Positions 1 to 64,000 of a stretch of DNA of 64,000 nt are shown here, in pieces. How positions within the stretch are numbered: position 1 is the stretch's first letter; every line of letters starts with the position of its first letter. This DNA comes from an uncultured Acidobacteriota bacterium. GTDB lineage: Bacteria > Acidobacteriota > Thermoanaerobaculia > Multivoradales > UBA5704. The notes under the pieces were generated by a model. The model saw only the letters and a program-made list of their open reading frames with translations, made no database searches and was not told the origin of the DNA. The position numbers and the translations under genes are program-made. The stretch lies in the NCBI GenBank assembly GCA_963770895.1, contig CAVYRF010000002.1:448001-512000 (forward strand), written 5' to 3'.

Positions 1-188
1 TGGCGCAGAAGATCAAGGCGCGGGTGATCGCCGAAGGCGTGGAGAGCATGCAGGAGTTCGAAGCCCTGCGCGCCATGGACGTCACCTTCGCCCAGGGCTT
101 CTATTTCGCCGTCCCCTCGGTGCTCAGCGGCCCCACCCCGCTCCACCTGCGCGAGCGCTTCGCCGCCGCCGAGCCCGAAGCCCACTAG
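1..188 (+). CDS. EAL-domain (c-di-GMP phosphodiesterase-like) protein, 3' fragment
   Basis: Frame from base 3 reads AQKIKARVIAEGVESMQEFEALRAMDVTFAQGFYFAVP...EAH*. VIAEGVE and QGFYF are typical EAL C-terminal motifs. TAG at 186-188. Confidence 0.85.
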   Translation, partial: AQKIKARVIAEGVESMQEFEALRAMDVTFAQGFYFAVPSVLSGPTPLHLRERFAAAEPEAH

Positions 189-221
189 CGCTGGCGCCGG
201 CGCTCGCCGCGGGCGGCAGGA

Positions 222-1760
222 TCAGCCCGGCGCGGGCGTGCGGCGGATGGTGTCGGCGAGGATGAGGCCGTCGCGGCGCGGCTGCCATTCGACGTTGTCG
301 CGGGCGCCGAAGATGACGGACGGAGAATAGAGCGGCACAAAAGCCAGGTCGTCCATCAGCACGCGCATCGAGCGCTCCAGCTGGGTCCGGCGGGCCAGCA
401 GGTCCAAGGTGCTGCCGCTCTCCTCGATCATGGTGTCGAGCGCCGGGTTGGCGTAGTGGTTGAAGTTGTTGGCGCCGTATCCGCGCCGCGGATCGCGGCT
501 GTGCACCATCGAATCGAAAAAATCGCTGGCGTCCCCCGACAGGCAGAACCAGCCGCCAAAGTAGAACTCCACGTCGCCGGCCAGGATGCGCGGGAACAGC
601 CGCACCCACTGCTGCTCTTCGGGGTGCAGGCGGATGCCGGCGGCGCGCAGCTGGCGCTCGACGGCGGCAACCTCGCCGGCGCGCCCCTGGCGGAAGGTGA
701 CCAGCAGGTCGATGCCATCCGGATGGCCGGCCGCGCTCAGCAGCGCGCGCGCCGCCGCCGCGTCGGCGGCGGGGGGCAGGATGTCCGGCGCGAACCCGAA
801 TACGTTGCGCCCCACCATCTGGCCCACCGGCACCCCCTCGCCGTAGAGCGCGGCGCCCACCAGGGCGCGGCGGTCCAGCGCCAGGTAGATCGCCCGCCGC
901 ACGCGCACGTCGGAAAACGGCGGCAGATCGCGGCGCAGCACGAAGAACGTGACGCCCAGGCTGTCCTGGCGGATGACCCGGCAGCCGCGGCCGGCGACGA
1001 TGCGCCGCACGTTTTCGGGGCCGGGCTCCTGCACGATGTCGACGTCGCCGGCGAGCAGCCGCTGGATGCGGACGCCGACGTCGGCGACCGGCAGGAAGTC
1101 CACCTGCGGTTCGAACGGGGCGCCGCCCCAATAGCCGGGATTGGCCACCATGCTGAGACGCTTGCCGGGCTGGTAGGCGGCCAGGCGATACGGCCCGGTA
1201 CCCACCGGCTGGCGGATCTCGCTGGGCGCTCCCGCCGGCACGATGAAGATGAACGCCAGCTTGTTGAGCAGGATGGGATAGGGGCGCCGGGTCGTGATCT
1301 GGACGGTATGGGCGTCCAGGGCGGTGATGCGGTCGATGGCGACCAGGTAGCCGCCGACGTTGCTGCGCTGCGCGTCGCGGGCGCAGTCGAAGCTGAACAG
1401 CACGTCGCGGGCGGTGAACTCGCTGCCGTCGTGGAAGTGGACGCCGCGCCGCAGGTGGAAGATCCAGGTCAGCTCGTTGGGGTTCTCCCAGCTCTCCGCC
1501 AGGGCCGGCCCGACCTTGGTGCCGGCGTCGAAGGCGGTCAGCGCCTCATAGATGTTGCGCAGGACGGAAAAGGTGAGCAGCTCGTTGCGCAGGTACGGGT
1601 CCAGCGTCAACGGATCGGCATACAGCGCGATGCGCAGCGGCCGCCGCGGCGCCGCGGGCACGCTCGGCGACGGCTTGGCGCAGCCGCCCGCCAGCGCTAT
1701 CAGCGCCGCTATCGCCGCCATCGCCACTTTTGGCGCCATCGCGAGTCGTCGCCTCATCAC
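222..1760 (-). CDS. ABC transporter substrate-binding lipoprotein, family 5 (OppA/DppA-like)
   Basis: Lipobox-like LAGGC, plus IYEALT, PALAESW, LRRGVHFHDGSEFTARDV, PVGTGPY and DVRVRRAI motifs. Confidence 0.9.
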   Translation of the reverse strand: MMRRRLAMAPKVAMAAIAALIALAGGCAKPSPSVPAAPRRPLRIALYADPLTLDPYLRNELLTFSVLRNIYEALTAFDAGTKVGPALAESWENPNELTWIFHLRRGVHFHDGSEFTARDVLFSFDCARDAQRSNVGGYLVAIDRITALDAHTVQITTRRPYPILLNKLAFIFIVPAGAPSEIRQPVGTGPYRLAAYQPGKRLSMVANPGYWGGAPFEPQVDFLPVADVGVRIQRLLAGDVDIVQEPGPENVRRIVAGRGCRVIRQDSLGVTFFVLRRDLPPFSDVRVRRAIYLALDRRALVGAALYGEGVPVGQMVGRNVFGFAPDILPPAADAAAARALLSAAGHPDGIDLLVTFRQGRAGEVAAVERQLRAAGIRLHPEEQQWVRLFPRILAGDVEFYFGGWFCLSGDASDFFDSMVHSRDPRRGYGANNFNHYANPALDTMIEESGSTLDLLARRTQLERSMRVLMDDLAFVPLYSPSVIFGARDNVEWQPRRDGLILADTIRRTPAPG

Positions 1761-1845
1761 CGCTCCGGGGGGGTTGCTGCCGGCAGTCTACACCCGCCGA
1801 GGCGGCGGGCGGCGCGAGGCGGGCGCCGGCCCGGCGGCGGGTGCG

Positions 1846-3426
1846 TCAGCCGTGGTCGATCAGCGCCATGACGATGCGGTCCTGCGCCTGGCGGGCTTCG
1901 CCCGTCGAGCGGGTGCGGTTGAGCAGGACCGAAAAGGCGTAGGTCTTGCCCGACACGGCGCGGGCGTAGCCGGAGAGAGCCGAAACGCCGTCGATCGTGC
2001 CGGTCTTGGCGAACACGTTGCCGCGGTAGGGCGGCAGCGTCATGCGTCCGTGCAGCGACCCATCCTCGTCTCCTGAGCCGGGCAGCGACTGCACGAACTC
2101 CGCCCCCCACTGGTGGTAGTACATGTGGCGCAGCAGCTGGGTGGTGGCGCGCGGCGTGAAGCGGTTCTGGCGGCTGAGCCCCGAGCCGTCGACCATGTGG
2201 AAGGCGCCGGCCGGCACGCCCAGGCCGACCAGAAATTCGCCCACCGCCCGCACGCCCTCGCTCCACGACCCTTCGCCGCAGCGGCGGGCGCCGACCAGCT
2301 TGAGCAGGCTCTCGGCATAGTAGTTCTGGCTGCGCTTGTTGGCGGTGCGCACGCTGTCGAGCAGGCTGCTGCGGTAGGCCGCGACGCGCTCCCACACCGG
2401 CCCCGGCAGGCGCTCGACCGGCCGCAGCTGGCCGCGCACCTCGATGCCCTCTTCGGCCAGCGCCTGCACCAGGCCGAGCCCGAAGTAGCGCACCGCGTCG
2501 GGCACGGTGACCCACTCTTCGAGCGGCCCCGAGTTGCGGAAGATGCTGCCGGTGACGACCAGCACGTCGTCGCGGCGCACGATGGTCAGGTGGTTGTTGC
2601 GCGGCGACGCGGAGGTGCGGGCGCTGGATTCGACGTGCAGCACCGGCACCGGCGGCACGATCTCGACGCGCGCCGCGCCGCCGCGCTGGCTGGGCCAGAC
2701 CCGCACCAGCACGCAGCTGTCGTTGAACGACAGCGCGGCGATCGGCGCCTCGTACCAGCTGGCGAGCTGGCCGCGCGGCCAGTCGGGGTGGACCTGGCGG
2801 GCCTCGAACAGCCCGTCGTCCAGGTAGAGGTCGCCCGCGATGCGGCGCACGCCGCGCGCCGCCAGGTCGTGCGCCCAGCCGCGAAAGACGGCAAACGAAT
2901 CGCCGTCGAAGGCGCGGCCTGAAATGTTGGGATCGCCCGCGCCGACGACGCCCAGGTCGCCGTGCAGCTCGCCGTCCTGCACCACGCCGCGCAGCAGCAG
3001 GCGGGTTTCATACAGATACCCGGGGCCGAACGCGTCCAGCGCGGCGGCGGTGGTGAACAGCTTGGTGTTCGAAGCGGTGACCCGCTCCTCGTCGCCGTTG
3101 TAGGTGTAGACGGTGTCGCCGCTCGCCAGGTCCACCACATTCACTCCGAGCGCCGAGGTGTCGCGCATCGCCCTGCCCACCTCCAGGCCGACCGCCTGCT
3201 GCAGCGGCGTGGCGCCCACCGCCGGCACACCGACCGCCTGTGCCGGCGCGTCCTGGTGCCGCGGATGGCGCGGGCGCGCGGCGGCAGCGGCGGCGCTGGC
3301 GGCGGCCGGCCCGCCGCCGGGCAGCAGGGCGGCGACCAGCCAGGCGGCGACCCACGCCGCCAGCGGCCGCCGCGCGCCGGCGAGCCCGGTGGTGGCGAGC
3401 CGGATGGCGGCGGCGAGGCGCCTCAT
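1846..3426 (-). CDS. dacB: D-alanyl-D-alanine carboxypeptidase/endopeptidase (PBP4, peptidase S13)
   Basis: SxxK (ASNTK), SxN (SQN), KTG (AKTGT), GAGDP and DGSGLSR motifs. Start placed at MRRLAA (3426), overlapping the upstream stop. Confidence 0.9.
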   Translation of the reverse strand: MRRLAAAIRLATTGLAGARRPLAAWVAAWLVAALLPGGGPAAASAAAAAARPRHPRHQDAPAQAVGVPAVGATPLQQAVGLEVGRAMRDTSALGVNVVDLASGDTVYTYNGDEERVTASNTKLFTTAAALDAFGPGYLYETRLLLRGVVQDGELHGDLGVVGAGDPNISGRAFDGDSFAVFRGWAHDLAARGVRRIAGDLYLDDGLFEARQVHPDWPRGQLASWYEAPIAALSFNDSCVLVRVWPSQRGGAARVEIVPPVPVLHVESSARTSASPRNNHLTIVRRDDVLVVTGSIFRNSGPLEEWVTVPDAVRYFGLGLVQALAEEGIEVRGQLRPVERLPGPVWERVAAYRSSLLDSVRTANKRSQNYYAESLLKLVGARRCGEGSWSEGVRAVGEFLVGLGVPAGAFHMVDGSGLSRQNRFTPRATTQLLRHMYYHQWGAEFVQSLPGSGDEDGSLHGRMTLPPYRGNVFAKTGTIDGVSALSGYARAVSGKTYAFSVLLNRTRSTGEARQAQDRIVMALIDHG

Positions 3427-5471
3427 GGGTGCGCCGCCGGCGGCGCGACCGCGGGCGTGGCGCCGGCGCCGCGCACCAGGTAGGTGTCGAACCAGCGGGT
3501 GATGGCCGCGGCGGAGCGGATGCGATTGGCGGTCTTGCGGAAGCCGTGCCCTTCGTCCGCGAACAGCACGTACTCGACCGGCACGCCGCGTCGCTTGAGC
3601 GCGTCGACCACCTGCTCGGCTTCGACGACCGGCACGTTGGTGTCGTTGGCGCCGTGCAGCACCAGGGTGGGAGCGATGACGCGATCCAGCTTGTAGATCG
3701 GCGACAGCGACCGCAGCAGCTCGCGCTGCGTGTCGGGATCGCCATACTCCACCTTGGACACCGCCGCCATCCACGGCTCGGTGTGGGCAAAAAAGGTTTC
3801 GAAGTTGACGATGCCGTACAGGTCGGCGCCGGCGGCGAACAGGTCGGGGAACTCGGTCAGCCCCGCCATGGTCATGTAGCCGCCGTAGGAGCCGCCCATG
3901 ATGCCCAACCGGTGCGGGTCGGCGATCCGTTCGCGCACCAGGTATTCGGCGGCGGCGCGGATGTCGGCCACCGCGCCGGTGCGCAGGGCGCCGTTGTCCA
4001 GGTTGACGAAGCGCTTGCCGAAACCCGACGAGCCGCGCACGTTGGGGGCGAGGACGCCGATGCCGCGCGCCAGGAGCGCCTGGTAGAGGGGGTTGAAACC
4101 GGGGCGCTCCTGGCTTTCCGGCCCGCCATGAAAGCTGAGCACGAACGCTCCCGGCGGCGGCGCCGCCGCCATCGCCCCGCGTCCGCCGCCGCGCACCGGC
4201 GCCACCTGAGGTCGATAGAGCCAACCGGTCAGCGGCAGGCCGTCGAGCGCCGCAAAGCGCACCAGCTCGGGCGCCACCAGCGCCGCCGGATCGACGCCGG
4301 GATGCGGCGCGTGGGTGAGCTGGCGCAGGTGCCCCGAGGCACGGTCCAGGATCCACACGTCGCGCGGCTGGCGCGAACCGACCAGGGTGAGCGCCAGCAG
4401 GCGGCCGTTGTGCGAAAAGGCCATGCCGTCGACGATTTCAGCCGGGAGCGCCGGCGCCGGCTCCTGGGCGAGCGTCGCCAGGTCCAGGAAGGCGAGCTGC
4501 GAGCGGCCGGCGACGTTCCACAGCAGCGCCGCGGTGTGGCCGTCCTCGGTGACGCGGAAGCTGTCCAGCTCGGCGTCGTCGCGCGCCGCGATCGGCTCGA
4601 CGGCGGACGCCGCCACGGCGCCGCCGGCGTCGCGGCTCAAGCGCACGCGGGCCAGCACGGAGCGGTCGCTGTCCTTGTTGGAGGTGAGATAGACCGTCGC
4701 GCCGTCGGGCGCAAAGACCGCGCCGCCGAACGAGGCGGGCGGCGTGTGAGGGGTGAGCAGGGTTTCGCGGCCGCTCGCCAGCTCGACCAGCGAGACGTCT
4801 TCGTCTCCCCGCTGCCGCACCCGCGAGATCAACGCGTAGCGGCCGTCGCGGCTGACGTCCCCGAGCGACCCGACGCCGCCGCCGGCGGCGAGCCGGCGCC
4901 AGCCGCCGCTGGCCGGGTCGTAGGTGTAGGGGTCGAGCGACGCGGCACCGGCGCGCGTCGAGCTGAGCAGCAGCAGACGCCCGTCGTGACTGAAACCGTC
5001 CAGCGTGTTGTTGACCTTGCCGCCGTCGGTCACCCGCGCCAGCTGCCTGCCGTCGGGGCGCATCAGGTAGACCTGCGTGTTCATGCCGCCCCCCGGAGCC
5101 ACGCTGAGCGCCAGCGAGCCGCCTTCCGGCGACCACTCCACCCCGCCCACCGGGTCGGCGAAGCCGGTCAGCTGCTCGGGCCAGCCGCCGTCCACCGGCA
5201 CCGTCCACACTTCCGGCACACCGCTCAAGTTGGACACGAACGCCAGGCGCAGCCCGTCCGGCGAAAAGCTGGGCGACCAGCAGCCCCCCACCCCGGCCAG
5301 GCGCGCCACCTCCCGCTCCAGCTCGCCGTCGCCGTCCGGCGCGGCGATGACGGCAGCCGCGGCGGTGCCGGCCGCGGGCGCCGGTGCCGCCGCCAGGCCG
5401 GGCCGCAGCGCCAGCAGAGGGAGCGCGGCCGTCCAGGCCAGGGTGCGCAGAAGCGGAAAGGGGAAGGTCAT
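3423..5471 (-). CDS. S9 family (prolyl oligopeptidase/acylaminoacyl-peptidase) secreted serine peptidase
   Basis: Signal-like N-terminus, beta-propeller repeats (FSPDG, WSPEG), HGGP, GGSYGG nucleophile, HGANDTNV and DEGHG. GAGGAG RBS before the ATG at 5471. Confidence 0.9.
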   Translation of the reverse strand: MTFPFPLLRTLAWTAALPLLALRPGLAAAPAPAAGTAAAAVIAAPDGDGELEREVARLAGVGGCWSPSFSPDGLRLAFVSNLSGVPEVWTVPVDGGWPEQLTGFADPVGGVEWSPEGGSLALSVAPGGGMNTQVYLMRPDGRQLARVTDGGKVNNTLDGFSHDGRLLLLSSTRAGAASLDPYTYDPASGGWRRLAAGGGVGSLGDVSRDGRYALISRVRQRGDEDVSLVELASGRETLLTPHTPPASFGGAVFAPDGATVYLTSNKDSDRSVLARVRLSRDAGGAVAASAVEPIAARDDAELDSFRVTEDGHTAALLWNVAGRSQLAFLDLATLAQEPAPALPAEIVDGMAFSHNGRLLALTLVGSRQPRDVWILDRASGHLRQLTHAPHPGVDPAALVAPELVRFAALDGLPLTGWLYRPQVAPVRGGGRGAMAAAPPPGAFVLSFHGGPESQERPGFNPLYQALLARGIGVLAPNVRGSSGFGKRFVNLDNGALRTGAVADIRAAAEYLVRERIADPHRLGIMGGSYGGYMTMAGLTEFPDLFAAGADLYGIVNFETFFAHTEPWMAAVSKVEYGDPDTQRELLRSLSPIYKLDRVIAPTLVLHGANDTNVPVVEAEQVVDALKRRGVPVEYVLFADEGHGFRKTANRIRSAAAITRWFDTYLVRGAGATPAVAPPAAHP

Positions 5472-5627
5472 GGTGCAGCTCCTCAAGGAATCGCCGAATC
5501 GCCGCGGGCGCCGTAGCCGCGCCGGCACAGTGTAGTGGCCCGTATGCGAGAAATCGAGAGCGGACGCGGATCGCGGCCGCGCCGGCGGCCCCCGCCGAGG
5601 CCACGGAGTTGTAGTAGCCTGCCGCGC

Positions 5628-6071
5628 ATGCCGGCCTCCTTGGCGTCCATCGCGGCGCGCTCGGTCCTGGGAGCGGCCCTGGCCTGGGCGGCCATCGGCT
5701 TCGGCGACGAGGTCCGGGCGCACGCGCGGGCCTGTGCGGCGGCCGCCCCTCGACAGGCGCCGGCGCTCGCATGGCGGTTCGGCACGCCCCCGGTCGAGCG
5801 TCTGCGCGCTCTCCTCGACGCGGCCCATCGCTCGCTGCCGCCCGGCGCCCTGGTCGGCTTTGCGCCGGCGCCAGGCTGCCGCGGCGAAGAGGCCTTCTTC
5901 CAGCGCCTTTGGGCTGCCTACCTGGCACCGGACCTCAACGTCGTCGCTGAGGACCAGGCCCACGCCTACACCCGCTATCTCATCGCCGACGGCGCGCTCC
6001 TGGACCGGCCCGAGACCCGGCTGCTGCTGCCGCTGCCAGGCGGGGCGCTCTATCGGATCGGTCCGCCGTGA
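5628..6071 (+). CDS. Hypothetical exported/membrane-anchored protein
   Basis: Hydrophobic N-terminus. Stop overlaps the GTG of the next gene. TAGCCT -10-like box 7 nt before the ATG at 5628. Confidence 0.5.
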   Translation: MPASLASIAARSVLGAALAWAAIGFGDEVRAHARACAAAAPRQAPALAWRFGTPPVERLRALLDAAHRSLPPGALVGFAPAPGCRGEEAFFQRLWAAYLAPDLNVVAEDQAHAYTRYLIADGALLDRPETRLLLPLPGGALYRIGPP

Positions 6072-7435
6072 CCTGGTGGAGCGGCGCCCCCTACGCAGCC
6101 GTCGCGCTCCTGGCGTCGCTCCTGATCCTCCTCGGCAGCCGGGCCGACGGCCTTGCCGGCGAACGCGACAGCGCGGCGTTCCGCCTGGTGCTGTGGTGTC
6201 TCGCCGGCGCGGCCGGCTTCCAGGTCATCCTGCTGGTTCTCCAGGCGGCGCGCATCCCCTGGCATCCGCTGATCCTCGTGGGCGCCCTGGGCGTCGCGAT
6301 CGGGATCGGCCATCGATACCTCCACGGGACGCCGGCGCGGGCGCCGGCTGCCGCGGCGCACCGCTGGGGGCCTGGCGACGCCGTCGCCGGCCTGGCGCTG
6401 GGCGCCTACGCGTGGTTCGCCTTTTCGCTCTGCATCACCCTGCCTGATTTCGTCTTCCATTGGGGCGTCGAGGGGGAGCGCTTCGCCCTCCGCCGCGGCA
6501 TCGACTTCGCCTTCCTGCAGATGCCGTGGAACGTCGTCCCCCTCCATCCGGACTACCCCACGCTCTTGCCGAGCCTCTACGCTGCCGCCGCGCTCCTGGC
6601 CGGCCGCTACGACACCCGGTCCATGATGGCCTGGTCGGTCGGCTGCTTCGCCCTGCTCCTGCTCGCCGCTCGCGAAGCGCTGCGGCAGGCGGGAGTCGAA
6701 CGCCTGGTGGCGCAGGCCGCGCTGGCGCTCCTGGCGCTCACCGTGGCCGCCGCCGGGATGCGGGGCACGATGGCCGGCGGCGCCGACTGGATGGTGGCGC
6801 TGGCCACCGTCGCGGCACTGCCGGCGCTGCTGCGTCCGGCCGACCGGCTGGGCAGCTGGCAGATGGGCGTCGCCGGCGCCTTCGCCGCCGCCGCCAAGCT
6901 CGAAGGCATCACTCTGGCCGGGGTCTTCATCCTGGTGCAGTCTGTCCGCCTGGCTGCCGGCACCCGGCGCGGCCAGCCGTTCGACGGCCGGGCTCTGGCA
7001 GGGCTCCTGGCGCCCGTCGCCGCGGTCACCCTGCCCTGGCAGGCGGCAGTGCATCACTATCACCTGTCGGACCCGCTGCTCGGCGGCATCCATTTCCAGA
7101 ACGGCAGGGCGATCTGGACGGCGTTGCGCTACGAGCTGGCGGCGAGCCCTGCCTGGCATGGATTCGCCTGGAGCCTGCTGGTTCTGCCGCTGCTTGCCCT
7201 GTGGCGCAGGCTGCGGCCGATCGCGGCGGTCACGGCTTTGCAACTGCTGTGCTTTCTCTGCATCTACTTCTCCTTTCTCTCCGACCCCACGCCGCTGATC
7301 GTCGAAAGCTTCGACCGCCTGGAGCTCGACCTCCTGCCCGCCATCCTGATCGCCTCGGCGATCGCGCTCGACTCCCTGGGAAAGCCGAAACCCAACTTGC
7401 AGGCACGCTCGCCGGGCATCTTCGTTTCTAGTTAA
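6068..7435 (+). CDS. Multi-pass membrane protein, possibly GT-C (ArnT/PMT-like) glycosyltransferase
   Basis: About 12 hydrophobic segments, HPDYPTLLP and KLEG motifs, adjacent to a GT2 gene. Confidence 0.55.
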   Translation: MTWWSGAPYAAVALLASLLILLGSRADGLAGERDSAAFRLVLWCLAGAAGFQVILLVLQAARIPWHPLILVGALGVAIGIGHRYLHGTPARAPAAAAHRWGPGDAVAGLALGAYAWFAFSLCITLPDFVFHWGVEGERFALRRGIDFAFLQMPWNVVPLHPDYPTLLPSLYAAAALLAGRYDTRSMMAWSVGCFALLLLAAREALRQAGVERLVAQAALALLALTVAAAGMRGTMAGGADWMVALATVAALPALLRPADRLGSWQMGVAGAFAAAAKLEGITLAGVFILVQSVRLAAGTRRGQPFDGRALAGLLAPVAAVTLPWQAAVHHYHLSDPLLGGIHFQNGRAIWTALRYELAASPAWHGFAWSLLVLPLLALWRRLRPIAAVTALQLLCFLCIYFSFLSDPTPLIVESFDRLELDLLPAILIASAIALDSLGKPKPNLQARSPGIFVSS

Positions 7436-7438
7436 ACT

Positions 7439-8230
7439 ATGGTCGTGCCCTGCGATCCGAGCGTTGCGCCCTCCGATCCGATCTTCGTCGGCATTCCGAT
7501 CCTCAATCGGGCCGACCTGCTGGAGCGCTGCCTGGACTCGATCGACCAGCCGGCGCACGTGCTGGTGGTGAACAACAACACGGTGGACGAGCGCTTCAAC
7601 GACCAGCTCTGGAAGCTCGCGTCGGCGCGCGGCCTGGAGGTCGCCGACCAGGCCCGCAACCTGGGCATCGCCGCTTCCTGGAACCTCATCCTCGAAACCG
7701 GGATGGCGCGCGGTTTCGACCTGATCATGATCGGATCGAACGACGTCCTGCTGTCGCCGGGCTCCCTGGCAAGGGTCCAGTCGTACCCGAAGGAGGAGCG
7801 GGAGGTCATCTGGCACGTCCATGCCTGGAACTTCTTCGCCATCCACCGCCGCGCCGTCGCCCAGGTCGGCTGGTTCGACGAAAACTTCTACCCCGCCTAC
7901 AAGGAAGACCAGGACTATATGTACCGTTGCCAGCTGGCCGGCGCCGAGCGCGTCTCGACCGATGAGATCGGCGGCGGCAGCGAGCACCTGGGCTCGCAGA
8001 CCATCCACAGCGACCCCCATTACTACGCCTGCAACGAGGACACCCACCTGCGGTGGAACCTGTCGTACTACCTGGACAAGTGGGGCGGCGATTTTGGCGC
8101 CGAGCGCTACACCACGCCGTTTGGGGATGCCCGCCGTGACTGGCGGTGGTGGCCGCCGCCCGGTCCGTCCATCGCCGAGCGCGACTGGGACCGCGACCGC
8201 CGCCGGAGCCACAACCCGGCCGCCCGGTAG
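7439..8230 (+). CDS. Glycosyltransferase family 2 protein
   Basis: GIPILNRADLLERCLDSI, NLGIAASWN and VGWFDENFYPAYKEDQDYMYR motifs. Confidence 0.8.
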   Translation: MVVPCDPSVAPSDPIFVGIPILNRADLLERCLDSIDQPAHVLVVNNNTVDERFNDQLWKLASARGLEVADQARNLGIAASWNLILETGMARGFDLIMIGSNDVLLSPGSLARVQSYPKEEREVIWHVHAWNFFAIHRRAVAQVGWFDENFYPAYKEDQDYMYRCQLAGAERVSTDEIGGGSEHLGSQTIHSDPHYYACNEDTHLRWNLSYYLDKWGGDFGAERYTTPFGDARRDWRWWPPPGPSIAERDWDRDRRRSHNPAAR

Positions 8231-8291
8231 CGGGATGGCATCCGGCTGCCGCCATAGGCCACACCGCCGGCGGCCGGAAGCCGGAGCCGCC

Positions 8292-9161
8292 TCAGTCGTA
8301 CGCTGGCGGACGGCCCAGGGCGCGCGGCGGCCGCGACGTGCCGATGAAACCGGCCAGCACCACCAGGGTCAGCACGTAGGGGATCGTCTGGATGAGCTGC
8401 ACCGGGACGTGGGCGACGCCCTGCAGCTGGATGGCGACCGCCTCGGCAAGGCCGAAGAGCAGGCACGCGACGGCGGTGCGCAGCGGCCGCCAGCCGCCGA
8501 AGATCAGCGCCGCCAGCGCGATGAAGCCGCGGCCGGCGGTCATGTTGCGGGTGAACAGCGACGACTGGCCGATCGACAGGTAGGCGCCCCCCAGCGCCGC
8601 CAGCACCCCGGACAGCACCACCGCCGCATAGCGCAGCCGGGCCACGTCGATGCCGGCGGTGGCGGCGGCTTCGGGGTTCTCGCCGGCGGCGCGCAGGTGC
8701 AGCCCGAAACGGGTGCTGCGCAGCACCCAGGCGGTGATCGGCACCAGCGCGTAGGCGGCCACGACCGGCGCCCGCGGCAGCAGCTGCGCCCGCGGCAGCG
8801 GCGGCGTGGCGCCGTTGGTGCCGAACAGCGCGCCGGACAAAAGCGGCGGCAGCCCCAGGAACACGATGTTGATCGCCGTGCCGCTCACCACCTGGTTGGC
8901 GCCGAAGCGGATCGACGCCACGGCGTGGACCCAGGCCGCCGCGCCGCCCGCGGCCAGCGCCGCCAGCAGCCCCAGCCAGGGATCGCCGGTGGCCCAGGTG
9001 ACCGCCGCCGCGGTGAAGGCGCCGGCCAGCATCAGCCCCTCCAGCGCGATGTTCATGACCCCCGACCGCTCGGCGTACAAACCGCCCAGCGCCGCCAGCA
9101 GCAGCGGCGTCGCCATGCGCACCGTCGACAGCGCCAGAAATCCGGCCAGCCCCGAGGTCAT
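8292..9161 (-). CDS. ABC transporter permease (nucleoside/simple sugar type)
   Basis: ERSGVMNIALEG, LRAAGENPEAAATAGI and GRGFIALAALIFG. Confidence 0.9.
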   Translation of the reverse strand: MTSGLAGFLALSTVRMATPLLLAALGGLYAERSGVMNIALEGLMLAGAFTAAAVTWATGDPWLGLLAALAAGGAAAWVHAVASIRFGANQVVSGTAINIVFLGLPPLLSGALFGTNGATPPLPRAQLLPRAPVVAAYALVPITAWVLRSTRFGLHLRAAGENPEAAATAGIDVARLRYAAVVLSGVLAALGGAYLSIGQSSLFTRNMTAGRGFIALAALIFGGWRPLRTAVACLLFGLAEAVAIQLQGVAHVPVQLIQTIPYVLTLVVLAGFIGTSRPPRALGRPPAYD

Positions 9162-10465
9162 GGCGGAGCGCCTCCCCCTGTCGCAACGGTTCCCGCCCGG
9201 CCACCATCGGCGCGACCAGCACGACCGGCGGGACCGGCGCCATCGACGCGATCGGTGCGATCGGCGCGCCTGCCTCCGACGTCGCCGGCATCGCGTGCTT
9301 TGCCTGCATCGCCTGCGTTGCCGGCGGCGTTGGCGTCGGCGGCGCCGGCCCGCCGGCGCCAGACCAGACGCCCGCCGGCCAGACAGAGGATCGCCACCCC
9401 TTCGAGCACCACCACCACGTCGCGCGAGACGTGGTCGGAGAAGATGCCGACAAAGAGCCCGCCGCGCGTCAGGGCGCCGAACAGCAGCGCCGCCAGCACG
9501 ATGCCGGCCGGATGGTTGCGCCCCAGCAAAGCGACGGCGATGCCGGTGAATCCCAGGCCCGGCGAAAAGCCGTCGTAGTACCGGTGGCGATAGCCCAGCA
9601 CCTCGTTGATCCCCACCATGCCGGCGAGCGCGCCGGACAGCGCCATCGCCGCCACCAGCTGGCGGCCGGTGTCGATGCCGCCATAGGCCGCCGCGGCGCC
9701 GTTGGCGCCGGTCATGCGCAGCTCGTAGCCCCAGCGCGTGCGCCACAGCAGCAGGTAGACCAGCCAGCAGGCGCCCAGGGCGGCGACGAACGCCAGGTTG
9801 AGCGGGATGCGCTCCGGCAGCAGCGGCGATCCCGCCGCTCCGCCCGAGCGGTGCAGCCGCGGCAGCAGGCTGCCCAGCCGCGCCCAGCCGGCGGCAGGAT
9901 CGACCGGCCGCGTCTCCAGGATCGCGTCGCCCTCCGCCTTGAGGTGGTCCGCGACCAGCCACGCGGCCAGGGCGGCGGCGATGAAGTTGAGCATGATGGT
10001 GGTGACCACCTCGTGGGCGCCAAAGCGGGCCTTGAGCCATCCCGCCAGCGCCCCCCAGGCGCCGCCGGCCGCGAGCGCCGCCAGGGCGGCGAGCGGCGCC
10101 AGCAGCCAGGCCGGCAGCCCGGCGCCCGCGATCCCCGCCCACGCGGCGGCAAGGGCGCCGGCAACCAGCTGGCCCTCGGCGCCGATGTTGAACAACCCGG
10201 CGTGAAACGCGACCGCGACGGCCAGCCCGGTGAACATCAGCGGCGTGGCATAAAACAGCGTGTAGCCGATCCCGTCGGGCCACGACAGAGCGCTGCCGAA
10301 CAGCAGCCCGTACACCGCGACCGGATCGTCACCCACCGCCGCGATCACCACCGCGCCCGCCGCCAGCGCCACGCCCAGCGCCCCCAGCGGCGCCAGCCAC
10401 CCCGGCAGCGCCCGCCCCGGCACCGGCCGCCCGGCCACCCGGGGCGGCGACGCACCGCCGCTCAT
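9158..10465 (-). CDS. ABC transporter permease (nucleoside/simple sugar type)
   Basis: GLFNIGAEGQ, HEVVTTIMLN and GFTGIAVALLG. 4-nt overlaps with both neighbours. Confidence 0.9.
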   Translation of the reverse strand: MSGGASPPRVAGRPVPGRALPGWLAPLGALGVALAAGAVVIAAVGDDPVAVYGLLFGSALSWPDGIGYTLFYATPLMFTGLAVAVAFHAGLFNIGAEGQLVAGALAAAWAGIAGAGLPAWLLAPLAALAALAAGGAWGALAGWLKARFGAHEVVTTIMLNFIAAALAAWLVADHLKAEGDAILETRPVDPAAGWARLGSLLPRLHRSGGAAGSPLLPERIPLNLAFVAALGACWLVYLLLWRTRWGYELRMTGANGAAAAYGGIDTGRQLVAAMALSGALAGMVGINEVLGYRHRYYDGFSPGLGFTGIAVALLGRNHPAGIVLAALLFGALTRGGLFVGIFSDHVSRDVVVVLEGVAILCLAGGRLVWRRRAGAADANAAGNAGDAGKARDAGDVGGRRADRTDRVDGAGPAGRAGRADGGRAGTVATGGGAPP

Positions 10466-12174
10466 ACCAGGTCTCCGGCAGGTGCATGCGGCACACCCGC
10501 GGCGGCGGCCGGCGCGCCAGCCGCGCCAACTCCGCCGGTCGTGCAGGCTGAGCTGGCCCAAGCGGCTGAGCTTACAGAGCTGGCGGAGGCGGCGCCGCCG
10601 CCGCTCATCAGCAGGCCCAACTGTTGCTGCGCGGTGGCGCCGGCCGGGTCCACTTCCCCGGCGATCCGGCCGCGATACAGCACCAGCAGGCGATCGGACA
10701 GCGCCAGCAGCTCGTCCAGGTCGGACGACACCAGCAGCACGGCGCAGCCGCCGGCGCGCAGGGCGAGCAGCTCGCGGTGCACCAGGCGGGTGCTCGCGAG
10801 ATCCAGGCCGCGGGTGGGCTGCGCGGCAAGCAGCAGGCGCGGCGGCGGCGTCATCTCCCGGCCCAACACCAGCTTCTGCTGATTGCCTCCCGACAGGGCG
10901 CGCGCCGGCAGGCCGCAATCCGCCGGACGCACCGCGAAGCGCTCCAGCAGGGCGCCGGTGCGCCGCGCGACGGCGGCGCGATCCAGCCACTGACGCCACG
11001 GTCCGACCGCCACCGGCGCGCGGTCGTGGACGCCCAGGATGGCGTTTTCGGCCACGCTCAGGTCGAGCGCCAGACCGCGGCCCTGGCGGTCCTCGGGCAC
11101 GTGCGCGATCCTCAATTGCCGCCGCCGCCGCACGCTGGCGTCCACGATCTCGGCCCCGTCCAGCCGCACGCTGCCGGCGACGGCGCCACGCTCCGCCAGG
11201 CCGGCGACCGCCTCCACCAGCTCACGCTGGCCGTTGCCCTCGACGCCCGCGATCCCCACCACCTCGCCGCCGGCGACCGCAAACGACACACCGTCGAGCC
11301 GCCGCCTGCCGCCCTCGCCGCGCACCGCCAGCTCGCTGACGACCAGCACCGGCGCGGCGCCAGGCGGGACCCGACGACGCTCTGGCCCCGCCGGCCGGGG
11401 GAGCACCAGCGAAGCGTCGTCGGCACCCACGATCAGGCGCGCCAGCTCGCCGGCGGCCAGTTCTCCTGCATCGCCGGCGCCGGCAGTGGCGCGGCTGGCG
11501 ACGACGCGGCCGGCGCGCAGCACCGTCACCGTGTCCGCCAGGTCCAGCACCTCCGTCAGCTTGTGGGTGATCAGCACGACGGCCAGCCCCTGGTCGCGCA
11601 TGCGGCGCAGCACCGCGAACAGCCGCATCACTTCGGCCGGGGCCAAAACCGCGGTGGGCTCGTCCAGGATGAGGACGTCTGCCCGCCGGTGGAGCGCTTT
11701 GAGCAGCTCGACGCGCTGCCGCTCGCCGACCGACAGGTCGCCCACCTGGGCGGCGGGATCGACGTCCAGCCCCATCTGTCCCGCGAGCGCGGCGACGCGC
11801 GCCGCGGCGCCGGCGCGATCGATCCGCCAGCGGCTGCCGGGCTCGGCGCCCAGCACCACGTTTTCGCCGACCGTCATCGCTTCGACCAGCAGGAAGTGCT
11901 GGTGCACCATGGCGATGCCGCAGCGGGTGGCATCCTGCGGGCCGGCAAAGCGGCGCTCCTGCCCGCGCACCACGACCGACCCGCCATCGGGGGCGTAGAA
12001 CCCACTTGCAATGCGCATCGCCGTCGACTTGCCGGCGCCATTTTCCCCCACCAGCGCATGGATGGCGCCGGCGGCGACCGCCATGTCGATCCCGTCGTTG
12101 ACCAGGACCCCGCCAAAGCGCTTGCTGACGCCGCGCAGCTCCAGCGCCGGCACGGGCAGCGGCATCCCGCTCAT
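10462..12174 (-). CDS. ABC transporter ATP-binding protein with two ABC domains
   Basis: GENGAGKS, LSVGERQ, ILDEPT, LSGGNQQK and QPTRGLD. Confidence 0.92.
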   Translation of the reverse strand: MSGMPLPVPALELRGVSKRFGGVLVNDGIDMAVAAGAIHALVGENGAGKSTAMRIASGFYAPDGGSVVVRGQERRFAGPQDATRCGIAMVHQHFLLVEAMTVGENVVLGAEPGSRWRIDRAGAAARVAALAGQMGLDVDPAAQVGDLSVGERQRVELLKALHRRADVLILDEPTAVLAPAEVMRLFAVLRRMRDQGLAVVLITHKLTEVLDLADTVTVLRAGRVVASRATAGAGDAGELAAGELARLIVGADDASLVLPRPAGPERRRVPPGAAPVLVVSELAVRGEGGRRRLDGVSFAVAGGEVVGIAGVEGNGQRELVEAVAGLAERGAVAGSVRLDGAEIVDASVRRRRQLRIAHVPEDRQGRGLALDLSVAENAILGVHDRAPVAVGPWRQWLDRAAVARRTGALLERFAVRPADCGLPARALSGGNQQKLVLGREMTPPPRLLLAAQPTRGLDLASTRLVHRELLALRAGGCAVLLVSSDLDELLALSDRLLVLYRGRIAGEVDPAGATAQQQLGLLMSGGGAASASSVSSAAWASSACTTGGVGAAGAPAAAAGVPHAPAGDLV

Positions 12175-13439
12175 GATCCGGCGCGCCCTCCGCGGCCCGC
12201 CGCTGTCCCGGCGCCCGGGGCGGGAGCGGCGATGGTGACGGGAGCGGCGCCGGGCTTGGCTGCGGCGCCGGAGGGGACTCCGGCTGTGCCAGGGCCGGCG
12301 GCGGCTGCGCCAGGCACGGCGGGGGCGGTCGCGGCGGGCGGGGTGCCAGCGGCCGCAGGGGCCGGAGCGGCTGGAGCCATGGCGTCAGTCACCTGCAGCT
12401 GGCCGCGCACGATGCGGTCGCGGGCGGCATCGACGTCGCGCAGCACGGCCGGCGGGATCAGGCCGCGGTTGTAGCGGTCCAGGGCGTAGCCGATGCCGCC
12501 GTCCGCCAGGCCGTAGGAATGGAGGCCGCCGCGGAAGCGCCCGCTGACCTGCTCGGCGATCAGCTGGTAGACCGCGCGATCGACCCGCTTGACCATGCTG
12601 GTGAGCACGCGGCCGGGTTTGATCCAGTTCTGGTTTGAATCGCAGCCGATGACGTAGACGCCGTACTGCTCGGCGGCGTCGAAGGCGCCCAGCCCCGAGT
12701 TGCCGGCGGCGGCGAACACCACGTCGGCGCCGCGGCTGATCTGCGCCGCGGCCAGCTCCTTGCCGCGCGCCGGGTTGTTCCAGGCCGAATCGGTGACGCC
12801 GACGTAGTTGGGGATCACGCGCACGCCGGCGACCGCCGCCCGCGCCCCCTCTTCGTAGCCGACCTCGAAGCGGTGGATGAGCGGGATGTCCATGCCGCCG
12901 ACGAAGCCGACGACGCCGGTCCTGGACACCCGCGCCGCGATCATGCCCACCAGGTAGGCGCCCTCCTGCTCGCGGAAGACCACCGAGGCGACGTTGGGCG
13001 CCGCCGCCACGCCGTCGATCACCACGAAGCGCAGGCGCGGATAGTCGCGCGCCACCTCCTGGATGATCGGCGCCTGGGCGAAGCCCACGCCGATGACCAG
13101 GCCGTAGCCGCGCTCGGCAAACGCCCGCAGCGCCGGCTCGATCGACGCCGGGTCGCCCGGCTCGGCGCTGCGCAGCACGATCGGCAGCTCGCGCGCCGCC
13201 CGCCGGCAGCCCTCCCAGGCCGCGGCGTTGAACGACCGGTCGTCCTTGCCGGCGGTGTCGAACACCAGCCCGACATGCAGCTTGTGGCGGTCGTCCCCGG
13301 CGGCGCCGCCGGCAAGCCCCCGGCAACCCAGGGCAGCGCCACCCATCCCCGCCAGCGCCAGGACCAGGAGCAGCCGCGCCCACCGCCGCCGGCCGCGCAC
13401 CCTCGGCCGCAAGGTGGCCAGGTGTCCCGTCCAGTTCAT
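12171..13439 (-). CDS. BMP family ABC substrate-binding lipoprotein
   Basis: Lipobox ALGC, GKDDRSFN, FREQEGAYLVG, LTSMVKRVD, and an Ala/Pro-rich tail. Start uncertain (13439 or 13478). Confidence 0.88.
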   Translation of the reverse strand: MNWTGHLATLRPRVRGRRRWARLLLVLALAGMGGAALGCRGLAGGAAGDDRHKLHVGLVFDTAGKDDRSFNAAAWEGCRRAARELPIVLRSAEPGDPASIEPALRAFAERGYGLVIGVGFAQAPIIQEVARDYPRLRFVVIDGVAAAPNVASVVFREQEGAYLVGMIAARVSRTGVVGFVGGMDIPLIHRFEVGYEEGARAAVAGVRVIPNYVGVTDSAWNNPARGKELAAAQISRGADVVFAAAGNSGLGAFDAAEQYGVYVIGCDSNQNWIKPGRVLTSMVKRVDRAVYQLIAEQVSGRFRGGLHSYGLADGGIGYALDRYNRGLIPPAVLRDVDAARDRIVRGQLQVTDAMAPAAPAPAAAGTPPAATAPAVPGAAAAGPGTAGVPSGAAAKPGAAPVTIAAPAPGAGTAAGRGGRAGS

Positions 13440-13715
13440 TCGCTTGCCATTCGCGTGCTCTCCGGACGGGCGGAGCACCAGCCGCCCGAGGAAGGAGCCT
13501 CCGAGTCGTCGCCTCCGACTTTCCGATCGCGCTCGAAGCCTACAGTACGTGCAGGCGCGAAAAGCGCTCCGCCTCCGGCCGCGCCGCGCGGATGCACGAA
13601 AGGGCAGCCTTTCCCCGTCTGGTTGAGATGAGGGTGCGGCGCGCGCGGCCCGGCCTGTCCCGGCTCACCCCCGGCCGGCCTGGCAGCGGTTTGGACGCCG
13701 CGCGCAACTCTCGTC

Positions 13716-16292
13716 ATGTCTTATACTTCGACGGTCATGGCGGCGCGCTTCGACGGTGAGGCCCTGACCCTGGATCTCGGGGTCGCGGACCTGCTGGACA
13801 CTTCGCTCTTGCGCAGCATCGGTTTCGCCAATCGCGGCGGCTACGAGCGGCTGTGGCTGGGCCAGGCGATCCACAGCCGATACCAGGAGAGCAAGCTGGC
13901 CCAGGACGGCACCTACCGGCGGGAAGTCGTCATCAGCAAGCGGTTCCAGCACCGGGGCTGGCAGGTCACCGTGGCGGGGCGCATGGACGGGGTGCGCAAG
14001 GACCCTGACGGCTCGCTGGTCGTCGAAGAGATCAAGTCGGTGCGGCGCGGCGGCGCGCTGCCGCCGGCGGTGCGCGAGATCTACCAGCGCCAGGCGCTGC
14101 TCTACGCCTGGATGCTGGCCGGCGCCGGCGCCGCCGCCGACCCCAGCCCCGACCCCGACCCCGACACCGCCGGCCCCGGCGCCACCGCGGATGAAGCCGG
14201 CGCCCAGATCCCGCGCGGCGCACCGCCGCCGCGGCCGGAAGCGCCCCAGGTGCGGGCGGAGCTGGTGCTGATCGCGATCGGCAGCGGCGAAGTGGAACGC
14301 GAACAGCTCCCCGTGCACCTGGACGCCATCGAAGCGTCGGTGCGGCGGCGGGTCAACGGCCTGCTGCGCCTGTTCGAAGCCGAGCGCGAGCACCGGGCGG
14401 CGCTGCGCCGCGCGGCGGAACGCCTGGAGTTCCCGTTCGGCTCGCTCCGCCCAGGCCAGGAGCTGATCCTGGCGGCGGTCGAAACCGCGGTCGCCAACCG
14501 CGAGCACCTGCTGCTGCAGGCGCCGACCGGCATCGGCAAGACCGTGGCGGCGCTGCTGCCGGCGCTGCGCTACTGCCTGGCGCACGGCAAGCGGCTGTTC
14601 GTGCTCACCGCCAAGACGCTGCAGCAGGACATGGCGACGGCGGTGCTGCAGCGCCTCAACAAGGACGCCGCCTTCCGCTCGCTGCGGCTGCGCGCCAAGG
14701 CCAAGATGTGCGCCAACGACCAGGTGGTGTGCCACGAAGAGTACTGCCGCTTCGCCAAGGACTACGCGCTCAAGCTGCAGACCTCGGGGGTCCTGTCGGA
14801 GATCTGGGAGCGCTTTCCCGCCATCGAGCCGGACGACGTGTTCCGCGCCGCGCGCGCCGCCGAAGTCTGCCCCTTCGAAGTCAGCCTGGAGCTGGCGCAC
14901 CGCGCGGAGGTCACCATCTGCGACTACAACTACGCCTTCGACCCCTACGTGTCGCTGCCCGACTTCTCCGCCGACCAGGACCTGTCCGACGCCGTGCTGG
15001 TCATCGACGAAGTGCACAACCTGGTCGAGCGCGGGCGCGGCTACTACAGCCCTGAGCTGTCCGCCGGCGCCGCGCGCCAGGCGGCGGCCGCCATCGGCCA
15101 GCTGGGCGAACCCATCCACGGCCGCATCGCCGGCCTCTGCATGCGGCTCGCCGCCATCATCGAAGAGGCGGTGCTCGACTGCCTCTTCGACCAGGGCGGC
15201 GACCTCGAGGCGGCCGAAGTGGGGCGCGCCGACCGCGCCGTCGAAGCGCCGCTGCCCGAAGACCGCTTCTGGCGGCTGCGTCCCGAGCTGGACGCCGCCT
15301 TCGTGGACTACCTGGAGCACCAGCGCACCAGCCGCACCGTGCGCGCCGACGATCCGTTCATCAAGCTGTACTTCGACGTCCTGCGCTTCCTCAACGGCCT
15401 GGCGGTGGCCGACGACGCCTTCAGCCAGCTGGTCGAGATCTGCCGCGGCGACTTCCGGGTCAAGGTGCTGTGCAAGGATCCCAGCCGCTTCCTGGGCGCC
15501 GTGGTCAACCGCGCCCACTCGACGATCGGGCTGTCCGCCACCCTCTCGCCGCCGGACTTCTACACCGGCCTGCTGGGCTTCGCCGCCGGGCGCACGGCGT
15601 TCGTCGAGATCCCCAACCCCTTCCCCGCCGCCAACCGCCGGGTGGTCATCGACGACTCGGTCGCCACCACCTTCAAACGGCGCCCCAACAACTACGATCG
15701 CATCGCCCAGCGCCTGGCCGACTTCGCCCAGGCGGTGCCGGGCAACTGCCTGGCGCTGTTCCCCAGCTACGCCTTCCTGGCCGAAGTGACCGGCCGCATG
15801 CGCCTGCAAACCAAGCGGATCTTCGTCCAGCGCCAGACCGACAACGACCGCGAGCGCGACATGCTGCTGCAAACGCTGCGGGCGGCGGTCTTGGGCGACG
15901 TGCTGCTGGCCGCGGTGGCCGGCGGCGCCTTCGCCGAGGGCGTCGACTACCCCGGCGACATGCTGCGCGCGGTGGCGGTGGTGGGCCCCTGCCTGCCCGC
16001 GCTCACGCTGGAACGCGAGCTGCTCAAGGCCTACTACCAGGAGCGCTTCGAGCGCGGCTTCGAATACGCCTTCGTGGTGCCCGGCATGACCCGCGTGGTG
16101 CAGGCCGCCGGCCGCCTCATCCGCTCGCCGCACGACACCGGCGTCATCGCTCTGTTCGACGAACGCTTCCTGGACAACCCCTACCGGCGCCACCTGCCCG
16201 CCGACTGGCTGCCCGACGAAGGGGCCGGCGCCCTGGTCGGCGATCCGGCGGCCGTGGCCGGCCAATTCTTTGCCGTCGCCAAACCCCGCTGA
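13716..16292 (+). CDS. DinG/Rad3/XPD-family Fe-S helicase with N-terminal PD-(D/E)XK (RecB/Cas4-like) nuclease domain
   Basis: Nuclease motifs GQAIH, GRMDG, EEIKS and QALLY. Walker A QAPTGIGKT, four Cys (KMC, VVC, YC, VCP), DEVH, SATL and QAAGRLIR. Start may be 13737. Confidence 0.85.
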   Translation: MSYTSTVMAARFDGEALTLDLGVADLLDTSLLRSIGFANRGGYERLWLGQAIHSRYQESKLAQDGTYRREVVISKRFQHRGWQVTVAGRMDGVRKDPDGSLVVEEIKSVRRGGALPPAVREIYQRQALLYAWMLAGAGAAADPSPDPDPDTAGPGATADEAGAQIPRGAPPPRPEAPQVRAELVLIAIGSGEVEREQLPVHLDAIEASVRRRVNGLLRLFEAEREHRAALRRAAERLEFPFGSLRPGQELILAAVETAVANREHLLLQAPTGIGKTVAALLPALRYCLAHGKRLFVLTAKTLQQDMATAVLQRLNKDAAFRSLRLRAKAKMCANDQVVCHEEYCRFAKDYALKLQTSGVLSEIWERFPAIEPDDVFRAARAAEVCPFEVSLELAHRAEVTICDYNYAFDPYVSLPDFSADQDLSDAVLVIDEVHNLVERGRGYYSPELSAGAARQAAAAIGQLGEPIHGRIAGLCMRLAAIIEEAVLDCLFDQGGDLEAAEVGRADRAVEAPLPEDRFWRLRPELDAAFVDYLEHQRTSRTVRADDPFIKLYFDVLRFLNGLAVADDAFSQLVEICRGDFRVKVLCKDPSRFLGAVVNRAHSTIGLSATLSPPDFYTGLLGFAAGRTAFVEIPNPFPAANRRVVIDDSVATTFKRRPNNYDRIAQRLADFAQAVPGNCLALFPSYAFLAEVTGRMRLQTKRIFVQRQTDNDRERDMLLQTLRAAVLGDVLLAAVAGGAFAEGVDYPGDMLRAVAVVGPCLPALTLERELLKAYYQERFERGFEYAFVVPGMTRVVQAAGRLIRSPHDTGVIALFDERFLDNPYRRHLPADWLPDEGAGALVGDPAAVAGQFFAVAKPR

Positions 16293-16455
16293 CCCCACCG
16301 ACCCTGCCGACCCCTAGCCGGCCCCCCCGGCGAACCCGCGCGGGAATCTGCTAGTGTCCCGCCCGGTTACCTGCCGTGGCGGCCGCGCTCAACGCGCCAG
16401 GCCGCCCCGCCGTCCCTGAACCGACCGACCGAGCAAGCGCAGCCCGAACCGACCG

Positions 16456-18057
<1,602 letters not shown>

Positions 18058-18494
18058 GCGGCGGCCGACACCTCCGCCGGGCAGCGCCGCCCCGGCGCGC
18101 CGCGAGCGCGGGAGCCGGCGTCGCCGCGCGGGGTCGTGGGAACAAATTCCGCTGCTCTCGCACGTATCTATGCAGGGTGATTCGCACGGACCAGATGAGG
18201 CAGAATCGGCGACAGAGTGGATACGAAAATGCCCCGCGTTGGTATCTTTACAGCATGAATGGGCTGTCTAAATTGACACAAAATGGACATTTATCGACCA
18301 AGGCTCTGACCATTTTTGGCGCCGAACAGTGTCAGTCCGCTGACACAGTTCGCCAGGCGGTTGCGGGCCGACCCCGTTAAGTCATTCTGCTTGTTCGTTT
18401 TAACGCCGGCGCTCGGCATCCGCCGGTACCCCCGCGGGGGACCACGGAAGCTGGCGCGCACCATGCAGTAGTCGCCGCCGGGCTGCACATTGGT

Positions 18495-18574
18495 CAGTCA
18501 CCCCGGCAAGGGATCGGCGGCGCTGTCGCGCGAAGCAACGACGCGACAGCGCGCTCAGGGGAGCCGGGTGATTG
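18495..18574 (+). promoter_or_regulatory. Candidate structured 5' leader (nested stems)
   Basis: CAGTCACCCCGGC (18495-18507) can pair with GCCGGGTGATTG (18563-18574). It encloses a perfect 11-bp stem, GCGCTGTCGCG/CGCGACAGCGC (18520-18552). Confidence 0.3.
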
Positions 18575-18672
18575 CCTCCCGGCACTTCGCAGGGGCCACG
18601 CATAGATATTGGCGCATAACGCCAAATGTGAACAGAACTATGCTTGGCGCTTTTTCACTTAGGAGCTTTTCG

Positions 18673-20556
18673 ATGCATGAGTCCGCTCACCGACTCGGCG
18701 AGACCGCGGCCCACACCGGGCAGGCGCGCCCCGCTCTCCTCCTCGTCCTCTTCACCATGTTTTACGCCTTCACGCTCGGCGCTGCCGTGCGCCCTGCCCA
18801 GGCCGCCTCGGCCGCGGAAACCGACGCCCAGCCGGCGCTGCCGCTGGCGCAGGCGGCGCCCGCCGGCCAGATGGTCAAGGCGCCTGACATGGTGAGCGAC
18901 GCCGAGGTGCTGCGCTTCACCGACGATCTGGTCCCCACCCTGCTCAAGGTCGCCGCGGGCAAGAAAGTGCGCATCGCCGACTGGCCGGTGGCGCCGGGGG
19001 TCCGCCAGGACGTGCTGATCACCCGCCACCAGATCTACGCTCCCGGCGCCCACATCCTGCTGGTCGACGCCGCCGGCACCCACGAGGTGCCGCGCTCGCG
19101 CCTGGCCTTCTTCTGGGGGGTCGAGGCGGACAACGGCACGGTCGGCCTGTCGGTGGCGGTCGATCCCGCGACCGGCACGATCGAGGGCCTGACGCAGACC
19201 GGCTCCGGCATGTTCCAGCTGCGCCAGGTGGAGGGGCGGCCGGGCACCTACCTGCTGGCCGGCACCGAGGCGACGCGCGTCGGCGCCGGGCTGCCGGCCA
19301 GGCCGGCATGGCACTGCGGCGAAGAAACCCTGGTGCCGCTGCCGCGGCCGCCGGTGACGACCGAGGACCGGGATGCCGCGACGGCCCGCAACGCCCAGGC
19401 GCTGCAGGCCGCGGCAGCCATGCCCGGCGCCACCGTCCAGGGCGGCGCCAGCTACAACATGGCGACCGTCGCCTTCGACACCGACAACGAATTCATGGCC
19501 AAGTTCAGCAACAACACCACGACCACCGCCAACTACATCGCCAGCCTGGTGGCCGCCACCAACGTCATGTACGAGCGCGACCTGGGCGTCGAGCTGCTGG
19601 TCGGCACCACCTACCTGCGCACCACCTCCGACCCCTACTCCGCGGAGCCCGACCCGGACGCCAACGCCGCCCAGCTGAGCGAATTCACCAACTACTGGAG
19701 CAGCAACTACGGCACCGTCGCGCGCACCGTCGCGGCCCTCCTCTCCGGCAAGGAGACCGACGGCGCCCTGTCCGGCATCGCCTGGATCTCGGGGCTGTGC
19801 AGCACCTCCTACGGCTACAGCGTCAACGACCTGATGGGCACCGGCTACATCGATTACGACCAGCTGATCCTGGGCCACGAGCTGGGCCACAACTTCGGCA
19901 CCAATCACACCCACTGCTACAACCCGCCGATCGACACCTGCTACAACCAGCAGAGCGGCTGCTACGACGGAGCCGCCACCAGCTGTCCCGCGGTGACCAC
20001 GCTCAACGGCGTCACCGGCGTCACCGGCACGATGATGAGCTACTGCGACCTGCTGGGCAGCTGCGGCGTATCGATGGTCTTCCATCCGCGCGTGGTGGCG
20101 GTGATCAAGCCCGAGGTCACCTCGGCGCTCGGCGTCTGCATGACCGCCGGCAGCGGCGGCACCACCGGCAGCGGCAGCGGCACCGCTTTCTACACCGCCA
20201 CCCCCTGCCGGATCGTCGATACCCGCACCGCCACCGGACCCGAAGGCGGACCGAACCTGTCCGCCGGCCAGCAGCGGGTGTTCCAGATCACCGGCCAGTG
20301 CGGCATTCCCACCGGCGCGACCGCCGTGTCGGTCAACGCCACGGTGATCGGCGGCACGACCGGCGGTTCGATCAATCTCTTCGCCGGCAACGGCAGCTCG
20401 ACCGGCACCAACACCGTCAGCTTCGGCGCCGGCCAGGTGCGCGCCAACAACGCCGTCGTGCAGCTGGCAAGCGACGGCTCGGGCACCCTGGCGGTGCTCA
20501 ATTCCGCCAGCGCCACGACCCAGTTCGTGCTGGACGTGAACGGCTACTTCAAATAG
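18673..20556 (+). CDS. Secreted M12B/reprolysin-like zinc metallopeptidase with C-terminal beta-rich domain
   Basis: HELGHNFGTNH zinc motif, Met-turn TMMSY, prodomain Cys (WHCG) and a C-terminal TPCRIVDTR...VLDVNGYF domain. AGGAG RBS before the ATG at 18673. Confidence 0.88.
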   Translation: MHESAHRLGETAAHTGQARPALLLVLFTMFYAFTLGAAVRPAQAASAAETDAQPALPLAQAAPAGQMVKAPDMVSDAEVLRFTDDLVPTLLKVAAGKKVRIADWPVAPGVRQDVLITRHQIYAPGAHILLVDAAGTHEVPRSRLAFFWGVEADNGTVGLSVAVDPATGTIEGLTQTGSGMFQLRQVEGRPGTYLLAGTEATRVGAGLPARPAWHCGEETLVPLPRPPVTTEDRDAATARNAQALQAAAAMPGATVQGGASYNMATVAFDTDNEFMAKFSNNTTTTANYIASLVAATNVMYERDLGVELLVGTTYLRTTSDPYSAEPDPDANAAQLSEFTNYWSSNYGTVARTVAALLSGKETDGALSGIAWISGLCSTSYGYSVNDLMGTGYIDYDQLILGHELGHNFGTNHTHCYNPPIDTCYNQQSGCYDGAATSCPAVTTLNGVTGVTGTMMSYCDLLGSCGVSMVFHPRVVAVIKPEVTSALGVCMTAGSGGTTGSGSGTAFYTATPCRIVDTRTATGPEGGPNLSAGQQRVFQITGQCGIPTGATAVSVNATVIGGTTGGSINLFAGNGSSTGTNTVSFGAGQVRANNAVVQLASDGSGTLAVLNSASATTQFVLDVNGYFK

Positions 20557-20561
20557 CCAGC

Positions 20562-20596
20562 CTGCTGCCCGGCTGGCGCCCCCGGCCGGGCAGCAG
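20562..20596 (+). terminator. GC-rich hairpin after the metallopeptidase gene
   Basis: 12-bp stem CTGCTGCCCGGC/GCCGGGCAGCAG 5 nt after the stop. No clear U-tract. Confidence 0.4.
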
Positions 20597-20799
20597 TGTG
20601 TCGCCATTCAGGCACCTGGACGGAGCGGTGGGTTCGCCCTCCTGGAGACTGGCACGCCGGCGCCATGCCGGCCACGGCAAACTGTGTTAATTTTCGGGCC
20701 GTGAGCGCTGGCAGTCGCCGGCGCTCACCCGCACCGCCAAACGATTTCCGGTACTCCGATCCAACGCTCTTCTCCCTACCCCTGCCTGCTTCGATCGCA

Positions 20800-21795
20800 A
20801 TGCCCGATCCGGTTCCCGCCCTCGCCGTGTCCGGCCCTGCCACCGCGCCGCTCACCGGCGCGCCGCACGCCGGCACCGTCGCCGTGCGCTGCCGCAACCT
20901 GGTCAAGCGTTACGAAGACGTGGTGGCGGTGGCGGGCCTGGACCTCGAAGTGCAGAGCGGCGAATGCTTCGGCCTGCTCGGTCCCAACGGCGCCGGCAAG
21001 ACCACGACGCTGGAGATCCTGGAAGGGCTCACCACCCCCGACGACGGTCAGGTGGAGGTCCTGGGCACCAGCTGGACAAAGGGCAACGGCCACGCTTTGC
21101 GCCAGCGGCTGGGGCTCGCTTTGCAGGAAACCCAGCTGAGCACCAAGCTGACGGTGATCGAAACGCTGCGCCTGTTCCGCTCCTTCTATAGCCGCGGCAA
21201 GGCGCCCGAAGACGTGATGGACCGCCTGTCGCTGCGCGAAAAGCGCGACGCGCCGGTGGGCAAGCTCTCCGGCGGCCAGAAGCAGCGCCTGGCGGTGGCA
21301 TGCGCCCTGGTGGGCGACCCCGAGCTGCTGTTTCTCGACGAGCCCACGACCGGCCTCGACCCGCAAAGCCGCCTCGAGCTGTGGGAGCAGATCAGCCAGT
21401 TCCGCGCCGGCGGCGGCACCGTCGTCCTGACCACTCACTACATGGACGAAGCCGAACGTCTGTGCGACCGGGTGGCGATCGTCGACCACGGCAGGGTCAT
21501 CGCCCAGGACACGCCGCAGGAGCTGATCGCTTCTCTCAAGGCCGCCAACGTGGTGGAATTTGCCGCCACGCCCGAGCTGCCGCGCGAAACCCTGGCGCAG
21601 ATCGAGGGCGTCGGCGAGATCCACCGCCACGGCGCGGTCTGGGCGCTCTCCGTCGTGTCGCTCGCCGCCAGCGTGCCGGCGCTGCTCGCCGCCGTGGAGC
21701 GAGCGGGCGCCCGCCTCGAACAGCTTTCGACCCACCGCGCGACGCTCGAAGACGTCTTCGTCGCGCTGACCGGCCGCGCCCTGCGCGAGGAGTGA
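20800..21795 (+). CDS. ABC-2 type exporter ATP-binding protein
   Basis: GPNGAGKTT, LSGGQKQR, LFLDEPTTGLD and TTHYMDEA. Confidence 0.92.
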   Translation: MPDPVPALAVSGPATAPLTGAPHAGTVAVRCRNLVKRYEDVVAVAGLDLEVQSGECFGLLGPNGAGKTTTLEILEGLTTPDDGQVEVLGTSWTKGNGHALRQRLGLALQETQLSTKLTVIETLRLFRSFYSRGKAPEDVMDRLSLREKRDAPVGKLSGGQKQRLAVACALVGDPELLFLDEPTTGLDPQSRLELWEQISQFRAGGGTVVLTTHYMDEAERLCDRVAIVDHGRVIAQDTPQELIASLKAANVVEFAATPELPRETLAQIEGVGEIHRHGAVWALSVVSLAASVPALLAAVERAGARLEQLSTHRATLEDVFVALTGRALREE

Positions 21796-21822
21796 CGCGG
21801 CGCCAGCGCGAGCCACATCGCC

Positions 21823-22911
21823 ATGTCCAGCGATCGTCCCAACCCCCTGTGGCAGCTCACCCTCACCCGGGTGCGCGAATTCATCCGCGAGCCCGAGGCG
21901 CTGTTCTGGGTCTTCGCCTTCCCGATCCTGCTCGCCGTGGCGCTCGGCCTGGCGTTCCGCGAAAAGCCTCCCGACCGCATCCCGGTGGGCGTCGTAGAGA
22001 CCGGCGGGGCCGCCGCTGCCGGGGGTGGTGCCGGCGCCTCCGACCCCGCCGCCGCTGCCGTCGCGGCGCTCGCGCGGTCCCCCGTGCTGCTGCCGCGCCT
22101 GCTGGCGAGCGGCGAAGCGCAAGAGGCGCTGCGCACCGGCAGGATCTCGCTGCTGATCCAGCCCGGCGCCGCCGGCCAGCCGCCGGTCTTTCGCTTCGAC
22201 GAGACGCGCCCCGAATCGCGCATCGCGCGGCTGGAAGCCGACGACGCGCTGGAGCGTGCCGCCGGCCGCGGCGACCGGCTGGCCATCCGCACCGAGCGCC
22301 TGACCGCCAAGGGATCGCGCTACATCGACTTCCTGATCCCCGGCCTGCTCGGCATGAACCTCATGGGCACCGGCATCTGGAGCCTGGCGTTCAACATCTC
22401 CATCGCGCGGCAAAAGCAGCTGCTCAAACGGCTGATCGCGACGCCGATGCGGCGCACCCACTACCTGCTGGCGCAGATCCTGGGGCGGCTGGTGTTCCTG
22501 CTGCCCGAAATGGTCTTCCTGGTCGGCTGCGGCTGGGTGCTCTTCGGCGTCGGCGTGCGCGGCCCTCTGTGGCTGCTGTTTCTGACCTGCCTGCTGGGGG
22601 CGATGACCTTCTGCGGCCTGGGGCTGCTGGTGGCGTCGCGGGTGCGCACCCCCGAGGGAGCCAGCGGCTGGGCAAACCTGGTGATGATCCCGATGTGGCT
22701 GGCTTCGGGAGTGTTCTTTTCGTCCGAGCGCTTCCCCGACCGGCTGCAGCCGTTGATCAAGGCGCTGCCGCTGACCGCTCTCAACGATGCGCTGCGCGGC
22801 ATCATGAACGAGGGGTGGGGGCTGTCGCAGGTTGCATCCCGGCTGGCGATCCTTGCCGCCTGGGGCGTGGCCACCTACCTGGTGGCGCTCGGGGTGTTTC
22901 GCTGGCGCTAG
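21823..22911 (+). CDS. ABC-2 type exporter permease
   Basis: YIDFLIPGLLGM, LKRLIATP and SGVFF motifs, with about six TM segments. Confidence 0.9.
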   Translation: MSSDRPNPLWQLTLTRVREFIREPEALFWVFAFPILLAVALGLAFREKPPDRIPVGVVETGGAAAAGGGAGASDPAAAAVAALARSPVLLPRLLASGEAQEALRTGRISLLIQPGAAGQPPVFRFDETRPESRIARLEADDALERAAGRGDRLAIRTERLTAKGSRYIDFLIPGLLGMNLMGTGIWSLAFNISIARQKQLLKRLIATPMRRTHYLLAQILGRLVFLLPEMVFLVGCGWVLFGVGVRGPLWLLFLTCLLGAMTFCGLGLLVASRVRTPEGASGWANLVMIPMWLASGVFFSSERFPDRLQPLIKALPLTALNDALRGIMNEGWGLSQVASRLAILAAWGVATYLVALGVFRWR

Positions 22912-23075
22912 TGGCCTGTCCTGTTCGAATCGAAAGCGCCTGGCTTGCCCTCGACGGCGGGGGCTTCGTTCCGCCTCCTCGACATAGTTCCGACTATGCC
23001 TGCGTCGGCGCGCTTGGCCCCCGCCGCCGAATGGCGGCGCCATCCGCTTTCGATTTCTCCAGGACAGGCCACTAG
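22908..23075. mobile_element. 168-bp palindromic MITE-like element bounded by CTAG
   Basis: Perfect 16-bp terminal inverted repeats CTAGTGGCCTGTCCTG / CAGGACAGGCCACTAG. Internal arms also pair (AATCGAAAGCG/CGCTTTCGATT; CGGCGGGGGC/GCCCCCGCCG). No credible ORF. Confidence 0.65.
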
Positions 23076-23153
23076 CGCCCCGTTCGCTTCCTTCACCTGC
23101 TTTTCGCCAAAAAGGGCTGGATTGCCAGACCCGTTGCAATGTAGAATAGAACT

Positions 23154-23732
23154 ATGGCCTCTGACCAAGGTGATCGCATCATCTCGTTGTTGCGGAACGC
23201 GATTCGGCTGTCGAGTCGTACCTATCGGGATGTGGAACGCCAGCTGGGCTGGCGGGCGGGTACCATCACGCGCCTGATGCGCGGCGGGCTCGGGCTGAAG
23301 ATCGAGCATCTGCTTAGCATTCTGCGCGCGATCAAGCTCTCCCCGGCCCGCTTCTTCGCCGTGGCGTACCCCAGCGCGGACGGCGTGCCGTCGGCTGAAG
23401 AGCGTCTATACCGCATCCTGGAACAGATGTACTCGCGCGGCGGCAGCGGCGGCGGCAACGCCATCGCCCCGGGCGTGATCAGCGCCATCGCCGCTCTGGG
23501 CGCCAGCGGGGCTAACGGCTCGCACGGCGCCGGCGGCGAAGAGCTGCCGCGCGCGGCGCTGCAACAGGCCCTGCCGGCCATGCCTCAGGCATCGTCCAGC
23601 GTGGAACACGCCGCGACGACGCAGGATGAGATCGATGAGATGGTAAGGATCTCACTGCGCAAGCTGCTCGGCACCAGCAGCCCGGACCTGCGCGTGTCGC
23701 GCGCCCGGCCCGGCGGCGCGACGGCCGAATAA
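23154..23732 (+). CDS. Stand-alone XRE/Cro-like HTH protein
   Basis: LLRNAIRLSSRTYRDVERQLGWRAGTITRLMRGGLGLKIEHLLSILRAI. TAGAAT lies 6 nt before the ATG (leaderless-like). Confidence 0.75.
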   Translation: MASDQGDRIISLLRNAIRLSSRTYRDVERQLGWRAGTITRLMRGGLGLKIEHLLSILRAIKLSPARFFAVAYPSADGVPSAEERLYRILEQMYSRGGSGGGNAIAPGVISAIAALGASGANGSHGAGGEELPRAALQQALPAMPQASSSVEHAATTQDEIDEMVRISLRKLLGTSSPDLRVSRARPGGATAE

Positions 23733-23750
23733 CCGGCGCGCTCTTTCAGC

Positions 23751-25418
23751 TCACGCTGAGCGGGCGGAGCGCCCGAGCTGCTCGTCGGGCGCTGCCGAGG
23801 TGAGCAGCTGCTGGATCGCGTCGACCAGCTGCACCGTGCCCAACGACGACCGCTGCAAGGTCGTTTCCAACACTTCCATGGCGTCCAGCGCCTCGGCGGT
23901 CACGTCCAGGGCGCGGAACAGCTGCGACACCTCGAGCGCCAGGGCCCGCGCCTGGTCTTCCTGACCGCGCCGCAGCTCCAGCTGTGCCAGGTCCATGGTG
24001 GCGCGCGCGTAGCACTTCCTGTCGCCCGCTTCCTTCAGTTGCTGGCGCACGTCCGCGAAGGCCCGCTCGGCGCGCGCGAAATCAGCCAGGCCTGAATAGA
24101 TCTGGGCCTGCAGCCAGCGCAGCTTCAGGCGGTCCTGGCGGCCGCCGTGCTGCTCGTACAGCCCCAGATGGCGCCACAGCAGCGACCGCGCCTCCCGGTG
24201 GCGGCCGCCCGCCATCAGGCACCAGGCGGTGTTGTGGACGGCGGCGATGGTCAGCTCGGGGTCGTGATCGGGGCCGACCATTTCGAGCCCTTCGTTGAGC
24301 AGCTCGGCGGCCTCCTGGTGGCGCCCCTCGAACGAGGTGTACAACCCCTTCTTGATCAGGCAGCGCCCCGCCAGGTACGGATCGCCGTAGCGGCGGTAGA
24401 TGCGCAGCGCGATCTCCAGCGACGCGAAGGCGGCGCCGGTGTGATGGCGGTCGAAGCACAGGTTGGCTTCCACCTCCAGGAAGCGGGCTCCCAGCAGGCG
24501 GTCGTGACCGGCCTCGCGGAAGTGTCCCCGCACCAGGTCCATGCAGGCTTCGGCGTCCTTCAGGCGGTCGACCACGCGCAGGGCGTTGGCCAGCTCGATC
24601 GTCGCCCTGGCCCGGAAATCGCGCACCTGGCCGGCGCTGAAGCCCTGGTCTCCCAGCGACGCGGCGACCGCGGCAGCGATCTCGGCCAGCTTGACCATCT
24701 GCCTGGGATTGCGGCGGCGCAAGGCCCAGCTCTGCTCCAGCAGCAGCTCGAACCCGGCCAGCGACTGCAGCTCGGGCGGCGGCTCCTGGAGGTCTTCCAC
24801 GCCGCTCGCGATCAGCTGATCGAGCAGACTGCGCGCCTTGCCGATGTCCCGCGCCGCGTTCTCGCCATGCCGCACTACCGCGGCGAAGGCGCGGTCGATG
24901 GCCTGGTCGTAGGCGCTGTCGGAGAACGTGACGCCGGGATGGAGCGGCGCGCGGGCAGCGCGCTTGCGGCGCCGCCGCGCCGTCTCGCCGGCGGGGCCGG
25001 CCGGGACGGCACCCGTCGCCGCAGCCCCGGCGGCGTCCCCAGATCCATCGCCCGACGACCCATCCGACATCGTCGCATCCGCGGCCCGCACCGGCCTTGC
25101 CGATCGCGCAACCGGTCCGCCGGCGGGGGGGCCGGCCGCGTCGCCAGCGGCAGGCGGAGCATCGTGCCTGCCCGACGCGGCAGCCACCAGTGCGGCAAAG
25201 GCCGCGATGTCGTCGCCAGGATCGAGCTCCAGCGTCAGGTCGGACGCGAGCGGCGCGAGGACGGGGCCGTCCAGCAGCGTTGCCGCGTAGGGGGCGACCC
25301 GCGCCACGCAGGTCGGGCAGCCGCGCAACAGGTGACGCACGACCGCTTTCGCCTGCTCACGGCTGAGGGTGCCGCACACCAGCCCCTCGAGGTCGGCGGC
25401 GGTTGGATGCTCCATCAT
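23751..25418 (-). CDS. TPR-repeat protein with N-terminal anti-sigma-like Zn-finger
   Basis: HP...HLLRGCPTC N-terminus. The C-terminal helical repeats (LKLRWLQAQIYSGL, MDLAQL) resemble the HTH-TPR proteins at 45-57 kb. GGAGG RBS before 25418. Confidence 0.75.
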   Translation of the reverse strand: MMEHPTAADLEGLVCGTLSREQAKAVVRHLLRGCPTCVARVAPYAATLLDGPVLAPLASDLTLELDPGDDIAAFAALVAAASGRHDAPPAAGDAAGPPAGGPVARSARPVRAADATMSDGSSGDGSGDAAGAAATGAVPAGPAGETARRRRKRAARAPLHPGVTFSDSAYDQAIDRAFAAVVRHGENAARDIGKARSLLDQLIASGVEDLQEPPPELQSLAGFELLLEQSWALRRRNPRQMVKLAEIAAAVAASLGDQGFSAGQVRDFRARATIELANALRVVDRLKDAEACMDLVRGHFREAGHDRLLGARFLEVEANLCFDRHHTGAAFASLEIALRIYRRYGDPYLAGRCLIKKGLYTSFEGRHQEAAELLNEGLEMVGPDHDPELTIAAVHNTAWCLMAGGRHREARSLLWRHLGLYEQHGGRQDRLKLRWLQAQIYSGLADFARAERAFADVRQQLKEAGDRKCYARATMDLAQLELRRGQEDQARALALEVSQLFRALDVTAEALDAMEVLETTLQRSSLGTVQLVDAIQQLLTSAAPDEQLGRSARSA

Positions 25419-25629
25419 TTTGGCGTCCTCCGCTGTCACAAGCCTACATCAATCGCGCCCAAAGCGGTACCTGTAGTGGGTCAACCTGACCCACTATCCG
25501 GACATTCCCGCGCATTTTCAGCACATTCATCCCCGCTGCCACGCCAGCGCCATCGCCGCCCGCCACCCGGCGCGGCGGCAGCGGCCGGCGCAACGCCAGC
25601 AGGCCCCTGCGGGAAGAAAGGAAGAATAT

Positions 25630-25932
25630 CTAGCCGTCAGGATTGATGGTCGAGCTGTCGGACGGTCCGGAGGTCGAACCGCTGTCCGCGGTGCTTTGAC
25701 CCGCGGTCACCACACCGTGATGTCCGGACGCCGGCGCCGCCGGCCGCGCGCCGCCGCTGCCCAGGATGAGGTCCACCATCCGGTGCCACAGCGATGACGC
25801 CCACGACCGGCCGTCTTCGTGCACCGCCGCCGGCGCCCCTGCCGCGGCATGCGCCCCGACCGGAGCGGCGAACGACAGCATCGCAACCAGGGCAAGCGCC
25901 GCCACGATTCGCACAACCATGCACTGCTTCAT
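25630..25932 (-). CDS. Small secreted peptide precursor P1 (C-terminal ...SDSSTINPDG*)
   Basis: GAGGAG RBS, signal peptide MKQCMVVRIVAALALVAMLSFAAPVGAHA, Trp helix SWASSLWHRMVDLIL and a terminal NPDG. Confidence 0.7.
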   Translation of the reverse strand: MKQCMVVRIVAALALVAMLSFAAPVGAHAAAGAPAAVHEDGRSWASSLWHRMVDLILGSGGARPAAPASGHHGVVTAGQSTADSGSTSGPSDSSTINPDG

Positions 25933-26091
25933 GCGCAATCCTCTCCTCGGGCCGACGCTCTGCCGCAAGCTGACCGCACCGGCACATGGATAATCCCTTG
26001 GCCCAATAGACGCAGTGCGGCGGCGGGCCGCTTTCGAGCCACCGGCTGCAACGCAGACTGGATGGGTTGCGGAGTTGGCCGGTGCCGATCG

Positions 26092-26700
26092 CTACAGCGA
26101 ACGCACCATGGCGACGATGCCGGCGCGAATCATCGACACGGAGATGGCCGCGAGGAACAGGCTGGCGACCTTGGCGACGCCGCGGTTGACCGAAGGGCCG
26201 ATGATCTTCGCCACCAGCGGACCCGAAACGAAGACCAGGAAGACCAGGCTCATGTTGAGGATGAGCGAAACCAGCGTGGGCACGTAGCCGAAGGCCTCGC
26301 GCGATACCAGGATCGAGGTGATCGCGGCCGGTCCCATGATCAGCGGGATACCCAGCGGCACCACCCCGACGCTGTCCGCGGCGTCGCCGTCGCCGGCGGC
26401 GGGGTCGCGGCGCCGGTAGTCGCCGAAGATGAGGTTGGAGATGCTCAGCACCAGCAGGATGAGCCCGCCGCCGACGCGCAGGTCGTTCACCGTGATGCCC
26501 AGCAGGGAAAAGATGAGCTGGCCGGCAAACAGGATCAGCACCGCCACCAGAAAGGCAGTGGCCACCGCCTGCAAGGTCAAGCGTCGCCGCTCGGCATTGG
26601 ACAGCACCTCGGTGATGCCCAGGTACAGCGGCAGGATGCCGGGCGCGTTGATCGCCACGAACAGGGGCACGAAGCTTTCGATGTAGTCGCGCGAGATCAT
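26092..26700 (-). CDS. MarC family membrane protein
   Basis: LFVAINAPGILPLY and VVPLGIPLIMGPAAIT motifs, about six TM segments. Confidence 0.88.
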   Translation of the reverse strand: MISRDYIESFVPLFVAINAPGILPLYLGITEVLSNAERRRLTLQAVATAFLVAVLILFAGQLIFSLLGITVNDLRVGGGLILLVLSISNLIFGDYRRRDPAAGDGDAADSVGVVPLGIPLIMGPAAITSILVSREAFGYVPTLVSLILNMSLVFLVFVSGPLVAKIIGPSVNRGVAKVASLFLAAISVSMIRAGIVAMVRSL

Positions 26701-26871
26701 GGACGCAGGCAGGCGGGCGGGCGCGGGAAGCATAGCGCGCTTCGGGCGCCATCGCGCGTGCTCGGCGCTCGGCATGGACGGGTCGACCGCCGCCGGGCGG
26801 CTCACCGCCCGGCGACGCAGCGGGTCAGCTGACTCGCCGAATGACGCCACCTTCAGACTTGGGAGACGAGC

Positions 26872-27357
26872 CTAGCCAACCGGGCCAACGGCCAGGTCGT
26901 TGACGACGCCGTTCACGCCGCTGGTGCGGCGGGCGATGCGTTCGGCTTCCTGCCGGTTGCGCTCCGAGCTCACGGTGCCGGACAGCGTCACCTGGCCGTC
27001 GCGCGAGTTGACATGGACGCGGATGCCGCCCAGGTCAGGAGCCGCGATCAGACGCGCTTTGACCTTGGTGGTGAGCGCCGCGTCGGCGACCGACTCGCGC
27101 GTCGAGGGGCCCACCTTGGTATCCAGGTCGTGGGCGCCGTCGCGGATCGCCTGGCCCAGCTGATGGGCGCCTTGCTTCAGCTCCTGGCCGGCCTGGTGGA
27201 GGTTGTCGTGGATCACCTGGTTGTTCACATGAATCTGTTCGTTGCCCTGCGCGTCGCGCTGGACCTGGACCGCCGAGTCCTGACATCCGGCCGCCAGCAG
27301 CAGCAGCGACAGCCCGAGGCCGGCAAGGCCCGCCTTGAGAAGCGCTGTTGAGTTCAT
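26872..27357 (-). CDS. BON-domain (OsmY-like) lipoprotein
   Basis: Lipobox AAGC and DAALTTKVKARL...GQVTLSG...GVNGVVNDL. Confidence 0.85.
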   Translation of the reverse strand: MNSTALLKAGLAGLGLSLLLLAAGCQDSAVQVQRDAQGNEQIHVNNQVIHDNLHQAGQELKQGAHQLGQAIRDGAHDLDTKVGPSTRESVADAALTTKVKARLIAAPDLGGIRVHVNSRDGQVTLSGTVSSERNRQEAERIARRTSGVNGVVNDLAVGPVG

Positions 27358-27461
27358 GAGAGATCCTCCCCTGGGGAGGGTCGCTGGCGCGCACCCTGCG
27401 CGCCTCGCCCCGCAGGAGTACCAGCAAGAACCGGACCCGCCGTCTCAGATGGGGCGGCGCC

Positions 27462-27956
27462 TCAGGCCGGCGGCGCCGCGTCGTCGCTCTTGATCAGGTT
27501 GGTGACGCCCGCGACGCCGGGCGTGCGGCGCACCAACTGCTCGACGGCGGCGCGATCCTGGGCGCGGCCGACGTGCCCCCACAGGGTCACCCGGCCGCCT
27601 TCCGCATCCACTTCGATCTGCAAGGCGCGCAGCTGCGGGTCGCCGGTCAGACGCGCCCGCACCCGCCCCGCAAGTCCCGCGTCGCCCGCTTCGATGCCGG
27701 TCTTGACCGGGTCCTCCGCAATGTCGACCGCCTTGGGGGCCGCCGGCTGGTTGCGCGCGGACGCAGCGCCGGCGCCGCCCGCTGGGTTGCCCCTGCCGCA
27801 GCCCAGGAGCGCTGCCGCAAGCAGCGCCGCCGGCAGGAGAACCGCCAGCGCCGAAGCACCGGCGCGGCCGCGCGGACGGGCGCGCCGTCGCGGGCGCCGG
27901 GGCGCCTGCAAGCCTTGACCAGGCCGGCGCCGGAGGTGAGGGCGGGGGTGGATCAT
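27462..27956 (-). CDS. BON-domain lipoprotein
   Basis: LLGC lipobox and DAGLAGRVRARL...GRVTLWG...GVAGVTNLI. Start uncertain. Confidence 0.75.
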   Translation of the reverse strand: MIHPRPHLRRRPGQGLQAPRRPRRRARPRGRAGASALAVLLPAALLAAALLGCGRGNPAGGAGAASARNQPAAPKAVDIAEDPVKTGIEAGDAGLAGRVRARLTGDPQLRALQIEVDAEGGRVTLWGHVGRAQDRAAVEQLVRRTPGVAGVTNLIKSDDAAPPA

Positions 27957-27979
27957 GGCCTGTCCAGCGCTCGCCTGCC

Positions 27980-29038
27980 CTAGCCGCTGCGGTGGACGGC
28001 GGCCTGCCGCCGCCGGCCGCCGCCGAGGGTGACGATGCGGGCGGCGGGTGGATCGGCCGGTGGGCCCGCGGGCACGGCCACCGCGGCGGCGGCGCCGGCG
28101 ATGCGCTCGATCCCGCTGTAGACGTTGCAACGGTTGCCGCGCAGGAAGCCGACCAGCGTGATGCCGAAGCGGCGCGCCAGGTCGACCGCCAGGCTGCTGG
28201 GTGCCGACACGGAGCACACCAGGGCAAGGCCGGCGACGGCGCTCTTTTGCAGGATCTCGTAGCTGGTGCGGCCGCTCACCAGCAGCACGTGGTCGAACAG
28301 CGGCAGGCGGCCGCCGAGCAGCGCCCACCCCACCAGCTTGTCGAGCGCGTTGTGGCGCCCGACGTCTTCGCGCACCTCCAGCAGGTTGCCCTCGCGGTCG
28401 AACAGCGCCGCCGCATGCAGACCGCCGGTGGCGTCGAACAGCCCCTGGCTGCTGCGCAGCTTGGCCGGCAGCGACCGCAGCAGCGCCGGCGCCACGCGCG
28501 GTCCCGCCGGCAGCGCGCGCGGCATGCGCACGCTGAGAGTTTCCAGGCCCGCCTTGCCGCAGACACCGCAGGCGCTGGTGGCAAAGAAATGGCGTTCGAG
28601 CGACGCCAGCTCGGGCTCCCGGTCGCCGGTCAACGCAACTTCCAGGACGTTGCAAGGCAGGGCGTCGGCATCGCTTGCGTCGCCAGCGGGACCAGCGTCG
28701 GTAGCGGGGCCGGAGGGGCCGGAGGGGCCAGCATGGCCGAGATCGCCCAAGCCGCCGAGGTCCCCGAGATCGCCGAGATCGCCGGTGCCGCCGGCAAATC
28801 CGGCGAGGTCGCTGCGCTGGGCGATCACACCTTCCGCGTACAGGAAGCCCGCGGCAAGCTCCGCGTCGGCGCCGGGGGTGCGCATGGTCACCGCCACCGT
28901 CCGGCTGCCGCCCGTCCCCCAGCGCAGGCGGATCTCCAGCGGCTCTTCGGTGGCCAGCTGGTCGGGCGAGCCGGCGATGTCGTCGCCGTCGATCCGCCAC
29001 AACGTGGTCGCTGTCTTGCTAAGCTGGCGGCTGCTCAC
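27980..29038 (-). CDS. fdhD: Formate dehydrogenase accessory sulfurtransferase FdhD
   Basis: EEPLEI, TMRTPG, SACGVCG, TGGLHAAALF and REDVGRHNALDK. Confidence 0.93.
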   Translation of the reverse strand: MSSRQLSKTATTLWRIDGDDIAGSPDQLATEEPLEIRLRWGTGGSRTVAVTMRTPGADAELAAGFLYAEGVIAQRSDLAGFAGGTGDLGDLGDLGGLGDLGHAGPSGPSGPATDAGPAGDASDADALPCNVLEVALTGDREPELASLERHFFATSACGVCGKAGLETLSVRMPRALPAGPRVAPALLRSLPAKLRSSQGLFDATGGLHAAALFDREGNLLEVREDVGRHNALDKLVGWALLGGRLPLFDHVLLVSGRTSYEILQKSAVAGLALVCSVSAPSSLAVDLARRFGITLVGFLRGNRCNVYSGIERIAGAAAAVAVPAGPPADPPAARIVTLGGGRRRQAAVHRSG

Positions 29039-29112
29039 GCGCGCGCACCTCCGAGTGCCAGCTTCTCACATCGCGGCGGCCGGCGCGAGGCGTGCATGCT
29101 GGAGTCACTGCC

Positions 29113-32055
29113 ATGGGCCTGGAGCAATACCGCAAGAAGCGCGATTTCTCCCGCACCCCCGAACCCGCCGGCGCGCCCGGACGGAAGCAGGTCACCGCCG
29201 CCAAGGTGCAGGGCCTCGGCTTCGTGGTGCAGAAGCACGCCGCCAGCCGCCTGCACTACGACTTCCGCCTGGAGCTGGACGGCGTGCTCAAGAGCTGGGC
29301 GGTGCCCAAGGGTCCCAGCCTGGATCCGCACGAAAAGCGCCTGGCCGTCCAGGTCGAAGACCATCCGATCGAATACGGCGACTTCGAGGGCATCATCCCC
29401 ACCGGCCAGTACGGCGGCGGCACCGTGCTGCTGTGGGACCGCGGCCTGTGGGCCTCGTTCGAGGGCGACGCGGCCGAATCCTTCGCCAAGGGCAAGCTCA
29501 AGCTGGTGCTGATGGGAGAAAAGCTGCGCGGCGGTTGGACCCTGGTGCGCATGCACGGTCCGCGCGCCGGCGAGCGCGGCGAAAACTGGCTGCTGATCAA
29601 GGAGAACGACGACACCGCGCAACCCGGCAGCGGCGACGCCCTGGTGCGCGACCGCGCAGCCAGCGTCTTGAGCGGCCAGACCATCGAGCAGATCGCCGCC
29701 GACCCACCGCGCGTGTGGCAATCCAAGGGCGGCGACGACGCCGACGCGACAAAGCATGCCGCCACCAAGCATAAGGACGAGGCACCCGCCGAGCGCGCCG
29801 CGCGAGCCTCGGCCAGGACGGCAAGCGCCAAGCGCACCACGGCAGGCAAGGCCGGCGGCAAGGCGAAGCGCTCCACCGGCAAAGCCGCCGCGGACGCCGG
29901 CAAGGACGCCCCCCGGGCGGACCTTGCGGAGCTGGCGGCGGCGGTGCCGGGAGCGCGCCGGGCGGCGATGCCGGCGGCGATCGAGCCGCAGCTGGCGACG
30001 CTGGCGAGCGAGCCGCCGGAGGGCGACAGCTGGTTGCACGAGATCAAATTGGACGGCTACCGCGCGCTCTGCGAGCTGCGGCGCGGCAAGGTGCGTCTGC
30101 TCACCCGGCGCGGCAAGGACTGGAGCGACCGCTTCGCCGCGGTGGCGGCGGCGGCGGCAAACTTGCCGGTGGAATCGGCGATCCTGGACGGCGAGGTCAC
30201 CGTGCTGCAGGCGGACGGCACCACCAGCTTCCAGGCGCTGCAGGACGCGCTGAGCGACGGCGGCGGCCAGCCCGGTTCCGGCCTGGTCTATTTTGTCTTC
30301 GACCTGCTCTACCTGGACGGCTGGGACCTGCGGGCGGCGCCGCTGCTGGCGCGCAAGGACCTGCTGCGGCAGCTGCTCGCGGCCGGCGGTGCGGCAGCGC
30401 CGGCGGTCGAGGCCGGAGGCCCCCCGGCCGGCGGCCGGGGAGAACCTGCGGCACACGACACCCTCCGCTTCAGCGATCACGTCGCCGGCCAGGGCCAGGA
30501 CGTCTTTCGCGCCGCCTGCCGCCACCACCTGGAGGGCATCGTGTCGAAGCGCGCCGACCGGGCCTGGCACGCCGGCCGCGGTCCCGACTGGCTGAAGGTG
30601 AAGTGTCACCAGCGCCAGGAGGTGGTGATCGGCGGCTTCACCGACCCGCAGGGCACGCGCGCCGGCCTGGGCGCCCTGCTGATGGGGGTCTTCGACGGCA
30701 GCAAGCTCCTGTACTGCGGCAAGGTCGGCACCGGCTTCAGCGCGTCGACCCTGCTCCATCTGCACCGGCAGCTCAAGCGCCTCGAACGCGCCAGCCCACC
30801 CTTCGACAACCCGCCGCGCGGCGCCGAAGCGCGCGGCGCGCATTGGATCGAGCCCAAGCTGGTGGCCGAAGTCGCCTTCGCCGAGTGGACCCGCGACGGC
30901 CACCTGCGCCAACCGTCCTTTCTGGGCCTGCGCGAAGACAAGCCGGCGCAGCAGGTCGTGCGCGAGCGGCCGGCGGCGGCGCCGGCCGGCGATCCCGACG
31001 ACCAGGCGGCCGCGACCGGCAGCCGCAAATCGGCAGACGCCAAAGCCGCCGCCGGCAAGGCCACGCCTCAGGGCACCGGCGGCGGTGCCAGCGGCGGCGG
31101 TGCCAGCGGCGGCGGTGCCGGCGGCGGCAGGCGGGCGAGCACCGGCAAGGCGGCGGCGGTGGAGGTCGCCGGCGTCAAGCTCACCCATCCCGAGCGGGTG
31201 CTGTATCCCGGCATCGGGCTCACCAAGCGCGACCTGGCCCTGTTCTACGAGCGCATTGCCGACTGGGCCCTGCCCCATCTGACCGGCAGGCCGCTGTCGC
31301 TGGTGCGGTGCCCCGACGGGCAGGCCGGCCAGTGTTTCTACCAGAAGCACATCTCCGACCAGTTTCCGGCGTCGGTCAACCGCGTGCCGATCGAAGAGGG
31401 GGGCAAGACCGTCCTCTACCCGATGGTCGACTCGCCCGCCGGCCTGGTGGCGCTGGTGCAGATGGGAGTGCTCGAAACGCACGTGTGGGGCGCCCATGCC
31501 GACCAGGTCGAGCGCCCCGACTATGCCGTCTTCGACCTGGACCCCGACGAGGGGCTGCCCTGGGAACCCATCGCCGAGGCCGCCCTGGAGCTGCGCGACC
31601 TGCTGGCCGCCGGCGGCCTCACCAGCTTCCTCAAGACCACCGGCGGCAAGGGCCTGCACGTGGTGCTGCCGCTCGCCCGCCGGCAGGAATGGGACGACCT
31701 GAAACTGTTCTGCCGCACCGTCGCCGAAGCGCTCGCCACCGCGCGGCCCGACCGCTACACCGCCAACCCGCTCAAGGCCCGCCGCAAAGGGCGCATCTAC
31801 GTCGACTACCTGCGCAACGGCCGCGGTTCCACCTCGATCGCCGCCTACTCCGGCCGCGCGCGGCCGGGTGCGCCGGTGTCGACGCCGCTCGCCTGGGAGG
31901 AGCTCGAAGGCCCGGTGCGCGCCAACACCTACACGGTCGAAAACCTCCCCCAACGGCTGGAAAAGCTGGCCGCCGACCCCTGGCAGGACATCGCCACCGT
32001 GCGCCAGTCGATCACCGCGGCGATCAAGCGCCGCTGGGGCGTGCCTGAAACCTAG
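29113..32055 (+). CDS. ligD: NHEJ DNA ligase D (phosphoesterase-ligase-polymerase)
   Basis: YRKKRDFSRTPEP, HYDFRLE, SWAVPKGPS, EIKLDGYR, EGIVSKR, LTHPERV, FDLDP and KTTGGKGLHV. Confidence 0.95.
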   Translation: MGLEQYRKKRDFSRTPEPAGAPGRKQVTAAKVQGLGFVVQKHAASRLHYDFRLELDGVLKSWAVPKGPSLDPHEKRLAVQVEDHPIEYGDFEGIIPTGQYGGGTVLLWDRGLWASFEGDAAESFAKGKLKLVLMGEKLRGGWTLVRMHGPRAGERGENWLLIKENDDTAQPGSGDALVRDRAASVLSGQTIEQIAADPPRVWQSKGGDDADATKHAATKHKDEAPAERAARASARTASAKRTTAGKAGGKAKRSTGKAAADAGKDAPRADLAELAAAVPGARRAAMPAAIEPQLATLASEPPEGDSWLHEIKLDGYRALCELRRGKVRLLTRRGKDWSDRFAAVAAAAANLPVESAILDGEVTVLQADGTTSFQALQDALSDGGGQPGSGLVYFVFDLLYLDGWDLRAAPLLARKDLLRQLLAAGGAAAPAVEAGGPPAGGRGEPAAHDTLRFSDHVAGQGQDVFRAACRHHLEGIVSKRADRAWHAGRGPDWLKVKCHQRQEVVIGGFTDPQGTRAGLGALLMGVFDGSKLLYCGKVGTGFSASTLLHLHRQLKRLERASPPFDNPPRGAEARGAHWIEPKLVAEVAFAEWTRDGHLRQPSFLGLREDKPAQQVVRERPAAAPAGDPDDQAAATGSRKSADAKAAAGKATPQGTGGGASGGGASGGGAGGGRRASTGKAAAVEVAGVKLTHPERVLYPGIGLTKRDLALFYERIADWALPHLTGRPLSLVRCPDGQAGQCFYQKHISDQFPASVNRVPIEEGGKTVLYPMVDSPAGLVALVQMGVLETHVWGAHADQVERPDYAVFDLDPDEGLPWEPIAEAALELRDLLAAGGLTSFLKTTGGKGLHVVLPLARRQEWDDLKLFCRTVAEALATARPDRYTANPLKARRKGRIYVDYLRNGRGSTSIAAYSGRARPGAPVSTPLAWEELEGPVRANTYTVENLPQRLEKLAADPWQDIATVRQSITAAIKRRWGVPET
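31078..31128 (+). repeat. Short tandem repeat encoding a (GGGAS)n linker in LigD
   Basis: About three copies of the 15-mer GGCGGCGGTGCCAGC. Confidence 0.6.
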
Positions 32056-32065
32056 TGGCCCGTCA

Positions 32066-33091
32066 CTAGCTCTGCGGCAGCGGCGCCGGGCCGCGATCGT
32101 CCAGCCGGGCGCGCCGCGCGTCGTACCAGCTGTTGAGCAGCGAAGCACCCAGGATCAGCGCGCCACCCGCCAGGACGCGCGCGCCGGCGCGCTCGCCGTG
32201 CAGCAGCCAGGCCCATAGCGGGCTCAGCACCGGCTCCAGCATCAACAGAATGGACGCCTCGAATGCCGGCACGCGGCCGATGCCGCGCGTCAGCAGAATG
32301 TAGGCGAAGGCGATCTGGAAGAAGCCCAGGTAGGCCAGGATCAACCAGTCCCGCGGGCTTGCCGCGGGCAGCGGCAGGCTGAAGGGCAGCGCGGCGGCGC
32401 AAGCCAGGATGTTGCCCCACAGCGCCGCCACGGCGCCGTCGTTCGGCGCGTCGCGCTCCGCGGCGCTGCCGGCACTGGCGGCGTTGCCTGCTTTCGGGGT
32501 GTTCGCGGCATGCGCGGGGGTGGCGCCGCCGCGGCGGCCCAGGGCGCGCAGCCCGACGATGGTGAGCGCCCAGGTGAGGCCGATCGCTCCCGCCACCAGG
32601 TTGCCGCGCAGCGGGTCGGGCGCGGTGGCCGACGCCGGCGGCAGGCCGGTCACCAGCAGGGCCAGGCCGGCGGCGATCGCGCCGATGGTCGGCAGGTCGC
32701 CGCGCCGGATGCGCTCGCCCAGCAGCCACGGCCCGAGCACCAGGACGAAGAGCGGCGCCGTCGCCTGCAGGAAGATGGTGCTTGCGGCGGTGGTCAGCTT
32801 GTTCGCCAGGACGAACAGGATCATCGTCGCGGCGTAGCAGGCGGCGACCACCAGCATGCGCGCCGTGGGGCGGCGGCGCACCTGCGGCACGACCGCCAGC
32901 AGCACCGCCGCCGCGATCCCCGAGCGCACGCAGGCGACCGGCCAGCCGCTCAGGTGGATCGCCTTGATCGCCGCGCCGCCGGTCGAGAAGAGCGCCGCCG
33001 CGGCGAGCAGCTGCAGGCGCGGCGCCAGCACCCTGTCCGCGCCCGCCCTCCCCACGTCCCCACCCGCCGCCGCATCGCCCGGTTTGTGCAC
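32066..33091 (-). CDS. DMT/EamA family transporter
   Basis: Two EamA repeats (LFSTGGAAIKA, LQATAPLFV, LEPVLSPLWAWLLHGE). Start uncertain. Confidence 0.85.
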   Translation of the reverse strand: MHKPGDAAAGGDVGRAGADRVLAPRLQLLAAAALFSTGGAAIKAIHLSGWPVACVRSGIAAAVLLAVVPQVRRRPTARMLVVAACYAATMILFVLANKLTTAASTIFLQATAPLFVLVLGPWLLGERIRRGDLPTIGAIAAGLALLVTGLPPASATAPDPLRGNLVAGAIGLTWALTIVGLRALGRRGGATPAHAANTPKAGNAASAGSAAERDAPNDGAVAALWGNILACAAALPFSLPLPAASPRDWLILAYLGFFQIAFAYILLTRGIGRVPAFEASILLMLEPVLSPLWAWLLHGERAGARVLAGGALILGASLLNSWYDARRARLDDRGPAPLPQS

Positions 33092-33177
33092 GCAGCCATT
33101 GTGCACGGCCGCGCTCCCGGCGCAAGCGGTTGCCTGCGGCGGCGCCGGCCGCCGGCCGCCGCCGACCGGCCGGCACG

Positions 33178-34257
33178 TCAAGCGGGAAGGAAAAAGAACA
33201 GCGCCGCCAGCACGGCGTAGACCGCGAGCAGCTGCACGCCCTCCAGCCAGTTGGACTCGCCGTCGGCCGCCACCTGGGCGGCGATCACCACTGCGGCCGC
33301 CACCGCCAGCACCTCGGGGCCCGAAAACACCAGGTCCATCGGCTGCGGCCCGAGCAAGCCGGAGAGCAACACCAGCAGGGGCGCCACGAACAGCGCCACC
33401 TGCACGCTGCTGCCCACCGCGATGCCCAGCGCCAGGTCGGCGCGCCCGCCGCGGGCCACCTGGATCGCGCTCGCATGCTCGGCGGCGTTGCCGACGGTGG
33501 CCAGGACCACCACGCCGACGAACAGGTCGGTCATGCCGAGGGCGCGCGCCGCCGGCTCGACCACCCGCGCCAGCAGCTCGGTGACAAAGACCGTCAGCAC
33601 GGTCGCCGCGGCCAGCACGCCGACGGCCCGCCGCACGCTCCAAGGGGTGAAGGTCACCGGCTCCGCCGCCGTCTCGGAGGCGCGGCAGCCGCTGCCCAGG
33701 AACAGGCGCCGGTGGGTGCGCAGCGAAAACAGCAGGCCGCAGGCGTAGGTGGCGATCAGCACCACGGAGATGGCGAGCGACAGCCCCCCCACCCCTGCAT
33801 CCGCGCCGTGCCGCGCCAGGGCGTGGAACGCCGCCGGCGCCAGCAGCGCGATGACGGCCAGGGTCAGCATGCTGCTCTGGCTGCGCGCCGCGGTGGCGTT
33901 GAAGGTCACCGTCGGCCGCGCCAGGCCGCCCGCCAGCATCGCGGCGCCAAGGACCAGCAGCAGGTTTCCCAGGATCGATCCGGTCAGCGTCGCCTTGACG
34001 ATCGGCACCAGGCCGTGGCGCAGCGCGGCGATGCACAGGATCAGCTCGGCGGCGTTGCCCAGCGTGGCGTTGACCAGGCCGCCGAGCCCCTCGCCGACCC
34101 GATCGGCCAGGTGCTCGGTGGCGCGGCCGATCCAGGCCGCCAGCGGCACCATCGCCGCACAGGCCAGGGCGAACACCAGCACCGACCTTTGCGGCGCCCA
34201 CCACGCGGCCGCTGCCACCGCGGGCAGGAACAACAGCATCCAGTAGCGCGGCGCCAT
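33178..34257 (-). CDS. cax: Calcium/proton antiporter (CaCA family)
   Basis: Two GNAAE(L/H) alpha repeats, GSILGNLLLVLG and DGESNWLEG. Confidence 0.92.
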   Translation of the reverse strand: MAPRYWMLLFLPAVAAAAWWAPQRSVLVFALACAAMVPLAAWIGRATEHLADRVGEGLGGLVNATLGNAAELILCIAALRHGLVPIVKATLTGSILGNLLLVLGAAMLAGGLARPTVTFNATAARSQSSMLTLAVIALLAPAAFHALARHGADAGVGGLSLAISVVLIATYACGLLFSLRTHRRLFLGSGCRASETAAEPVTFTPWSVRRAVGVLAAATVLTVFVTELLARVVEPAARALGMTDLFVGVVVLATVGNAAEHASAIQVARGGRADLALGIAVGSSVQVALFVAPLLVLLSGLLGPQPMDLVFSGPEVLAVAAAVVIAAQVAADGESNWLEGVQLLAVYAVLAALFFFLPA

Positions 34258-34429
34258 CGCCGCATGCTATCCCGTCCGCGGGCGGCGGCGCCGTGCCGCC
34301 GGAGCGCGCGCTCCAGGCGGGAGTCCCTGTTGCCCTGGGGCGGTGGCTGGGTTAGCCTGATGGACAGCCGCCGGTTGTCCGGCCTGCTCAGCTTCTACCG
34401 CCACTCTTACGCTTTCGAACCGAGGACCC

Positions 34430-35761
34430 ATGCCTGGAAGCCTGCCCAAGATCTTTGTCCTGGACACCTCGGTCATCCTCTACGACTTCAACGCCATTCT
34501 CAATTTTCAAGAGCACGACGTCGCCGTCCCCATCACCGTCCTCGAAGAGCTCGACCAGTTCAAGAAGGGCAACACGGTCCTCAACCTGCAGGCGCGGGAA
34601 TTCATCCGCCAGCTCGATCGGCTGTCCAGCACCAACATGCTGGCCGAGTGGATTCCGCTCGACGGCGCCGCGCACGGCCGCTTCCGCGTGCTGACCGAAG
34701 AGAAGGGGCGCGAATTCGACGCGGCCGAAATCTTCGGCGCCAAGAAGGCCGATCACCGCATCCTCAACGCCGTGCTCTCGCTCGCCCGCCAGGAGCCCGA
34801 GCGCAAGGTGATCCTGGTCACCAAGGACATCAACCTGCGGCTCAAGGCGCGCGCCCTCAAGCTCACCGCCGAAGATTACGAAACCGTCAAGATCAAGGAC
34901 CTGGACCATCTCTACAAGGGCAAGAGCGAAATCGAAGTGCCCGACCCGGCCCTGATCGACAGGCTCTATCGCGGCGAAGGGCTGCCGGTCGAAGAGGTGC
35001 TGGCCGAGCGGCCGCTGCCCAACCAGTACTTCATCCTGCGCAGCCGCTCCAACTCGGGGCTGGCCTGCTTCAACCCGCGCACCGACCGCCTGGAGCGGGT
35101 GGTCAAGCCGCTCGCCTACGGCATCTCGCCGCGCAACGCCGAGCAGACCTTCGCGCTGCACGCCGTGCTCAACCACGACGTGCCGCTGGTCACCCTGTCC
35201 GGCGCCGCCGGCACCGGCAAGACCCTGCTGGCGCTGGCGGGAGCGCTGGAGCAGCGCCGCTCGTTCCGCCAGATCTACCTGGCGCGGCCGATCGTGCCGC
35301 TGTCCAACCGCGACCTGGGCTACCTGCCGGGCGACATCAACTCCAAGATCGATCCCTACATGCAGCCGCTGTGGGACAACCTGTCGATCATCAAGAACCA
35401 GTACGGCGAACGGGAACGCGAATACCGCAAGGTCGAAGAGCTGGTGGACACCGAAAAGCTCCACATCGTGCCGCTCGCCTACATCCGCGGGCGCAGCTTC
35501 TCGAACGTCATCTTCATCGTCGACGAAGCGCAGAACCTGACGCCGCACGAGATCAAGACCATCATCACCCGCGCCGGCGAGCGCACCAAGATCATCCTCA
35601 CCGGCGACATCTTCCAGATCGACACCCCCTACCTCGACGCCCACACCAACGGCCTGTCCTATCTCATCGACCGCACCAAAGGCAGCCCCCTCTACACCCA
35701 CGTCAACCTGGAAAAAGGCGAGCGCTCCGAGCTCGCCAACCTGGCCAGCCGCTTGCTCTAG
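34430..35761 (+). CDS. phoH: PIN-PhoH (PhoH2-type) protein
   Basis: N-terminal PIN (FVLDTSV, LEELD, VTKDINLR), GAAGTGKT, LGYLPG, IRGRS and DEAQN. Confidence 0.92.
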   Translation: MPGSLPKIFVLDTSVILYDFNAILNFQEHDVAVPITVLEELDQFKKGNTVLNLQAREFIRQLDRLSSTNMLAEWIPLDGAAHGRFRVLTEEKGREFDAAEIFGAKKADHRILNAVLSLARQEPERKVILVTKDINLRLKARALKLTAEDYETVKIKDLDHLYKGKSEIEVPDPALIDRLYRGEGLPVEEVLAERPLPNQYFILRSRSNSGLACFNPRTDRLERVVKPLAYGISPRNAEQTFALHAVLNHDVPLVTLSGAAGTGKTLLALAGALEQRRSFRQIYLARPIVPLSNRDLGYLPGDINSKIDPYMQPLWDNLSIIKNQYGEREREYRKVEELVDTEKLHIVPLAYIRGRSFSNVIFIVDEAQNLTPHEIKTIITRAGERTKIILTGDIFQIDTPYLDAHTNGLSYLIDRTKGSPLYTHVNLEKGERSELANLASRLL

Positions 35762-35946
35762 TAGTACTAGCCCGGCGCACGCCGGACCGTTGGCACCACG
35801 CGAGATTCCGCGTCTCCCTGGTTGACGCCGGGTGGCCGCAGATCTGCCGGCGCCGACGATCTGCTGGCGCCTGCCTGGTCGACGCCACGCGCCGCTGGGG
35901 GCCGTGGTATGTTTTTAGGGTTTGCCTGACTCCGGGGAGCGACAGC

Positions 35947-36882
35947 GTGAGCACCATCAAACCCATCTTCCTGCTGGCTGACAGCCAGCTGCTGTTCTGG
36001 CGTGACGAAGAGGGGCCGTTCCTGCGCCGCGTGCGCGACCTGGTCGACGAAGACCTGGCCGCCGCGGGCGATGCGGGGACCGCCGTCAAGGCCGCCTACC
36101 TGGGGGCCTCCAACGGCGATGCGCCCGAATTCTACGAGCTCTTTGTGGGCGCCATGGACCAGATCGGCGTGCGCGACTGCCGGCTCATCCCCGAGCACCC
36201 GACCGCGGACGACGTCGACTTCCTGGAACACGCCCACGTCATCCTGCTGGCCGGCGGCGAAGTCGAGCGCGGCTGGGAATCCTTCAAGCAGGCCGGTTTC
36301 GACAAAAAGCTGGTCGAGCGCTACTACGCCGGGGCGCTGTTTCTGGGCATCTCGGCGGGCGCCGTGCAGCTGGGCTTGAAGGGCTGGAACACCAGCGGCG
36401 AAAAGATCGCCGACATGCTGCGCATCGTGCCCTTCGTCGTCGACGTCCACGACGAGCCTGGCTGGGCGCGCCTGCTGCAGGCCGTGCCCAAGGCCGGCGA
36501 ACACGGCCGCGGCATCGGCATCCCCAGCGGCGGCGGCGCCCTGTACCACCCCGACTACTCCGTCGAACCGGTGCGGCACCCCCTGACCGAAGTCAGCCAG
36601 ACCGAAGCCGGCGTGCAGCAAGCCCTGCTGCTACCCGGCGTCGCCTCCGAGCCCGCCGCCCCCCCCACGGCGGCCGGCGCCGCGGACGCCGGCGAACCCG
36701 CCAACACCGCCGACACCGCCGATCCCGCTGACAGCGCGTCCCGGCCCAGCCCAGGAAACGGCGACAGCGACGAACCGACCGATCCGACTGAGCAGAGCCG
36801 GCGCCAGCTGGGCTACTCCATCGGCAGCGACGGCATCATCGAGATCCGCCGTCCCGATCCCGCCGAAGAGTCGATCAACTAG
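35947..36882 (+). CDS. Peptidase S51 / class I glutamine amidotransferase-like protein
   Basis: ILLAGGE and the GISAGA nucleophile elbow. GTG start after GGGGAG. Confidence 0.75.
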   Translation: MSTIKPIFLLADSQLLFWRDEEGPFLRRVRDLVDEDLAAAGDAGTAVKAAYLGASNGDAPEFYELFVGAMDQIGVRDCRLIPEHPTADDVDFLEHAHVILLAGGEVERGWESFKQAGFDKKLVERYYAGALFLGISAGAVQLGLKGWNTSGEKIADMLRIVPFVVDVHDEPGWARLLQAVPKAGEHGRGIGIPSGGGALYHPDYSVEPVRHPLTEVSQTEAGVQQALLLPGVASEPAAPPTAAGAADAGEPANTADTADPADSASRPSPGNGDSDEPTDPTEQSRRQLGYSIGSDGIIEIRRPDPAEESIN

Positions 36883-36955
36883 TGGCCTGTCGTTGCTGCA
36901 CCGATCGGCGCGGGGCCGGCGCCGCGGGCTCGCTTGTGGCGGCGGCGTCAGCCCG

Positions 36956-37789
36956 ATGAGGCTGTACGCGCTGGCGGATCTGCACCTCCGCTACGAGGTC
37001 ACGCGCCGGGCGCTGGACACGATGCCGGCCTTCCCCGAAGACTGGCTGATCGTCGCCGGTGACGCCGGCGAAACCGAGCAGCACCTGCGCTACGCCCTGA
37101 CCATGCTCAAGCGCCGCTTCGCCCGTCTGCTGTGGGTGCCGGGCAACCACGAGCTGTGGACCCTGCCGTCGCCGGGCGACGAGCTGCGCGGCGAAGCCAA
37201 ATACCAGCGGCTGGTCGCAATCTGCCGCGAGCTGGGCGTGCTCACCCCCGAAGACCCCTACGTCGTCTGGCCCGGAGATGGGCCGCGCTGCATCCTGGCG
37301 CCGCTCTTCCTGCTCTACGACTACACCTTCCGGCCCGACGACATCCCGCCCGAGGACGCCATCGCCTGGGCCGCCGAAGACAACCTGCTGTGCTCGGACG
37401 AAGTGCTGCTCCACGCCGACCCCTATCCCGACAAGCCCAGCTGGTGCGCCGCCCGTTGCCTGGCCGCCGAGCCCCGCCTGGCCGCCGCCGCCCGACAGGC
37501 CCCGCTGGTCCTGATCAACCACTTTCCTTTGCGCTACGACTTGGCCGTGCTGCCGCGCATCCCCCGCTTCTCCATCTGGTGCGGCACCCGCCGCACCGAA
37601 GACTGGCACCGCCGCTTCAACGCCCAGGTCGTCGTCTACGGCCATCTTCACATCCGCGGCACCTACTACCGCGACGGCGTTCGCTTCGAAGAGGTCTCCC
37701 TGGGCTACCCCCCCAACTACAACGCCAACCTCCCCATCGCCTCCTACCTCCGCGAGATCCTCCCCGGCCCCCCACCACCCCAGGACTGA
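36956..37789 (+). CDS. Metallophosphoesterase (calcineurin-like)
   Basis: ADLH, AGD, PGNHE, NHFP and YGHLH motifs. Confidence 0.88.
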   Translation: MRLYALADLHLRYEVTRRALDTMPAFPEDWLIVAGDAGETEQHLRYALTMLKRRFARLLWVPGNHELWTLPSPGDELRGEAKYQRLVAICRELGVLTPEDPYVVWPGDGPRCILAPLFLLYDYTFRPDDIPPEDAIAWAAEDNLLCSDEVLLHADPYPDKPSWCAARCLAAEPRLAAAARQAPLVLINHFPLRYDLAVLPRIPRFSIWCGTRRTEDWHRRFNAQVVVYGHLHIRGTYYRDGVRFEEVSLGYPPNYNANLPIASYLREILPGPPPPQD

Positions 37790-37869
37790 TCCGCCCCAAG
37801 CAGGCCTCCCATGCAGGTCAACGCGGTCGGGCCGGCACCTCCACTATCAGGATGGCTGTCCGTCGCACC

Positions 37870-38277
37870 TCATGGCGAACTGCCAGAGGCTGTCTTGTCC
37901 GTTCGCCCGCCAGTCAACTGCACCGCCACGTGCGAAACCAGACCGCCGGGGCTCAAGGTGACGCAGATCCCCGCCGCAAACGTGATCCCCTGCCACTGTG
38001 GCGCCCGAGAATCGCTGCCGGCGTTGTCTGAAGATCGCGCCGCGGCGTGCATCGCGGGATGGAGGCCGCGCACCCGAGCGCGGCGTCGGACCAACGCGCC
38101 ACCGACGATGCAGGCCACCAGCAGCGTCCACGGTCCCGGCAAGCCGACACCCCACGCCTGGACAACCAGCACCTGCACTGCGATGAGCAACGCAACCACG
38201 ACCAGGCAGCGCACCACCAGGCGCCCCAACGGCTCCAGCAAAGGGCGCAGAAATAGCCACCCGACAAGCCCCGTCAC
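37870..38277 (-). CDS. Hypothetical membrane protein
   Basis: GTG start overlapping the upstream TGA, with 2-3 hydrophobic segments. No family recognised. Confidence 0.4.
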   Translation of the reverse strand: MTGLVGWLFLRPLLEPLGRLVVRCLVVVALLIAVQVLVVQAWGVGLPGPWTLLVACIVGGALVRRRARVRGLHPAMHAAARSSDNAGSDSRAPQWQGITFAAGICVTLSPGGLVSHVAVQLTGGRTDKTASGSSP

Positions 38278-39080
38278 GGCACACCCACCGTCGCGAACGC
38301 CGTTTCCGTGAGGCTGGGCGGCAGCGGCCCAAGACGCCAGGGTTGGCCCCTTCCGGCCGCGATCTGCTGGAGACTGCGAGCGTAAAAGGTGAGGCGCCAG
38401 GCGCCCACCTGACCGTCCGGCGGGGCGGCAAGGACGCGACAGGCAGGAAAGGCGAAGCGCCGGCAGTCGGCTGCCTGGTCCTCCAGCGGATCGACGCCCA
38501 GCGGCAGGGTCAGATCGCCCACTCCCCAGCCGGGCAGTGTTGCGTCGGCACCATCGATGGCAAGCCTTGCCGGCGGCGGCGCCGAGACGCTGAGCACCAG
38601 CCGGCGAGCGGGCGGCGGACGCGGAACGCTGAAGCCGGCCACATGCACCCAGCGCCCGAGCGGCACCGGGCGATCGGAGACCCAGGCCCGCCCTTCCAGC
38701 GGACCGGCAAACACCAGATGGCCGTTGGACCATCCGCCGGCGCGGCGGAAGATCTCCAATCGGTAGCCTCGCGCCGCGACCAGCAACGGCCCTCCGCCGT
38801 AGCTCCGCAGAAAGACCCACGCCTCAAGGCACACCGGCCCCTCCCGCACCAAGTCAGCCGCACCCTCCACGCGCGGCGTTCCTGTCGGGCCTGCCCGGCC
38901 AAACGAGCGGAGCGCGCCTGCCCCGGCAGGGCCAGCACTCCACGCGACGGCGGCCGGCGAACCATCAGGCCTGCGCCCCGAGCACCACCGACAGAAAGTG
39001 GGGAGGGTCAGCGCGAGCCCCGCAACCAACAGCACCACACACGATCGTAAACGAATCGGTACGACGACTCCAACCTCCAT
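38274..39080 (-). CDS. Hypothetical exported protein with possible LamG/ConA-like domain
   Basis: Signal-like N-terminus. CLEAWV...PLGRWVHVAG...LAIDG pattern resembles a LamG jelly-roll. GGAG RBS. Confidence 0.45.
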   Translation of the reverse strand: MEVGVVVPIRLRSCVVLLVAGLALTLPTFCRWCSGRRPDGSPAAVAWSAGPAGAGALRSFGRAGPTGTPRVEGAADLVREGPVCLEAWVFLRSYGGGPLLVAARGYRLEIFRRAGGWSNGHLVFAGPLEGRAWVSDRPVPLGRWVHVAGFSVPRPPPARRLVLSVSAPPPARLAIDGADATLPGWGVGDLTLPLGVDPLEDQAADCRRFAFPACRVLAAPPDGQVGAWRLTFYARSLQQIAAGRGQPWRLGPLPPSLTETAFATVGVP

Positions 39081-39401
39081 CGGGGCTCCTTCGGGGACGG
39101 AAGCGACCCTCCCCTACAGAGGAAGACGCAAAAGACCGCCCGTTTTGGAATCGTTCCCAAACCCGATCTCGGAAGGTGGAACGGTCGCGGATCACACGTT
39201 CGAGATCCGGTTCCTCAGCCCCGGCGTACAGCTGTACGCCTGACCTTTGGCTAGTGCAAATCACCAGGCACGGCCCTGCTCACGGCCGCGCCGCCGCCGC
39301 TCGACAGGGCAGCCGAGCGCATGGCACAATCCCGGCGCTCGGACGAAGCGGAGCGGCACCTTCCTGCGCTCCGCACCTGTCGTGGCTCGGAGGTCAATCT
39401 C

Positions 39402-40469
39402 ATGAGGGACGTTGGCAACGCGGCTGGCGGCGCCGCGATGGAAGCATTCGTCGAGACGCTGACCCCCCTGGACGTCTACCCTCTCTGGATGGAGAAGGGC
39501 CTGCTCGTGCGCAAACCGACGACGCGCGCGCTGCCGCACGTATGGCGGTACGCGCCGCTGCGGGAGCGTCTCCTCGAAGCCGGCCGCCTCATCAGCGCTG
39601 AGCATGCGGAACGCCGCGTCCTCGTGCTCAAGAACCCAGGCCTCGAAGGCAAGCCGGCAGCGACCAGCCGGCTCTACGCCGGACTGCAGCTGGTGCTGCC
39701 TCACGAGATCGCGCCCGCCCACTTCCACGCGGCCTCGGCGATCCGCTTCGTCATCGAAGGCAAGGGCGCGTACACGACGGTCGACGGGGAGCGGGCCATC
39801 ATGGCTCCCGGAGACCTCGTGCTCACCGCGGCCTGGACCGTGCACGATCACGGCAATGAAACCGACGAAGCGATGATCTGGCTCGACGGTCTCGACCTGC
39901 CGCTGGTCAATGGCTTGGAGTGTTCGTTCTTCAGCGAGGTGGACGCGCAAGTTCAGGCCTTGCAGCGTCCGGACGACGCTTCCGCGCACATGTACTCGCG
40001 CGGCCAGCTGCGGCCCACCTCCGTGAAGTGGACGGCAAACTACTCGCCGGCCCTCAAGTATCCGTGGCCTCAGACGGAGAGCATCCTGCTCGACGCCTGG
40101 CACGACGGCGTGAACCACACGCCGGCGGACGGCGTCATGTTCGAGTTCACCAACCCCTTCACCGGCGGCCCCACGCTGCCGACCATCGGCTGTTACGTAC
40201 AGCTCCTGGCGCCGGGCGAGCACACGGCAGCGCATCGCCACACAACCAGCACGGTCTACCATGTCGTCCGCGGCGGCGGCACGTCGATCGTCGATGGCAA
40301 GGTCCTGTCGTGGGAAGAACGGGACACGTTCGCCGTGCCCGGGTGGGCCGTGCACGAACACGTGAACCAGTCCGCAACCGACCCGGCGATTCTCTTCTCC
40401 TTCACCGACGAGCCGACGCTGCGGGCGCTCGGCTTCCACCGTGAGGAGCCCGCCGAAAGGCAGGAGTAA
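39402..40469 (+). CDS. Gentisate 1,2-dioxygenase-like bicupin
   Basis: ERRVLVLKNPG, LYAGLQLVLPHEIAPAHFH, GAYTTVDGE, HDHGN and WLDGLDLP. GGAGG RBS before 39402. Confidence 0.85.
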   Translation: MRDVGNAAGGAAMEAFVETLTPLDVYPLWMEKGLLVRKPTTRALPHVWRYAPLRERLLEAGRLISAEHAERRVLVLKNPGLEGKPAATSRLYAGLQLVLPHEIAPAHFHAASAIRFVIEGKGAYTTVDGERAIMAPGDLVLTAAWTVHDHGNETDEAMIWLDGLDLPLVNGLECSFFSEVDAQVQALQRPDDASAHMYSRGQLRPTSVKWTANYSPALKYPWPQTESILLDAWHDGVNHTPADGVMFEFTNPFTGGPTLPTIGCYVQLLAPGEHTAAHRHTTSTVYHVVRGGGTSIVDGKVLSWEERDTFAVPGWAVHEHVNQSATDPAILFSFTDEPTLRALGFHREEPAERQE

Positions 40470-40472
40470 ACG

Positions 40473-41315
40473 ATGCGCCTGGTCACGGTGGTCGAAAATG
40501 GAAGAACGATCGCTGCGGTGGAAGGCCCGGCTGGGCGTCACGCGCTGCTCGACGCGAGTGGCACCCCCTACGCCGACATCGGCGAGCTGCTCCGCCGCCA
40601 ACCCGCATGGCGCGAAGTGGCCGCAAGGCCGGGCCGTCTCCTCGCGGCGGACCTGCCGGTGGCGCGGCCGATTCTGAGCCCGGGGGCCACCGTCTGCGTC
40701 GGATTGAACTACCGCCGGCACGTGCTCGAGATGAAGCGCGAAATGCCCACGGTGCCGACGCTCTTTTCAAAGCTGGCCCGCTCCCTCTGTGACCCCGGCG
40801 CCAGGATCGTCCTCCCCTCCGCGTCGGCCGCCGTGGACTACGAAGGCGAGCTGGTGGCGGTCATCGGCCGCGGCGGCCGCGACATTCCCGCCGATCGGGC
40901 CTGGGAGGCCGTGGCAGGGCTCACGCTGATGAACGACGTGTCCATGCGCGACTTCCAGAAGCGGTCGCTGCAATGGTTCGCGGGCAAGGCGTGGCAGGCG
41001 TCGACTCCTGTCGGCCCGGCGATGGTGTCCGTGGAGGCCCTCCCCAACCTGGGCCAGCGGGAGATCGTGACCCGCGTCAACGGCGAGGAACGGCAGCGAT
41101 CGCCGCTGAGCGACCTGATCTTCGACGTGCCGACGCTGGTGGCGGATCTGTCGCGCATCGTCGCGTTGGAACCGGGCGACCTGATCGCGACGGGAACCCC
41201 CGCCGGCGTCGGAGACGCAATGAAGCCGCCGTCCTATCTCCGCCCCGGCGACGTGGTCGAGATCTCCGTCGACGGCATCGGCACGCTGACCAACCAGTTC
41301 GTGGGGGCAGAGTGA
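40473..41315 (+). CDS. Fumarylacetoacetate hydrolase family protein
   Basis: CVGLNY, DYEGEL, NDVSMRD and PGDLIATGTPAGVG. Confidence 0.92.
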   Translation: MRLVTVVENGRTIAAVEGPAGRHALLDASGTPYADIGELLRRQPAWREVAARPGRLLAADLPVARPILSPGATVCVGLNYRRHVLEMKREMPTVPTLFSKLARSLCDPGARIVLPSASAAVDYEGELVAVIGRGGRDIPADRAWEAVAGLTLMNDVSMRDFQKRSLQWFAGKAWQASTPVGPAMVSVEALPNLGQREIVTRVNGEERQRSPLSDLIFDVPTLVADLSRIVALEPGDLIATGTPAGVGDAMKPPSYLRPGDVVEISVDGIGTLTNQFVGAE

Positions 41316-41962
41316 TCTTCGATCCCACGACGCTGGACCGCGCCGCCCTCAATGCGCTGATCAACGGCCTGATCTGCCCGCGTCCCATCGCCTGGGTTTC
41401 CACGGTGAGCGCCGCCGGCGTCTCGAATCTCGCCCCCTTCTCGTTTTTCAATGCGTTCTCGTTCTCGCCGCCGACGGTCGGCATCGGCCCCGGCAGTCGC
41501 AACGGCGTGAACAAGGACTCACTGCGCAACATCCGCGAAACCGGCGAGCTGACGATCTCCGTGGTCACGGAGGACCTGGCGGAGTTGGCGAACGCCACCA
41601 GCGCCGAATTCCCTCCCGAGGTCGACGAATGGGAAGCGCTCGGCATTCAGGGCGCCCCGTCCCTCGAAGTGCGGCCCCGCCGGGTCGCGGCGTCCCCTGC
41701 CGCCTTCGAATGCAAGGTCCTCCAGGTGCTCGAGCTCGGAGCGCTCCCGGCGCGATCCAACTCGCTGGTTGTCGCTCGCGTGGTGAGGATCTACGTGGAC
41801 GATCGCGCCCTGGACGGCACCCGGCCGCGCTCTGAGATCCTGCAGCTCGTGGCGCGCATGGGGGGCGACGAGTGGTGCCGCACCCGCGACAAGTTCGTTC
41901 TGAAGCGCCCCACCAGTGCCGACCCCGACGCGGTGCGCCAAGACCTCGTCAAGACGCAGTGA
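41312..41962 (+). CDS. Flavin reductase family protein
   Basis: PRPIAWVST, NLAPFSFFN and KDSLRNIRETGE. GTGA overlap with the upstream gene. Confidence 0.88.
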   Translation: MIFDPTTLDRAALNALINGLICPRPIAWVSTVSAAGVSNLAPFSFFNAFSFSPPTVGIGPGSRNGVNKDSLRNIRETGELTISVVTEDLAELANATSAEFPPEVDEWEALGIQGAPSLEVRPRRVAASPAAFECKVLQVLELGALPARSNSLVVARVVRIYVDDRALDGTRPRSEILQLVARMGGDEWCRTRDKFVLKRPTSADPDAVRQDLVKTQ

Positions 41963-41983
41963 CGGAGCGGCGCTGATCGCGGC

Positions 41984-43198
41984 ATGAGGGAGCGCGAGGT
42001 CGTCGTGGTGGGAGCGGGTCCGGTCGGCCTGACAGCGGCGCTGTCCCTGCGGTCCATGGGACTTGCGGCCACGGTCGTGGAAGCCGGAGAAGCCACCCGA
42101 GCGCGCCCCGGCAGCCGCGCCATCTTCCTGCATCATGCGACGCTCGAAATCCTGGAGGGAATCCGCGGCGGGTTGAGTCAGGAGCTGGTTCGGCACGGCC
42201 TGGAGTTCCTGACCAGAAACACCTGGTACCGCGGCCGTCAGGTTTTTCGGAAGACCTACCAGCCGGGTGTCTTCGGAGCCCTCCCGGCGTCGATCAGTCT
42301 GCCGCAATCCGTGACCGAAAGGATCCTGCTCACAGCCTGCATCGAGGCCGGAGTGGAGTTCATATGGAACGCGCCCGTCGCTCGCGTCCTGCCCGGCGCG
42401 GCCGGCGTGCAGATCCTGTCGGACACTGTCGAACCGTTGCAGGCGCGCTACGTGATCGGCGCAGACGGATCACGCTCCAGCGTGCGGAAGTCCTGCGGCC
42501 TGGCGCTCGAAGGACCCCGCACCACCAACGCCTACGTCATCGTCGACGTGCAGGAAGACCCCCACCAGCCCCTGCCGGTTGAGCGGACGTTCCACTACGA
42601 GCACCCAGCCGTCGACGGGCGCAACGTCCTCTTCGTGCCATTCGCCGGGCATTGGCGCGTCGACCTGCAGTGCCACAAGACCGACGATCCGGACCACTTC
42701 AGCGGACCCGAGGGCGTACGAACCTGGCTGCCCCAAGTCATGCCCACGCGCTACGCGGACCGTGTGACCTGGGTATCCACCTACGTCTTCCGGCAGGCAG
42801 TATCGCGCCGCTTCGCCGACCCAGAACGGCGGGTCCTTCTGGCGGGAGAGGCAGCCCATATCTTCGCGCCCTTCGGAGCACGCGGCCTCAACTCCGGCGT
42901 AGCGGACGCCTTCGTCGCCGCAAGGGCAATCCGCGATGCGATCGGCGCCGCCTCCGCCCAGGACGCCACCGCGTCGATCGACCGCTTCGAAGCCTCAAGG
43001 CGCGCGGCGGCAATGCGCAACCGCGCCGCGTCGTCCACCGCGTTGCGCCACCTCACCGCCCGATCGACCCTGACCCGCAAAATCCGCCGCCTCGCGGCAA
43101 CCCTCGCCCCCAAAGATCCAATGGTGGCGCGATGGCTCGACAAGGCCCCCTACGGCCCCCAGCTCGGCACTCCCGACGCCGAAGGCATGCTGTACTGA
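41984..43198 (+). CDS. FAD-dependent aromatic monooxygenase (MhpA/PheA-like)
   Basis: VVGAGPVG, IGADGSRS and LAGEAAHIFAPFGARGLNSG. Confidence 0.88.
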   Translation: MREREVVVVGAGPVGLTAALSLRSMGLAATVVEAGEATRARPGSRAIFLHHATLEILEGIRGGLSQELVRHGLEFLTRNTWYRGRQVFRKTYQPGVFGALPASISLPQSVTERILLTACIEAGVEFIWNAPVARVLPGAAGVQILSDTVEPLQARYVIGADGSRSSVRKSCGLALEGPRTTNAYVIVDVQEDPHQPLPVERTFHYEHPAVDGRNVLFVPFAGHWRVDLQCHKTDDPDHFSGPEGVRTWLPQVMPTRYADRVTWVSTYVFRQAVSRRFADPERRVLLAGEAAHIFAPFGARGLNSGVADAFVAARAIRDAIGAASAQDATASIDRFEASRRAAAMRNRAASSTALRHLTARSTLTRKIRRLAATLAPKDPMVARWLDKAPYGPQLGTPDAEGMLY

Positions 43199-43309
43199 CT
43201 CACGAAACCGGCGAGCCCGCCACTAGCCAGGCTTGTGGCCGGTTCCGCGGTCGGGAGCCACGGTTGAACCGCGATCACCCCTGCCGGAGGCACTTAAATC
43301 TACGTTACC

Positions 43310-44515
43310 TCAACCCTGGGCGGCCCCCAAGGGGTCTTCCAGTTCGCCGCGGTGGCGCAGCAGGCGGTCGGTCAGGGCTCGCAGGGGAAGCAGGAGGTCG
43401 TTCTGGGGCGCTATCAGCGGCCACTCAGAGCGCCGGCGGCGGAACAGGGCGTCTGCGCCGGGAAAAGTCGTCTGAACCGGCGCGGCAGGAGCGCCGGGAG
43501 CGGCGGCCTGATTGCGGCAGTAGGCTGCCTGGTGATCGCGGGCGATCGTGGCCGCCTCCCGCAGACTGCCTTCCGCCAACAGCCGGGAGCAGACACCTTC
43601 CAGCAACAGCTCGGCCTCAGCGTGCCGGCCTGCCGCCATCGCGATGAGGCCTTCGGTCCAGGCGCGCCGCAATGCTTCGTGCGGTGAGGCCGGCAGGGTA
43701 TAGAGACCTCGCGCGCGCTCCAGCCACACCGTGCCCGAGCCTTCGGCCAGCCGAATCTCGCACTCGGCACAGGCCAGGGCCACCCGCACCGTCAGGGAAG
43801 GGGCCAGCGCCGGCTCCAACAGGTTCCAGGTGCGTTGCAGGGCCTGCCGCGCCAGCATCCAGTCACCGGCAGCGAGCTGGAGGAAGCCGGCCTCGGCCAG
43901 GCACGCCGCGGCGGAACCGCCCAGCGCCAACTGCGCGAAGACGCGGGCAGCTCTCTGGAAATGCTCCGCGGCGTCGCGCCAGGAGCCCGCCTGCTGGTCC
44001 ACCTGTGCGAAGCCGGCCGTCGCCAGCCCCAGCTCCTCGGACGGAGGATCGTAGACGACAAGATCGAGCATCTCTGAAAACGCCTGGCGCGCCCCGGCAA
44101 CGTCTGCGCGGTGCAGGCGGGCTTTGCCGACCAGCCAGTGAGCCAGCGCCCCCGCCTTGCAAGCCCGCCCATCGCCAGCGCCTACCAGGCTGCCAGCGAG
44201 CACCGCCGCCAGCTCCGCCCGTTCCTCCACCATCGAGGCGTCGGCGGATCGCAGAAGCGCATCCTCCGCCTGCAGGTTCAGCAGCATCACCAGCGTCACC
44301 CGGTGGAAGCGAGGCTGCCTGCGAGCGAGCGGCAATCGCTTGTCCCGCACCATCGCCAGCAGCTGGTCCGCCAGGGCGGCATCCAGCAGCGCACCGGCGA
44401 GCAGAGGCGACGCAGGTTCCTCGCCGGGCCGGTTGTCTGCGGCAGAGAACCCTGGATCGAGCGGCTCGCCCGGAGCCGGCTCGGCGCCCCGTCGGCCGCT
44501 GCCATTGCGCACCAT
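43310..44515 (-). CDS. TPR-like helical repeat protein C1 (paralog of 50698-51993)
   Basis: Shares PRFHR, AGALAHWL.GKA.LHR, PSEELGLA, RVALACAECE, WLERAR.LY.LPA and LTDRLLR..GELE with C2. Confidence 0.7.
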   Translation of the reverse strand: MVRNGSGRRGAEPAPGEPLDPGFSAADNRPGEEPASPLLAGALLDAALADQLLAMVRDKRLPLARRQPRFHRVTLVMLLNLQAEDALLRSADASMVEERAELAAVLAGSLVGAGDGRACKAGALAHWLVGKARLHRADVAGARQAFSEMLDLVVYDPPSEELGLATAGFAQVDQQAGSWRDAAEHFQRAARVFAQLALGGSAAACLAEAGFLQLAAGDWMLARQALQRTWNLLEPALAPSLTVRVALACAECEIRLAEGSGTVWLERARGLYTLPASPHEALRRAWTEGLIAMAAGRHAEAELLLEGVCSRLLAEGSLREAATIARDHQAAYCRNQAAAPGAPAAPVQTTFPGADALFRRRRSEWPLIAPQNDLLLPLRALTDRLLRHRGELEDPLGAAQG

Positions 44516-44553
44516 CAGCTATCCCTTCGCCGCGATCGCATTCGACCGAGCCT

Positions 44554-45126
44554 TCAGCAAGTGCCTCGCCCGTGGCACGCCGCCGGTTGAGCTACTCTGG
44601 CGCCATACGCCGCTCGATCGATGCCGTAGCACAGCACCTCGCTGCCTTGATGCTCCATGCGGTGCTGGAACGTTTCGCCCGCGCGTTCGACCAGCCGCAC
44701 CGCGGCCGTGTTATCGGGATGGATCAGACTGATGACCTGATCCTTGCCCAGGGTGACGAAGGCGTGGGCCAGCGCTGCATGGTTGGCTTCCGTCGCATAG
44801 CCCCGCCCCCAGAAGCCACGAGCCAAGCGGCCGGCCAGCTCGCAACCCGGCCACCCCTCGGCCTCCACCAACCCGATCAAGCCGCAAAATGCGCCGCTCG
44901 CCCGCTCCTCCACCGCCCACATGCCGCACCCGCTGAGATGCCAGCTCCCGATCATGCAGGCCATGTGTCGCCACGACCGGGCGCGATCCCACAGCGCTCC
45001 TTGATCGAAATACCGCATTACCTCCGGGTCCGCATGCAGCGATGCATAGTCATCGAAGTCGGTGCGCTGCAAACACCGCAACATCAGCCTCTCGGTTTCC
45101 AGATTGGGGACTGCCTGCATGAACAT
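44554..45126 (-). CDS. GNAT (RimJ/RimL-like) N-acetyltransferase
   Basis: LETERLMLR, DPEVMRY, FWGRGYATEA and IHPDN. GGGAGG RBS. Confidence 0.88.
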   Translation of the reverse strand: MFMQAVPNLETERLMLRCLQRTDFDDYASLHADPEVMRYFDQGALWDRARSWRHMACMIGSWHLSGCGMWAVEERASGAFCGLIGLVEAEGWPGCELAGRLARGFWGRGYATEANHAALAHAFVTLGKDQVISLIHPDNTAAVRLVERAGETFQHRMEHQGSEVLCYGIDRAAYGARVAQPAACHGRGTC

Positions 45127-45487
45127 GCGATGGTCCTCCCAAAAGTGCGTGCGCGATGCGCGACCGAGGAAAACGAGAGCACGGCTAGTCACAGTCGCCC
45201 TCGGGCTCGTCCAGCTGCCACCGGCCGCCAGCGTGGCAAGGCGGCCCGGCATCCCAACGGGATTTATTTTGTAGGGGCCGGTGCCACTTGGGCTGCGGAA
45301 GCAAACTGATGCGAGTAAAAACCACTTACGAGGGCACGAAGCGGTACTTTCGTTCTGCGCGCGCGGGCCAAGGACCAGACCCGCCTGCCCGCCCAGATTT
45401 CTTCGAAGCGAAGCTCCGGGTTCTGGCGCGCGCTGAAGAGGCAATCGATGCCGGCGCCGACAACTGAGGCGGCGTTACCCCAACGCT

Positions 45488-46882
45488 TTAGGCCGCGCGC
45501 CGCAGAAGATCGAGAGCCCGCTGCGCCTCGCTGTGCAGTTCCAATGCCTCGAAAATGGCCATGGATTCATGCGCCAGAGCCTTTACCTCTGCCGACTTGC
45601 CCTGCGTCGCATGAATTTCCGCGAGTTCCAGGGTCACGAGTGCGGCAATGTAGACATTGTGGCTTGCGGCAAAGTCCCGACGCACCTTTTCGAAACCGGT
45701 CACGGCCTCGGCCACGCGGCCCTGGCCGGCCGCCACGCGGCTCTCTAACCAGCTTACTCGCAGGAGTTCCAGCCGCTTGCCGAATCCCTCAGCCATGGAG
45801 CGGATCTCAGAAAGCAGAAGCTCCGCCTCGTGATAACGCTTCAGCTGACATAGATTGACGGCCAGGTTCTTCCGAACGATGTAGTACTTCCATGGCTCTT
45901 GCTCAAAACCGATGTGTCCGGCCGCCTGCTGCAACCACTGGATTGCCCCCTGCAAGTCACCCATTTGTTCCAGGGTCCTGGATTTCCCGAGGAGCAGCGA
46001 TGGCATCTCGCCCCAGCGGTCGATCTTGAGCGCCTCGTCGAGAAGAGCCAGCGCTTCATCGAGCCGACGCTGCGCTCGCCGCAGCGACGCCTTCAGGTGG
46101 AGGACGCGGGCCTCATTGAGATACCCCGGGTCGGCCGCGGCACCCTCCTGCCAGAGCTCCATGCCGTACGCGAATGCCTTTTCGGCTGCCGCGAGATCCC
46201 GACCGCCCACGCGCAGAGCGTTTGCTACATGACATCGTGCATATCCCTCAAGCCGAGAGCGCCACCCGGCACCGACCGGCAGCCGACTGGCGATCAATAC
46301 AGCCAGATCGCCGAGACTTTCAGCCCTCTCGGAGCTATCGCCAGCGGCATCCAGGCTCTTGTCGCAGATCAGCACGCAGAGGCCAGGGCTCTGGAGGTCG
46401 TGAAGGTGGCACACCAACTCCCGCCGCACGGTGTCTGAGTAGCGGTCGATCCGCATCCAAAGCTCCGGCGCTGACCGGCGGCTCTCGATGAAGTCAACGG
46501 GTTCATAGGAGTGCCGGCTTGCCGTCAAATCACGCAGCACAAGGGAAGCAAGGTCAACCCCAAGATCCGCAGCGACGGTTGCGGCTGGAAGGCCTTGTAC
46601 CTGCAAGGTGGTTTGCGCCACAGGTAGGCGTGCCCCTTCGCTGCGAAGCCGGCCCAGAAGCGCAACCACTTCATCGATGGCGCTCAGGGGCATGCCGAGC
46701 GCTGAAGTAATCCGTGCCAGGGTCCCCGGGTTTGGCTCGCCCTTGCCTTGCTCCAGCCGCTTGATCGTATCGACGTGAATTCCCGCCGCACGGGCCAGGG
46801 CCTTCTGCTCCTGGCCTCGCGCCAGACGCAAGAAGCTCAGCGCCAGACCTCTATCGCTTCGATGCCCCGTCTTCGCCCTCAT
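45488..46882 (-). CDS. XRE-HTH + TPR regulator A1 (C-terminal tail degenerate)
   Basis: HTH LRLARGQEQKALARAAGIHVDTIKRLEQG. TPR core with ANALRV, NEARV, DRWGE and AALVTLELA. Stops before the conserved ARxxPxLxF tail. Confidence 0.8.
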   Translation of the reverse strand: MRAKTGHRSDRGLALSFLRLARGQEQKALARAAGIHVDTIKRLEQGKGEPNPGTLARITSALGMPLSAIDEVVALLGRLRSEGARLPVAQTTLQVQGLPAATVAADLGVDLASLVLRDLTASRHSYEPVDFIESRRSAPELWMRIDRYSDTVRRELVCHLHDLQSPGLCVLICDKSLDAAGDSSERAESLGDLAVLIASRLPVGAGWRSRLEGYARCHVANALRVGGRDLAAAEKAFAYGMELWQEGAAADPGYLNEARVLHLKASLRRAQRRLDEALALLDEALKIDRWGEMPSLLLGKSRTLEQMGDLQGAIQWLQQAAGHIGFEQEPWKYYIVRKNLAVNLCQLKRYHEAELLLSEIRSMAEGFGKRLELLRVSWLESRVAAGQGRVAEAVTGFEKVRRDFAASHNVYIAALVTLELAEIHATQGKSAEVKALAHESMAIFEALELHSEAQRALDLLRRAA

Positions 46883-47037
46883 TTGCGCGCACCCTCATTC
46901 ATTAAGATGGGGCAGGATGACCTCCCCTAGGGAGGCACAGCCTTGTATTTTGTGACCGCCGTCCACATCCAGGATCTTCGAGGCGCCCCGCGGCCAGGCA
47001 GGCCGCGTTGACGTCGCTTCCGAGAAAGGAGCATCCG

Positions 47038-47448
47038 ATGAAGCCGTTCTCCCGTCTTCTGATGGTGGGCATTCTCTTCACGATCTTAGCTGCGCCTGGG
47101 GCGCTTGCGGCCCCTCCATCGCCGCACAGAGTGTCCGCCGGCTCGCCGATTGGTCTCGCCGACGCGTGGGACAGCGTGGTTGCGCGCATGCTGGACTGGC
47201 TGGGCGAGCGGCCCGCAAATCACTCCGGCAGACCGTCCGCTTCGCGGGCGATGTCGCCTGATGAAGGTTGTACAACGGATCCGAATGGACTGTGTGCAGA
47301 TGCAGGGCCGAGAAAGCGGGTGCCATCGAACCTTTCGGCCGGGCCTGGCGGCAAGGCTCTTGGCTTGAGATTCCAATCCAGAATGCCCGTCGAGTCGCCA
47401 GCTGACACTGGTTGCTCGACCGATCCCAACGGGCAGTGCCTTCACTAA
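47038..47448 (+). CDS. Small secreted peptide precursor P2 with two DxGCxTDPNGxC cores
   Basis: AAGGAG RBS, signal peptide MKPFSRLLMVGILFTILAAPGALA, Trp helix AWDSVVARMLDWLG, and cores DEGCTTDPNGLC and DTGCSTDPNGQC. Confidence 0.78.
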   Translation: MKPFSRLLMVGILFTILAAPGALAAPPSPHRVSAGSPIGLADAWDSVVARMLDWLGERPANHSGRPSASRAMSPDEGCTTDPNGLCADAGPRKRVPSNLSAGPGGKALGLRFQSRMPVESPADTGCSTDPNGQCLH

Positions 47449-47517
47449 GGAGAGGTGGCGCTGGTAATGCCGGACAGGAGCGCTGATAGCGTTCCGATCG
47501 GACCCCAATGCCTCCTC

Positions 47518-49440
47518 TCATGCGGGCGTGCCCTCAAAGGGAAGCTGCGGATTGTGACGGGCCCGGTACAGATACTGGATGAGGCCGCTGAGGAATGAGC
47601 CCGTCGCTCGTTCTTCAGCGGCCGCCCGCCGGAACAGGTCCAGTGCCCGCTGCGCTTCGGCGTGCACCTGCTGCGCGGCGAAAATCGGCGCCGATTTTTC
47701 GGCCAGCACCTTTACCTCGGCCGTGCGCCCCAGGGCAGCATGGATCTGCGCCAGCTCCAGAGTCACCAGGGCGGCATCGTACGCATCCTTGTGACGGGCG
47801 AACTGCTGACGTGCTCGTGCCAGAAGTGAGGCCGCTTCTTTTGTTCGGCCAAGGCCGAATGCGATTTTGCCTTCGAGCCAGATGACCCGAATCTGCTCCA
47901 AGGGCTTGCCAAACTGCATCGCCAATGCATGCACGTTGGGAAGCATCAACGCGGCCTGGCCATACTGTCCGAGATGGCAGAGGGTGGCCGCCAGATTCTT
48001 CTGCACGATGTAGAACTTCCAAGGCTCTTGCTGGGGATCGATACGGGACGAGACCTCCCGCAACACCCTCTCAGCCAGGCTGAAGTCACCCGACTCCTCG
48101 AGCGCTTTAGCCTTGCTGAGGAGCAATGCCGTCGTCTCACCCCAGCGGTCGACCACCAGTGCCTTATTCAACAGCGCCAGAGCGTCCGGAATACGACGTT
48201 GGGCTCGACGCAGTGACGTCTCCAGGTGGAGCACCCGCGCCTCGTTGAGCAGCCCCTGGTCGGCGCCTGCACCGGACCGCCACAGCTGAAGGGCGGCATG
48301 AAATGACTTTTCGGCGGCAACCAGGTCGTCGCCGGCCACACGCATTGCATTGGCGATGTGGCATCGAGCGTAGCCTTCCAGTTGGCAGCGGAATGCCGCA
48401 TCCCCGGGCACTCGCGCCGCGATGAGCAGAGCGAGATCGGCAAGGAGGGCCGCTTCCCTTGCGCTGCCACCCGCGGCCTCCAGGCTCTTGTCGCAGATCA
48501 ACTCGCACAGACCGACGGTGTGGAACTCCGCCCCTTCGCAGACCAAAGCTCGCTGGGCATCCTCCGAGACACGCTGCAGGCACTCCCACTGCAAGGGCGC
48601 CTGCCAGCGGGAAAGCTGAACTCGTGCTACCCACACCAGCCCCTCAAGGCATACCGCCATCCAATCCTCGGCCCGGCGCGCCTGGGCAGCCACCACTTGC
48701 TCGATTGCCTCTCGCGTCGGATCGTCACTGATCGCCATGTGGGATTCCAGCGCCGACGCGGCCAACTGAACGAAACCGAGGGTCCGATCCAGCATCCCTG
48801 GCGGGAATCCCATCCCCTCGACAATGCGGTTGAGCGTCAGCATGCGGGGCACGGTCTTGCCAAGCTCGTAGCTCGAAATCGAGGTTTTGCGAGCACCGAC
48901 GCTCTCGGCAAGATCCTGCTGTCCAGATCTGCGAATCACTCGCAAGATGACCAGCACCACATCCACCGGGAGAGACCCGCGGTCGGACCTGGCCTTTTCA
49001 GGCCGGGAAGACCCGATCCCCGCATCCGTCGCCGGCGTAGCGCCGTCCGCACCTGAACCGTCCGCCTGCTCCCGCACATCGCGAAGGAGGCGCATCAGCA
49101 ACTGGCGAGCGAGCCCTTCCATCCATCCACCGGCTTCGACCGTCAGCCGGTCGAGCCACGCCGAAAGCGCGGGCTGGCCTGCCCCCACGTAAAGCTCTCT
49201 TTCGACCCGCGCCCAGCGCACAAAGGAAACGGTTCGATCGAGAAGCCTGGGTGGATAGCCCATGGCGGCAACCAACAGCTGCCGCGTTTCGAGCGAAGGC
49301 GTCTTCGAACCGCGCTCGAATTTCGCGATCGAGGTGACTTGCAAACCCGCCTGCTGCGCCAGCTCTGAGCGAGTCCAGCGGCGCACCACCCGCAGGATGG
49401 TGAGCGCCTCTGCCCACGGTAGCGCCGCGTCCTCCGCCAT
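47518..49440 (-). CDS. Tandem XRE-HTH + TPR regulator A2
   Basis: Two HTH domains (RRWTRSELAQQAGL...FERG; QQDLAESVG...YELGKTVP), TPR core and YLYRARHNPQLPF tail. Start chosen by GGAG RBS and homology to 52428. Confidence 0.82.
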   Translation of the reverse strand: MAEDAALPWAEALTILRVVRRWTRSELAQQAGLQVTSIAKFERGSKTPSLETRQLLVAAMGYPPRLLDRTVSFVRWARVERELYVGAGQPALSAWLDRLTVEAGGWMEGLARQLLMRLLRDVREQADGSGADGATPATDAGIGSSRPEKARSDRGSLPVDVVLVILRVIRRSGQQDLAESVGARKTSISSYELGKTVPRMLTLNRIVEGMGFPPGMLDRTLGFVQLAASALESHMAISDDPTREAIEQVVAAQARRAEDWMAVCLEGLVWVARVQLSRWQAPLQWECLQRVSEDAQRALVCEGAEFHTVGLCELICDKSLEAAGGSAREAALLADLALLIAARVPGDAAFRCQLEGYARCHIANAMRVAGDDLVAAEKSFHAALQLWRSGAGADQGLLNEARVLHLETSLRRAQRRIPDALALLNKALVVDRWGETTALLLSKAKALEESGDFSLAERVLREVSSRIDPQQEPWKFYIVQKNLAATLCHLGQYGQAALMLPNVHALAMQFGKPLEQIRVIWLEGKIAFGLGRTKEAASLLARARQQFARHKDAYDAALVTLELAQIHAALGRTAEVKVLAEKSAPIFAAQQVHAEAQRALDLFRRAAAEERATGSFLSGLIQYLYRARHNPQLPFEGTPA

Positions 49441-49625
49441 TCCATGCTCCAACCAAAGTGCCTGCCCTGAGAAAATCCGGTCCCAGCCCGCGGCCGTCCG
49501 CTGCAGAGGAGGACCTTCCAAGGATCTCTAACGTCCAGCACTGTAGAGCTTAAACGATCCCGCCATGATGGCGCTACAACCGAGGCGGTGAGGGCTTTGG
49601 ACCGGTAGCGCAGGCACCTCAACAA

Positions 49626-49892
49626 TTGCCCCGATCGCGACGCGCCTGGCGGCGCGTGCGCGATCGGGCCGGGGGGGGCGGGCGAGGCGTTTTGCCCCGC
49701 TTAGCGCTTCTGGCCGCGGCGGACGCGTTCGAGGAGGCGGGTGGAGTCTTTCATGCACTCCATCATTTTTTCTTGCAGGCCTTCGCCGCGGCCCAGGCCT
49801 CGGGCGTGGGCCAGGACGCTGCGGGCGCGGTCTTCTTCTCCGGAAGCTAGCAGGGCCATGCCGAGGTGGGTGAGGGTGTTGGCGGAGGGGCC
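49626..49892. repeat. Direct repeat copy 1 (267 bp): 3' end and hairpin of the TPR gene at 57494-59341
   Basis: Identical by eye to 57418-57685 except for a G8 versus G9 run. Confidence 0.9.
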
Positions 49893-50268
49893 GACACCGC
49901 ACCTGGGCGACGGCGCCCTGGTGCAGCACCTCGCCCAGGCTGCGCAGCATGCGCAGGACCGAGGCGTGGACGGCCTGCTGCTCCTCCGCGGTCAGGTCAT
50001 CCGCCGGGGCCTCCGCATCCCCGCCGGCCATGGAGAGCAGGAGAGCCACCATCGACGTCGTGAGCTCGCCGACTCCATCCGCCGTGCGCATTGCCGCCAC
50101 CAGTGCGTCGAAGCGCTCTTGGGTCAGGCGGATCTTGCCGTTTTCGTATTGGGACAGCTGACTGCTGCCGGTTCCGCTGGCCTTCGCCAGAGCGGTTTGC
50201 GTCCATCCGTTGATCGCCCGCACGATGGTCAGCGATAGCCCCAGGGCGGAGGGTTGCGATCGGTTCAA
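49893..50268 (-). pseudogene. Truncated XRE-HTH(-TPR) regulator
   Basis: HTH LSLTIVRAINGWTQTALAKASGTGSSQLSQYENGK. The frame runs into repeat copy 1 after ...AVAQVRC and then reads out-of-frame junk to 49528. Confidence 0.65.
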
Positions 50269-50690
50269 ACTACCTTCCCCTCATAGAACTGACTTTCCAG
50301 CAGGGCGTTGGTCACCTCGACGGCTGCCAGCAAGGCGTCGGCCGCCGGCTCCAGGTGATCGCTGATCGCGCCTTCTACGGCGGCACGAAGATCCATCCCG
50401 ACGGTGTACGGCGCGCAGTGCTCCTCGCGCGCCTTGAAGTCATCCGGCAGCGGGATCTGTCCGTACAGCTCGCGCAAACGACCCGACAGTTTCTTGATCT
50501 GCGCTGCGATCAGGCGGAGCTGGCGCTTGCGAACCGACAGCGGGTCTTGCGGCCTGCCCGCTTTGCGAGCGGTCTTCCCGGACCGCACCACCGATGCGGG
50601 TCCCCTGCCCGTCCCGGCGTTCCCGGGCGCGCACGACATCCCGTCGAAGGGTGCTGCGATGCGCAGATCAGCAGACCGCTCGCGCGCCAT
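50265..50690 (-). CDS. Small helical hypothetical protein coupled to the HTH gene
   Basis: GGAG RBS. The stop overlaps the TTG start of the HTH gene. Helical segments QLRLIAAQIKKLSGRLRELY and DLRAAVEGAISDHLEPAADALL. Confidence 0.6.
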   Translation of the reverse strand: MARERSADLRIAAPFDGMSCAPGNAGTGRGPASVVRSGKTARKAGRPQDPLSVRKRQLRLIAAQIKKLSGRLRELYGQIPLPDDFKAREEHCAPYTVGMDLRAAVEGAISDHLEPAADALLAAVEVTNALLESQFYEGKVV

Positions 50691-50697
50691 GTCGGAC

Positions 50698-51993
50698 CTA
50701 CTCCAGCATCTCGGGCGAAGCGCCGCACACAGGCTCGAGCTCACCGTGGTAACGCAGCAGCCGGTCGGTCAGGGTGCGCTGCGGGCACAGCAGGTCCGGG
50801 CGCCCCGGCACCGGCTGGTGCGCGCCCAGACGGTCGATCAAGGTGTTGACGGCCTCGTAGTACGCCCGGCGTCCGCGAGCGTCCAAGGCAACCAGATCGC
50901 GCAGCGCCTGCGCCCAGGGGACCCCAGCGATCGCAAAAGCCTGCTCCAGCCCCGCCGCCAGCGCCTCGCCCTGCAAGGCTAGGCCGCCCTCGACCCGCGC
51001 GGTCAGCAGGTCGCAGCTCACGGTGACCGCTTCGGCCAGGCTCCCCTCGCTCAGCAAGCGTGCGTGCACCGCGCCCAGCTGCGCCAGGGCCTCGGCAAAG
51101 CGCCCCGCCGCGGCGGCGATGTGGCCTTCCGCCCAGGTGCGAGCCACGTCCTCGCACCATGGCGCGGGCAGCGCGTACAGCTGTCGCGCGCGCTCCAACC
51201 ACGGTTCCGCATCCAGACCCACCTCGCCCCCCTGGCGGGCTTCGCACTCGGCGCAGGCCAGCGCCACCCGCACCGCCGTCACCGTCGCCGCTGCCTGATC
51301 TTGCAGAAGGACCCAGGCGCGCTTCAGGTTGCCGCGGGCCGCGGCCAGGTCACCCGACTCCATCTGCAGAAAGCCGATTTCGGCCAGGCACGCGGCCAGC
51401 GGCAGGCGCGCCGCGGCCGCGGCGAAGGCGACGGACGCGCGCTGGAAGTACATGACGGCGCTATCCCACCCGCCGTACGCCTGCGCCACCTGCGCCCAGC
51501 CGGCATGCGCCAGGCCCAGTTCCTCGCTCGGCTGGTGCGGCACCTCCAGATAGCTGTGAATACCGCCCAGCGCCGCCGCGGCGGCCGCAGGATCACCACG
51601 GTGCAGGAGCGCCTTGCCCAGCAGCCAATGGGCCAGGGCACCGGCCCGCCTCACGCGACCGCGGGCGTCCCGCACCACGCGCGCCGCCAGAATCGTCGCC
51701 AGCTCGGCCTCCTGCTCGCCGGCATCGGCGCCGTGCGGTGCCAGCACCGCACTTTCGGCCTCCAGGTTGAACAAAGTCAGCAGCTCGGCGCGGTGGAAAC
51801 GTGGGTCTTGTTGGGCCGTTTGTAGCCGCACGGCCCGCGGCATGGCCATCAGCTCCCGCGCCAGGCAGACAGACGCATAGGCGCGTTCCAAAGGCCGGTC
51901 AAGCCAGCCCGAGGCGCCGGGGCCATCTGGCACGGCCGGCGTCAGGCGGAGCGGGGGATTTTCGCCGCGGCGCAAGCTGCCTTCTGGCTCCAT
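50698..51993 (-). CDS. TPR-like helical repeat protein C2
   Basis: Paralog of 43310-44515. GGGAGG upstream of the ATG at 51993. Start uncertain. Confidence 0.7.
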   Translation of the reverse strand: MEPEGSLRRGENPPLRLTPAVPDGPGASGWLDRPLERAYASVCLARELMAMPRAVRLQTAQQDPRFHRAELLTLFNLEAESAVLAPHGADAGEQEAELATILAARVVRDARGRVRRAGALAHWLLGKALLHRGDPAAAAAALGGIHSYLEVPHQPSEELGLAHAGWAQVAQAYGGWDSAVMYFQRASVAFAAAAARLPLAACLAEIGFLQMESGDLAAARGNLKRAWVLLQDQAAATVTAVRVALACAECEARQGGEVGLDAEPWLERARQLYALPAPWCEDVARTWAEGHIAAAAGRFAEALAQLGAVHARLLSEGSLAEAVTVSCDLLTARVEGGLALQGEALAAGLEQAFAIAGVPWAQALRDLVALDARGRRAYYEAVNTLIDRLGAHQPVPGRPDLLCPQRTLTDRLLRYHGELEPVCGASPEMLE

Positions 51994-52316
51994 GATCGAT
52001 GTCACCCTCCCAAGGATCGGTTCTTCTCGTACCTGCATGTCGGCGTTGCCAGGTGCACGGCTCAGTCCTCGGAACGGGAAATACCCAGCGGCCTTGCCGG
52101 CCTGGCCGAGCACAGGTCACCAGCGGCACGGTTGGCCTGATCGAGCTTCGCTCCGCGCAATCCGGCGGTACCGCGTTACCGGCCACCTCCAGGTCCAGCC
52201 ACCCGATCCATATGCAGACGCTACCCTGCGCTCGACACCTAACCCCCTGGATCTGCCCTGGCGCTGCATCCGGCGTCATTGCCAGGAATCGTGAAATCTC
52301 TTAAGATGGGTATTCG

Positions 52317-52342
52317 TTGACACTTCGTTGCCATGCAACGAA
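52317..52342 (+). promoter_or_regulatory. TTGACA box followed by a perfect palindrome (candidate operator)
   Basis: TTGACA at 52317-52322, then TTCGTTGC-CAT-GCAACGAA at 52324-52342, in the divergent C2/B1 intergenic region. Confidence 0.45.
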
Positions 52343-52427
52343 ACAGATGCAGCTGGGACGCCGCGCATCGGTCGCGGAGGCGCTGCGCGCCACGCACCCG
52401 GGCATCCACCGATCTTCTGGAGGCGAC

Positions 52428-54347
52428 ATGGCGAAGGACCCGAGGCCGGCCTGGGCCAAGGCCCTCACCACCCTGCGGCTCATCCGTCGTTGGAACCGAA
52501 GAAAGCTGGCGCAGGCGGCAGGGTTGTCGGCCAGCGCGATCACCCGCTACGAAAAAGGCGATCGCGGTACGGTCGAAGACGCGATACGCCTCGGCTTTGC
52601 CATGGGATTCCCCCACCACGTCTGGCAGCGCGTATTGGAATTCGTGGTCGCGGTCGAGGGCATGCACGCAGGTCAGCCGTCGACGCCGGATCAAGGCGCC
52701 AACAGCTCGATTGAAGCGATTGCCAGGACCGCTGCAAAGTGGACAGAGGCGCTGATCAAGTCGGCACTGACCACGACTCTGGTCGAGTCGCGCCGGCAGC
52801 TGAACGTCGCTTCCGTGCCTGCAAAGCGCCAGCCGGCGCGCTCCGCGCTCGCGGGGCGAGCATCGCACGCCAAGCGACCTGCCGCCGCGCCCAGCGCCCC
52901 GCCGGCCACCGGCGAGGCCATCGTCATCCTCCGCATGATGCGTAGCTGGGAACGGCAGGATCTCGCCGACGCAATCGGCCGGCCCGACGAAACCGTCGCC
53001 AACTACGAGTACGGCAGGACTGTGCCCAATCCCCAGGTGCTGCGCGCCCTGCTTGCAGTCATGGACTATCCCCTCGCGGCACTCGAGGCCGCGATCGAGC
53101 TCGTTCATATGGCGCGGGAAGCACACAGGCTCTCGCGCGACGTCGGTCGCGACAGGCAGTCGGCCGAAATCGCCACGATCGCGGCGCAAAAAGCCCGGAG
53201 GGTCGCAGCGTTTACCCGCGGAGAGATGGAAGAGTTGGCGGTCGTGGCGCGGGTCCTGGTGTCCCGCGACGGAGCCGAAAGCCTGTGGGCATCGCTTTCT
53301 GCTTGTTCCGAAAGGAGCCAGCACGACTTGGTGCGCCAGCTGGTTCTGTACCAGACGCCGGGATTTTGCGAGCTGCTCTGCGACGAGAGCCTGAAGGTGG
53401 CGGGGGACAGTGCGCGGCGAGCCAAGCACTTGGCCGAACTGGCGGTCCTGGCCGCCGAGCTGGCCACTGGCAGCGACGCCTTTCGCGCCCGCCTACGCGG
53501 CTTCGCCGGCGCTCACCACGCCAATGCCCTGCGGGTCGCCGGACATCACCTGCCGGCGGCGGGCGCGGCGTTGGATCGCGCCCTGGCGGCGTGGAATGCG
53601 GGTGCCGGGTCCGATGCAGGGATGCTCAATGCAGCGCGGGTATGCGGCCTTCTCGCGTCGATGCGACGCGGACAGCGCCTCCTGCCGGCAGCCATCCAGG
53701 CGCTCGACGAGGGGCTCAGGGTCGACCGCTGGGGCGAGACGCCGGTGCTGCGGCTCGCCAAGGCAAGGGTGCTGATTGAGATGGGAGACTTCGCAGCATC
53801 CATCGATCAGCTGCGGCGGGCGGAGAGCGATTTAGACGGCGAGGCCGAGCCACGACGGTTCTACGTGATCGAGAACTTGCAGGTGCTCAACCTGTGTCAT
53901 CTCGGCCAGTTCGCAGCCGCCGAGCGGAAACTGGCCAGTCTGCGCCGGCTGGCGCGGAGCAATCGGCTCGACCTGCTGCGGGTTGACTGGCTGGCGGGAA
54001 AGGTGGCCGCTGGGCTGAGGCAAGAAACAGAGGCGCTCGCCTTGCTTCTGCAGGCGCGTGCCGGTTTCGTCGAGGTGGGCAACGCCTATGACGCTGCCCT
54101 GGTGACCCTGGAGCTTGCTGAAGTGCAGTCCTCGCTAGGCCACACCGCCGAAGTCAAAGCGCTTGCCCGCAAGTCGGCGCCCATCTTTGCGGACCAGCGG
54201 GTGCACCGGGAAGCGCAGCGGGCGCTCGCATTGTTTCGCGCCGCGGCGGAAGAGGAGAGGGTTACCAGCGACCTGTTGCGTCACCTGATCGTCTATCTCT
54301 GCAAGGCCCGTCACGATCCATCCCTCCGCTTCGCCGCAGAGGGTTGA
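52428..54347 (+). CDS. Tandem XRE-HTH + TPR regulator B1
   Basis: GGAGG RBS. HTHs RRWNRRKLAQAAGL...YEKG and RQDLADAIG...YEYGRTVP, TPR core and ARHDPSLRF tail. Confidence 0.83.
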   Translation: MAKDPRPAWAKALTTLRLIRRWNRRKLAQAAGLSASAITRYEKGDRGTVEDAIRLGFAMGFPHHVWQRVLEFVVAVEGMHAGQPSTPDQGANSSIEAIARTAAKWTEALIKSALTTTLVESRRQLNVASVPAKRQPARSALAGRASHAKRPAAAPSAPPATGEAIVILRMMRSWERQDLADAIGRPDETVANYEYGRTVPNPQVLRALLAVMDYPLAALEAAIELVHMAREAHRLSRDVGRDRQSAEIATIAAQKARRVAAFTRGEMEELAVVARVLVSRDGAESLWASLSACSERSQHDLVRQLVLYQTPGFCELLCDESLKVAGDSARRAKHLAELAVLAAELATGSDAFRARLRGFAGAHHANALRVAGHHLPAAGAALDRALAAWNAGAGSDAGMLNAARVCGLLASMRRGQRLLPAAIQALDEGLRVDRWGETPVLRLAKARVLIEMGDFAASIDQLRRAESDLDGEAEPRRFYVIENLQVLNLCHLGQFAAAERKLASLRRLARSNRLDLLRVDWLAGKVAAGLRQETEALALLLQARAGFVEVGNAYDAALVTLELAEVQSSLGHTAEVKALARKSAPIFADQRVHREAQRALALFRAAAEEERVTSDLLRHLIVYLCKARHDPSLRFAAEG

Positions 54348-54513
54348 ACCATCCACCCCGCCAGGGCTCGGACCGCAACCATGAAACCGCAACCGGTCCT
54401 GGGGGCAAGCTCCTGCGCGAGCTTGTCTGCGACAGGCCTGCTCGGCGGCAGGCTCTCGATCCCGAGCGATTCGACCGCGATCGTGACGGAGAGCCCACCG
54501 TTCGCCGGCGTGC

Positions 54514-54816
54514 CTAGCCGCCGTAGGGGTCGGCTCCCGGTCCTTCGTCGGACTGCGAGGACGGTGGAGGCGCACCGGCCGGTTGCGCCAAGGCGTTCTC
54601 GAGACTCGACGTCGCATGTCCAGACGGGACTCTTGCCGATCCAAGCGTCGGTAGCCGATTCGACAGCCAACCCCAGAGAACCGCCAAGGGTTGCCAGAGT
54701 GAAGAGGAGGCACCACCTGGAGCGTGGGCCGCAACCGGTGAGGCAAAGGCCGCAAGAGGAGGCAGAACGATCAAAAGGACCAGGCCAAGGGCGATGACGC
54801 GGGGGACACGGTGCAT
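54514..54816 (-). CDS. Small secreted peptide precursor P3 (C-terminal SDEGPGADPYGG*)
   Basis: AAGGAGG RBS, signal peptide MHRVPRVIALGLVLLIVLPPLAAFA, Trp helix SLWQPLAVLWGWLS and a terminal DPYGG. Confidence 0.78.
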   Translation of the reverse strand: MHRVPRVIALGLVLLIVLPPLAAFASPVAAHAPGGASSSLWQPLAVLWGWLSNRLPTLGSARVPSGHATSSLENALAQPAGAPPPSSQSDEGPGADPYGG

Positions 54817-54989
54817 ACAGATCCTCCTTGAGCGGGGCGACTGCGAACGCGGCCGGCATGGACCGCGACGGTGCCCCCGAGAGCTACAGTGCCCAGGGTG
54901 TCAAGAATACTGCTAAAAAGTGCGTTTCCAGGGCCTGAAATCTACCCTGTATTGACGCCGCTTTGCCAGGTGCCGTGAGGAGCCTCACT

Positions 54990-56867
54990 ATGCCAGGAGT
55001 GATGGGACGCAGCGACGAGCTGGGATTGGTGCTGATCCTCTTGCGCCACCTCAAGGGCTGGTCGCAGAAGGAGCTGGTGGCTGCGTCGGGAGTCAGCTTC
55101 GGCGGTCTCCGCGGTCTGGAGCAGGGGCAGAGGCGCCAGCCGACGCTGAAGACTCTGGCGCCGCTTGCGATGGCCCTCGGCGTGGACCTGGCAGCCATTG
55201 CCGAGGCGGCAGCCGTGATCCATGGCCTGGGTGGCGCGACCCCACCAGGTGCAGCAGCCGCGGCAACCAGCGGCGCTGAACGGGCCGATGACCTGGTGAT
55301 CACGGTCGAGCCGGACGTTTCTCAGAGCGTCACCGCTGCTCTCTTGGCTGCCGCGTCGGTCGCTTCGCCTGGCCCCGGCCTGCCGCGCAGCGCAGCGCAT
55401 CAGCAGCCGGTGGCGGAAGGGAGCCAGGATCTGGGCCTGGCGGTGAAGCTCCTGCGGTTGCGACGCGGTATGGCGGTGGTGGACCTCGCTCGAATCACGG
55501 GGATGACCGTCGCGACACTGCAAGCGCTCGAGAATGCCAGGCTACGGACACCGCCGGCGAAGCTGTCCGCCGTCCTATCGGCTCTTGGCGTCGACCAAGC
55601 GACGCTGGCAACGACCCTTTCCTTGATCTGCAAGCTCCGGCGCCTGGTGGTCGCGACTGCTTCGTGGGCGGAACAGCCAGCGCTCCCAATGCAAAGCTTG
55701 GCGGAGCCCACCACCTTGCGAGACCAGCTTGCCGCCCTGCTGCTTGACGAGGCCACTGCGGTGCCCGAGCAAGCGGCTTGTGAGGACGAAGCCCGCCAGC
55801 GGGCCACGGCGCTTTGGTCCCTGCTTGCACGTTGCCCACAGACAGCTCTACGGGCGCTGGTACGTCAAGCGCCCGAGCTGCAAAGCGTCGCAGCCTGTGA
55901 AATGTTCTGCCAGCAAAGCCTGGATGTGGCGGGTGACAGCGCGCGCCGGGCAAGGCAGCGGGCCGAGCTGGCGGTCATGGCGGCCGAGCGGGCTCGCGGC
56001 AGCGCAGGCCTTCGCGCGCGCCTTGCAGGCTTCGCCGGCGTTCACCTCGCCAATGCCCTGCGCGTCGCCGGCACCAGCGTACCCACGGCCGGTGTGGCGT
56101 TCGATCGCGCTCTGGCAACCTGGAATGCGGGCGAAGGCGCCGATGGCGGGCGATTGAATGCAGCGCGAGTGCGCGGCCTGGAAGCTTCGATGCGGCGGGC
56201 GCAGCGCCGGCTCACCGAGGCGCTGGCGGCGGTAAACGAAGGTCTCCGCATCGACCGCTGGGGTGAGGCACCGGCCCTGCGCCTCGCCAAGGCCAGGGTG
56301 CTCATCGAGATGGGTGAGTTCGCACCATCGATCGACCAGCTACAGCAGGCCGCCGCTGCAATCGACGGCGATCGCGAGCCGCGCATGCTCTATGTCGTCG
56401 AGAACCTGCACATCCTCAACCTGTGCCACCTGGGGCAGTTCGCGATAGCCGCCCAGCGCCTGCCCAAGCTCCGGCTGCTGGCACAGAGCAATCGCCTCGA
56501 CCTTTTGCTTGCAGAGTGGCTAGCCGGCAAGGTAGCGGCCGGGCTGGGCCGTGTGGCAGAGGCGCTCGCCCTGCTGCTCCAAGTGCGCGCCGATTTCCTG
56601 GAGCGTCACAACGTCTACGACGCGGCCCTGGTCACGCTGGAGATAGCCGAGGTCCACGCATCGCTGGGCCACACGGCAGATGTTAAGGAACTGGCCCGCG
56701 CATCGGCGCCCATCTTCGTGGACCAGCGGGTGCACCGAGAAGCGCGGCGCGGCTTGGCGCTCTTCCGCCAGGCAGCCGAAGACGAAAAGGCGACCGGCGA
56801 GTTGCTCCACCGGCTGCTCGTCTATCTGCGCAGTGCCCGCCAGGATCCCCACCTGCGCTTCGCCTGA
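54990..56867 (+). CDS. Tandem XRE-HTH + TPR regulator B2
   Basis: GAGGAG RBS. HTHs KGWSQKELVAASGV...LEQG and RRGMAVVDLARITGM...LENA, TPR core and ARQDPHLRF tail. Confidence 0.83.
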   Translation: MPGVMGRSDELGLVLILLRHLKGWSQKELVAASGVSFGGLRGLEQGQRRQPTLKTLAPLAMALGVDLAAIAEAAAVIHGLGGATPPGAAAAATSGAERADDLVITVEPDVSQSVTAALLAAASVASPGPGLPRSAAHQQPVAEGSQDLGLAVKLLRLRRGMAVVDLARITGMTVATLQALENARLRTPPAKLSAVLSALGVDQATLATTLSLICKLRRLVVATASWAEQPALPMQSLAEPTTLRDQLAALLLDEATAVPEQAACEDEARQRATALWSLLARCPQTALRALVRQAPELQSVAACEMFCQQSLDVAGDSARRARQRAELAVMAAERARGSAGLRARLAGFAGVHLANALRVAGTSVPTAGVAFDRALATWNAGEGADGGRLNAARVRGLEASMRRAQRRLTEALAAVNEGLRIDRWGEAPALRLAKARVLIEMGEFAPSIDQLQQAAAAIDGDREPRMLYVVENLHILNLCHLGQFAIAAQRLPKLRLLAQSNRLDLLLAEWLAGKVAAGLGRVAEALALLLQVRADFLERHNVYDAALVTLEIAEVHASLGHTADVKELARASAPIFVDQRVHREARRGLALFRQAAEDEKATGELLHRLLVYLRSARQDPHLRFA

Positions 56868-57100
56868 TTCCTATGAGCACGAAGCCCGTATCATGGACGA
56901 GCAAGCCGAGAGACGCCGGACGGGATTCGATCACTGATCTAACACTGCGACGGGCGGCGCTTGGCAGCGGCGAGCCGCACCGTGCGGGCGTTCGTTTTTT
57001 CAGTCTCGACCGCCGGCTTGGCGCCGGTGCGTTCGGCGGCGCCCGCCCCGAGGCCAATCCCGACCGGGCGCGGTTGGCGCGCCAGAAAGGGCACTCGTCC

Positions 57101-57643
57101 ATGCATAGTTCCGTCGCGCTTCGCATCGCCAAGGTCACGGCCGCGCTAGCCCTGATGGTACCCCTGGCCCTGACGGCCAGGACCCCTTGCAGGTTCGCGG
57201 TCTCTCATCAGCAAATGGTCGCGGGCACCAGCATTCTGGACCAGGCATATCGCTGGTTCGTCTCGGTCCTGCCCTGGAGCAGCCCCGGCACCGAGCCCCG
57301 GCCTCTTCAGCGCGCCCCAGCTCGTCCCGTGAAGCCGCTCACCACGTGTACGATCGATCCAAGCGGCGGTTGCGTCAGCAGCAATATCCCGGCATCTATC
57401 CAAAGCGCCAAAAACAGTTGCCCCGATCGCGACGCGCCTGGCGGCGCGTGCGCGATCGGGCCGGGGGGGGGCGGGCGAGGCGTTTTGCCCCGCTTAGCGC
57501 TTCTGGCCGCGGCGGACGCGTTCGAGGAGGCGGGTGGAGTCTTTCATGCACTCCATCATTTTTTCTTGCAGGCCTTCGCCGCGGCCCAGGCCTCGGGCGT
57601 GGGCCAGGACGCTGCGGGCGCGGTCTTCTTCTCCGGAAGCTAG
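57101..57643 (+). CDS. Small secreted peptide precursor P4 (TCTIDPSGGC core; 3' end uncertain)
   Basis: AGAAAGG RBS, signal-like N-terminus, aromatic helix ILDQAYRWFVSVLPW and core at 57341-57373. The ORF runs on antisense into the neighbouring gene. Confidence 0.6.
   Translation: MHSSVALRIAKVTAALALMVPLALTARTPCRFAVSHQQMVAGTSILDQAYRWFVSVLPWSSPGTEPRPLQRAPARPVKPLTTCTIDPSGGCVSSNIPASIQSAKNSCPDRDAPGGACAIGPGGGGRGVLPRLALLAAADAFEEAGGVFHALHHFFLQAFAAAQASGVGQDAAGAVFFSGS
57410..57460 (-). terminator. Probable intrinsic terminator of the TPR gene
   Basis: Stem CCCGATCGCG-ACGCGCC / GGCGCGT-G-CGCGATCGGG, followed on the minus strand by CAACTGTTTTT. Confidence 0.55.
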
Positions 57644-57685
57644 CAGGGCCATGCCGAGGTGGGTGAGGGTGTTGGCGGAGGGGCC
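57418..57685. repeat. Direct repeat copy 2 (268 bp)
   Basis: Matches 49626-49892. Confidence 0.9.
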
Positions 57686-59341
57686 CAGCTCGCTCGACTT
57701 GGAGAGGAAGTCGATGGCTTTGTCGAATTCCTTGCGCTTGTAGTGCACCCAGCCCAGGGCGGCAAGGGGGAACTGGCGGATCTCGTCGGGCGATAGCTCT
57801 ACCGAACGGCGGGCGAAGCCCAGGGCTTCGTCCAGGTCCTCTTCCATCTCTGCCAGGTTGTAGGCCATCTCGTAGTAGGCGATGGTCTTGCTGAAGTTGG
57901 AGCCGGATTCGTCCACCATGCGCTGGCCGATGCGGTTGCCTTCGCGGTATTTGCCCTGGCTGCGCATGGCCTCGATGAGGGCGGCGCAGGCGGTCGCCTT
58001 GAGCATCTCGCCGGGATTGAGGTCCAGGACCTTGCGGGTGACGGCCTCGATCTCCTGGCTGCGGTTGAGGTGCAGGCAGAGCAGGGCGTACGACATCAAA
58101 AGCGTCGGGTTTTCGGGATCCAGGGCCAGGGCCCGGCGGTAGCAGGAGTGGGCCTGCTTGAGGTTTTCGCGCTGCAGGAAGTCTTCGCCCTTGGCCAGCC
58201 ACCCCGCCGCTTCGCCGTCGACGCCGGGCAGCGGGCTGCCGCCGGCCTGACCCGAAAGGTAGTGCACCAGGTCCTGGTACTGGAGCTTCTTGGGGTTGAG
58301 GCGCTGCGCCTGGCGGAACGATTCCAGGGCCTTGCGGTTCCAATGGCGGTCCAGGTAGGCGAGGCCGAGAAGGTGGTGGGCTTCTTCGAAGGCCGGGTCG
58401 TGGCGCACCGCTTCCTGCAGGTGGCGGACGGCGGCGGTCAGCTTGCCCATCTCGTAGCAGCAGCTGCCCAGCAGGAAGAGCGCCTGCGGCACCGCGTCCA
58501 CCTGCACGGCGCGCTCCAGGAAGAGCACCGCCTTGGCGAGGTTGCCCTGGCCGGCGTAGACCGCGCCCAGGCTGAACTGCGGCAGGAAGCTGTCGGGGTA
58601 GATCGCCACCGCACGCTTGAGGTAGTCCTCGGCGCGTCCGTGGTCGCCGCGCTCGTAGTAGATGACGCCGCTGTAGACCAGGCCTTCGTAATGGTCGTGC
58701 TTGACCTCCAGCACGCGCGAAAAGCAGGCCAGGGCGGGCTCCGAGTTGCCTTCGTTGAAGTGGGTCTCACCCAGGAAGTAGGCCAGCTCGTAGTTGTCGC
58801 GGTCCAGCTTGTAGGCCGCGTCCAGCGCCGCCACCGCACGCTCGATGTCGAAGGCGAACAGGGCGTATTCGGCGTCTTCCAGATGCTGCAGGAAGAGCTT
58901 GCGCTTGTCGCCGTGATGCAGGGCGGCGATGCGCTCCTTGATCGACAGGAAGCGCTCGCGCTTTTCGAGCGCCAGCAGCTGGTAGTCCATCTTGGACTCC
59001 CAGAGGTCGCTCCATTCATCGCCGGCGATCAGCCGCTTCTGCTCCAGCAGCTCGCGCAGGGCGGTCATGCCCGTCTGGTTGATGAGGATGTTCTTTTCCT
59101 GCTTGTGCAGCGCTCCCAGCAGCTGGCGCACCGTTTCGGCGGTGCGCTTGACCGCCTCTTCCAGGATGGAGATGCGCTCCAGCAGGTGCTCGTCGAAGGA
59201 GAAGTTCTCCTCCGGCGTGCCCTCTTCGTAGGGCTCTTCGTCTTCGTTGGCGCCGCCCGACAGCACCAGCAGCTTCTGGTGGCAGCGGACGCAGAATTCC
59301 TGGTCGTCCTGGTTGAGGGCGCCGCAGACCTGGCAGTACAT
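57494..59341 (-). CDS. TPR protein with N-terminal zinc ribbon
   Basis: MYCQVCG...FCVRC, a coiled-coil segment and many canonical TPRs. Strong high-GC codon usage. Confidence 0.85.
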   Translation of the reverse strand: MYCQVCGALNQDDQEFCVRCHQKLLVLSGGANEDEEPYEEGTPEENFSFDEHLLERISILEEAVKRTAETVRQLLGALHKQEKNILINQTGMTALRELLEQKRLIAGDEWSDLWESKMDYQLLALEKRERFLSIKERIAALHHGDKRKLFLQHLEDAEYALFAFDIERAVAALDAAYKLDRDNYELAYFLGETHFNEGNSEPALACFSRVLEVKHDHYEGLVYSGVIYYERGDHGRAEDYLKRAVAIYPDSFLPQFSLGAVYAGQGNLAKAVLFLERAVQVDAVPQALFLLGSCCYEMGKLTAAVRHLQEAVRHDPAFEEAHHLLGLAYLDRHWNRKALESFRQAQRLNPKKLQYQDLVHYLSGQAGGSPLPGVDGEAAGWLAKGEDFLQRENLKQAHSCYRRALALDPENPTLLMSYALLCLHLNRSQEIEAVTRKVLDLNPGEMLKATACAALIEAMRSQGKYREGNRIGQRMVDESGSNFSKTIAYYEMAYNLAEMEEDLDEALGFARRSVELSPDEIRQFPLAALGWVHYKRKEFDKAIDFLSKSSELGPSANTLTHLGMALLASGEEDRARSVLAHARGLGRGEGLQEKMMECMKDSTRLLERVRRGQKR

Positions 59342-59343
59342 CC

Positions 59344-60234
59344 TCACTTGGCCGGGGCCTCCTGGTAGTCGTAAAAGCCGCGTCCCGACTTGCGGCCGAG
59401 GTGGCCGGCGTCGACCATCTTGACCAGCAGCGGGCACGGACGGTACTTGGGATCGCCGAAGCCCTCCTGCAGCACGCGCAGGATGTCCAGGCAGACGTCC
59501 AGCCCGATCAGGTCGGCGAGCGCCAGCGGTCCCATGGGATGGTTCATCCCAAGCTTCATAACCTGATCGATGGCCGCCGCCTTCCCCACTCCCTCGTAGA
59601 GGCAGAAGATCGCCTCGTTGATCATCGGCATCAGCACCCGGTTGGAGACGAACCCCGGCGCGTCGTAGACCTCGACCGGCGTCTTGCCCATCTGCCGCGC
59701 CGCCGCCTCTACCGTGTCGTAGGTGTGCTGGTCGGTCGCCAGGCCGCGGATGATCTCCACCAGCTGCATGACCGGCACCGGGTTCATGAAGTGCATGCCG
59801 ATGACCTTGCCCGGCCGCCGCGTGGCGGCAGCCAGCCGGGTGATCGAGATCGAGCTGGTATTGGTGCCCAGGATCGCGTGCTCCGGGCAGACCCGGTCGA
59901 GCTCGGCAAGCACGCGCTGCTTGACCTCGAGCTTTTCGACCACCGCTTCGATCGCCAGGTCGACCTGGGCCAGCGCCGCCAGGTCGCCGCCGGTCGAGAC
60001 CCGCGCCAGCGCCCGGTCGCGGTCTTCGGCCGCCAGCTTCCCCTTGTCCACCAGCCGGGCCAGCCCCTTGCCGATCTGGGCCACGCCGCGCGCCAGCGCC
60101 GCCGGCGCCGCATCCACCAGGGTCACCTGGTAGCCCGCTTGCGCCGCCACCTGGGCGATGCCATGCCCCATGGTGCCGGCCCCCACCACCCCGATCCGCA
60201 GCCCGCTCGCCTCACCTGCCGCCGTCTCGCTCAT
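59344..60234 (-). CDS. hbd: 3-hydroxybutyryl-CoA dehydrogenase
   Basis: VVGAGTMGHGIAQ, NTSSISI, GMHFMNPVPVM and HPMGPLALADLIGLD. Confidence 0.93.
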   Translation of the reverse strand: MSETAAGEASGLRIGVVGAGTMGHGIAQVAAQAGYQVTLVDAAPAALARGVAQIGKGLARLVDKGKLAAEDRDRALARVSTGGDLAALAQVDLAIEAVVEKLEVKQRVLAELDRVCPEHAILGTNTSSISITRLAAATRRPGKVIGMHFMNPVPVMQLVEIIRGLATDQHTYDTVEAAARQMGKTPVEVYDAPGFVSNRVLMPMINEAIFCLYEGVGKAAAIDQVMKLGMNHPMGPLALADLIGLDVCLDILRVLQEGFGDPKYRPCPLLVKMVDAGHLGRKSGRGFYDYQEAPAK

Positions 60235-60396
60235 CCGTTGCAGTCGCTCCCTTCGCCGCTGCGCGGCATCGCCGTCCCGAGCCTAAGAGATCGACCCACG
60301 GTGGTCAAGGTCGCTTCTTGATTTGCTGATTCTCTTCAATGCACGGCCGGCGGCCTGGGCGCCACCCGGCGCCGACGGGGGGCAGCCGGCCCAGGA

Positions 60397-61362
60397 TCAG
60401 GCCAGGTCGAACCAGACTTCGCGGCGGCCGAACTTGGTGGAGAGCGTGGCGCCGATGCCGATGAGGGTGCCGGCGGTCCACACCCAGACGCCGACGTAGG
60501 GGAGGAACTTGACCGCTCCCATGACCAGCAGGCCCAGGGTGGCGGCGTTGAGGGGGCGGAGGCTGCGCCGCAGGAGGTGCAGGGCGACCCAGTCGCCCAG
60601 GGCGTAGAAGACGGCGACCATGCCCCATAGCTTCAGCACCAGCAGCAGCAGGCCGACCAGTGCGAGCATCGGCGCCCAGGCCAGACCGCCGACCAGGATG
60701 GTGAAGGCGAGCGCCGTCAGCACCAGGGCCACGACGCCGGTCAAGCCGGTGAAGAAGCTGAGGAACGGTTCCTGCCGCACGTCGTCGGCGGTTTCCAGCA
60801 TCTGCCGGCCGCTGGCGGCAAACAGCAGCAGCAGCAGCGCGGCCCAGGCGGCCAGCAGGGCGAGCTTGGCGCCCAACACCAGGGGCGAGGCGGCGGAGAG
60901 CCCCAGGCTCGGGCCCTCGATGAAGGTCAGCAGAGAGGGAGACGCATCGGGGTACGACACCGAGGTGCCGCCGATCCGCGCCCCCGGCTCGGCTTGAATG
61001 TCGCCGCCCATGACCGAGATGCTGCCTTCGACCACGGCGTGGGGCGCCAGGTGGGCGTTGCCGCCGATGACGATGACGTCGCCCTTGACGTGGCCGCTGA
61101 CCAGCACGGAGCCGTTGAGCGCGGCGACGTCGGCCAGGGCGTCGCCGGCGACTTCGATGTCGCGCGCCACCGCCACCAGCTGGTGGCGCGCCACCGCGCC
61201 GGGCGCCAGCCGCAGCGCCATCCGCGGGGGCGCGACGCGCGCACCATGCGCACTTTTGAGGGGCGCGGCAGGCGCCGCCGCGGTCTGGGCGTGCACACCC
61301 CAGCCCGCGACAGCCGGAGCGGCCGTCGCCACGACGAGCAACCAGACCCTGACACCTCTCAC
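60397..61362 (-). CDS. Membrane protein with bactofilin/polymer-forming-like beta-helix
   Basis: Signal peptide, V.GDV..IGG-type repeats, then 4-5 TM segments. Lies downstream of the sigma/anti-sigma pair. Confidence 0.65.
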   Translation of the reverse strand: MRGVRVWLLVVATAAPAVAGWGVHAQTAAAPAAPLKSAHGARVAPPRMALRLAPGAVARHQLVAVARDIEVAGDALADVAALNGSVLVSGHVKGDVIVIGGNAHLAPHAVVEGSISVMGGDIQAEPGARIGGTSVSYPDASPSLLTFIEGPSLGLSAASPLVLGAKLALLAAWAALLLLLFAASGRQMLETADDVRQEPFLSFFTGLTGVVALVLTALAFTILVGGLAWAPMLALVGLLLLVLKLWGMVAVFYALGDWVALHLLRRSLRPLNAATLGLLVMGAVKFLPYVGVWVWTAGTLIGIGATLSTKFGRREVWFDLA

Positions 61363-61415
61363 CAGAAGAATCTAGCGCGGGCGACGCCGCATTGCCAGAC
61401 GTGACCGGCGGGGGG

Positions 61416-61979
61416 TCATCGGCGCGTGGCGGTGGCGCGCGCCAGCCGCCGCCGCCGGATCAGGGAGAACAGCAGCAGGTTGAGGCAGATGACGAAGACG
61501 CCGAACATGACCATGCTGACCGGAGAGGCCAGCAGCTGATCGACGAACAGGCTGCACCAGCGCCACGAGGCGGTGGTGAAGCCGATGCCCGCCACCAGCG
61601 CCGCGCGCAGCATGCCGCCCAACGCGGCCAGGACGCCGTAGGCGGAGCCCAGCCGCGCCGAGCCGGCGCCCAAAAGACCGATGCCGGCGCCGAGCAGCGC
61701 GGTCAGCACGGCGACCGGGAACGTCCAGGTGCGCGGGTGGCGGGCTTCCCAGCCCGCGGCGGGGAGAGATGCCATCACCCGCTGGCGAAATCCGGACATC
61801 ACCTCCAGGCGGGAGGTGTGAAGCAGAGCGTGCAGCGCCGCCAGCTGGTCCCGCTCGGCCTGGCATTCCGGGCAGCGGGCAACGTGGGTGTCGAGAACCG
61901 CCTGCTGCTCGGCGCTCAGGGTGCCGTCGACTCCCTGGTCCAGCAGGTCGCGAAAGGTCGTATGGTCGGAGCTGTTCAT
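61416..61979 (-). CDS. Zinc-finger (zf-HC2/ZAS) anti-sigma factor
   Basis: DGTLS...HVARCPEC motif followed by TM helices, directly after the ECF sigma gene. Confidence 0.85.
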   Translation of the reverse strand: MNSSDHTTFRDLLDQGVDGTLSAEQQAVLDTHVARCPECQAERDQLAALHALLHTSRLEVMSGFRQRVMASLPAAGWEARHPRTWTFPVAVLTALLGAGIGLLGAGSARLGSAYGVLAALGGMLRAALVAGIGFTTASWRWCSLFVDQLLASPVSMVMFGVFVICLNLLLFSLIRRRRLARATATRR

Positions 61980-62027
61980 CGCGGATCGGTCCTCGTCGAG
62001 CGGTTGATCCTCATGCTGCCGGCGCCC

Positions 62028-62615
62028 TCAATCGGCGAGGAAGCCATGCAGCTTCTCCTTCAACATCTGCCTCCCTCGAAACAGCTTGTTCTTCACCGTG
62101 CCGAGCGGCATCTGTTTGAGCCGCGCAATCTCTTCGTACGGCAGCTCGCCGAAGTGCCGCAGGACGATCAGCTCCCGATACTCCCAGGGCAGGGCGTCGA
62201 TCGCCTTCTGGATGGCGCCGGCGCGTTCCCGGTTGCGCAGGTCGCCATAGGGTCCGCGTTCGGTGGCCGGCAGGTCCCAATCGCGTCCCTCTCCTTCGTC
62301 GTCTTCCACCCGCAGCGACACCAGCTTGAGGCGCCGCCGGCGGATCTGGTCGATCGCGGCGTTCTGCGCGATCCTGAACAGCCAGGTCGAGAACTTATAC
62401 GACGGGTCGTACCGGTCCAGAACCTGATACACCTTGACCAGCACCTCCTGGCTGAGATCGTACGCATCGTCAGGGTTGCGCAGCAGGCGGAACAGGTAAT
62501 TGACCAGCCGCCCCTGATAGCGCTCGACGAGATCGCCGAAACGCTCGCGGTCGCCTTGAAGCACCGCCGTCACCAGATCTTCGTCGGTCGGCTGCTGCAC
62601 CGCGTCCCTTGTCAT
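62028..62615 (-). CDS. ECF RNA polymerase sigma-70 factor (SigW/RpoE-like)
   Basis: DLSQEV, FSTWLFRIAQNAAID and YEEIA...PLGTVKNKLFRGR. Confidence 0.93.
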   Translation of the reverse strand: MTRDAVQQPTDEDLVTAVLQGDRERFGDLVERYQGRLVNYLFRLLRNPDDAYDLSQEVLVKVYQVLDRYDPSYKFSTWLFRIAQNAAIDQIRRRRLKLVSLRVEDDEGEGRDWDLPATERGPYGDLRNRERAGAIQKAIDALPWEYRELIVLRHFGELPYEEIARLKQMPLGTVKNKLFRGRQMLKEKLHGFLAD

Positions 62616-62718
62616 GAGTGGATACGCAACGTGCCAACCAAGGTTGCACGCCGGAGCGGCCGGGGGTGCCGGTCCGCCGGCGCAGCTGCAGCGGGGTTCA
62701 TGGCGGCGGTAGAACCGG

Positions 62719-63474
62719 TTACTTCGGGGGTGCCTGGGGGGCGACGCCGGCGGACTTGGCGCGCTCGCTGGCGCTGACCACGCCCGAGGCCTTGCCGTTG
62801 AGCAGCGCCAGCAGATCGACCTCCACCCCGTTTGGCGACTGCTCGACGATGCGGCCGACTTCCCGGCCGTCGCGGCGCACGATCAGGGTCGGCACGTAGC
62901 GCAGCCCGACCGGCCCGGTGAGCGCCGCGGGTTCTTTCTTTTCCTGGTCGACGCCGACGTAGCGCAGGGTGAACGGCAGCCCGCCGCTGGCACCGCCCTC
63001 CGCGGTGGCGCCGATCTCGTCGAGCACCCGCCACAGCCGCGACACTTCCCGCCGGCTGTCGCTGCACCAGGTTCCCATGAACACCGTCACCTCCGCGCCG
63101 GGTGCGACCAGCGCCAGCGCATGCGCCGCCGCCAGGTCGGGCTTGGATTCAACCCCCACCGTCACCCACGACGGCACCGCCTTTTCCACCTGCTCCCGCG
63201 TCAGCGGCCCGAGCAGCACGGGCGGCGCCGTCGGGTCGGGCGCCGGCGCTGTCACCGGCGCGGGCGCCGCCACCTTGAGGACGCGGGCCGGTGCACTGGT
63301 CGCCGCAGGCGCCGCGCCCGCGGCCGCCGGGCCGGGCGCGGCCGGCGGAACGGCGCAAGCCACCTGGCGAGCCGCGGCCGCCCGCAAAAAGCCCATGCCG
63401 AGCCCCAGGCAAAGAGCGGCTGCTGTCACGACCACCACGGCGACGTCTGGACCGGTTCGCATCGTTCGCACCAT
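62719..63474 (-). CDS. Exported thioredoxin-like protein (CxxS)
   Basis: FMGTWCSDSRREV and YVPTLIV...GREVGRIVE, with an N-terminal TM/signal segment. Confidence 0.75.
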   Translation of the reverse strand: MVRTMRTGPDVAVVVVTAAALCLGLGMGFLRAAAARQVACAVPPAAPGPAAAGAAPAATSAPARVLKVAAPAPVTAPAPDPTAPPVLLGPLTREQVEKAVPSWVTVGVESKPDLAAAHALALVAPGAEVTVFMGTWCSDSRREVSRLWRVLDEIGATAEGGASGGLPFTLRYVGVDQEKKEPAALTGPVGLRYVPTLIVRRDGREVGRIVEQSPNGVEVDLLALLNGKASGVVSASERAKSAGVAPQAPPK

Positions 63475-63570
63475 GGGCGCAAGTCTATCGTAACTGCGTG
63501 CGCGGAGCGGCCGGCGCCGCCGCTTCAGGTGCGCGGCGCCGCCGGTCAGCCGCCCAGCCGCGCCGCCACG

Positions 63571-64000
63571 CTAGCTGGCCAGCTTCGCGCACCGCAGCAG
63601 CGCGGCAAAGCGGGGCTGGCCACGCAAGCGGTCGTAGGCCGGATCGACCTGCAAGAAGGGGATCTCGAAGCCCGACCGCTCTCTGCACTGTTGGCGCAGC
63701 AGGTCGAGCGCGTGGTCGACCTGGCCGAGCTCGATCGCCGCCACGACGGCAAACCCGAAGCTTGCGGGATCGGCCCTGTCGGTGCCCTGCTCCATGCGCG
63801 CCCAGAAATCGATCAAACTGGCCGGCACCGGGAGGGCCATCGCGCGGGCTTCGTCTTGCGCCGCCGTCTGGGCAACCTGCACGTCGCCCTTCGCCAAGGC
63901 GGCCAGGAGCTGGGTCCAGTAGACGCGCTGCAACACCGGCGCCGGGGAGGCGGCGGCGTGCTTCGCGGCGAGCGCCAGCGCGATCGTCTGCCGCGTCCGC
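63571..64000 (-). CDS. C-terminal fragment of a TPR-tailed regulator or kinase
   Basis: Ends LGQVDHALDLL...LQVDPAYDRLRGQPRFAALL, a common tail of wHTH/kinase-TPR proteins. The 5' end lies outside the window. Confidence 0.6.
   Translation of the reverse strand, partial: RTRQTIALALAAKHAAASPAPVLQRVYWTQLLAALAKGDVQVAQTAAQDEARAMALPVPASLIDFWARMEQGTDRADPASFGFAVVAAIELGQVDHALDLLRQQCRERSGFEIPFLQVDPAYDRLRGQPRFAALLRCAKLAS

Follow-up and report, generated by a model that had tools for sequence, protein, structure and literature searches.

The region of acidobacterial DNA analysed here, part of a stretch of 64,000 nucleotides (the window), consists of two copies, W1 and W2, of a recurrent cassette in which a small peptide gene lies between two regulator genes in the order Rb -> <- peptide / Ra ->. 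The gene anatomy, the conserved linkage of peptide and sensor genes, the modular outputs, the similarity of the two sensor domains within a cassette and the TPR fold are established. The findings suggest peptide cell-to-cell signalling in a Gram-negative lineage. We give an even chance to the overall reading, namely that the region holds two peptide-plus-sensor regulatory cassettes, typical of one Thermoanaerobaculia order, which work by export, processing and sensing of the peptide.

An earlier reading made from the letters alone (the sequence-only reading) had proposed four paralogous XRE-HTH/TPR proteins, one truncated HTH gene, two TPR paralogs that lack an HTH, and three small genes encoding a signal peptide and a DPxG core. 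All were found, either exactly where they had been placed or at most about 110 nt away. HTH_3/HTH_31 domains are present in all four receptors (Pfam; alignment) and are doubled in three of them, as the proposal of tandem HTH domains had it; the three other receptors are 41–48% identical to the one at 45488 (alignment A1). The three peptide genes also exist, but the third one owes its 3′ half to a dispersed REP-like palindrome. The features of the window that bear on the cassettes are as follows.

23751–25448, minus strand: remote sensor-domain family member, lying outside the cassettes (sensor HMM E 9e-16; TPR_12), in which no family-type HTH was found
43310–44515, minus strand: T-family protein, 401 aa, HTH-less, by profile a remote homologue of the receptor sensor domain
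44554–45444, minus strand: GNAT acetyltransferase (Acetyltransf_3; Pfam PF13302, E 7.6e-32, residues 119–256), a neighbour lying between the T gene and Ra
45488–46882, minus strand: receptor Ra of W1, 464 aa, one XRE HTH and a TPR sensor of ~335 aa (Pfam HTH_3, TPR_12)
46883–47037, no strand: divergent Ra/peptide control region of W1 (sequence; alignment of 12 upstream regions)
47038–47448, plus strand: precursor peptide of W1, 136 aa, with signal-peptide-like N-terminus, W..W pro-region and two C-x2-DPNG-x-C loops
47518–49521, minus strand: receptor Rb of W1, 667-aa ORF, two XRE HTH, TPR sensor and conserved C-terminal tail (Pfam; alignment)
49621–49892, no strand: repeat copy 1, 272 nt, REP-like palindrome plus duplicated last ~64 codons of gene 57494–59437
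49893–50268, minus strand: remnant of a third-type receptor, Rc, ~125 codons, HTH only (Pfam HTH_3)
50265–50690, minus strand: 141-aa ORF lying between T and Rc; five weak paralogs occur in the genome, and the family search gave no match
50698–52113, minus strand: T-family protein, 431 aa when counted from the ATG at 51993, and transcribed divergently to Rb of W2
52317–54347, plus strand: receptor Rb of W2, two XRE HTH, TPR sensor and tail (Pfam; alignment)
54514–54816, minus strand: precursor peptide of W2, 100 aa, with signal-peptide-like N-terminus, LWGWL motif and Cys-free C-terminus ...ADPYGG
54963–56867, plus strand: receptor Ra of W2, start probably at 54990, two XRE HTH, TPR sensor and tail (Pfam; alignment)
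57101–57643, plus strand: third precursor-like ORF, with signal-peptide-like N-terminus and one C-T-I-DPSG-G-C loop
57413–57685, no strand: repeat copy 2, 272 nt, with the REP-like palindrome at 57418–57462
57494–59437, minus strand: zinc-ribbon and canonical TPR protein, 647 aa, at the island edge (Pfam), missing from the 48 matches of the sensor-domain HMM

Ra of W1 is transcribed divergently from the peptide gene, and Rb of W1 is convergent with it. Genes of the HTH-less T type and of the Rc type are frequent neighbours of the cassette. Rb of W1 probably starts at the ATG at 49440, giving 640 aa, and Rb of W2 probably at 52428, giving 639 aa; proteins of 640 aa (P0009) and 639 aa (P0104) are listed for the window's own contig, and we take these to be Rb of W1 and Rb of W2 respectively.

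The truncated HTH ORF (49528–50268, minus strand) is HTH-type only over its first ~125 codons, from 50268 down to 49893, and the remainder runs antisense to the 272-nt repeat. The two repeat copies are 99% identical, and copy 1 marks the rearrangement junction that truncated the Rc gene. The N-terminus of the Rc remnant matches the N-termini of Rc-type receptors of 677–841 aa in four other cassettes. From 57413 onwards the third precursor-like ORF is read-through of the REP-like palindrome (36 BLAST hits in the genome), and its apparent cysteine-loop repeats past this point are repeat DNA, not peptide core. This ORF is without an SD-like motif and is possibly decaying.

Precursors of the family are 90–180 aa long, and the expectation that they would exceed those of RRNPP systems was borne out (>100 aa). 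Signal peptides were called by a simple rule and by eye. The C-terminal part of each precursor carries one to five copies of a turn, [C]-x-[ILV]-DP-x-G-x-[C]. Most copies are nine-residue loops closed by a cysteine pair, and the cores are therefore probably disulfide loops. In the best 150 of 960 clusters (E ≤ 1e-10), 433/456 cores were Cys-flanked, and in 121 of these 150 clusters the last core is followed by 4 or 6 residues. The W1 precursor has two copies of C-[TS]-T-DPNG-x-C. The W2 precursor and its kin have a single, Cys-free C-terminal DPYGG, and three W2-precursor paralogs with this ending adjoin sister receptors. The family comprises at least 960 clusters at 50% identity. No Pfam or NCBIfam family was found for the peptides or the HTH-less paralogs; the sequence-only reading, too, had recognised no named system.

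SD-like motifs were present at 15 of 17 precursors, compared with 538 of 5000 random ATGs; AAGGAG lies 7 nt ahead of the W1 peptide ATG and AAGGAGG 6 nt ahead of that of W2. A leader motif (...CCGGCCGCG...) in the Ra/peptide region of W1 is common to most cassettes in the alignment of 12 upstream regions. When the Ra/peptide and T/Rb intergenic regions were searched for operators, no convincing inverted repeat was found. By analogy, the SD-like motif and the C-terminal cores would fit pheromone pro-peptides, and multi-pheromone pro-peptides are known from RRNPPA systems, according to the available text of two reports (PMC11343458, PMC9765709).

The genome from which the window comes (8.16 Mb) contains 48 ORFs with the sensor domain, and all 13 precursor-family ORFs directly adjoin one of them, mostly as Rb -> <- pep / Ra ->. 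A scan by motif only, independent of precursor-family membership, returned 82 signal-peptide/DPxG ORFs; 17 of them lie no more than 600 bp from a sensor ORF, and sensor ORFs make up 1.7% of the genome. The sequence-only reading had given, as the first finding that would refute it, a lack of enrichment of DPxG ORFs beside homologous receptors in other genomes; enrichment was found from both directions. When peptides were taken first, 12/15 matches, in five genomes, had a receptor within 1.5 kb. When receptors were taken first, 24/40 loci from 13 genomes held a signal-peptide/DPxG ORF, compared with 72/2000 random 5-kb windows, these being taken from the window's own genome only; no peptide ORF was detected by the crude filter at the remaining 16 of the 40 loci. 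The proposed layout, in which an XRE-HTH and TPR regulator adjoins a small gene for an exported pro-peptide, exists and is conserved from genome to genome. Of 201 genomes in the window's class, 15 contain the family. Among 8000 scored candidates there were 264 receptor matches. Homologues are named Thermoanaerobaculia bacterium, which bears out the supposed Acidobacteriota origin; a protein-cluster match (Protein Atlas) gave only unnamed Acidobacteriota clusters, at 0.89, which is under the tool's trust level.

The peptide-sensor pair is kept while its output varies, between one or two XRE HTH domains, no HTH (T) and no family-type HTH. None of the 22 sensor ORFs in loci L078–L097 has a family-type HTH. 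In L084, in L088 and at C2:5718841 of the window's own genome, the peptide and sensor genes are separated by a gene for an ECF sigma factor; 2/8 neighbouring ORFs tested matched ECF sigma factors, and there was one weak match. In the remoter genomes an N-terminal H-x3-C-x2-C segment was present in 9/61 sensor ORFs, compared with 21/7174 control ORFs, and Pfam zf-HC2 matched none of 10 proteins with such an N-terminus.

As judged from alignments and trees, sensor domains track the cassette and DNA-binding parts track the position within it. Ra and Rb are sisters on the sensor tree in W1, W2 and two further cassettes, K1 and K4, and the HTH+linker tree places the Rb proteins together in one clade (93/86). 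In AU tests, whose groups were chosen after the first tree and the identity table had been seen, an Rb clade was rejected on the sensor tree (p 1.5e-7), and within-cassette sisters were rejected for the HTH+linker in W1 (p 0.010), W2 (p 0.0026) and K1 (p 0.0012). Identity between Ra and Rb breaks sharply ~320 residues from the C-terminus (80–97% versus 23–33% in K1; 64–77% versus 18–37% in W2), and by domain the W2 pair is 66% identical in the sensor and 28% in the HTH+linker. In K2, K3, K5 and K7 Ra and Rb fall into separate clades on the sensor tree and show no within-cassette similarity. The similarity where it occurs could be plain gene conversion of tandem paralogs and functionally meaningless.

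Linkage of this kind would be expected just as much between a regulator and its target. The regulators might control the peptide gene, and probably others, but sense something else, the Cys-loop peptide being an extracellular effector such as an antimicrobial, adhesive or metal-binding mini-protein. We regard this as possible though doubtful. Tandem arrays of two to five disulfide-stapled loops would be in keeping with a stable product outside the cell, and the cassette genes encode no dedicated transporter, importer or processing protease. The DPxG core, almost identical across the ~18 cassettes of one genome, varies too little between paralogous cassettes to be expected of private signals; a signalling system would need a few flanking residues to confer its specificity, with massive cross-talk otherwise. 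A signal in the form of a disulfide-closed loop would need two outer-membrane crossings as well as import, the host being presumably diderm. These last two points, like the lack of a transporter or protease gene in the cassette, count against signalling. However, the peptide gene stays with the sensor even where the output is swapped or missing, which is a better fit to a ligand and its sensor than to a target and its regulator. HTH-less T proteins would be unable to regulate a promoter alone, and the two sensors flanking one peptide gene have been kept alike while their DNA-binding parts diverged.

The AF2 model of Ra of W1 (pLDDT 87.9) consists of all-helical repeats over residues 128–463, with the HTH at the extreme N-terminus; inspection of the receptor translation by eye revealed neither a transmembrane segment nor a signal peptide. 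Against Pfam-A at E ≤ 0.01 the receptors matched generic TPR and HTH families only and no RRNPP-specific family, and against NCBIfam they matched only HTH families, below threshold. A profile of 70 homologues, compared with all PDB sequences, gave no match through any RRNPP sensor, and its matches run through the HTH (PlcR, E 2.3e-4, residues 3–69) or designed consensus TPR. The comparison with the NprR fold that the sequence-only reading had called for gave a divided answer: the sensor ties with Rap and NprR, but generic TPR proteins score equally high and stand first in the Foldseek search of the PDB, with Rap at ranks 27 and 33. Since LGN and APC subunits score like Rap and NprR, the fold does not single out pheromone receptors. 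Complex prediction with the sensor of 45488 (residues 125–464, alignment A4) and the last 32 residues of the 47038 precursor gave a score of 0.02, with the mark at 0.32, which counts neither for nor against binding. The two T proteins of the window are 45% identical to one another and contain no HTH by Pfam; a T protein was modelled with a pLDDT of 80.8. Profile comparison with the receptor sensor (hhalign 97.4%, E 1e-11, 317 columns) identifies the T family, at the sequence level, as remote homologues of the sensor domain. It has ~10 members in the genome, several of them beside receptor clusters.

In the signalling mechanism that we favour, the small pre-pro-peptide would be exported by the Sec pathway, as its signal-peptide-like N-terminus suggests, and one or more DPxG units would be cut out of its C-terminal part. 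The peptide would then be taken up into the cell, where an Opp/Dpp-type binding protein (PF00496) is a candidate component, with two genes in the genome, one at 222–1787 of the window. The neighbouring regulators, which are cytoplasmic, would bind the released peptide, or possibly the unexported precursor, with the concave groove of their ~330-residue TPR sensor. Binding would alter the regulator output, which in Ra, Rb and Rc of the window would be one or two XRE HTH domains and in remoter genomes a Cys-motif N-terminus beside an ECF sigma factor gene; T proteins, with no HTH output, would serve as partners in the manner of Rap or as sinks for the peptide. The two receptors of a cassette may be tuned to the same peptide while carrying different DNA-binding modules, so that one signal would drive two regulatory outputs.

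Alternatively, the TPR sensor may bind the precursor through its DPxG region prior to export, still within the cytoplasm, and the regulators would then read the balance of synthesis and secretion rather than cell density. In type III secretion, TPR chaperones of substrates similarly free a co-activator once the substrate has left the cell. As the cytoplasm is where receptor and precursor alike are synthesised, neither outer-membrane passage nor import would be needed. This would sit well with a diderm cell and with a cytoplasmic sensor that has anti-sigma-like variants. Extended, unfolded peptides do bind in TPR grooves; the LGN and Rap complexes, which are among the best fold matches, are examples. 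Against this, Sec substrates are normally present only briefly in the cytoplasm, the paired cysteines of the cores (counted above in the best 150 of 960 clusters) point to an oxidised, exported form, and we know of no precedent with Sec substrates. We consider such feedback unlikely.

It is highly improbable that Ra and Rb simply form a heterodimer through their TPR domains, with a common dimer interface or gene conversion behind the sensor similarity and with the small ORFs as incidental passengers. RRNPP-type TPR regulators do dimerise via their C-terminal repeats, and sister sensors with a sharp identity break are the expected product of gene conversion between tandem paralogs. The small ORFs, however, are conserved in at least 960 clusters and preceded by SD-like motifs, and they also accompany lone sensors in two-gene modules that have no second receptor. 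A phage or defence origin was dropped for lack of support, the island being flanked by housekeeping genes (FAD monooxygenase, 3-hydroxyacyl-CoA dehydrogenase) with no phage gene among the ORFs examined, as was a RiPP cluster, no maturase being present among the neighbouring genes scanned.

Cytoplasmic TPR-receptor peptide signalling is regarded as a hallmark of Bacillota and their phages, and Gram-negative bacteria are known for small-molecule signals. Our literature search found no description of such a system outside Bacillota. In their available text, PMC10075063, PMC9765709 and PMC12700828 describe RRNPP-type systems only in Bacillota and mobile elements and mention no Gram-negative or acidobacterial hosts; supplementary tables might list other phyla. 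Returning to the signalling reading in its fullest form, the cassettes would be the first cytoplasmic-receptor peptide-pheromone system in a diderm phylum, using disulfide-looped DPxG peptides from multi-copy precursors. The TPR sensor would have arisen independently of the RRNPP sensors or have diverged too far from them for its sequence to show it, and would serve at least three outputs (XRE repressor/activators, ECF anti-sigma-like and Rap-like HTH-less). Recombination would keep a receptor pair on one peptide while their DNA targets differ, with ~18 such channels in one 8-Mb soil genome. We hold this joint reading to be somewhat short of an even chance. If true, it would extend cytoplasmic-receptor peptide signalling to a diderm phylum, in abundant and poorly cultivated soil Acidobacteria, add a new peptide chemotype in which a nine-residue disulfide loop encloses an Asp-Pro-x-Gly turn, and provide a natural example of one sensor domain in HTH, anti-sigma-like and stand-alone formats. 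If the peptides are effectors, they would still form a very large unnamed family of secreted mini-proteins with dedicated regulators.

The sequence-only reading had likened the region to RRNPP systems; layout and conserved linkage agree with this, but sequence homology of the sensor does not. The cassettes are at best an analogue and not a demonstrated member, since the sensor has no detectable sequence homology and peptide binding and processing are steps that we infer. They share with RRNPP/RRNPPA (NprR-NprX and PlcR-PapR; more distantly Rgg-SHP, PrgX and AimR-AimP) a cytoplasmic receptor in which an XRE HTH at the N-terminus is followed by a C-terminal TPR superhelix, and an adjoining small pro-peptide gene with a signal-peptide-like N-terminus and a conserved unit at its C-terminal end; many paralogous cassettes per genome and a gene for an Opp-type binding protein are further likenesses. 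They differ in the sensor, in a host that is an acidobacterium and presumably diderm rather than one of the Bacillota or their plasmids and phages, and in precursors of 90–180 aa with mostly Cys-flanked nine-residue loops rather than short linear unmodified peptides. Typically, two receptors here flank one antisense peptide gene, and the HTH is often doubled. ZAS is the zinc-binding anti-sigma motif of ECF anti-sigma factors. The remoter sensors recall ZAS anti-sigma/ECF pairs in their H-x3-C-x2-C N-terminus and, in some loci, an adjoining ECF sigma gene, but differ in the lack of zf-HC2 matches; none of the window's own receptors has this form. The T proteins are by sequence remote homologues of the local HTH-TPR receptors and not of Rap. 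Rap-Phr systems, including phage Rap with tandemly duplicated pheromones (PMC11343458; PDB 8rte, 4i1a, 4gyo), are nevertheless alike in two respects: several pheromone copies per pro-peptide, according to the available text of PMC11343458, and, in the predicted models, a TPR superhelix without a DNA-binding domain, present here in the T proteins of a putative peptide-signalling locus.

Every gene named in the sequence-only reading is present in the window. In the receptors listed here, XRE-type HTH and helical repeats were assigned with Pfam; T proteins are HTH-less relatives of the receptors.

43310-44515, minus strand: T protein, without HTH
45488-46882, minus strand: HTH+TPR receptor, one XRE-type HTH, then helical repeats
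47038: precursor with two C-[TS]-T-DPNG-x-C loops
47518-49521, minus strand: HTH+TPR receptor, two XRE-type HTH, then helical repeats
49528-50268, minus strand: truncated HTH gene, HTH only
50698-52113, minus strand: T protein, without HTH
52317/52428-54347, plus strand: HTH+TPR receptor, two XRE-type HTH, then helical repeats
54514: precursor with C-terminus ...ADPYGG
54963/54990-56867, plus strand: HTH+TPR receptor, two XRE-type HTH, then helical repeats
57101: precursor-like ORF with one C-T-I-DPSG-G-C loop

The four HTH+TPR proteins are paralogous as proposed, and can be aligned with one another across the entire C-terminal ~340 residues. The tandem HTH arrangement ascribed to them was found in three; 45488-46882 has a single HTH. 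The T proteins share 45% identity, and their family profile is collinear with the sensor, the ~330-residue C-terminal TPR domain of the receptors (hhalign 97.4%, E 1e-11, 317 columns), making them true but remote paralogs. All three small ORFs have a signal-peptide-like start (basic, then hydrophobic) and a W..W motif, followed by DPxG units. No family was found in Pfam or NCBIfam for the peptides, the HTH-less proteins or ORF 50265-50690 (minus strand, 141 aa), which lies between a T gene and the truncated HTH gene; the genome encodes five weak paralogs of this ORF at other sites. The last ~30 residues of 47518-49521, 52317-54347 and 54963-56867 form a conserved post-sensor tail ending ...RHDPxLRF, which 45488-46882 lacks. 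This tail itself contains a DPx motif and might be an intramolecular pseudo-ligand.

The window, G000:C2:448001-512000, comes from a genome of 8.16 Mb in three contigs, with 71% G+C. The sensor HMM detected 48 sensor-domain ORFs in it and the iterated peptide HMM 13 precursor ORFs, all 13 directly adjoining a sensor ORF. In the usual layout (Rb -> <- pep, Ra ->) the precursor gene, pep, is convergent with the gene for one receptor type, Rb, and divergent from that for another, Ra. A T gene and a gene for a third receptor type, Rc, are frequently divergent from Rb, giving a super-cassette. Two cassettes lie in the window:

Cassette W1: Ra 45488, pep 47038, Rb 47518
Cassette W2: Rc remnant 49893-50268, ORF 50265-50690, T 50698, Rb 52428, pep 54514, Ra 54990, with the orphan 57101 ORF appended

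When the genome was scanned by motif only, 82 ORFs had a signal-peptide-like start plus DPxG, and 17 of these were no more than 600 bp from a sensor ORF. Sensor ORFs make up 1.7% of the genome. The additional finds are simple two-gene modules that pair a distant sensor paralog with an immediately adjacent precursor carrying a single C-terminal DPxG unit; the precursor gene is upstream of the sensor gene in four modules and downstream in one. An SD-like motif precedes 15 of 17 precursors, compared with 538 of 5000 random ATGs, and is missing from the 57101 ORF. A leader motif (...CCGGCCG...; consensus ...GCCAnTnCCGGCCGCG...) is common to 12 aligned upstream regions, ~30-45 nt before the precursor ATG, at 46990-47010 and about 54845-54865 in the window and in 10 other cassettes of the genome. 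It is conserved although the peptides are only 20-35% identical. Upstream of this motif, three cassettes (K2, K3 and K7) also have an AT-rich block in common.

A 272-nt direct repeat (49621-49892 and 57413-57685, 99% identical once one base in a G run is set aside) flanks 7.5 kb containing cassette W2. The repeat opens with ~45-75 nt of palindromic, REP-like sequence; the ~45-nt GC-rich palindrome (57418-57462 and 49626-49670) gave 36 BLAST hits genome-wide in both orientations, one of them directly downstream of the Ra gene of another cassette (C2:1899691-1899762). The remainder duplicates the last ~64 codons of a zinc-ribbon/TPR gene, 57494-59437. One copy cuts off the HTH gene 49528-50268 after ~125 codons, and these codons match the N-termini of Rc receptors (677-841-aa ORFs), which flank four other cassettes of the genome. 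This identifies the truncated HTH gene as what remains of an Rc gene at the junction of a rearrangement. The other copy is read through by the 57101 ORF, whose 3′ half, with whatever further cysteine loop seems to be encoded there, therefore consists of repeat DNA; of the third small gene that had been proposed, the signal-peptide-like start and one DPSG loop stand. Either a recent insertion or recombination event or an assembly mis-join could account for the repeat.

The cassettes occupy an island from ~43.3 to 59.4 kb with a G+C content of 64-71%, mostly ~65-67%, between flanks of 69-72%, and its neighbours at the two ends are genes for an FAD monooxygenase and a 3-hydroxyacyl-CoA dehydrogenase. 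Public receptor homologues carry the name "Thermoanaerobaculia bacterium", so the guess of an Acidobacteriota origin holds. Just outside the island, at 61416-63570 (G000:C2:509860-510531), lie adjoining genes for an ECF sigma factor (Sigma70_r2, 73.8 bits) and a zf-HC2 anti-sigma factor (35.7 bits), which look like a standard pair with no apparent connection to the cassettes. Another protein of the sensor family, a distant one (E 9e-16) without the family-type HTH, is encoded at 23751-25448 (minus strand); the 900 bp to either side of it yielded no DPxG ORF.

The cassette was then sought in a class sample of 201 genomes, this one included. With 10-20 candidates scored per genome, so that counts are lower bounds, the sensor domain (E<=1e-20) was found in at least 15 of the 201 genomes and a peptide HMM match in at least 6. 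Sensor and peptide were both present in all four other genomes of the same family; among the candidates scored, no sensor was found in family f5 (0/29) or families f11-f20 (0/152). Starting from the peptide, 12 of 15 non-self matches had a sensor ORF within 1.5 kb. By eye, the remaining three were a non-peptide, a real single-core precursor with no receptor in its flank, and a tandem pair with receptors ~2.7 kb away. Starting from 40 loci in 13 genomes picked on the sensor match alone, a signal-peptide/DPxG ORF was present in 24, one of which proved by eye to be an unrelated lipoprotein-like ORF, compared with 72 of 2000 random 5-kb stretches of the window's own genome; the related genomes are non-independent and this background comes from that one genome. 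DPxG ORFs are thus enriched beside homologous receptors elsewhere, the point on which the sequence-only reading had mainly staked its refutation.

Of 1.84 billion representatives, 3364 matched a profile of 32 precursors at E<=1e-3 and 960 did so at E<=1e-10. Among the 150 best of these 960, 433 of 456 cores (DPxG units) fit C-x-[ILV]-DP-x-G-x(0-4)-C, with exactly one residue before the second Cys in 400; three cores per protein is the commonest number, and the last core ends 4 or 6 residues from the C-terminus in 121 of the 150. The W1 peptide is an ordinary member of this family, and that of W2 belongs to a Cys-free single-core DPYGG subgroup.

The paired receptors have a mosaic history. In the sensor tree, W1 (94/93), W2 (95/89), K1 (100/98) and K4 (98/96) each have their own Ra and Rb as sisters, and the Ra and Rb proteins of K2, K3, K5 and K7 form two parallel clades. 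In the tree of the proximal HTH and linker, Rb of W1, W2, K1 and K4 form one clade (93/86). In AU tests, for groups chosen after the first tree and identity table had been seen, the HTH and linker data rejected within-cassette sisters for W1 (p 0.010), W2 (0.0026) and K1 (0.0012) and did not reject them for K4 (0.084); the sensor data rejected the Rb clade (p 1.5e-7). Ra and Rb are 82% identical in the sensor and 28% in HTH and linker in K1, and 66% and 28% in W2, and the HTH and linker of Rb are 52% identical between W2 and K1. Identity breaks sharply ~320 residues from the C-terminus. The simplest reading of these sequences would be recombination or gene conversion limited to the sensor module, keeping both receptors of a cassette alike in sensing and different in their DNA-binding parts; such conversion need not be adaptive.

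The sensor is also separable from its output. The T family is a sensor without any HTH, and the family HTH was found in none of 22 sensor ORFs at remoter loci (L078-L097), many of which have an N-terminal H-x3(4)-C-x2-C segment in its place. The strict Cys motif occurs in 9 of 61 sensor ORFs, compared with 21 of 7174 control ORFs. This start resembles zinc-binding anti-sigma factors, but none of 10 Cys-motif sensor proteins matched Pfam zf-HC2, and the likeness is therefore no more than a lead. In L084 and L088 the pep and sensor genes have an ECF sigma gene (Sigma70_r2 and r4_2) between them, L078 gave a weak match (8 neighbouring ORFs tested), and the same arrangement recurs at C2:5718841 in the window's own genome (locus G000:C2:5716538-5719525). 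Across these changes of output the peptide gene remains with the sensor domain. This retained linkage speaks most strongly for the view that the sensor's ligand may be the peptide or its precursor, which would then be more than a regulated gene.

A signalling system working like RRNPP, with two DNA-binding outputs per signal, seems to us about evenly poised between right and wrong. The precursor would be exported and then processed, and the peptide would be taken up and bound in the TPR groove of the sensor, one signal thus reaching two DNA-binding outputs. Weighing most against it are the presumably diderm envelope and a core nearly invariant among ~18 cassettes of one genome. The genome has only two genes for Opp/Dpp-type solute-binding proteins (PF00496), one at 222-1787 (minus strand), 42 kb from the cassettes, which show only that peptide uptake is conceivable. 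The receptors may instead regulate a secreted effector peptide while sensing something else; the retained linkage argues against this, and we consider it rather unlikely. Export-coupled feedback, in which the sensor would bind the precursor before export, is doubtful. That the receptors reflect heterodimers or gene conversion, with the small ORFs as passengers, is highly improbable, the mosaic sensors notwithstanding.

The RRNPP-like reading was compared with known systems through the sensor fold. In the AF2 model of 45488 (70-sequence alignment, pLDDT 87.9), an N-terminal HTH is joined by an ill-defined linker to an unbroken helical-repeat superhelix; Foldseek placed generic TPR proteins on top, and Rap came 27th and 33rd. 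For the T model (pLDDT 80.8) the scores were 20.7 with LGN, 18.6 with RapI, 17.8 with RapH and 17.0 with MalT domain III. Peptide-binding TPR receptors share the fold predicted for the sensor, but so do generic TPR proteins, which match as well as Rap. Multi-pheromone pro-peptides are described for RRNPPA (PMC11343458; PMC9765709). Our literature search found no description of the cassette or of RRNPP-like systems in Gram-negative bacteria, including in passages picked out by term from the papers on RRNPP_detector (PMC10075063), RRNPPA evolution (PMC9765709) and structural phylogeny (PMC12700828). The cassette is real and conserved across genomes. The analysis also shows how T and Rc genes extend it to a super-cassette, that sensor and HTH have a mosaic history, that some variants are HTH-less or ECF-linked, where a REP insertion and a junction lie in the window, and how large the precursor family is and what consensus it has. 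Of the RRNPP-like system originally proposed, the feature itself thus stands and membership of RRNPP does not: the sensor is predicted to fold like the RRNPP TPR sensors, but comparisons with Pfam, NCBIfam and PDB profiles found no sequence link to those families. The window system is best described as an RRNPP-like analogue with a putative signalling function.

What the first reader, a model, noticed from the sequence alone, without database searches (positions are those of the whole stretch)
45488..56867. Two mirror-image receptor-peptide-receptor triplets with discordant domain ancestry
Cassette A is <-A1 P2-> <-A2. Cassette B is B1-> <-P3 B2->, the same layout inverted, so each peptide gene is divergent from one receptor and convergent with the other. 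The N-terminal HTH parts group by position: A2 MAEDAALPWAEALTILRVVRRW matches B1 MAKDPRPAWAKALTTLRLIRRW, and A1 SDRGLAL..QKAL..LEQG..TLA..ALG matches B2 SDELGLVL..QKEL..LEQG..TLA..ALG. The TPR parts group by cassette: A1/A2 share LEGYARCH, LNEARVLHL and EPWK.YIV.KNLA, while B1/B2 share GFAG.H, LNAARV.GL, LRLAKARVLIEMG and SNRLDLL. Inference: the sensor domains are homogenised within a cassette (gene conversion or co-evolution), so two different DNA-binding outputs, or a heterodimer, respond to the same peptide.
Basis: partly seen in the sequence, partly recalled or inferred. Interest (0 to 1): 0.82.

Follow-up and report, generated by a model that had tools for sequence, protein, structure and literature searches.

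The report
Paired peptide receptors sharing one sensor
A soil acidobacterium carries many three-gene modules, each a secreted-peptide gene between two different DNA-binding regulators whose peptide-sensing halves are kept alike, which looks like peptide signalling of a kind so far described only in Gram-positive bacteria.

Summary
Window 45488-56867 carries two copies, inverted relative to each other, of one module: alpha receptor -> <- propeptide, beta receptor ->. A is A2/P2/A1 and B is B1/P3/B2.

- **Discordant ancestry.** HTH parts group by type (alpha clade 96/91). TPR parts group by cassette (A 97/94, B 98/92). AU tests reject the opposite groupings.
- **Mechanism.** Gene conversion of the 3' ~1 kb. 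Sister cassettes show alpha/beta tracts of 90.0% over 969 nt and 95.7% over 1051 nt, reaching the stop codon or within about 12 nt of it, while the HTH parts stay at 26-38% amino-acid identity. The window's own events are older (dS saturated).
- **Co-evolution.** Where the TPRs follow position (cassettes E, F, H, I), predicted peptide-contact residues still co-vary by cassette.
- **Binding.** A complex model puts the last 12 residues of P3 in the B2 TPR groove (ipSAE 0.88, best control 0.01).
- **Range.** The genome is an uncultured Thermoanaerobaculia (Acidobacteriota). The family is confined to one order among the genomes searched. Neither the peptide family nor the system carries any annotation or was found in print.

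Most likely reading: an RRNPP-like peptide signal with one ligand and two DNA-binding outputs. Binding, export and re-import are inferred.

The parts
45488..46882 (-). A1: beta-type receptor, one XRE HTH plus a TPR-like sensor, 464 aa
   Evidence: ORF. Pfam HTH_3 4.4e-9 and TPR_12 3.3e-7. AF2 model pLDDT 88.6. Its HTH lies in the beta group.
45491..46384 (-). A1 sensor-coding part that aligns at nucleotide level with A2 (old conversion tract)
   Evidence: blastn gives 66-70% in two pieces. TPR pair 97/94.
47038..47448 (+). P2: propeptide with a signal-peptide-like N-terminus and two C..DP.G.C cores, the last near the C-terminus
   Evidence: ORF (listed from 47008). Regex hits CTTDPNGLC and CSTDPNGQC. 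No Pfam or NCBIfam family.
47518..49521 (-). A2: alpha-type receptor with two XRE HTH plus a TPR-like sensor. The likely start is MAEDAAL at 49440.
47620..48513 (-). A2 sensor-coding part that aligns with A1
49621..49892 (.). R1: 99% copy of 57413-57685, made of a REP-like palindrome plus the 3' end of the TPR gene 57494-59437. It abuts a truncated HTH gene.
49893..50268 (-). Truncated HTH-only gene, gamma/J2-like N-terminal HTH, about 125 native codons
   Evidence: Pfam HTH_3 9.1e-9. Resemblance to gamma h1 sequences listed. The ORF runs on into the wrong frame of R1.
52317..54347 (+). B1: alpha-type receptor with two HTH plus a sensor. The likely start is MAKDPRP at 52428.
53374..54335 (+). 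B1 sensor-coding tract that aligns with B2
   Evidence: 73.2% over 969 columns. Direct repeats D1 and D2.
54514..54816 (-). P3: propeptide without Cys, ending ...SDEGPGADPYGG
   Evidence: ORF. The conserved C-terminal D.G...DPYGG is shared with 3 relatives.
54963..56867 (+). B2: beta-type receptor with two HTH plus a sensor
55903..56864 (+). B2 sensor-coding tract that aligns with B1
57101..57416 (+). P4: orphan propeptide-like gene (signal-like N-terminus, WFVSVLPW motif, one core CTIDPSGGC). Its frame runs on into a REP-like element.
57413..57685 (.). R2: second copy of the 272-nt repeat

Best explanation
The region holds two copies of a lineage-specific three-gene signalling module: alpha receptor -> <- propeptide, beta receptor ->.

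**The parts.**
- Each receptor is a cytoplasmic XRE-type HTH regulator with one or two HTH domains. These are fused through a variable linker to a TPR-like superhelix of about 330 residues.
- The propeptide has a Sec-type signal, a Trp-rich helix and one to four 'DPxG' cores. The last core sits at or near the C-terminus. The cores are usually closed by two Cys; in P3 they are linear.

**Proposed mechanism.**
1. The peptide is exported and cut to short core peptides (inferred).
2. The core peptide comes back into the cell (inferred).
3. It binds in the concave groove of the TPR domain (modelled).
4. Binding changes DNA binding by the HTH (inferred). This is how RRNPP receptors work.

**What is special.** The alpha and beta HTH parts are old, distinct lineages inherited with the module. 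The TPR-coding 3' ~1 kb is repeatedly overwritten between the two genes of one module by gene conversion. Between conversions, the groove residues still track the module. Both receptors therefore stay tuned to the module's own peptide, which gives one signal with two DNA-binding outputs, or possibly an alpha/beta heterodimer.
For: **Shown: module and family.**
- The module layout recurs. In this genome 7 further peptide genes lie between or beside paired receptors, found by regex, plus 3 Cys-less ones including P3.
- In 73 loci from other Thermoanaerobaculia MAGs, 68 hold a receptor, 34 hold two or more, and 53 hold a peptide candidate. In nearly all of the listed loci it is convergent, just 3' of the receptor.

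**Shown: discordant ancestry.**
- TPR tree and HTH tree disagree, and AU tests support this.
- E, F, H and I are an internal control. Their TPRs group by position, as plain duplication of the module predicts.

**Shown: gene conversion.**
- Ca-Cb TPR has nucleotide identity 0.85 and dS 0.33. The HTH parts have nucleotide identity 0.47-0.48 and dS about 1.
- Identity steps up at the start of the TPR and stays high to the 3' end.
- blastn tracts: C 90.0% over 969 nt with no gap; G5x 95.7% over 1051 nt.
- In the C-terminal (sensor) part, mates are more alike than the closest same-type pairs between the two cassettes (Xa-Xb 0.95 and Ca-Cb 0.88 against Ca-Xa 0.75 and Cb-Xb 0.77). In the N-terminal part it is the other way round (mates 0.38 and 0.31 against 0.69 and 0.56).

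**Modelled: peptide binding.**
- B2 TPR with the last 36 residues of P3 scored ipSAE 0.88 in 3 of 3 runs; the best of 3 controls scored 0.01.
- That mark was reached by 58 of 80 solved complexes and 2 of 110 mismatched pairs. The runs share at least 58% of contacts. Partner pLDDT was at least 49.
- Peptide residues 25-36 touch family-invariant N87, R90 and S132.

**Shown: groove residues follow the cassette.**
- B1-B2 31/36 against B1-Ca 24/36. E1-E2 31/35 against E1-I2 27/35, while non-contact identity goes the other way (0.58 against 0.67).
- In the six quartets of E, F, H and I, contact sites show cassette:position patterns of 3:0, 4:0, 3:0, 5:1, 2:1 and 4:1. Non-contact sites show 4:17, 5:20, 3:25, 2:41, 4:18 and 7:20. 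Fisher p runs from 6e-5 to 0.13.
- Across 42 mate pairs among 137 domains, contact identity lies 0.073 above the non-mate trend.

**Fold.** HTH plus a TPR superhelix (pLDDT 88.6). Rap, RapI and NprR-NprX score Z 19.8-20.4 among the top five of 48,161 chains.
Against: - No experiment exists. No RNA run holds the region.
- Export, processing and re-import were not tested. Acidobacteriota are taken here, from general knowledge, to have an outer membrane, which would add a step the Firmicutes systems do not need.
- The Cys-loop cores would be reduced in the cytoplasm.
- The fold does not separate RRNPP receptors from eukaryotic TPR proteins: LGN Z 21.4, APC subunits 19.4-19.8. Sequence profiles find only generic TPR, with RapH at E 0.038.
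- For the window's own pairs dS is saturated (A 1.5, B 1.0). The B pair is barely closer than B to C (0.66 against 0.61-0.65).
- The AU test does not reject a by-cassette HTH pair for D (p 0.099).
- The contact set comes from one model built with my own alignments, and the partner fold was uncertain (pLDDT about 50).
- Quartets and mate pairs share sequences, so their p-values overstate the case.
- One quartet (F/I) is not significant (p 0.13).
- 15 of 68 receptor loci showed no peptide candidate with my patterns.
Confidence: 0.6

Rival explanations
1. The TPR halves are kept alike because alpha and beta must pair with each other or with another shared partner, not because they bind the peptide. 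The peptide would then be a regulated secreted product, such as a bacteriocin-like or RiPP-like disulfide peptide, whose gene the two regulators control.
For: - RRNPP-type receptors dimerise through their TPR parts (general knowledge, recalled).
- The peptides are longer than typical pheromone precursors (90-165 aa). Most carry disulfide-type loops.
- Weak sub-threshold hits to Cys-rich RiPP models, E 0.09-0.4.
Against: - The complex model places the invariant DPYG of the peptide on the family-invariant N87, R90 and S132 in the groove: 0.88 against 0.01 for controls.
- Residues that co-vary by cassette are enriched at those groove positions.
- No modifying enzyme or dedicated exporter gene was seen between or beside the receptors in the window.
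Confidence: 0.2
2. This is secretion feedback rather than cell-to-cell signalling. The receptors would bind the C-terminus of the unexported precursor in the cytoplasm, as type III secretion chaperones hold their substrates, and would report export capacity.
For: - The model shows binding to the C-terminal end of the uncut precursor fragment.
- TPR chaperones IpgC (Z 14.4) and an Aeromonas T3SS complex (Z 15.3) appear in the fold list.
- This route needs no re-import across two membranes.
Against: - Repeated cores with conserved flanks look made for cutting into several copies, as in multi-copy RRNPPA propeptides (PMC9765709, passages read).
- Many paralogous modules with different cores in one genome fit private signal channels better than a general export gauge.
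Confidence: 0.1
3. No gene conversion occurred. Each cassette's pair arose by its own tandem duplication, and the N-terminal HTH parts were later swapped in from other cassettes by domain shuffling.
For: It would also give TPRs grouping by cassette and HTHs grouping by type.
Against: - It needs a separate duplication plus a swap in each of A, B, C, D and G5x, all keeping the same gene order and the peptide gene in between.
- No near-identical donor exists for any HTH part. The best same-type HTH identity is 0.57-0.63.
- HTH divergence between B and C (0.57-0.63) matches their TPR divergence (0.61-0.65), as expected if the whole module duplicated once.
- C and G5x share N-parts at 0.56-0.69, yet each has its own nearly identical TPR pair.
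Confidence: 0.06
4. The shared motifs are chance or a composition effect of a genome with about 70% G+C and Ala/Leu/Arg-rich helical repeats.
For: TPR-like repeats are low in information, and the genome is G+C-rich.
Against: - Bootstrap support and AU tests.
- Ungapped tracts of 90-96% nucleotide identity.
- Controls in the complex model.
Confidence: 0.01

Closest known systems
RRNPP(A) peptide quorum sensing of Firmicutes (Rap, Rgg, NprR, PlcR, PrgX, AimR, ComR)
   Same: - A cytoplasmic receptor with an N-terminal XRE-type HTH and a TPR-type peptide-binding domain.
- A small neighbouring gene for a Sec-type propeptide whose active part lies at the C-terminal end.
- Multi-copy propeptides also occur there (PMC9765709, passages read; PMC11343458, search listing only).
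- Fold matches to Rap, NprR-NprX, PlcR-PapR and AimR, Z 15.5-20.4.
   Different: - The phylum is Acidobacteriota. The family is described as a Firmicutes one (PMC10075063 and PMC9765709, passages read).
- No sequence relation was detectable.
- There are two receptors of different HTH type for each peptide gene.
- Three of the four window receptors have two HTH domains and 634-676 aa in the listed ORFs.
- The cores are mostly Cys-closed DPxG loops.
- The precursors run to 90-165 aa.
Rgg2/Rgg3 with SHP2/SHP3 of Streptococcus pyogenes
   Same: Two paralogous receptors respond to the same (near-identical) peptides with different outputs. Rgg3 is a repressor that is released; Rgg2 is an activator (PMC4162386, passages read).
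   Different: - There each receptor has its own peptide gene, and both bind the same promoters.
- Rgg2 and Rgg3 are 55% identical overall.
- Here one peptide gene lies between two receptors whose HTH parts are only 19-30% identical and whose sensor parts alone are homogenised.
Concerted evolution of paralogues by gene conversion (for example rRNA operons and tuf genes; recalled, no call)
   Same: Paralogues within a genome are more alike than orthologues between genomes. The tracts are bounded by the extent of homology.
   Different: Conversion here is confined to one domain of a two-domain regulator. It therefore couples ligand specificity while leaving the outputs distinct.

Membership tests
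RRNPP quorum-sensing systems (five-point signature of PMC10075063, passages read) | The propeptide is small (10-100 aa) | tested here: inconclusive
   P3 is 100 aa. P2 is 136 aa from the ATG at 47038. Relatives run from 90 to 164 aa.
RRNPP quorum-sensing systems | [quoted passage not shown] | not testable with these tools
   By eye, the N-termini have a basic start, a hydrophobic core and an A-x-A-like end (P2 ...AAPGALA, P3 ...LAAFA). No signal-peptide predictor was on hand.
RRNPP quorum-sensing systems | The receptor is 250-500 aa | tested here: inconclusive
   A1 is 464 aa and fits. A2, B1 and B2 are 634-676 aa as listed, because of a second HTH and linker.
RRNPP quorum-sensing systems | The receptor carries TPRs that bind the peptide | tested here: met
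   - Pfam TPR_12 passes for A1 only (30.8 against 30.1 bits).
- The AF2 model shows paired helices through residues 129-463.
- TPR folds match at Z about 20.
- Binding is a model only: ipSAE 0.88 against 0.01 for controls.
RRNPP quorum-sensing systems | Receptor and propeptide genes are direct neighbours (-60 to 400 bp) | tested here: met
   Gaps from the listed ORF ends: A1-P2 125 bp (155 bp from the ATG at 47038), P2-A2 69 bp, B1-P3 166 bp, P3-B2 146 bp.
RRNPP quorum-sensing systems | Homology to a known subfamily (Rap, Rgg, NprR, PlcR, PrgX, AimR, ComR) | tested here: inconclusive
   - No Pfam or NCBIfam subfamily model was hit.
- The PDB profile search finds only generic TPR, with RapH at E 0.038.
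- Fold Z-scores tie with LGN and APC TPR proteins.
RRNPP quorum-sensing systems | Re-import of the mature peptide (Opp) and a peptide-dependent switch of the regulator | not tested
   No assay was possible, and no transporter search was made.
XRE/Cro-C1 HTH regulators (Pfam HTH_3, PF01381) | HTH_3 domain above the gathering score | tested here: met
   A1 36.7 bits, A2 48.9, B1 45.5, B2 63.2, against a cut-off of 23.

The most novel reading that the evidence does not exclude
An order of soil Acidobacteriota (Thermoanaerobaculia) runs a large private repertoire of genetically encoded peptide signals. There are ten or more modules per genome. Cytoplasmic HTH-TPR receptors read these signals: a Gram-negative counterpart of RRNPP quorum sensing that arose independently or diverged beyond recognition.

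Each signal is read by two receptors with different DNA targets, or by an alpha/beta heterodimer that reads an asymmetric operator. Domain-limited gene conversion is the device that keeps both readers matched whenever the peptide code shifts. New signal channels could then evolve without breaking the circuit.
Probability: 0.4. Interest if true: 0.9.

Novelty: new variant of a known kind. Interest (0 to 1): 0.8.

Why it matters
**Scope of peptide signalling.** Peptide signalling through cytoplasmic TPR receptors is treated as a Firmicutes trait (PMC10075063 and PMC9765709, passages read). A conserved, expanded look-alike in an abundant, uncultured soil phylum would widen the known range of bacterial peptide communication. 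It would also give concrete, synthesisable candidate signals for organisms that cannot yet be grown.

**Evolution of specificity.** Conversion confined to the sensor domain gives a testable answer to an old question: how can a receptor-ligand pair change specificity when more than one receptor must follow? The answer proposed here is that the sensor domain is copied across, while each receptor's own DNA-binding half is left alone.

Tried and rejected
**Searches that gave nothing or were not decisive**
- The search for related loci with B2 alone found no relative in genome contigs. An alignment of 29 TPR domains was too varied to search with. An alignment of 8 worked.
- The sequence-profile search of the PDB gave only generic TPR matches.
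- Foldseek gave no family-specific match: LGN, APC, Rap, ComR and PlcR all fell at E 1e-5 to 1e-4.
- NCBIfam and Pfam gave no family for 9 peptide precursors.
- Exact palindromes in the peptide-beta intergenic regions: only two short ones, not shared between cassettes. No operator is proposed.
- No RNA holder was listed among public runs. Contigs of four DNA runs cover the region only in pieces and end at the repeat edges, so they neither confirm nor refute the order of the two cassettes.
Paper supplements were not asked for.
- The heterodimer idea was not tested. The single complex job went to receptor plus peptide.

**Readings rejected**
- P4's second 'core' CPDRDAPGGAC as peptide sequence. 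It is part of a palindromic element of about 77 nt with about 45 copies in the genome.
- G5x as the orthologue of B, which the signal peptide suggested. Region-wise identities place it with C.

**Claims of 'not in print'** rest on these searches:
- RRNPP + Acidobacteria: 0 papers.
- Thermoanaerobaculia + quorum sensing + peptide: 3 unrelated papers.
- RRNPP with diderm, Acidobacteriota, Myxococcota or Pseudomonadota: none of the 15 listed papers holds RRNPP.
- Acidobacteria, signaling peptide, tetratricopeptide, helix-turn-helix, precursor peptide: 5 papers, all on Firmicutes systems.
- Gene conversion, concerted evolution, quorum sensing, pheromone, receptor, paralogs: no paper among the 12 listed, by title and abstract, on bacterial sensor-domain conversion.

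Full report
**What is there**

The window is G000:C2:448001-512000 of an 8.16-Mb, roughly 70% G+C genome in three contigs. Between 45488 and 57700 the ORF list and Pfam give these genes:

| Gene | Coordinates | Description |
|---|---|---|
| A1 | 45488-46882 (-) | 464 aa, one XRE HTH |
| P2 | 47008/47038-47448 (+) | propeptide |
| A2 | 47518-49521 (-) | two HTH |
| HTH-only ORF | 49528-50268 (-) | short HTH gene, truncated by R1 (native part 49893-50268) |
| TPR protein | 50698-52113 (-) | 471 aa, no HTH |
| B1 | 52317-54347 (+) | two HTH |
| P3 | 54514-54816 (-) | propeptide |
| B2 | 54963-56867 (+) | two HTH |
| P4 | from 57101 (+) | propeptide-like |

Third-position G+C of these genes is 0.64-0.83, against 0.81-0.94 in most flanking genes.

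**One module in two orientations**

An alignment with the nearest paralogues shows two receptor types.
- Alpha (A2, B1) has HTH motifs such as ITRYEKG and MG(Y/F)P.
- Beta (A1, B2) has motifs such as L(E)QG and ALG(V/M)D.

Read on the strand of its receptors, every cassette is alpha -> <- peptide, beta ->. Cassette A is simply inverted relative to B.

**A large family**

- tblastn finds 45 ORFs related to the four receptors in this genome, mostly in adjacent pairs.
- A six-frame pattern search finds propeptide genes between or beside such pairs at five further loci, besides P2 and P4.
- Three Cys-less peptide genes of the P3 kind bring the total to ten.
- The precursors share three features:
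  - a signal-peptide-like N-terminus;
  - a Trp-rich motif such as WLxxIWPW or LWGWL;
  - one to four repeats of a core C-x-x-D-P-x-G-x(1-3)-C with conserved flanks, the last at or near the C-terminus.
- P3 and its three relatives instead end in a linear ...D-(D/E)-G-x-x-(A/P)-DPYGG.

**Organism and range**

Record titles of related loci name MAGs of Thermoanaerobaculia and Acidobacteriota; two are labelled Holophagales. The window's own record is left out by that tool.

- The receptor family is in 26 of 31 relatives searched, including 18 of 18 of the same family.
- It is in 4 of 201 genomes sampled across the phylum, G000 included. All four are of the same order.
- Among 73 loci from other MAGs, 68 hold a receptor, 34 hold two or more, and 53 hold a peptide candidate. 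In nearly all of the listed loci it is convergent, just 3' of the receptor.
- A search of 5.8 billion proteins with one precursor gave 206 relatives among 448 candidates. Every name given is 'hypothetical protein', and every organism named is Thermoanaerobaculia.
- Pfam and NCBIfam have no model for the peptides.

**Discordant ancestry**

*TPR domains.* A maximum-likelihood tree of 26 TPR domains groups mates in A (97/94), B (98/92), C (100/99), D (100/97) and G (94/90). In cassettes E, F, H and I the TPRs group by gene position with matching branching. Plain duplication of a two-receptor module predicts exactly that, so these four serve as an internal control.

*HTH domains.* A tree of 36 HTH domains puts all alpha HTHs of A-D in one clade (96/91) and A1, B2 and Cb in another (85/82). 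Within alpha, the first and second HTH each show the order A, (B, C).

*AU tests.*
- On TPR, by-type clades are rejected: p 8.6e-36 and 2.4e-7.
- On HTH, by-cassette clades are rejected for A (0.015), B (6.9e-6) and C (1e-87), but not for D (0.099).

**Gene conversion**

Region-wise codon statistics for Ca against Cb:

| Region | nt identity | aa identity | dS |
|---|---|---|---|
| TPR | 0.85 | 0.82 | 0.33 |
| HTH parts | 0.47-0.48 | 0.28-0.29 | 0.9-1.3 |

Synonymous sites are alike too, which selection on the protein alone would not give.

A sliding window shows identity stepping up near the conserved LC..SL..AGD motif at the start of the TPR. It stays high to the end of the gene. blastn tracts between alpha and beta of one cassette:

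| Cassette | Identity | Length |
|---|---|---|
| G5x (genome G005) | 95.7% | 1051 columns |
| C | 90.0% | 969, no gap |
| B | 73.2% | 969 |
| A | 66-70% | two pieces |

G5x is the closest relative of C in both halves:

| Comparison | N-terminal part | C-terminal part |
|---|---|---|
| Ca-Xa | 0.69 | 0.75 |
| Cb-Xb | 0.56 | 0.77 |
| Xa-Xb (mates) | 0.38 | 0.95 |
| Ca-Cb (mates) | 0.31 | 0.88 |

Paralogues are therefore more alike than the closest same-type pairs between the two cassettes, in the sensor half only. At least two conversions happened after the two cassettes separated.

The tree with relatives repeats the picture. G5x, C and D pairs are starred; A is 94/93, B 94/92 and G3 93/90. Two other G005 cassettes group by type.

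For the window's own pairs the events are old, with dS 1.5 in A and 1.0 in B. B1-B2 (0.66) is only slightly closer than B against C (0.61-0.65). The safest statement for B is this: the six TPRs of B, C and G5x form one clade (100/100) that excludes A and D, although their HTHs belong to two old lineages. Homogenisation therefore predates or accompanies the B/C split, with moderate support for a further B-specific event.

The rival of independent duplications plus HTH swaps needs many coincident events. It also lacks any donor.

**Does the sensor bind the peptide?**

*Fold.* An AlphaFold2 model of A1 (29-row alignment, pLDDT 88.6, pTM 0.75) shows an HTH, a poorly defined linker and paired helices from residue 129 to 463. 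VIA-align against 48,161 chains gives the following:

| Match | Z |
|---|---|
| LGN TPR | 21.4 |
| phage phi105 Rap with peptide | 20.4 |
| Pins | 20.1 |
| RapI | 19.9 |
| NprR-NprX | 19.8 |
| APC subunits | 19.4-19.8 |
| PlcR-PapR (spans residues 8-463) | 17.1 |
| AimR | 15.5 |

The fold fits an RRNPP-type receptor but does not set it apart from other TPR superhelices.

*Complex model.* I modelled the B2 TPR (25-row alignment) with the last 36 residues of P3 (4-row alignment).
- ipSAE was 0.88 in three of three runs, against 0.01 for the best of three controls.
- That mark was reached by 58 of 80 solved complexes and 2 of 110 mismatched pairs.
- The runs share at least 58% of contacts.
- Partner pLDDT was at least 49, so the peptide's own fold is uncertain.
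- My own alignments were used, so the calibration holds only roughly.
- The last 12 residues (SDEGPGADPYGG) lie in the groove.
- P33 and Y34 touch N87, R90 and S132, which are invariant in the family.

**Groove residues follow the cassette**

At the 36 predicted contact positions, mates are more alike than elsewhere:

| Mates | Contact | Non-contact |
|---|---|---|
| B1-B2 | 31/36 | 0.64 |
| A1-A2 | 26/35 | 0.52 |
| E1-E2 | 31/35 | 0.58 |
| I1-I2 | 31/35 | 0.61 |

Same-type pairs across cassettes are not: B1-Ca 24/36 against 0.65, and E1-I2 27/35 against 0.67.

In the six quartets of E, F, H and I, the pattern reverses between contact and non-contact sites (mapping checked):

| Quartet | Contact (cassette:position) | Non-contact | Fisher p |
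|---|---|---|---|
| E/F | 3:0 | 4:17 | 0.017 |
| E/H | 4:0 | 5:20 | 0.005 |
| E/I | 3:0 | 3:25 | 0.004 |
| F/H | 5:1 | 2:41 | 6e-5 |
| F/I | 2:1 | 4:18 | 0.13 |
| H/I | 4:1 | 7:20 | 0.037 |

Over 137 TPR domains and 42 mate pairs, contact identity lies 0.073 above the trend of 9,274 non-mate pairs, and 79% of mates are above it. Six of the 42 pairs exceed 0.75 non-contact identity, which marks recent conversion.

These tests share sequences and rest on one model, so the p-values overstate the case. The direction is nevertheless consistent.

**Mechanism proposed**

- Shown: the module and its spread, the domain-limited conversion, and groove residues that track the cassette.
- Modelled: the C-terminal core of the propeptide in the TPR groove.
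- Inferred: Sec export, cutting at the conserved flanks into one to four core peptides, return to the cytoplasm, and a peptide-dependent switch of two regulators with different DNA specificity.

Gene conversion can act only where the two genes are still alignable, which is the TPR part. That explains why all tracts start at the same place and end at or within a few nucleotides of the stop codon.

**Comparison with what is known**

The RRNPP signature has five points (PMC10075063, passages read).
- Adjacency and TPRs are met.
- Receptor and peptide sizes are partly outside the limits.
- Sec export could not be tested.
- Homology is not shown.

Both RRNPP surveys describe a Firmicutes family. 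Two receptors answering one peptide is known for Rgg2/Rgg3 (PMC4162386, passages read). There, however, each has its own peptide gene, both bind the same promoters, and no domain-limited conversion is described.

Searches for the system in print found nothing. I file it as working like RRNPP, not as a member.

**Limits**

- There is no expression or biochemical evidence.
- The organism is an uncultured MAG.
- Supplements of the cited papers were not seen and might list non-Firmicutes candidates.

Noticed in passing
window 49621-49892 and 57413-57685: A 272-nt direct repeat, 99% identical and 7.8 kb apart, brackets cassette B. It comprises a REP-like palindrome plus the last ~64 codons of the TPR/zinc-ribbon gene 57494-59437. 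The left copy truncates a gamma-like HTH gene. This may mark a recent rearrangement that set the two cassettes in opposite orientation.
   Followed up: partly
window 57417-57493; about 45 further copies in G000, for example C2:1524652-1524727 and C1:508873-508948: A dispersed imperfect palindrome of about 77 nt (REP-like), 80-94% identical between copies. One copy lies next to cassette E (C2:1899691-1899766).
   Followed up: partly
window 57463-57471 against 49671-49678: The two repeat copies differ by one G in a G run (G9 against G8). With G8 the P4 frame would stop near the stop of the convergent gene. With G9 it reads on for 150 nt over that gene. This is either a real frameshift or a homopolymer error of the assembly.
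   Followed up: partly
window 43310-44515(-) and 50698-52113(-): Two paralogous HTH-less TPR-like proteins, 45% identical. The second is faintly similar to the receptor TPR profile (hhalign probability 62%, E 7.8e-5 over 319 columns). They may be receptor relatives without a DNA-binding part.
   Followed up: partly
L011 2246-4276(-), L013 7119-9212(+), L015 8307-10664(+), L016 6765-9287(+): A third receptor type (gamma) with an HTH at both ends of the TPR domain sits beside cassettes C, E, G and H. Its two HTHs belong to different HTH lineages.
   Followed up: no
L011 6439-7416: Cassette C carries a tandem duplication of the peptide gene together with a 5' fragment of the beta receptor. It gives two P3-like genes whose cores differ: ...SAADPYGG and ...SAPDPYGG.
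   Followed up: no
window 54817-54962; L011 7306-7480; L019 2774-2950: The peptide-beta intergenic regions of B, C and G5x share TGTCAA and TTGACG boxes facing outwards. They look like back-to-back -35 elements of divergent promoters.
   Followed up: no
window 44000-58000: Genes of this stretch have lower third-position G+C (0.64-0.83) than most flanking genes (0.81-0.94).
   Followed up: no
G000:C2:365294-365920: An isolated ORF of 208 aa, 59-69% identical to the C-terminal ~80-113 residues of A1 and B2. It is probably a receptor fragment.
   Followed up: no
L022 2857-4389: The beta receptor of the G007 cassette is split by an in-frame TAG.
   Followed up: no
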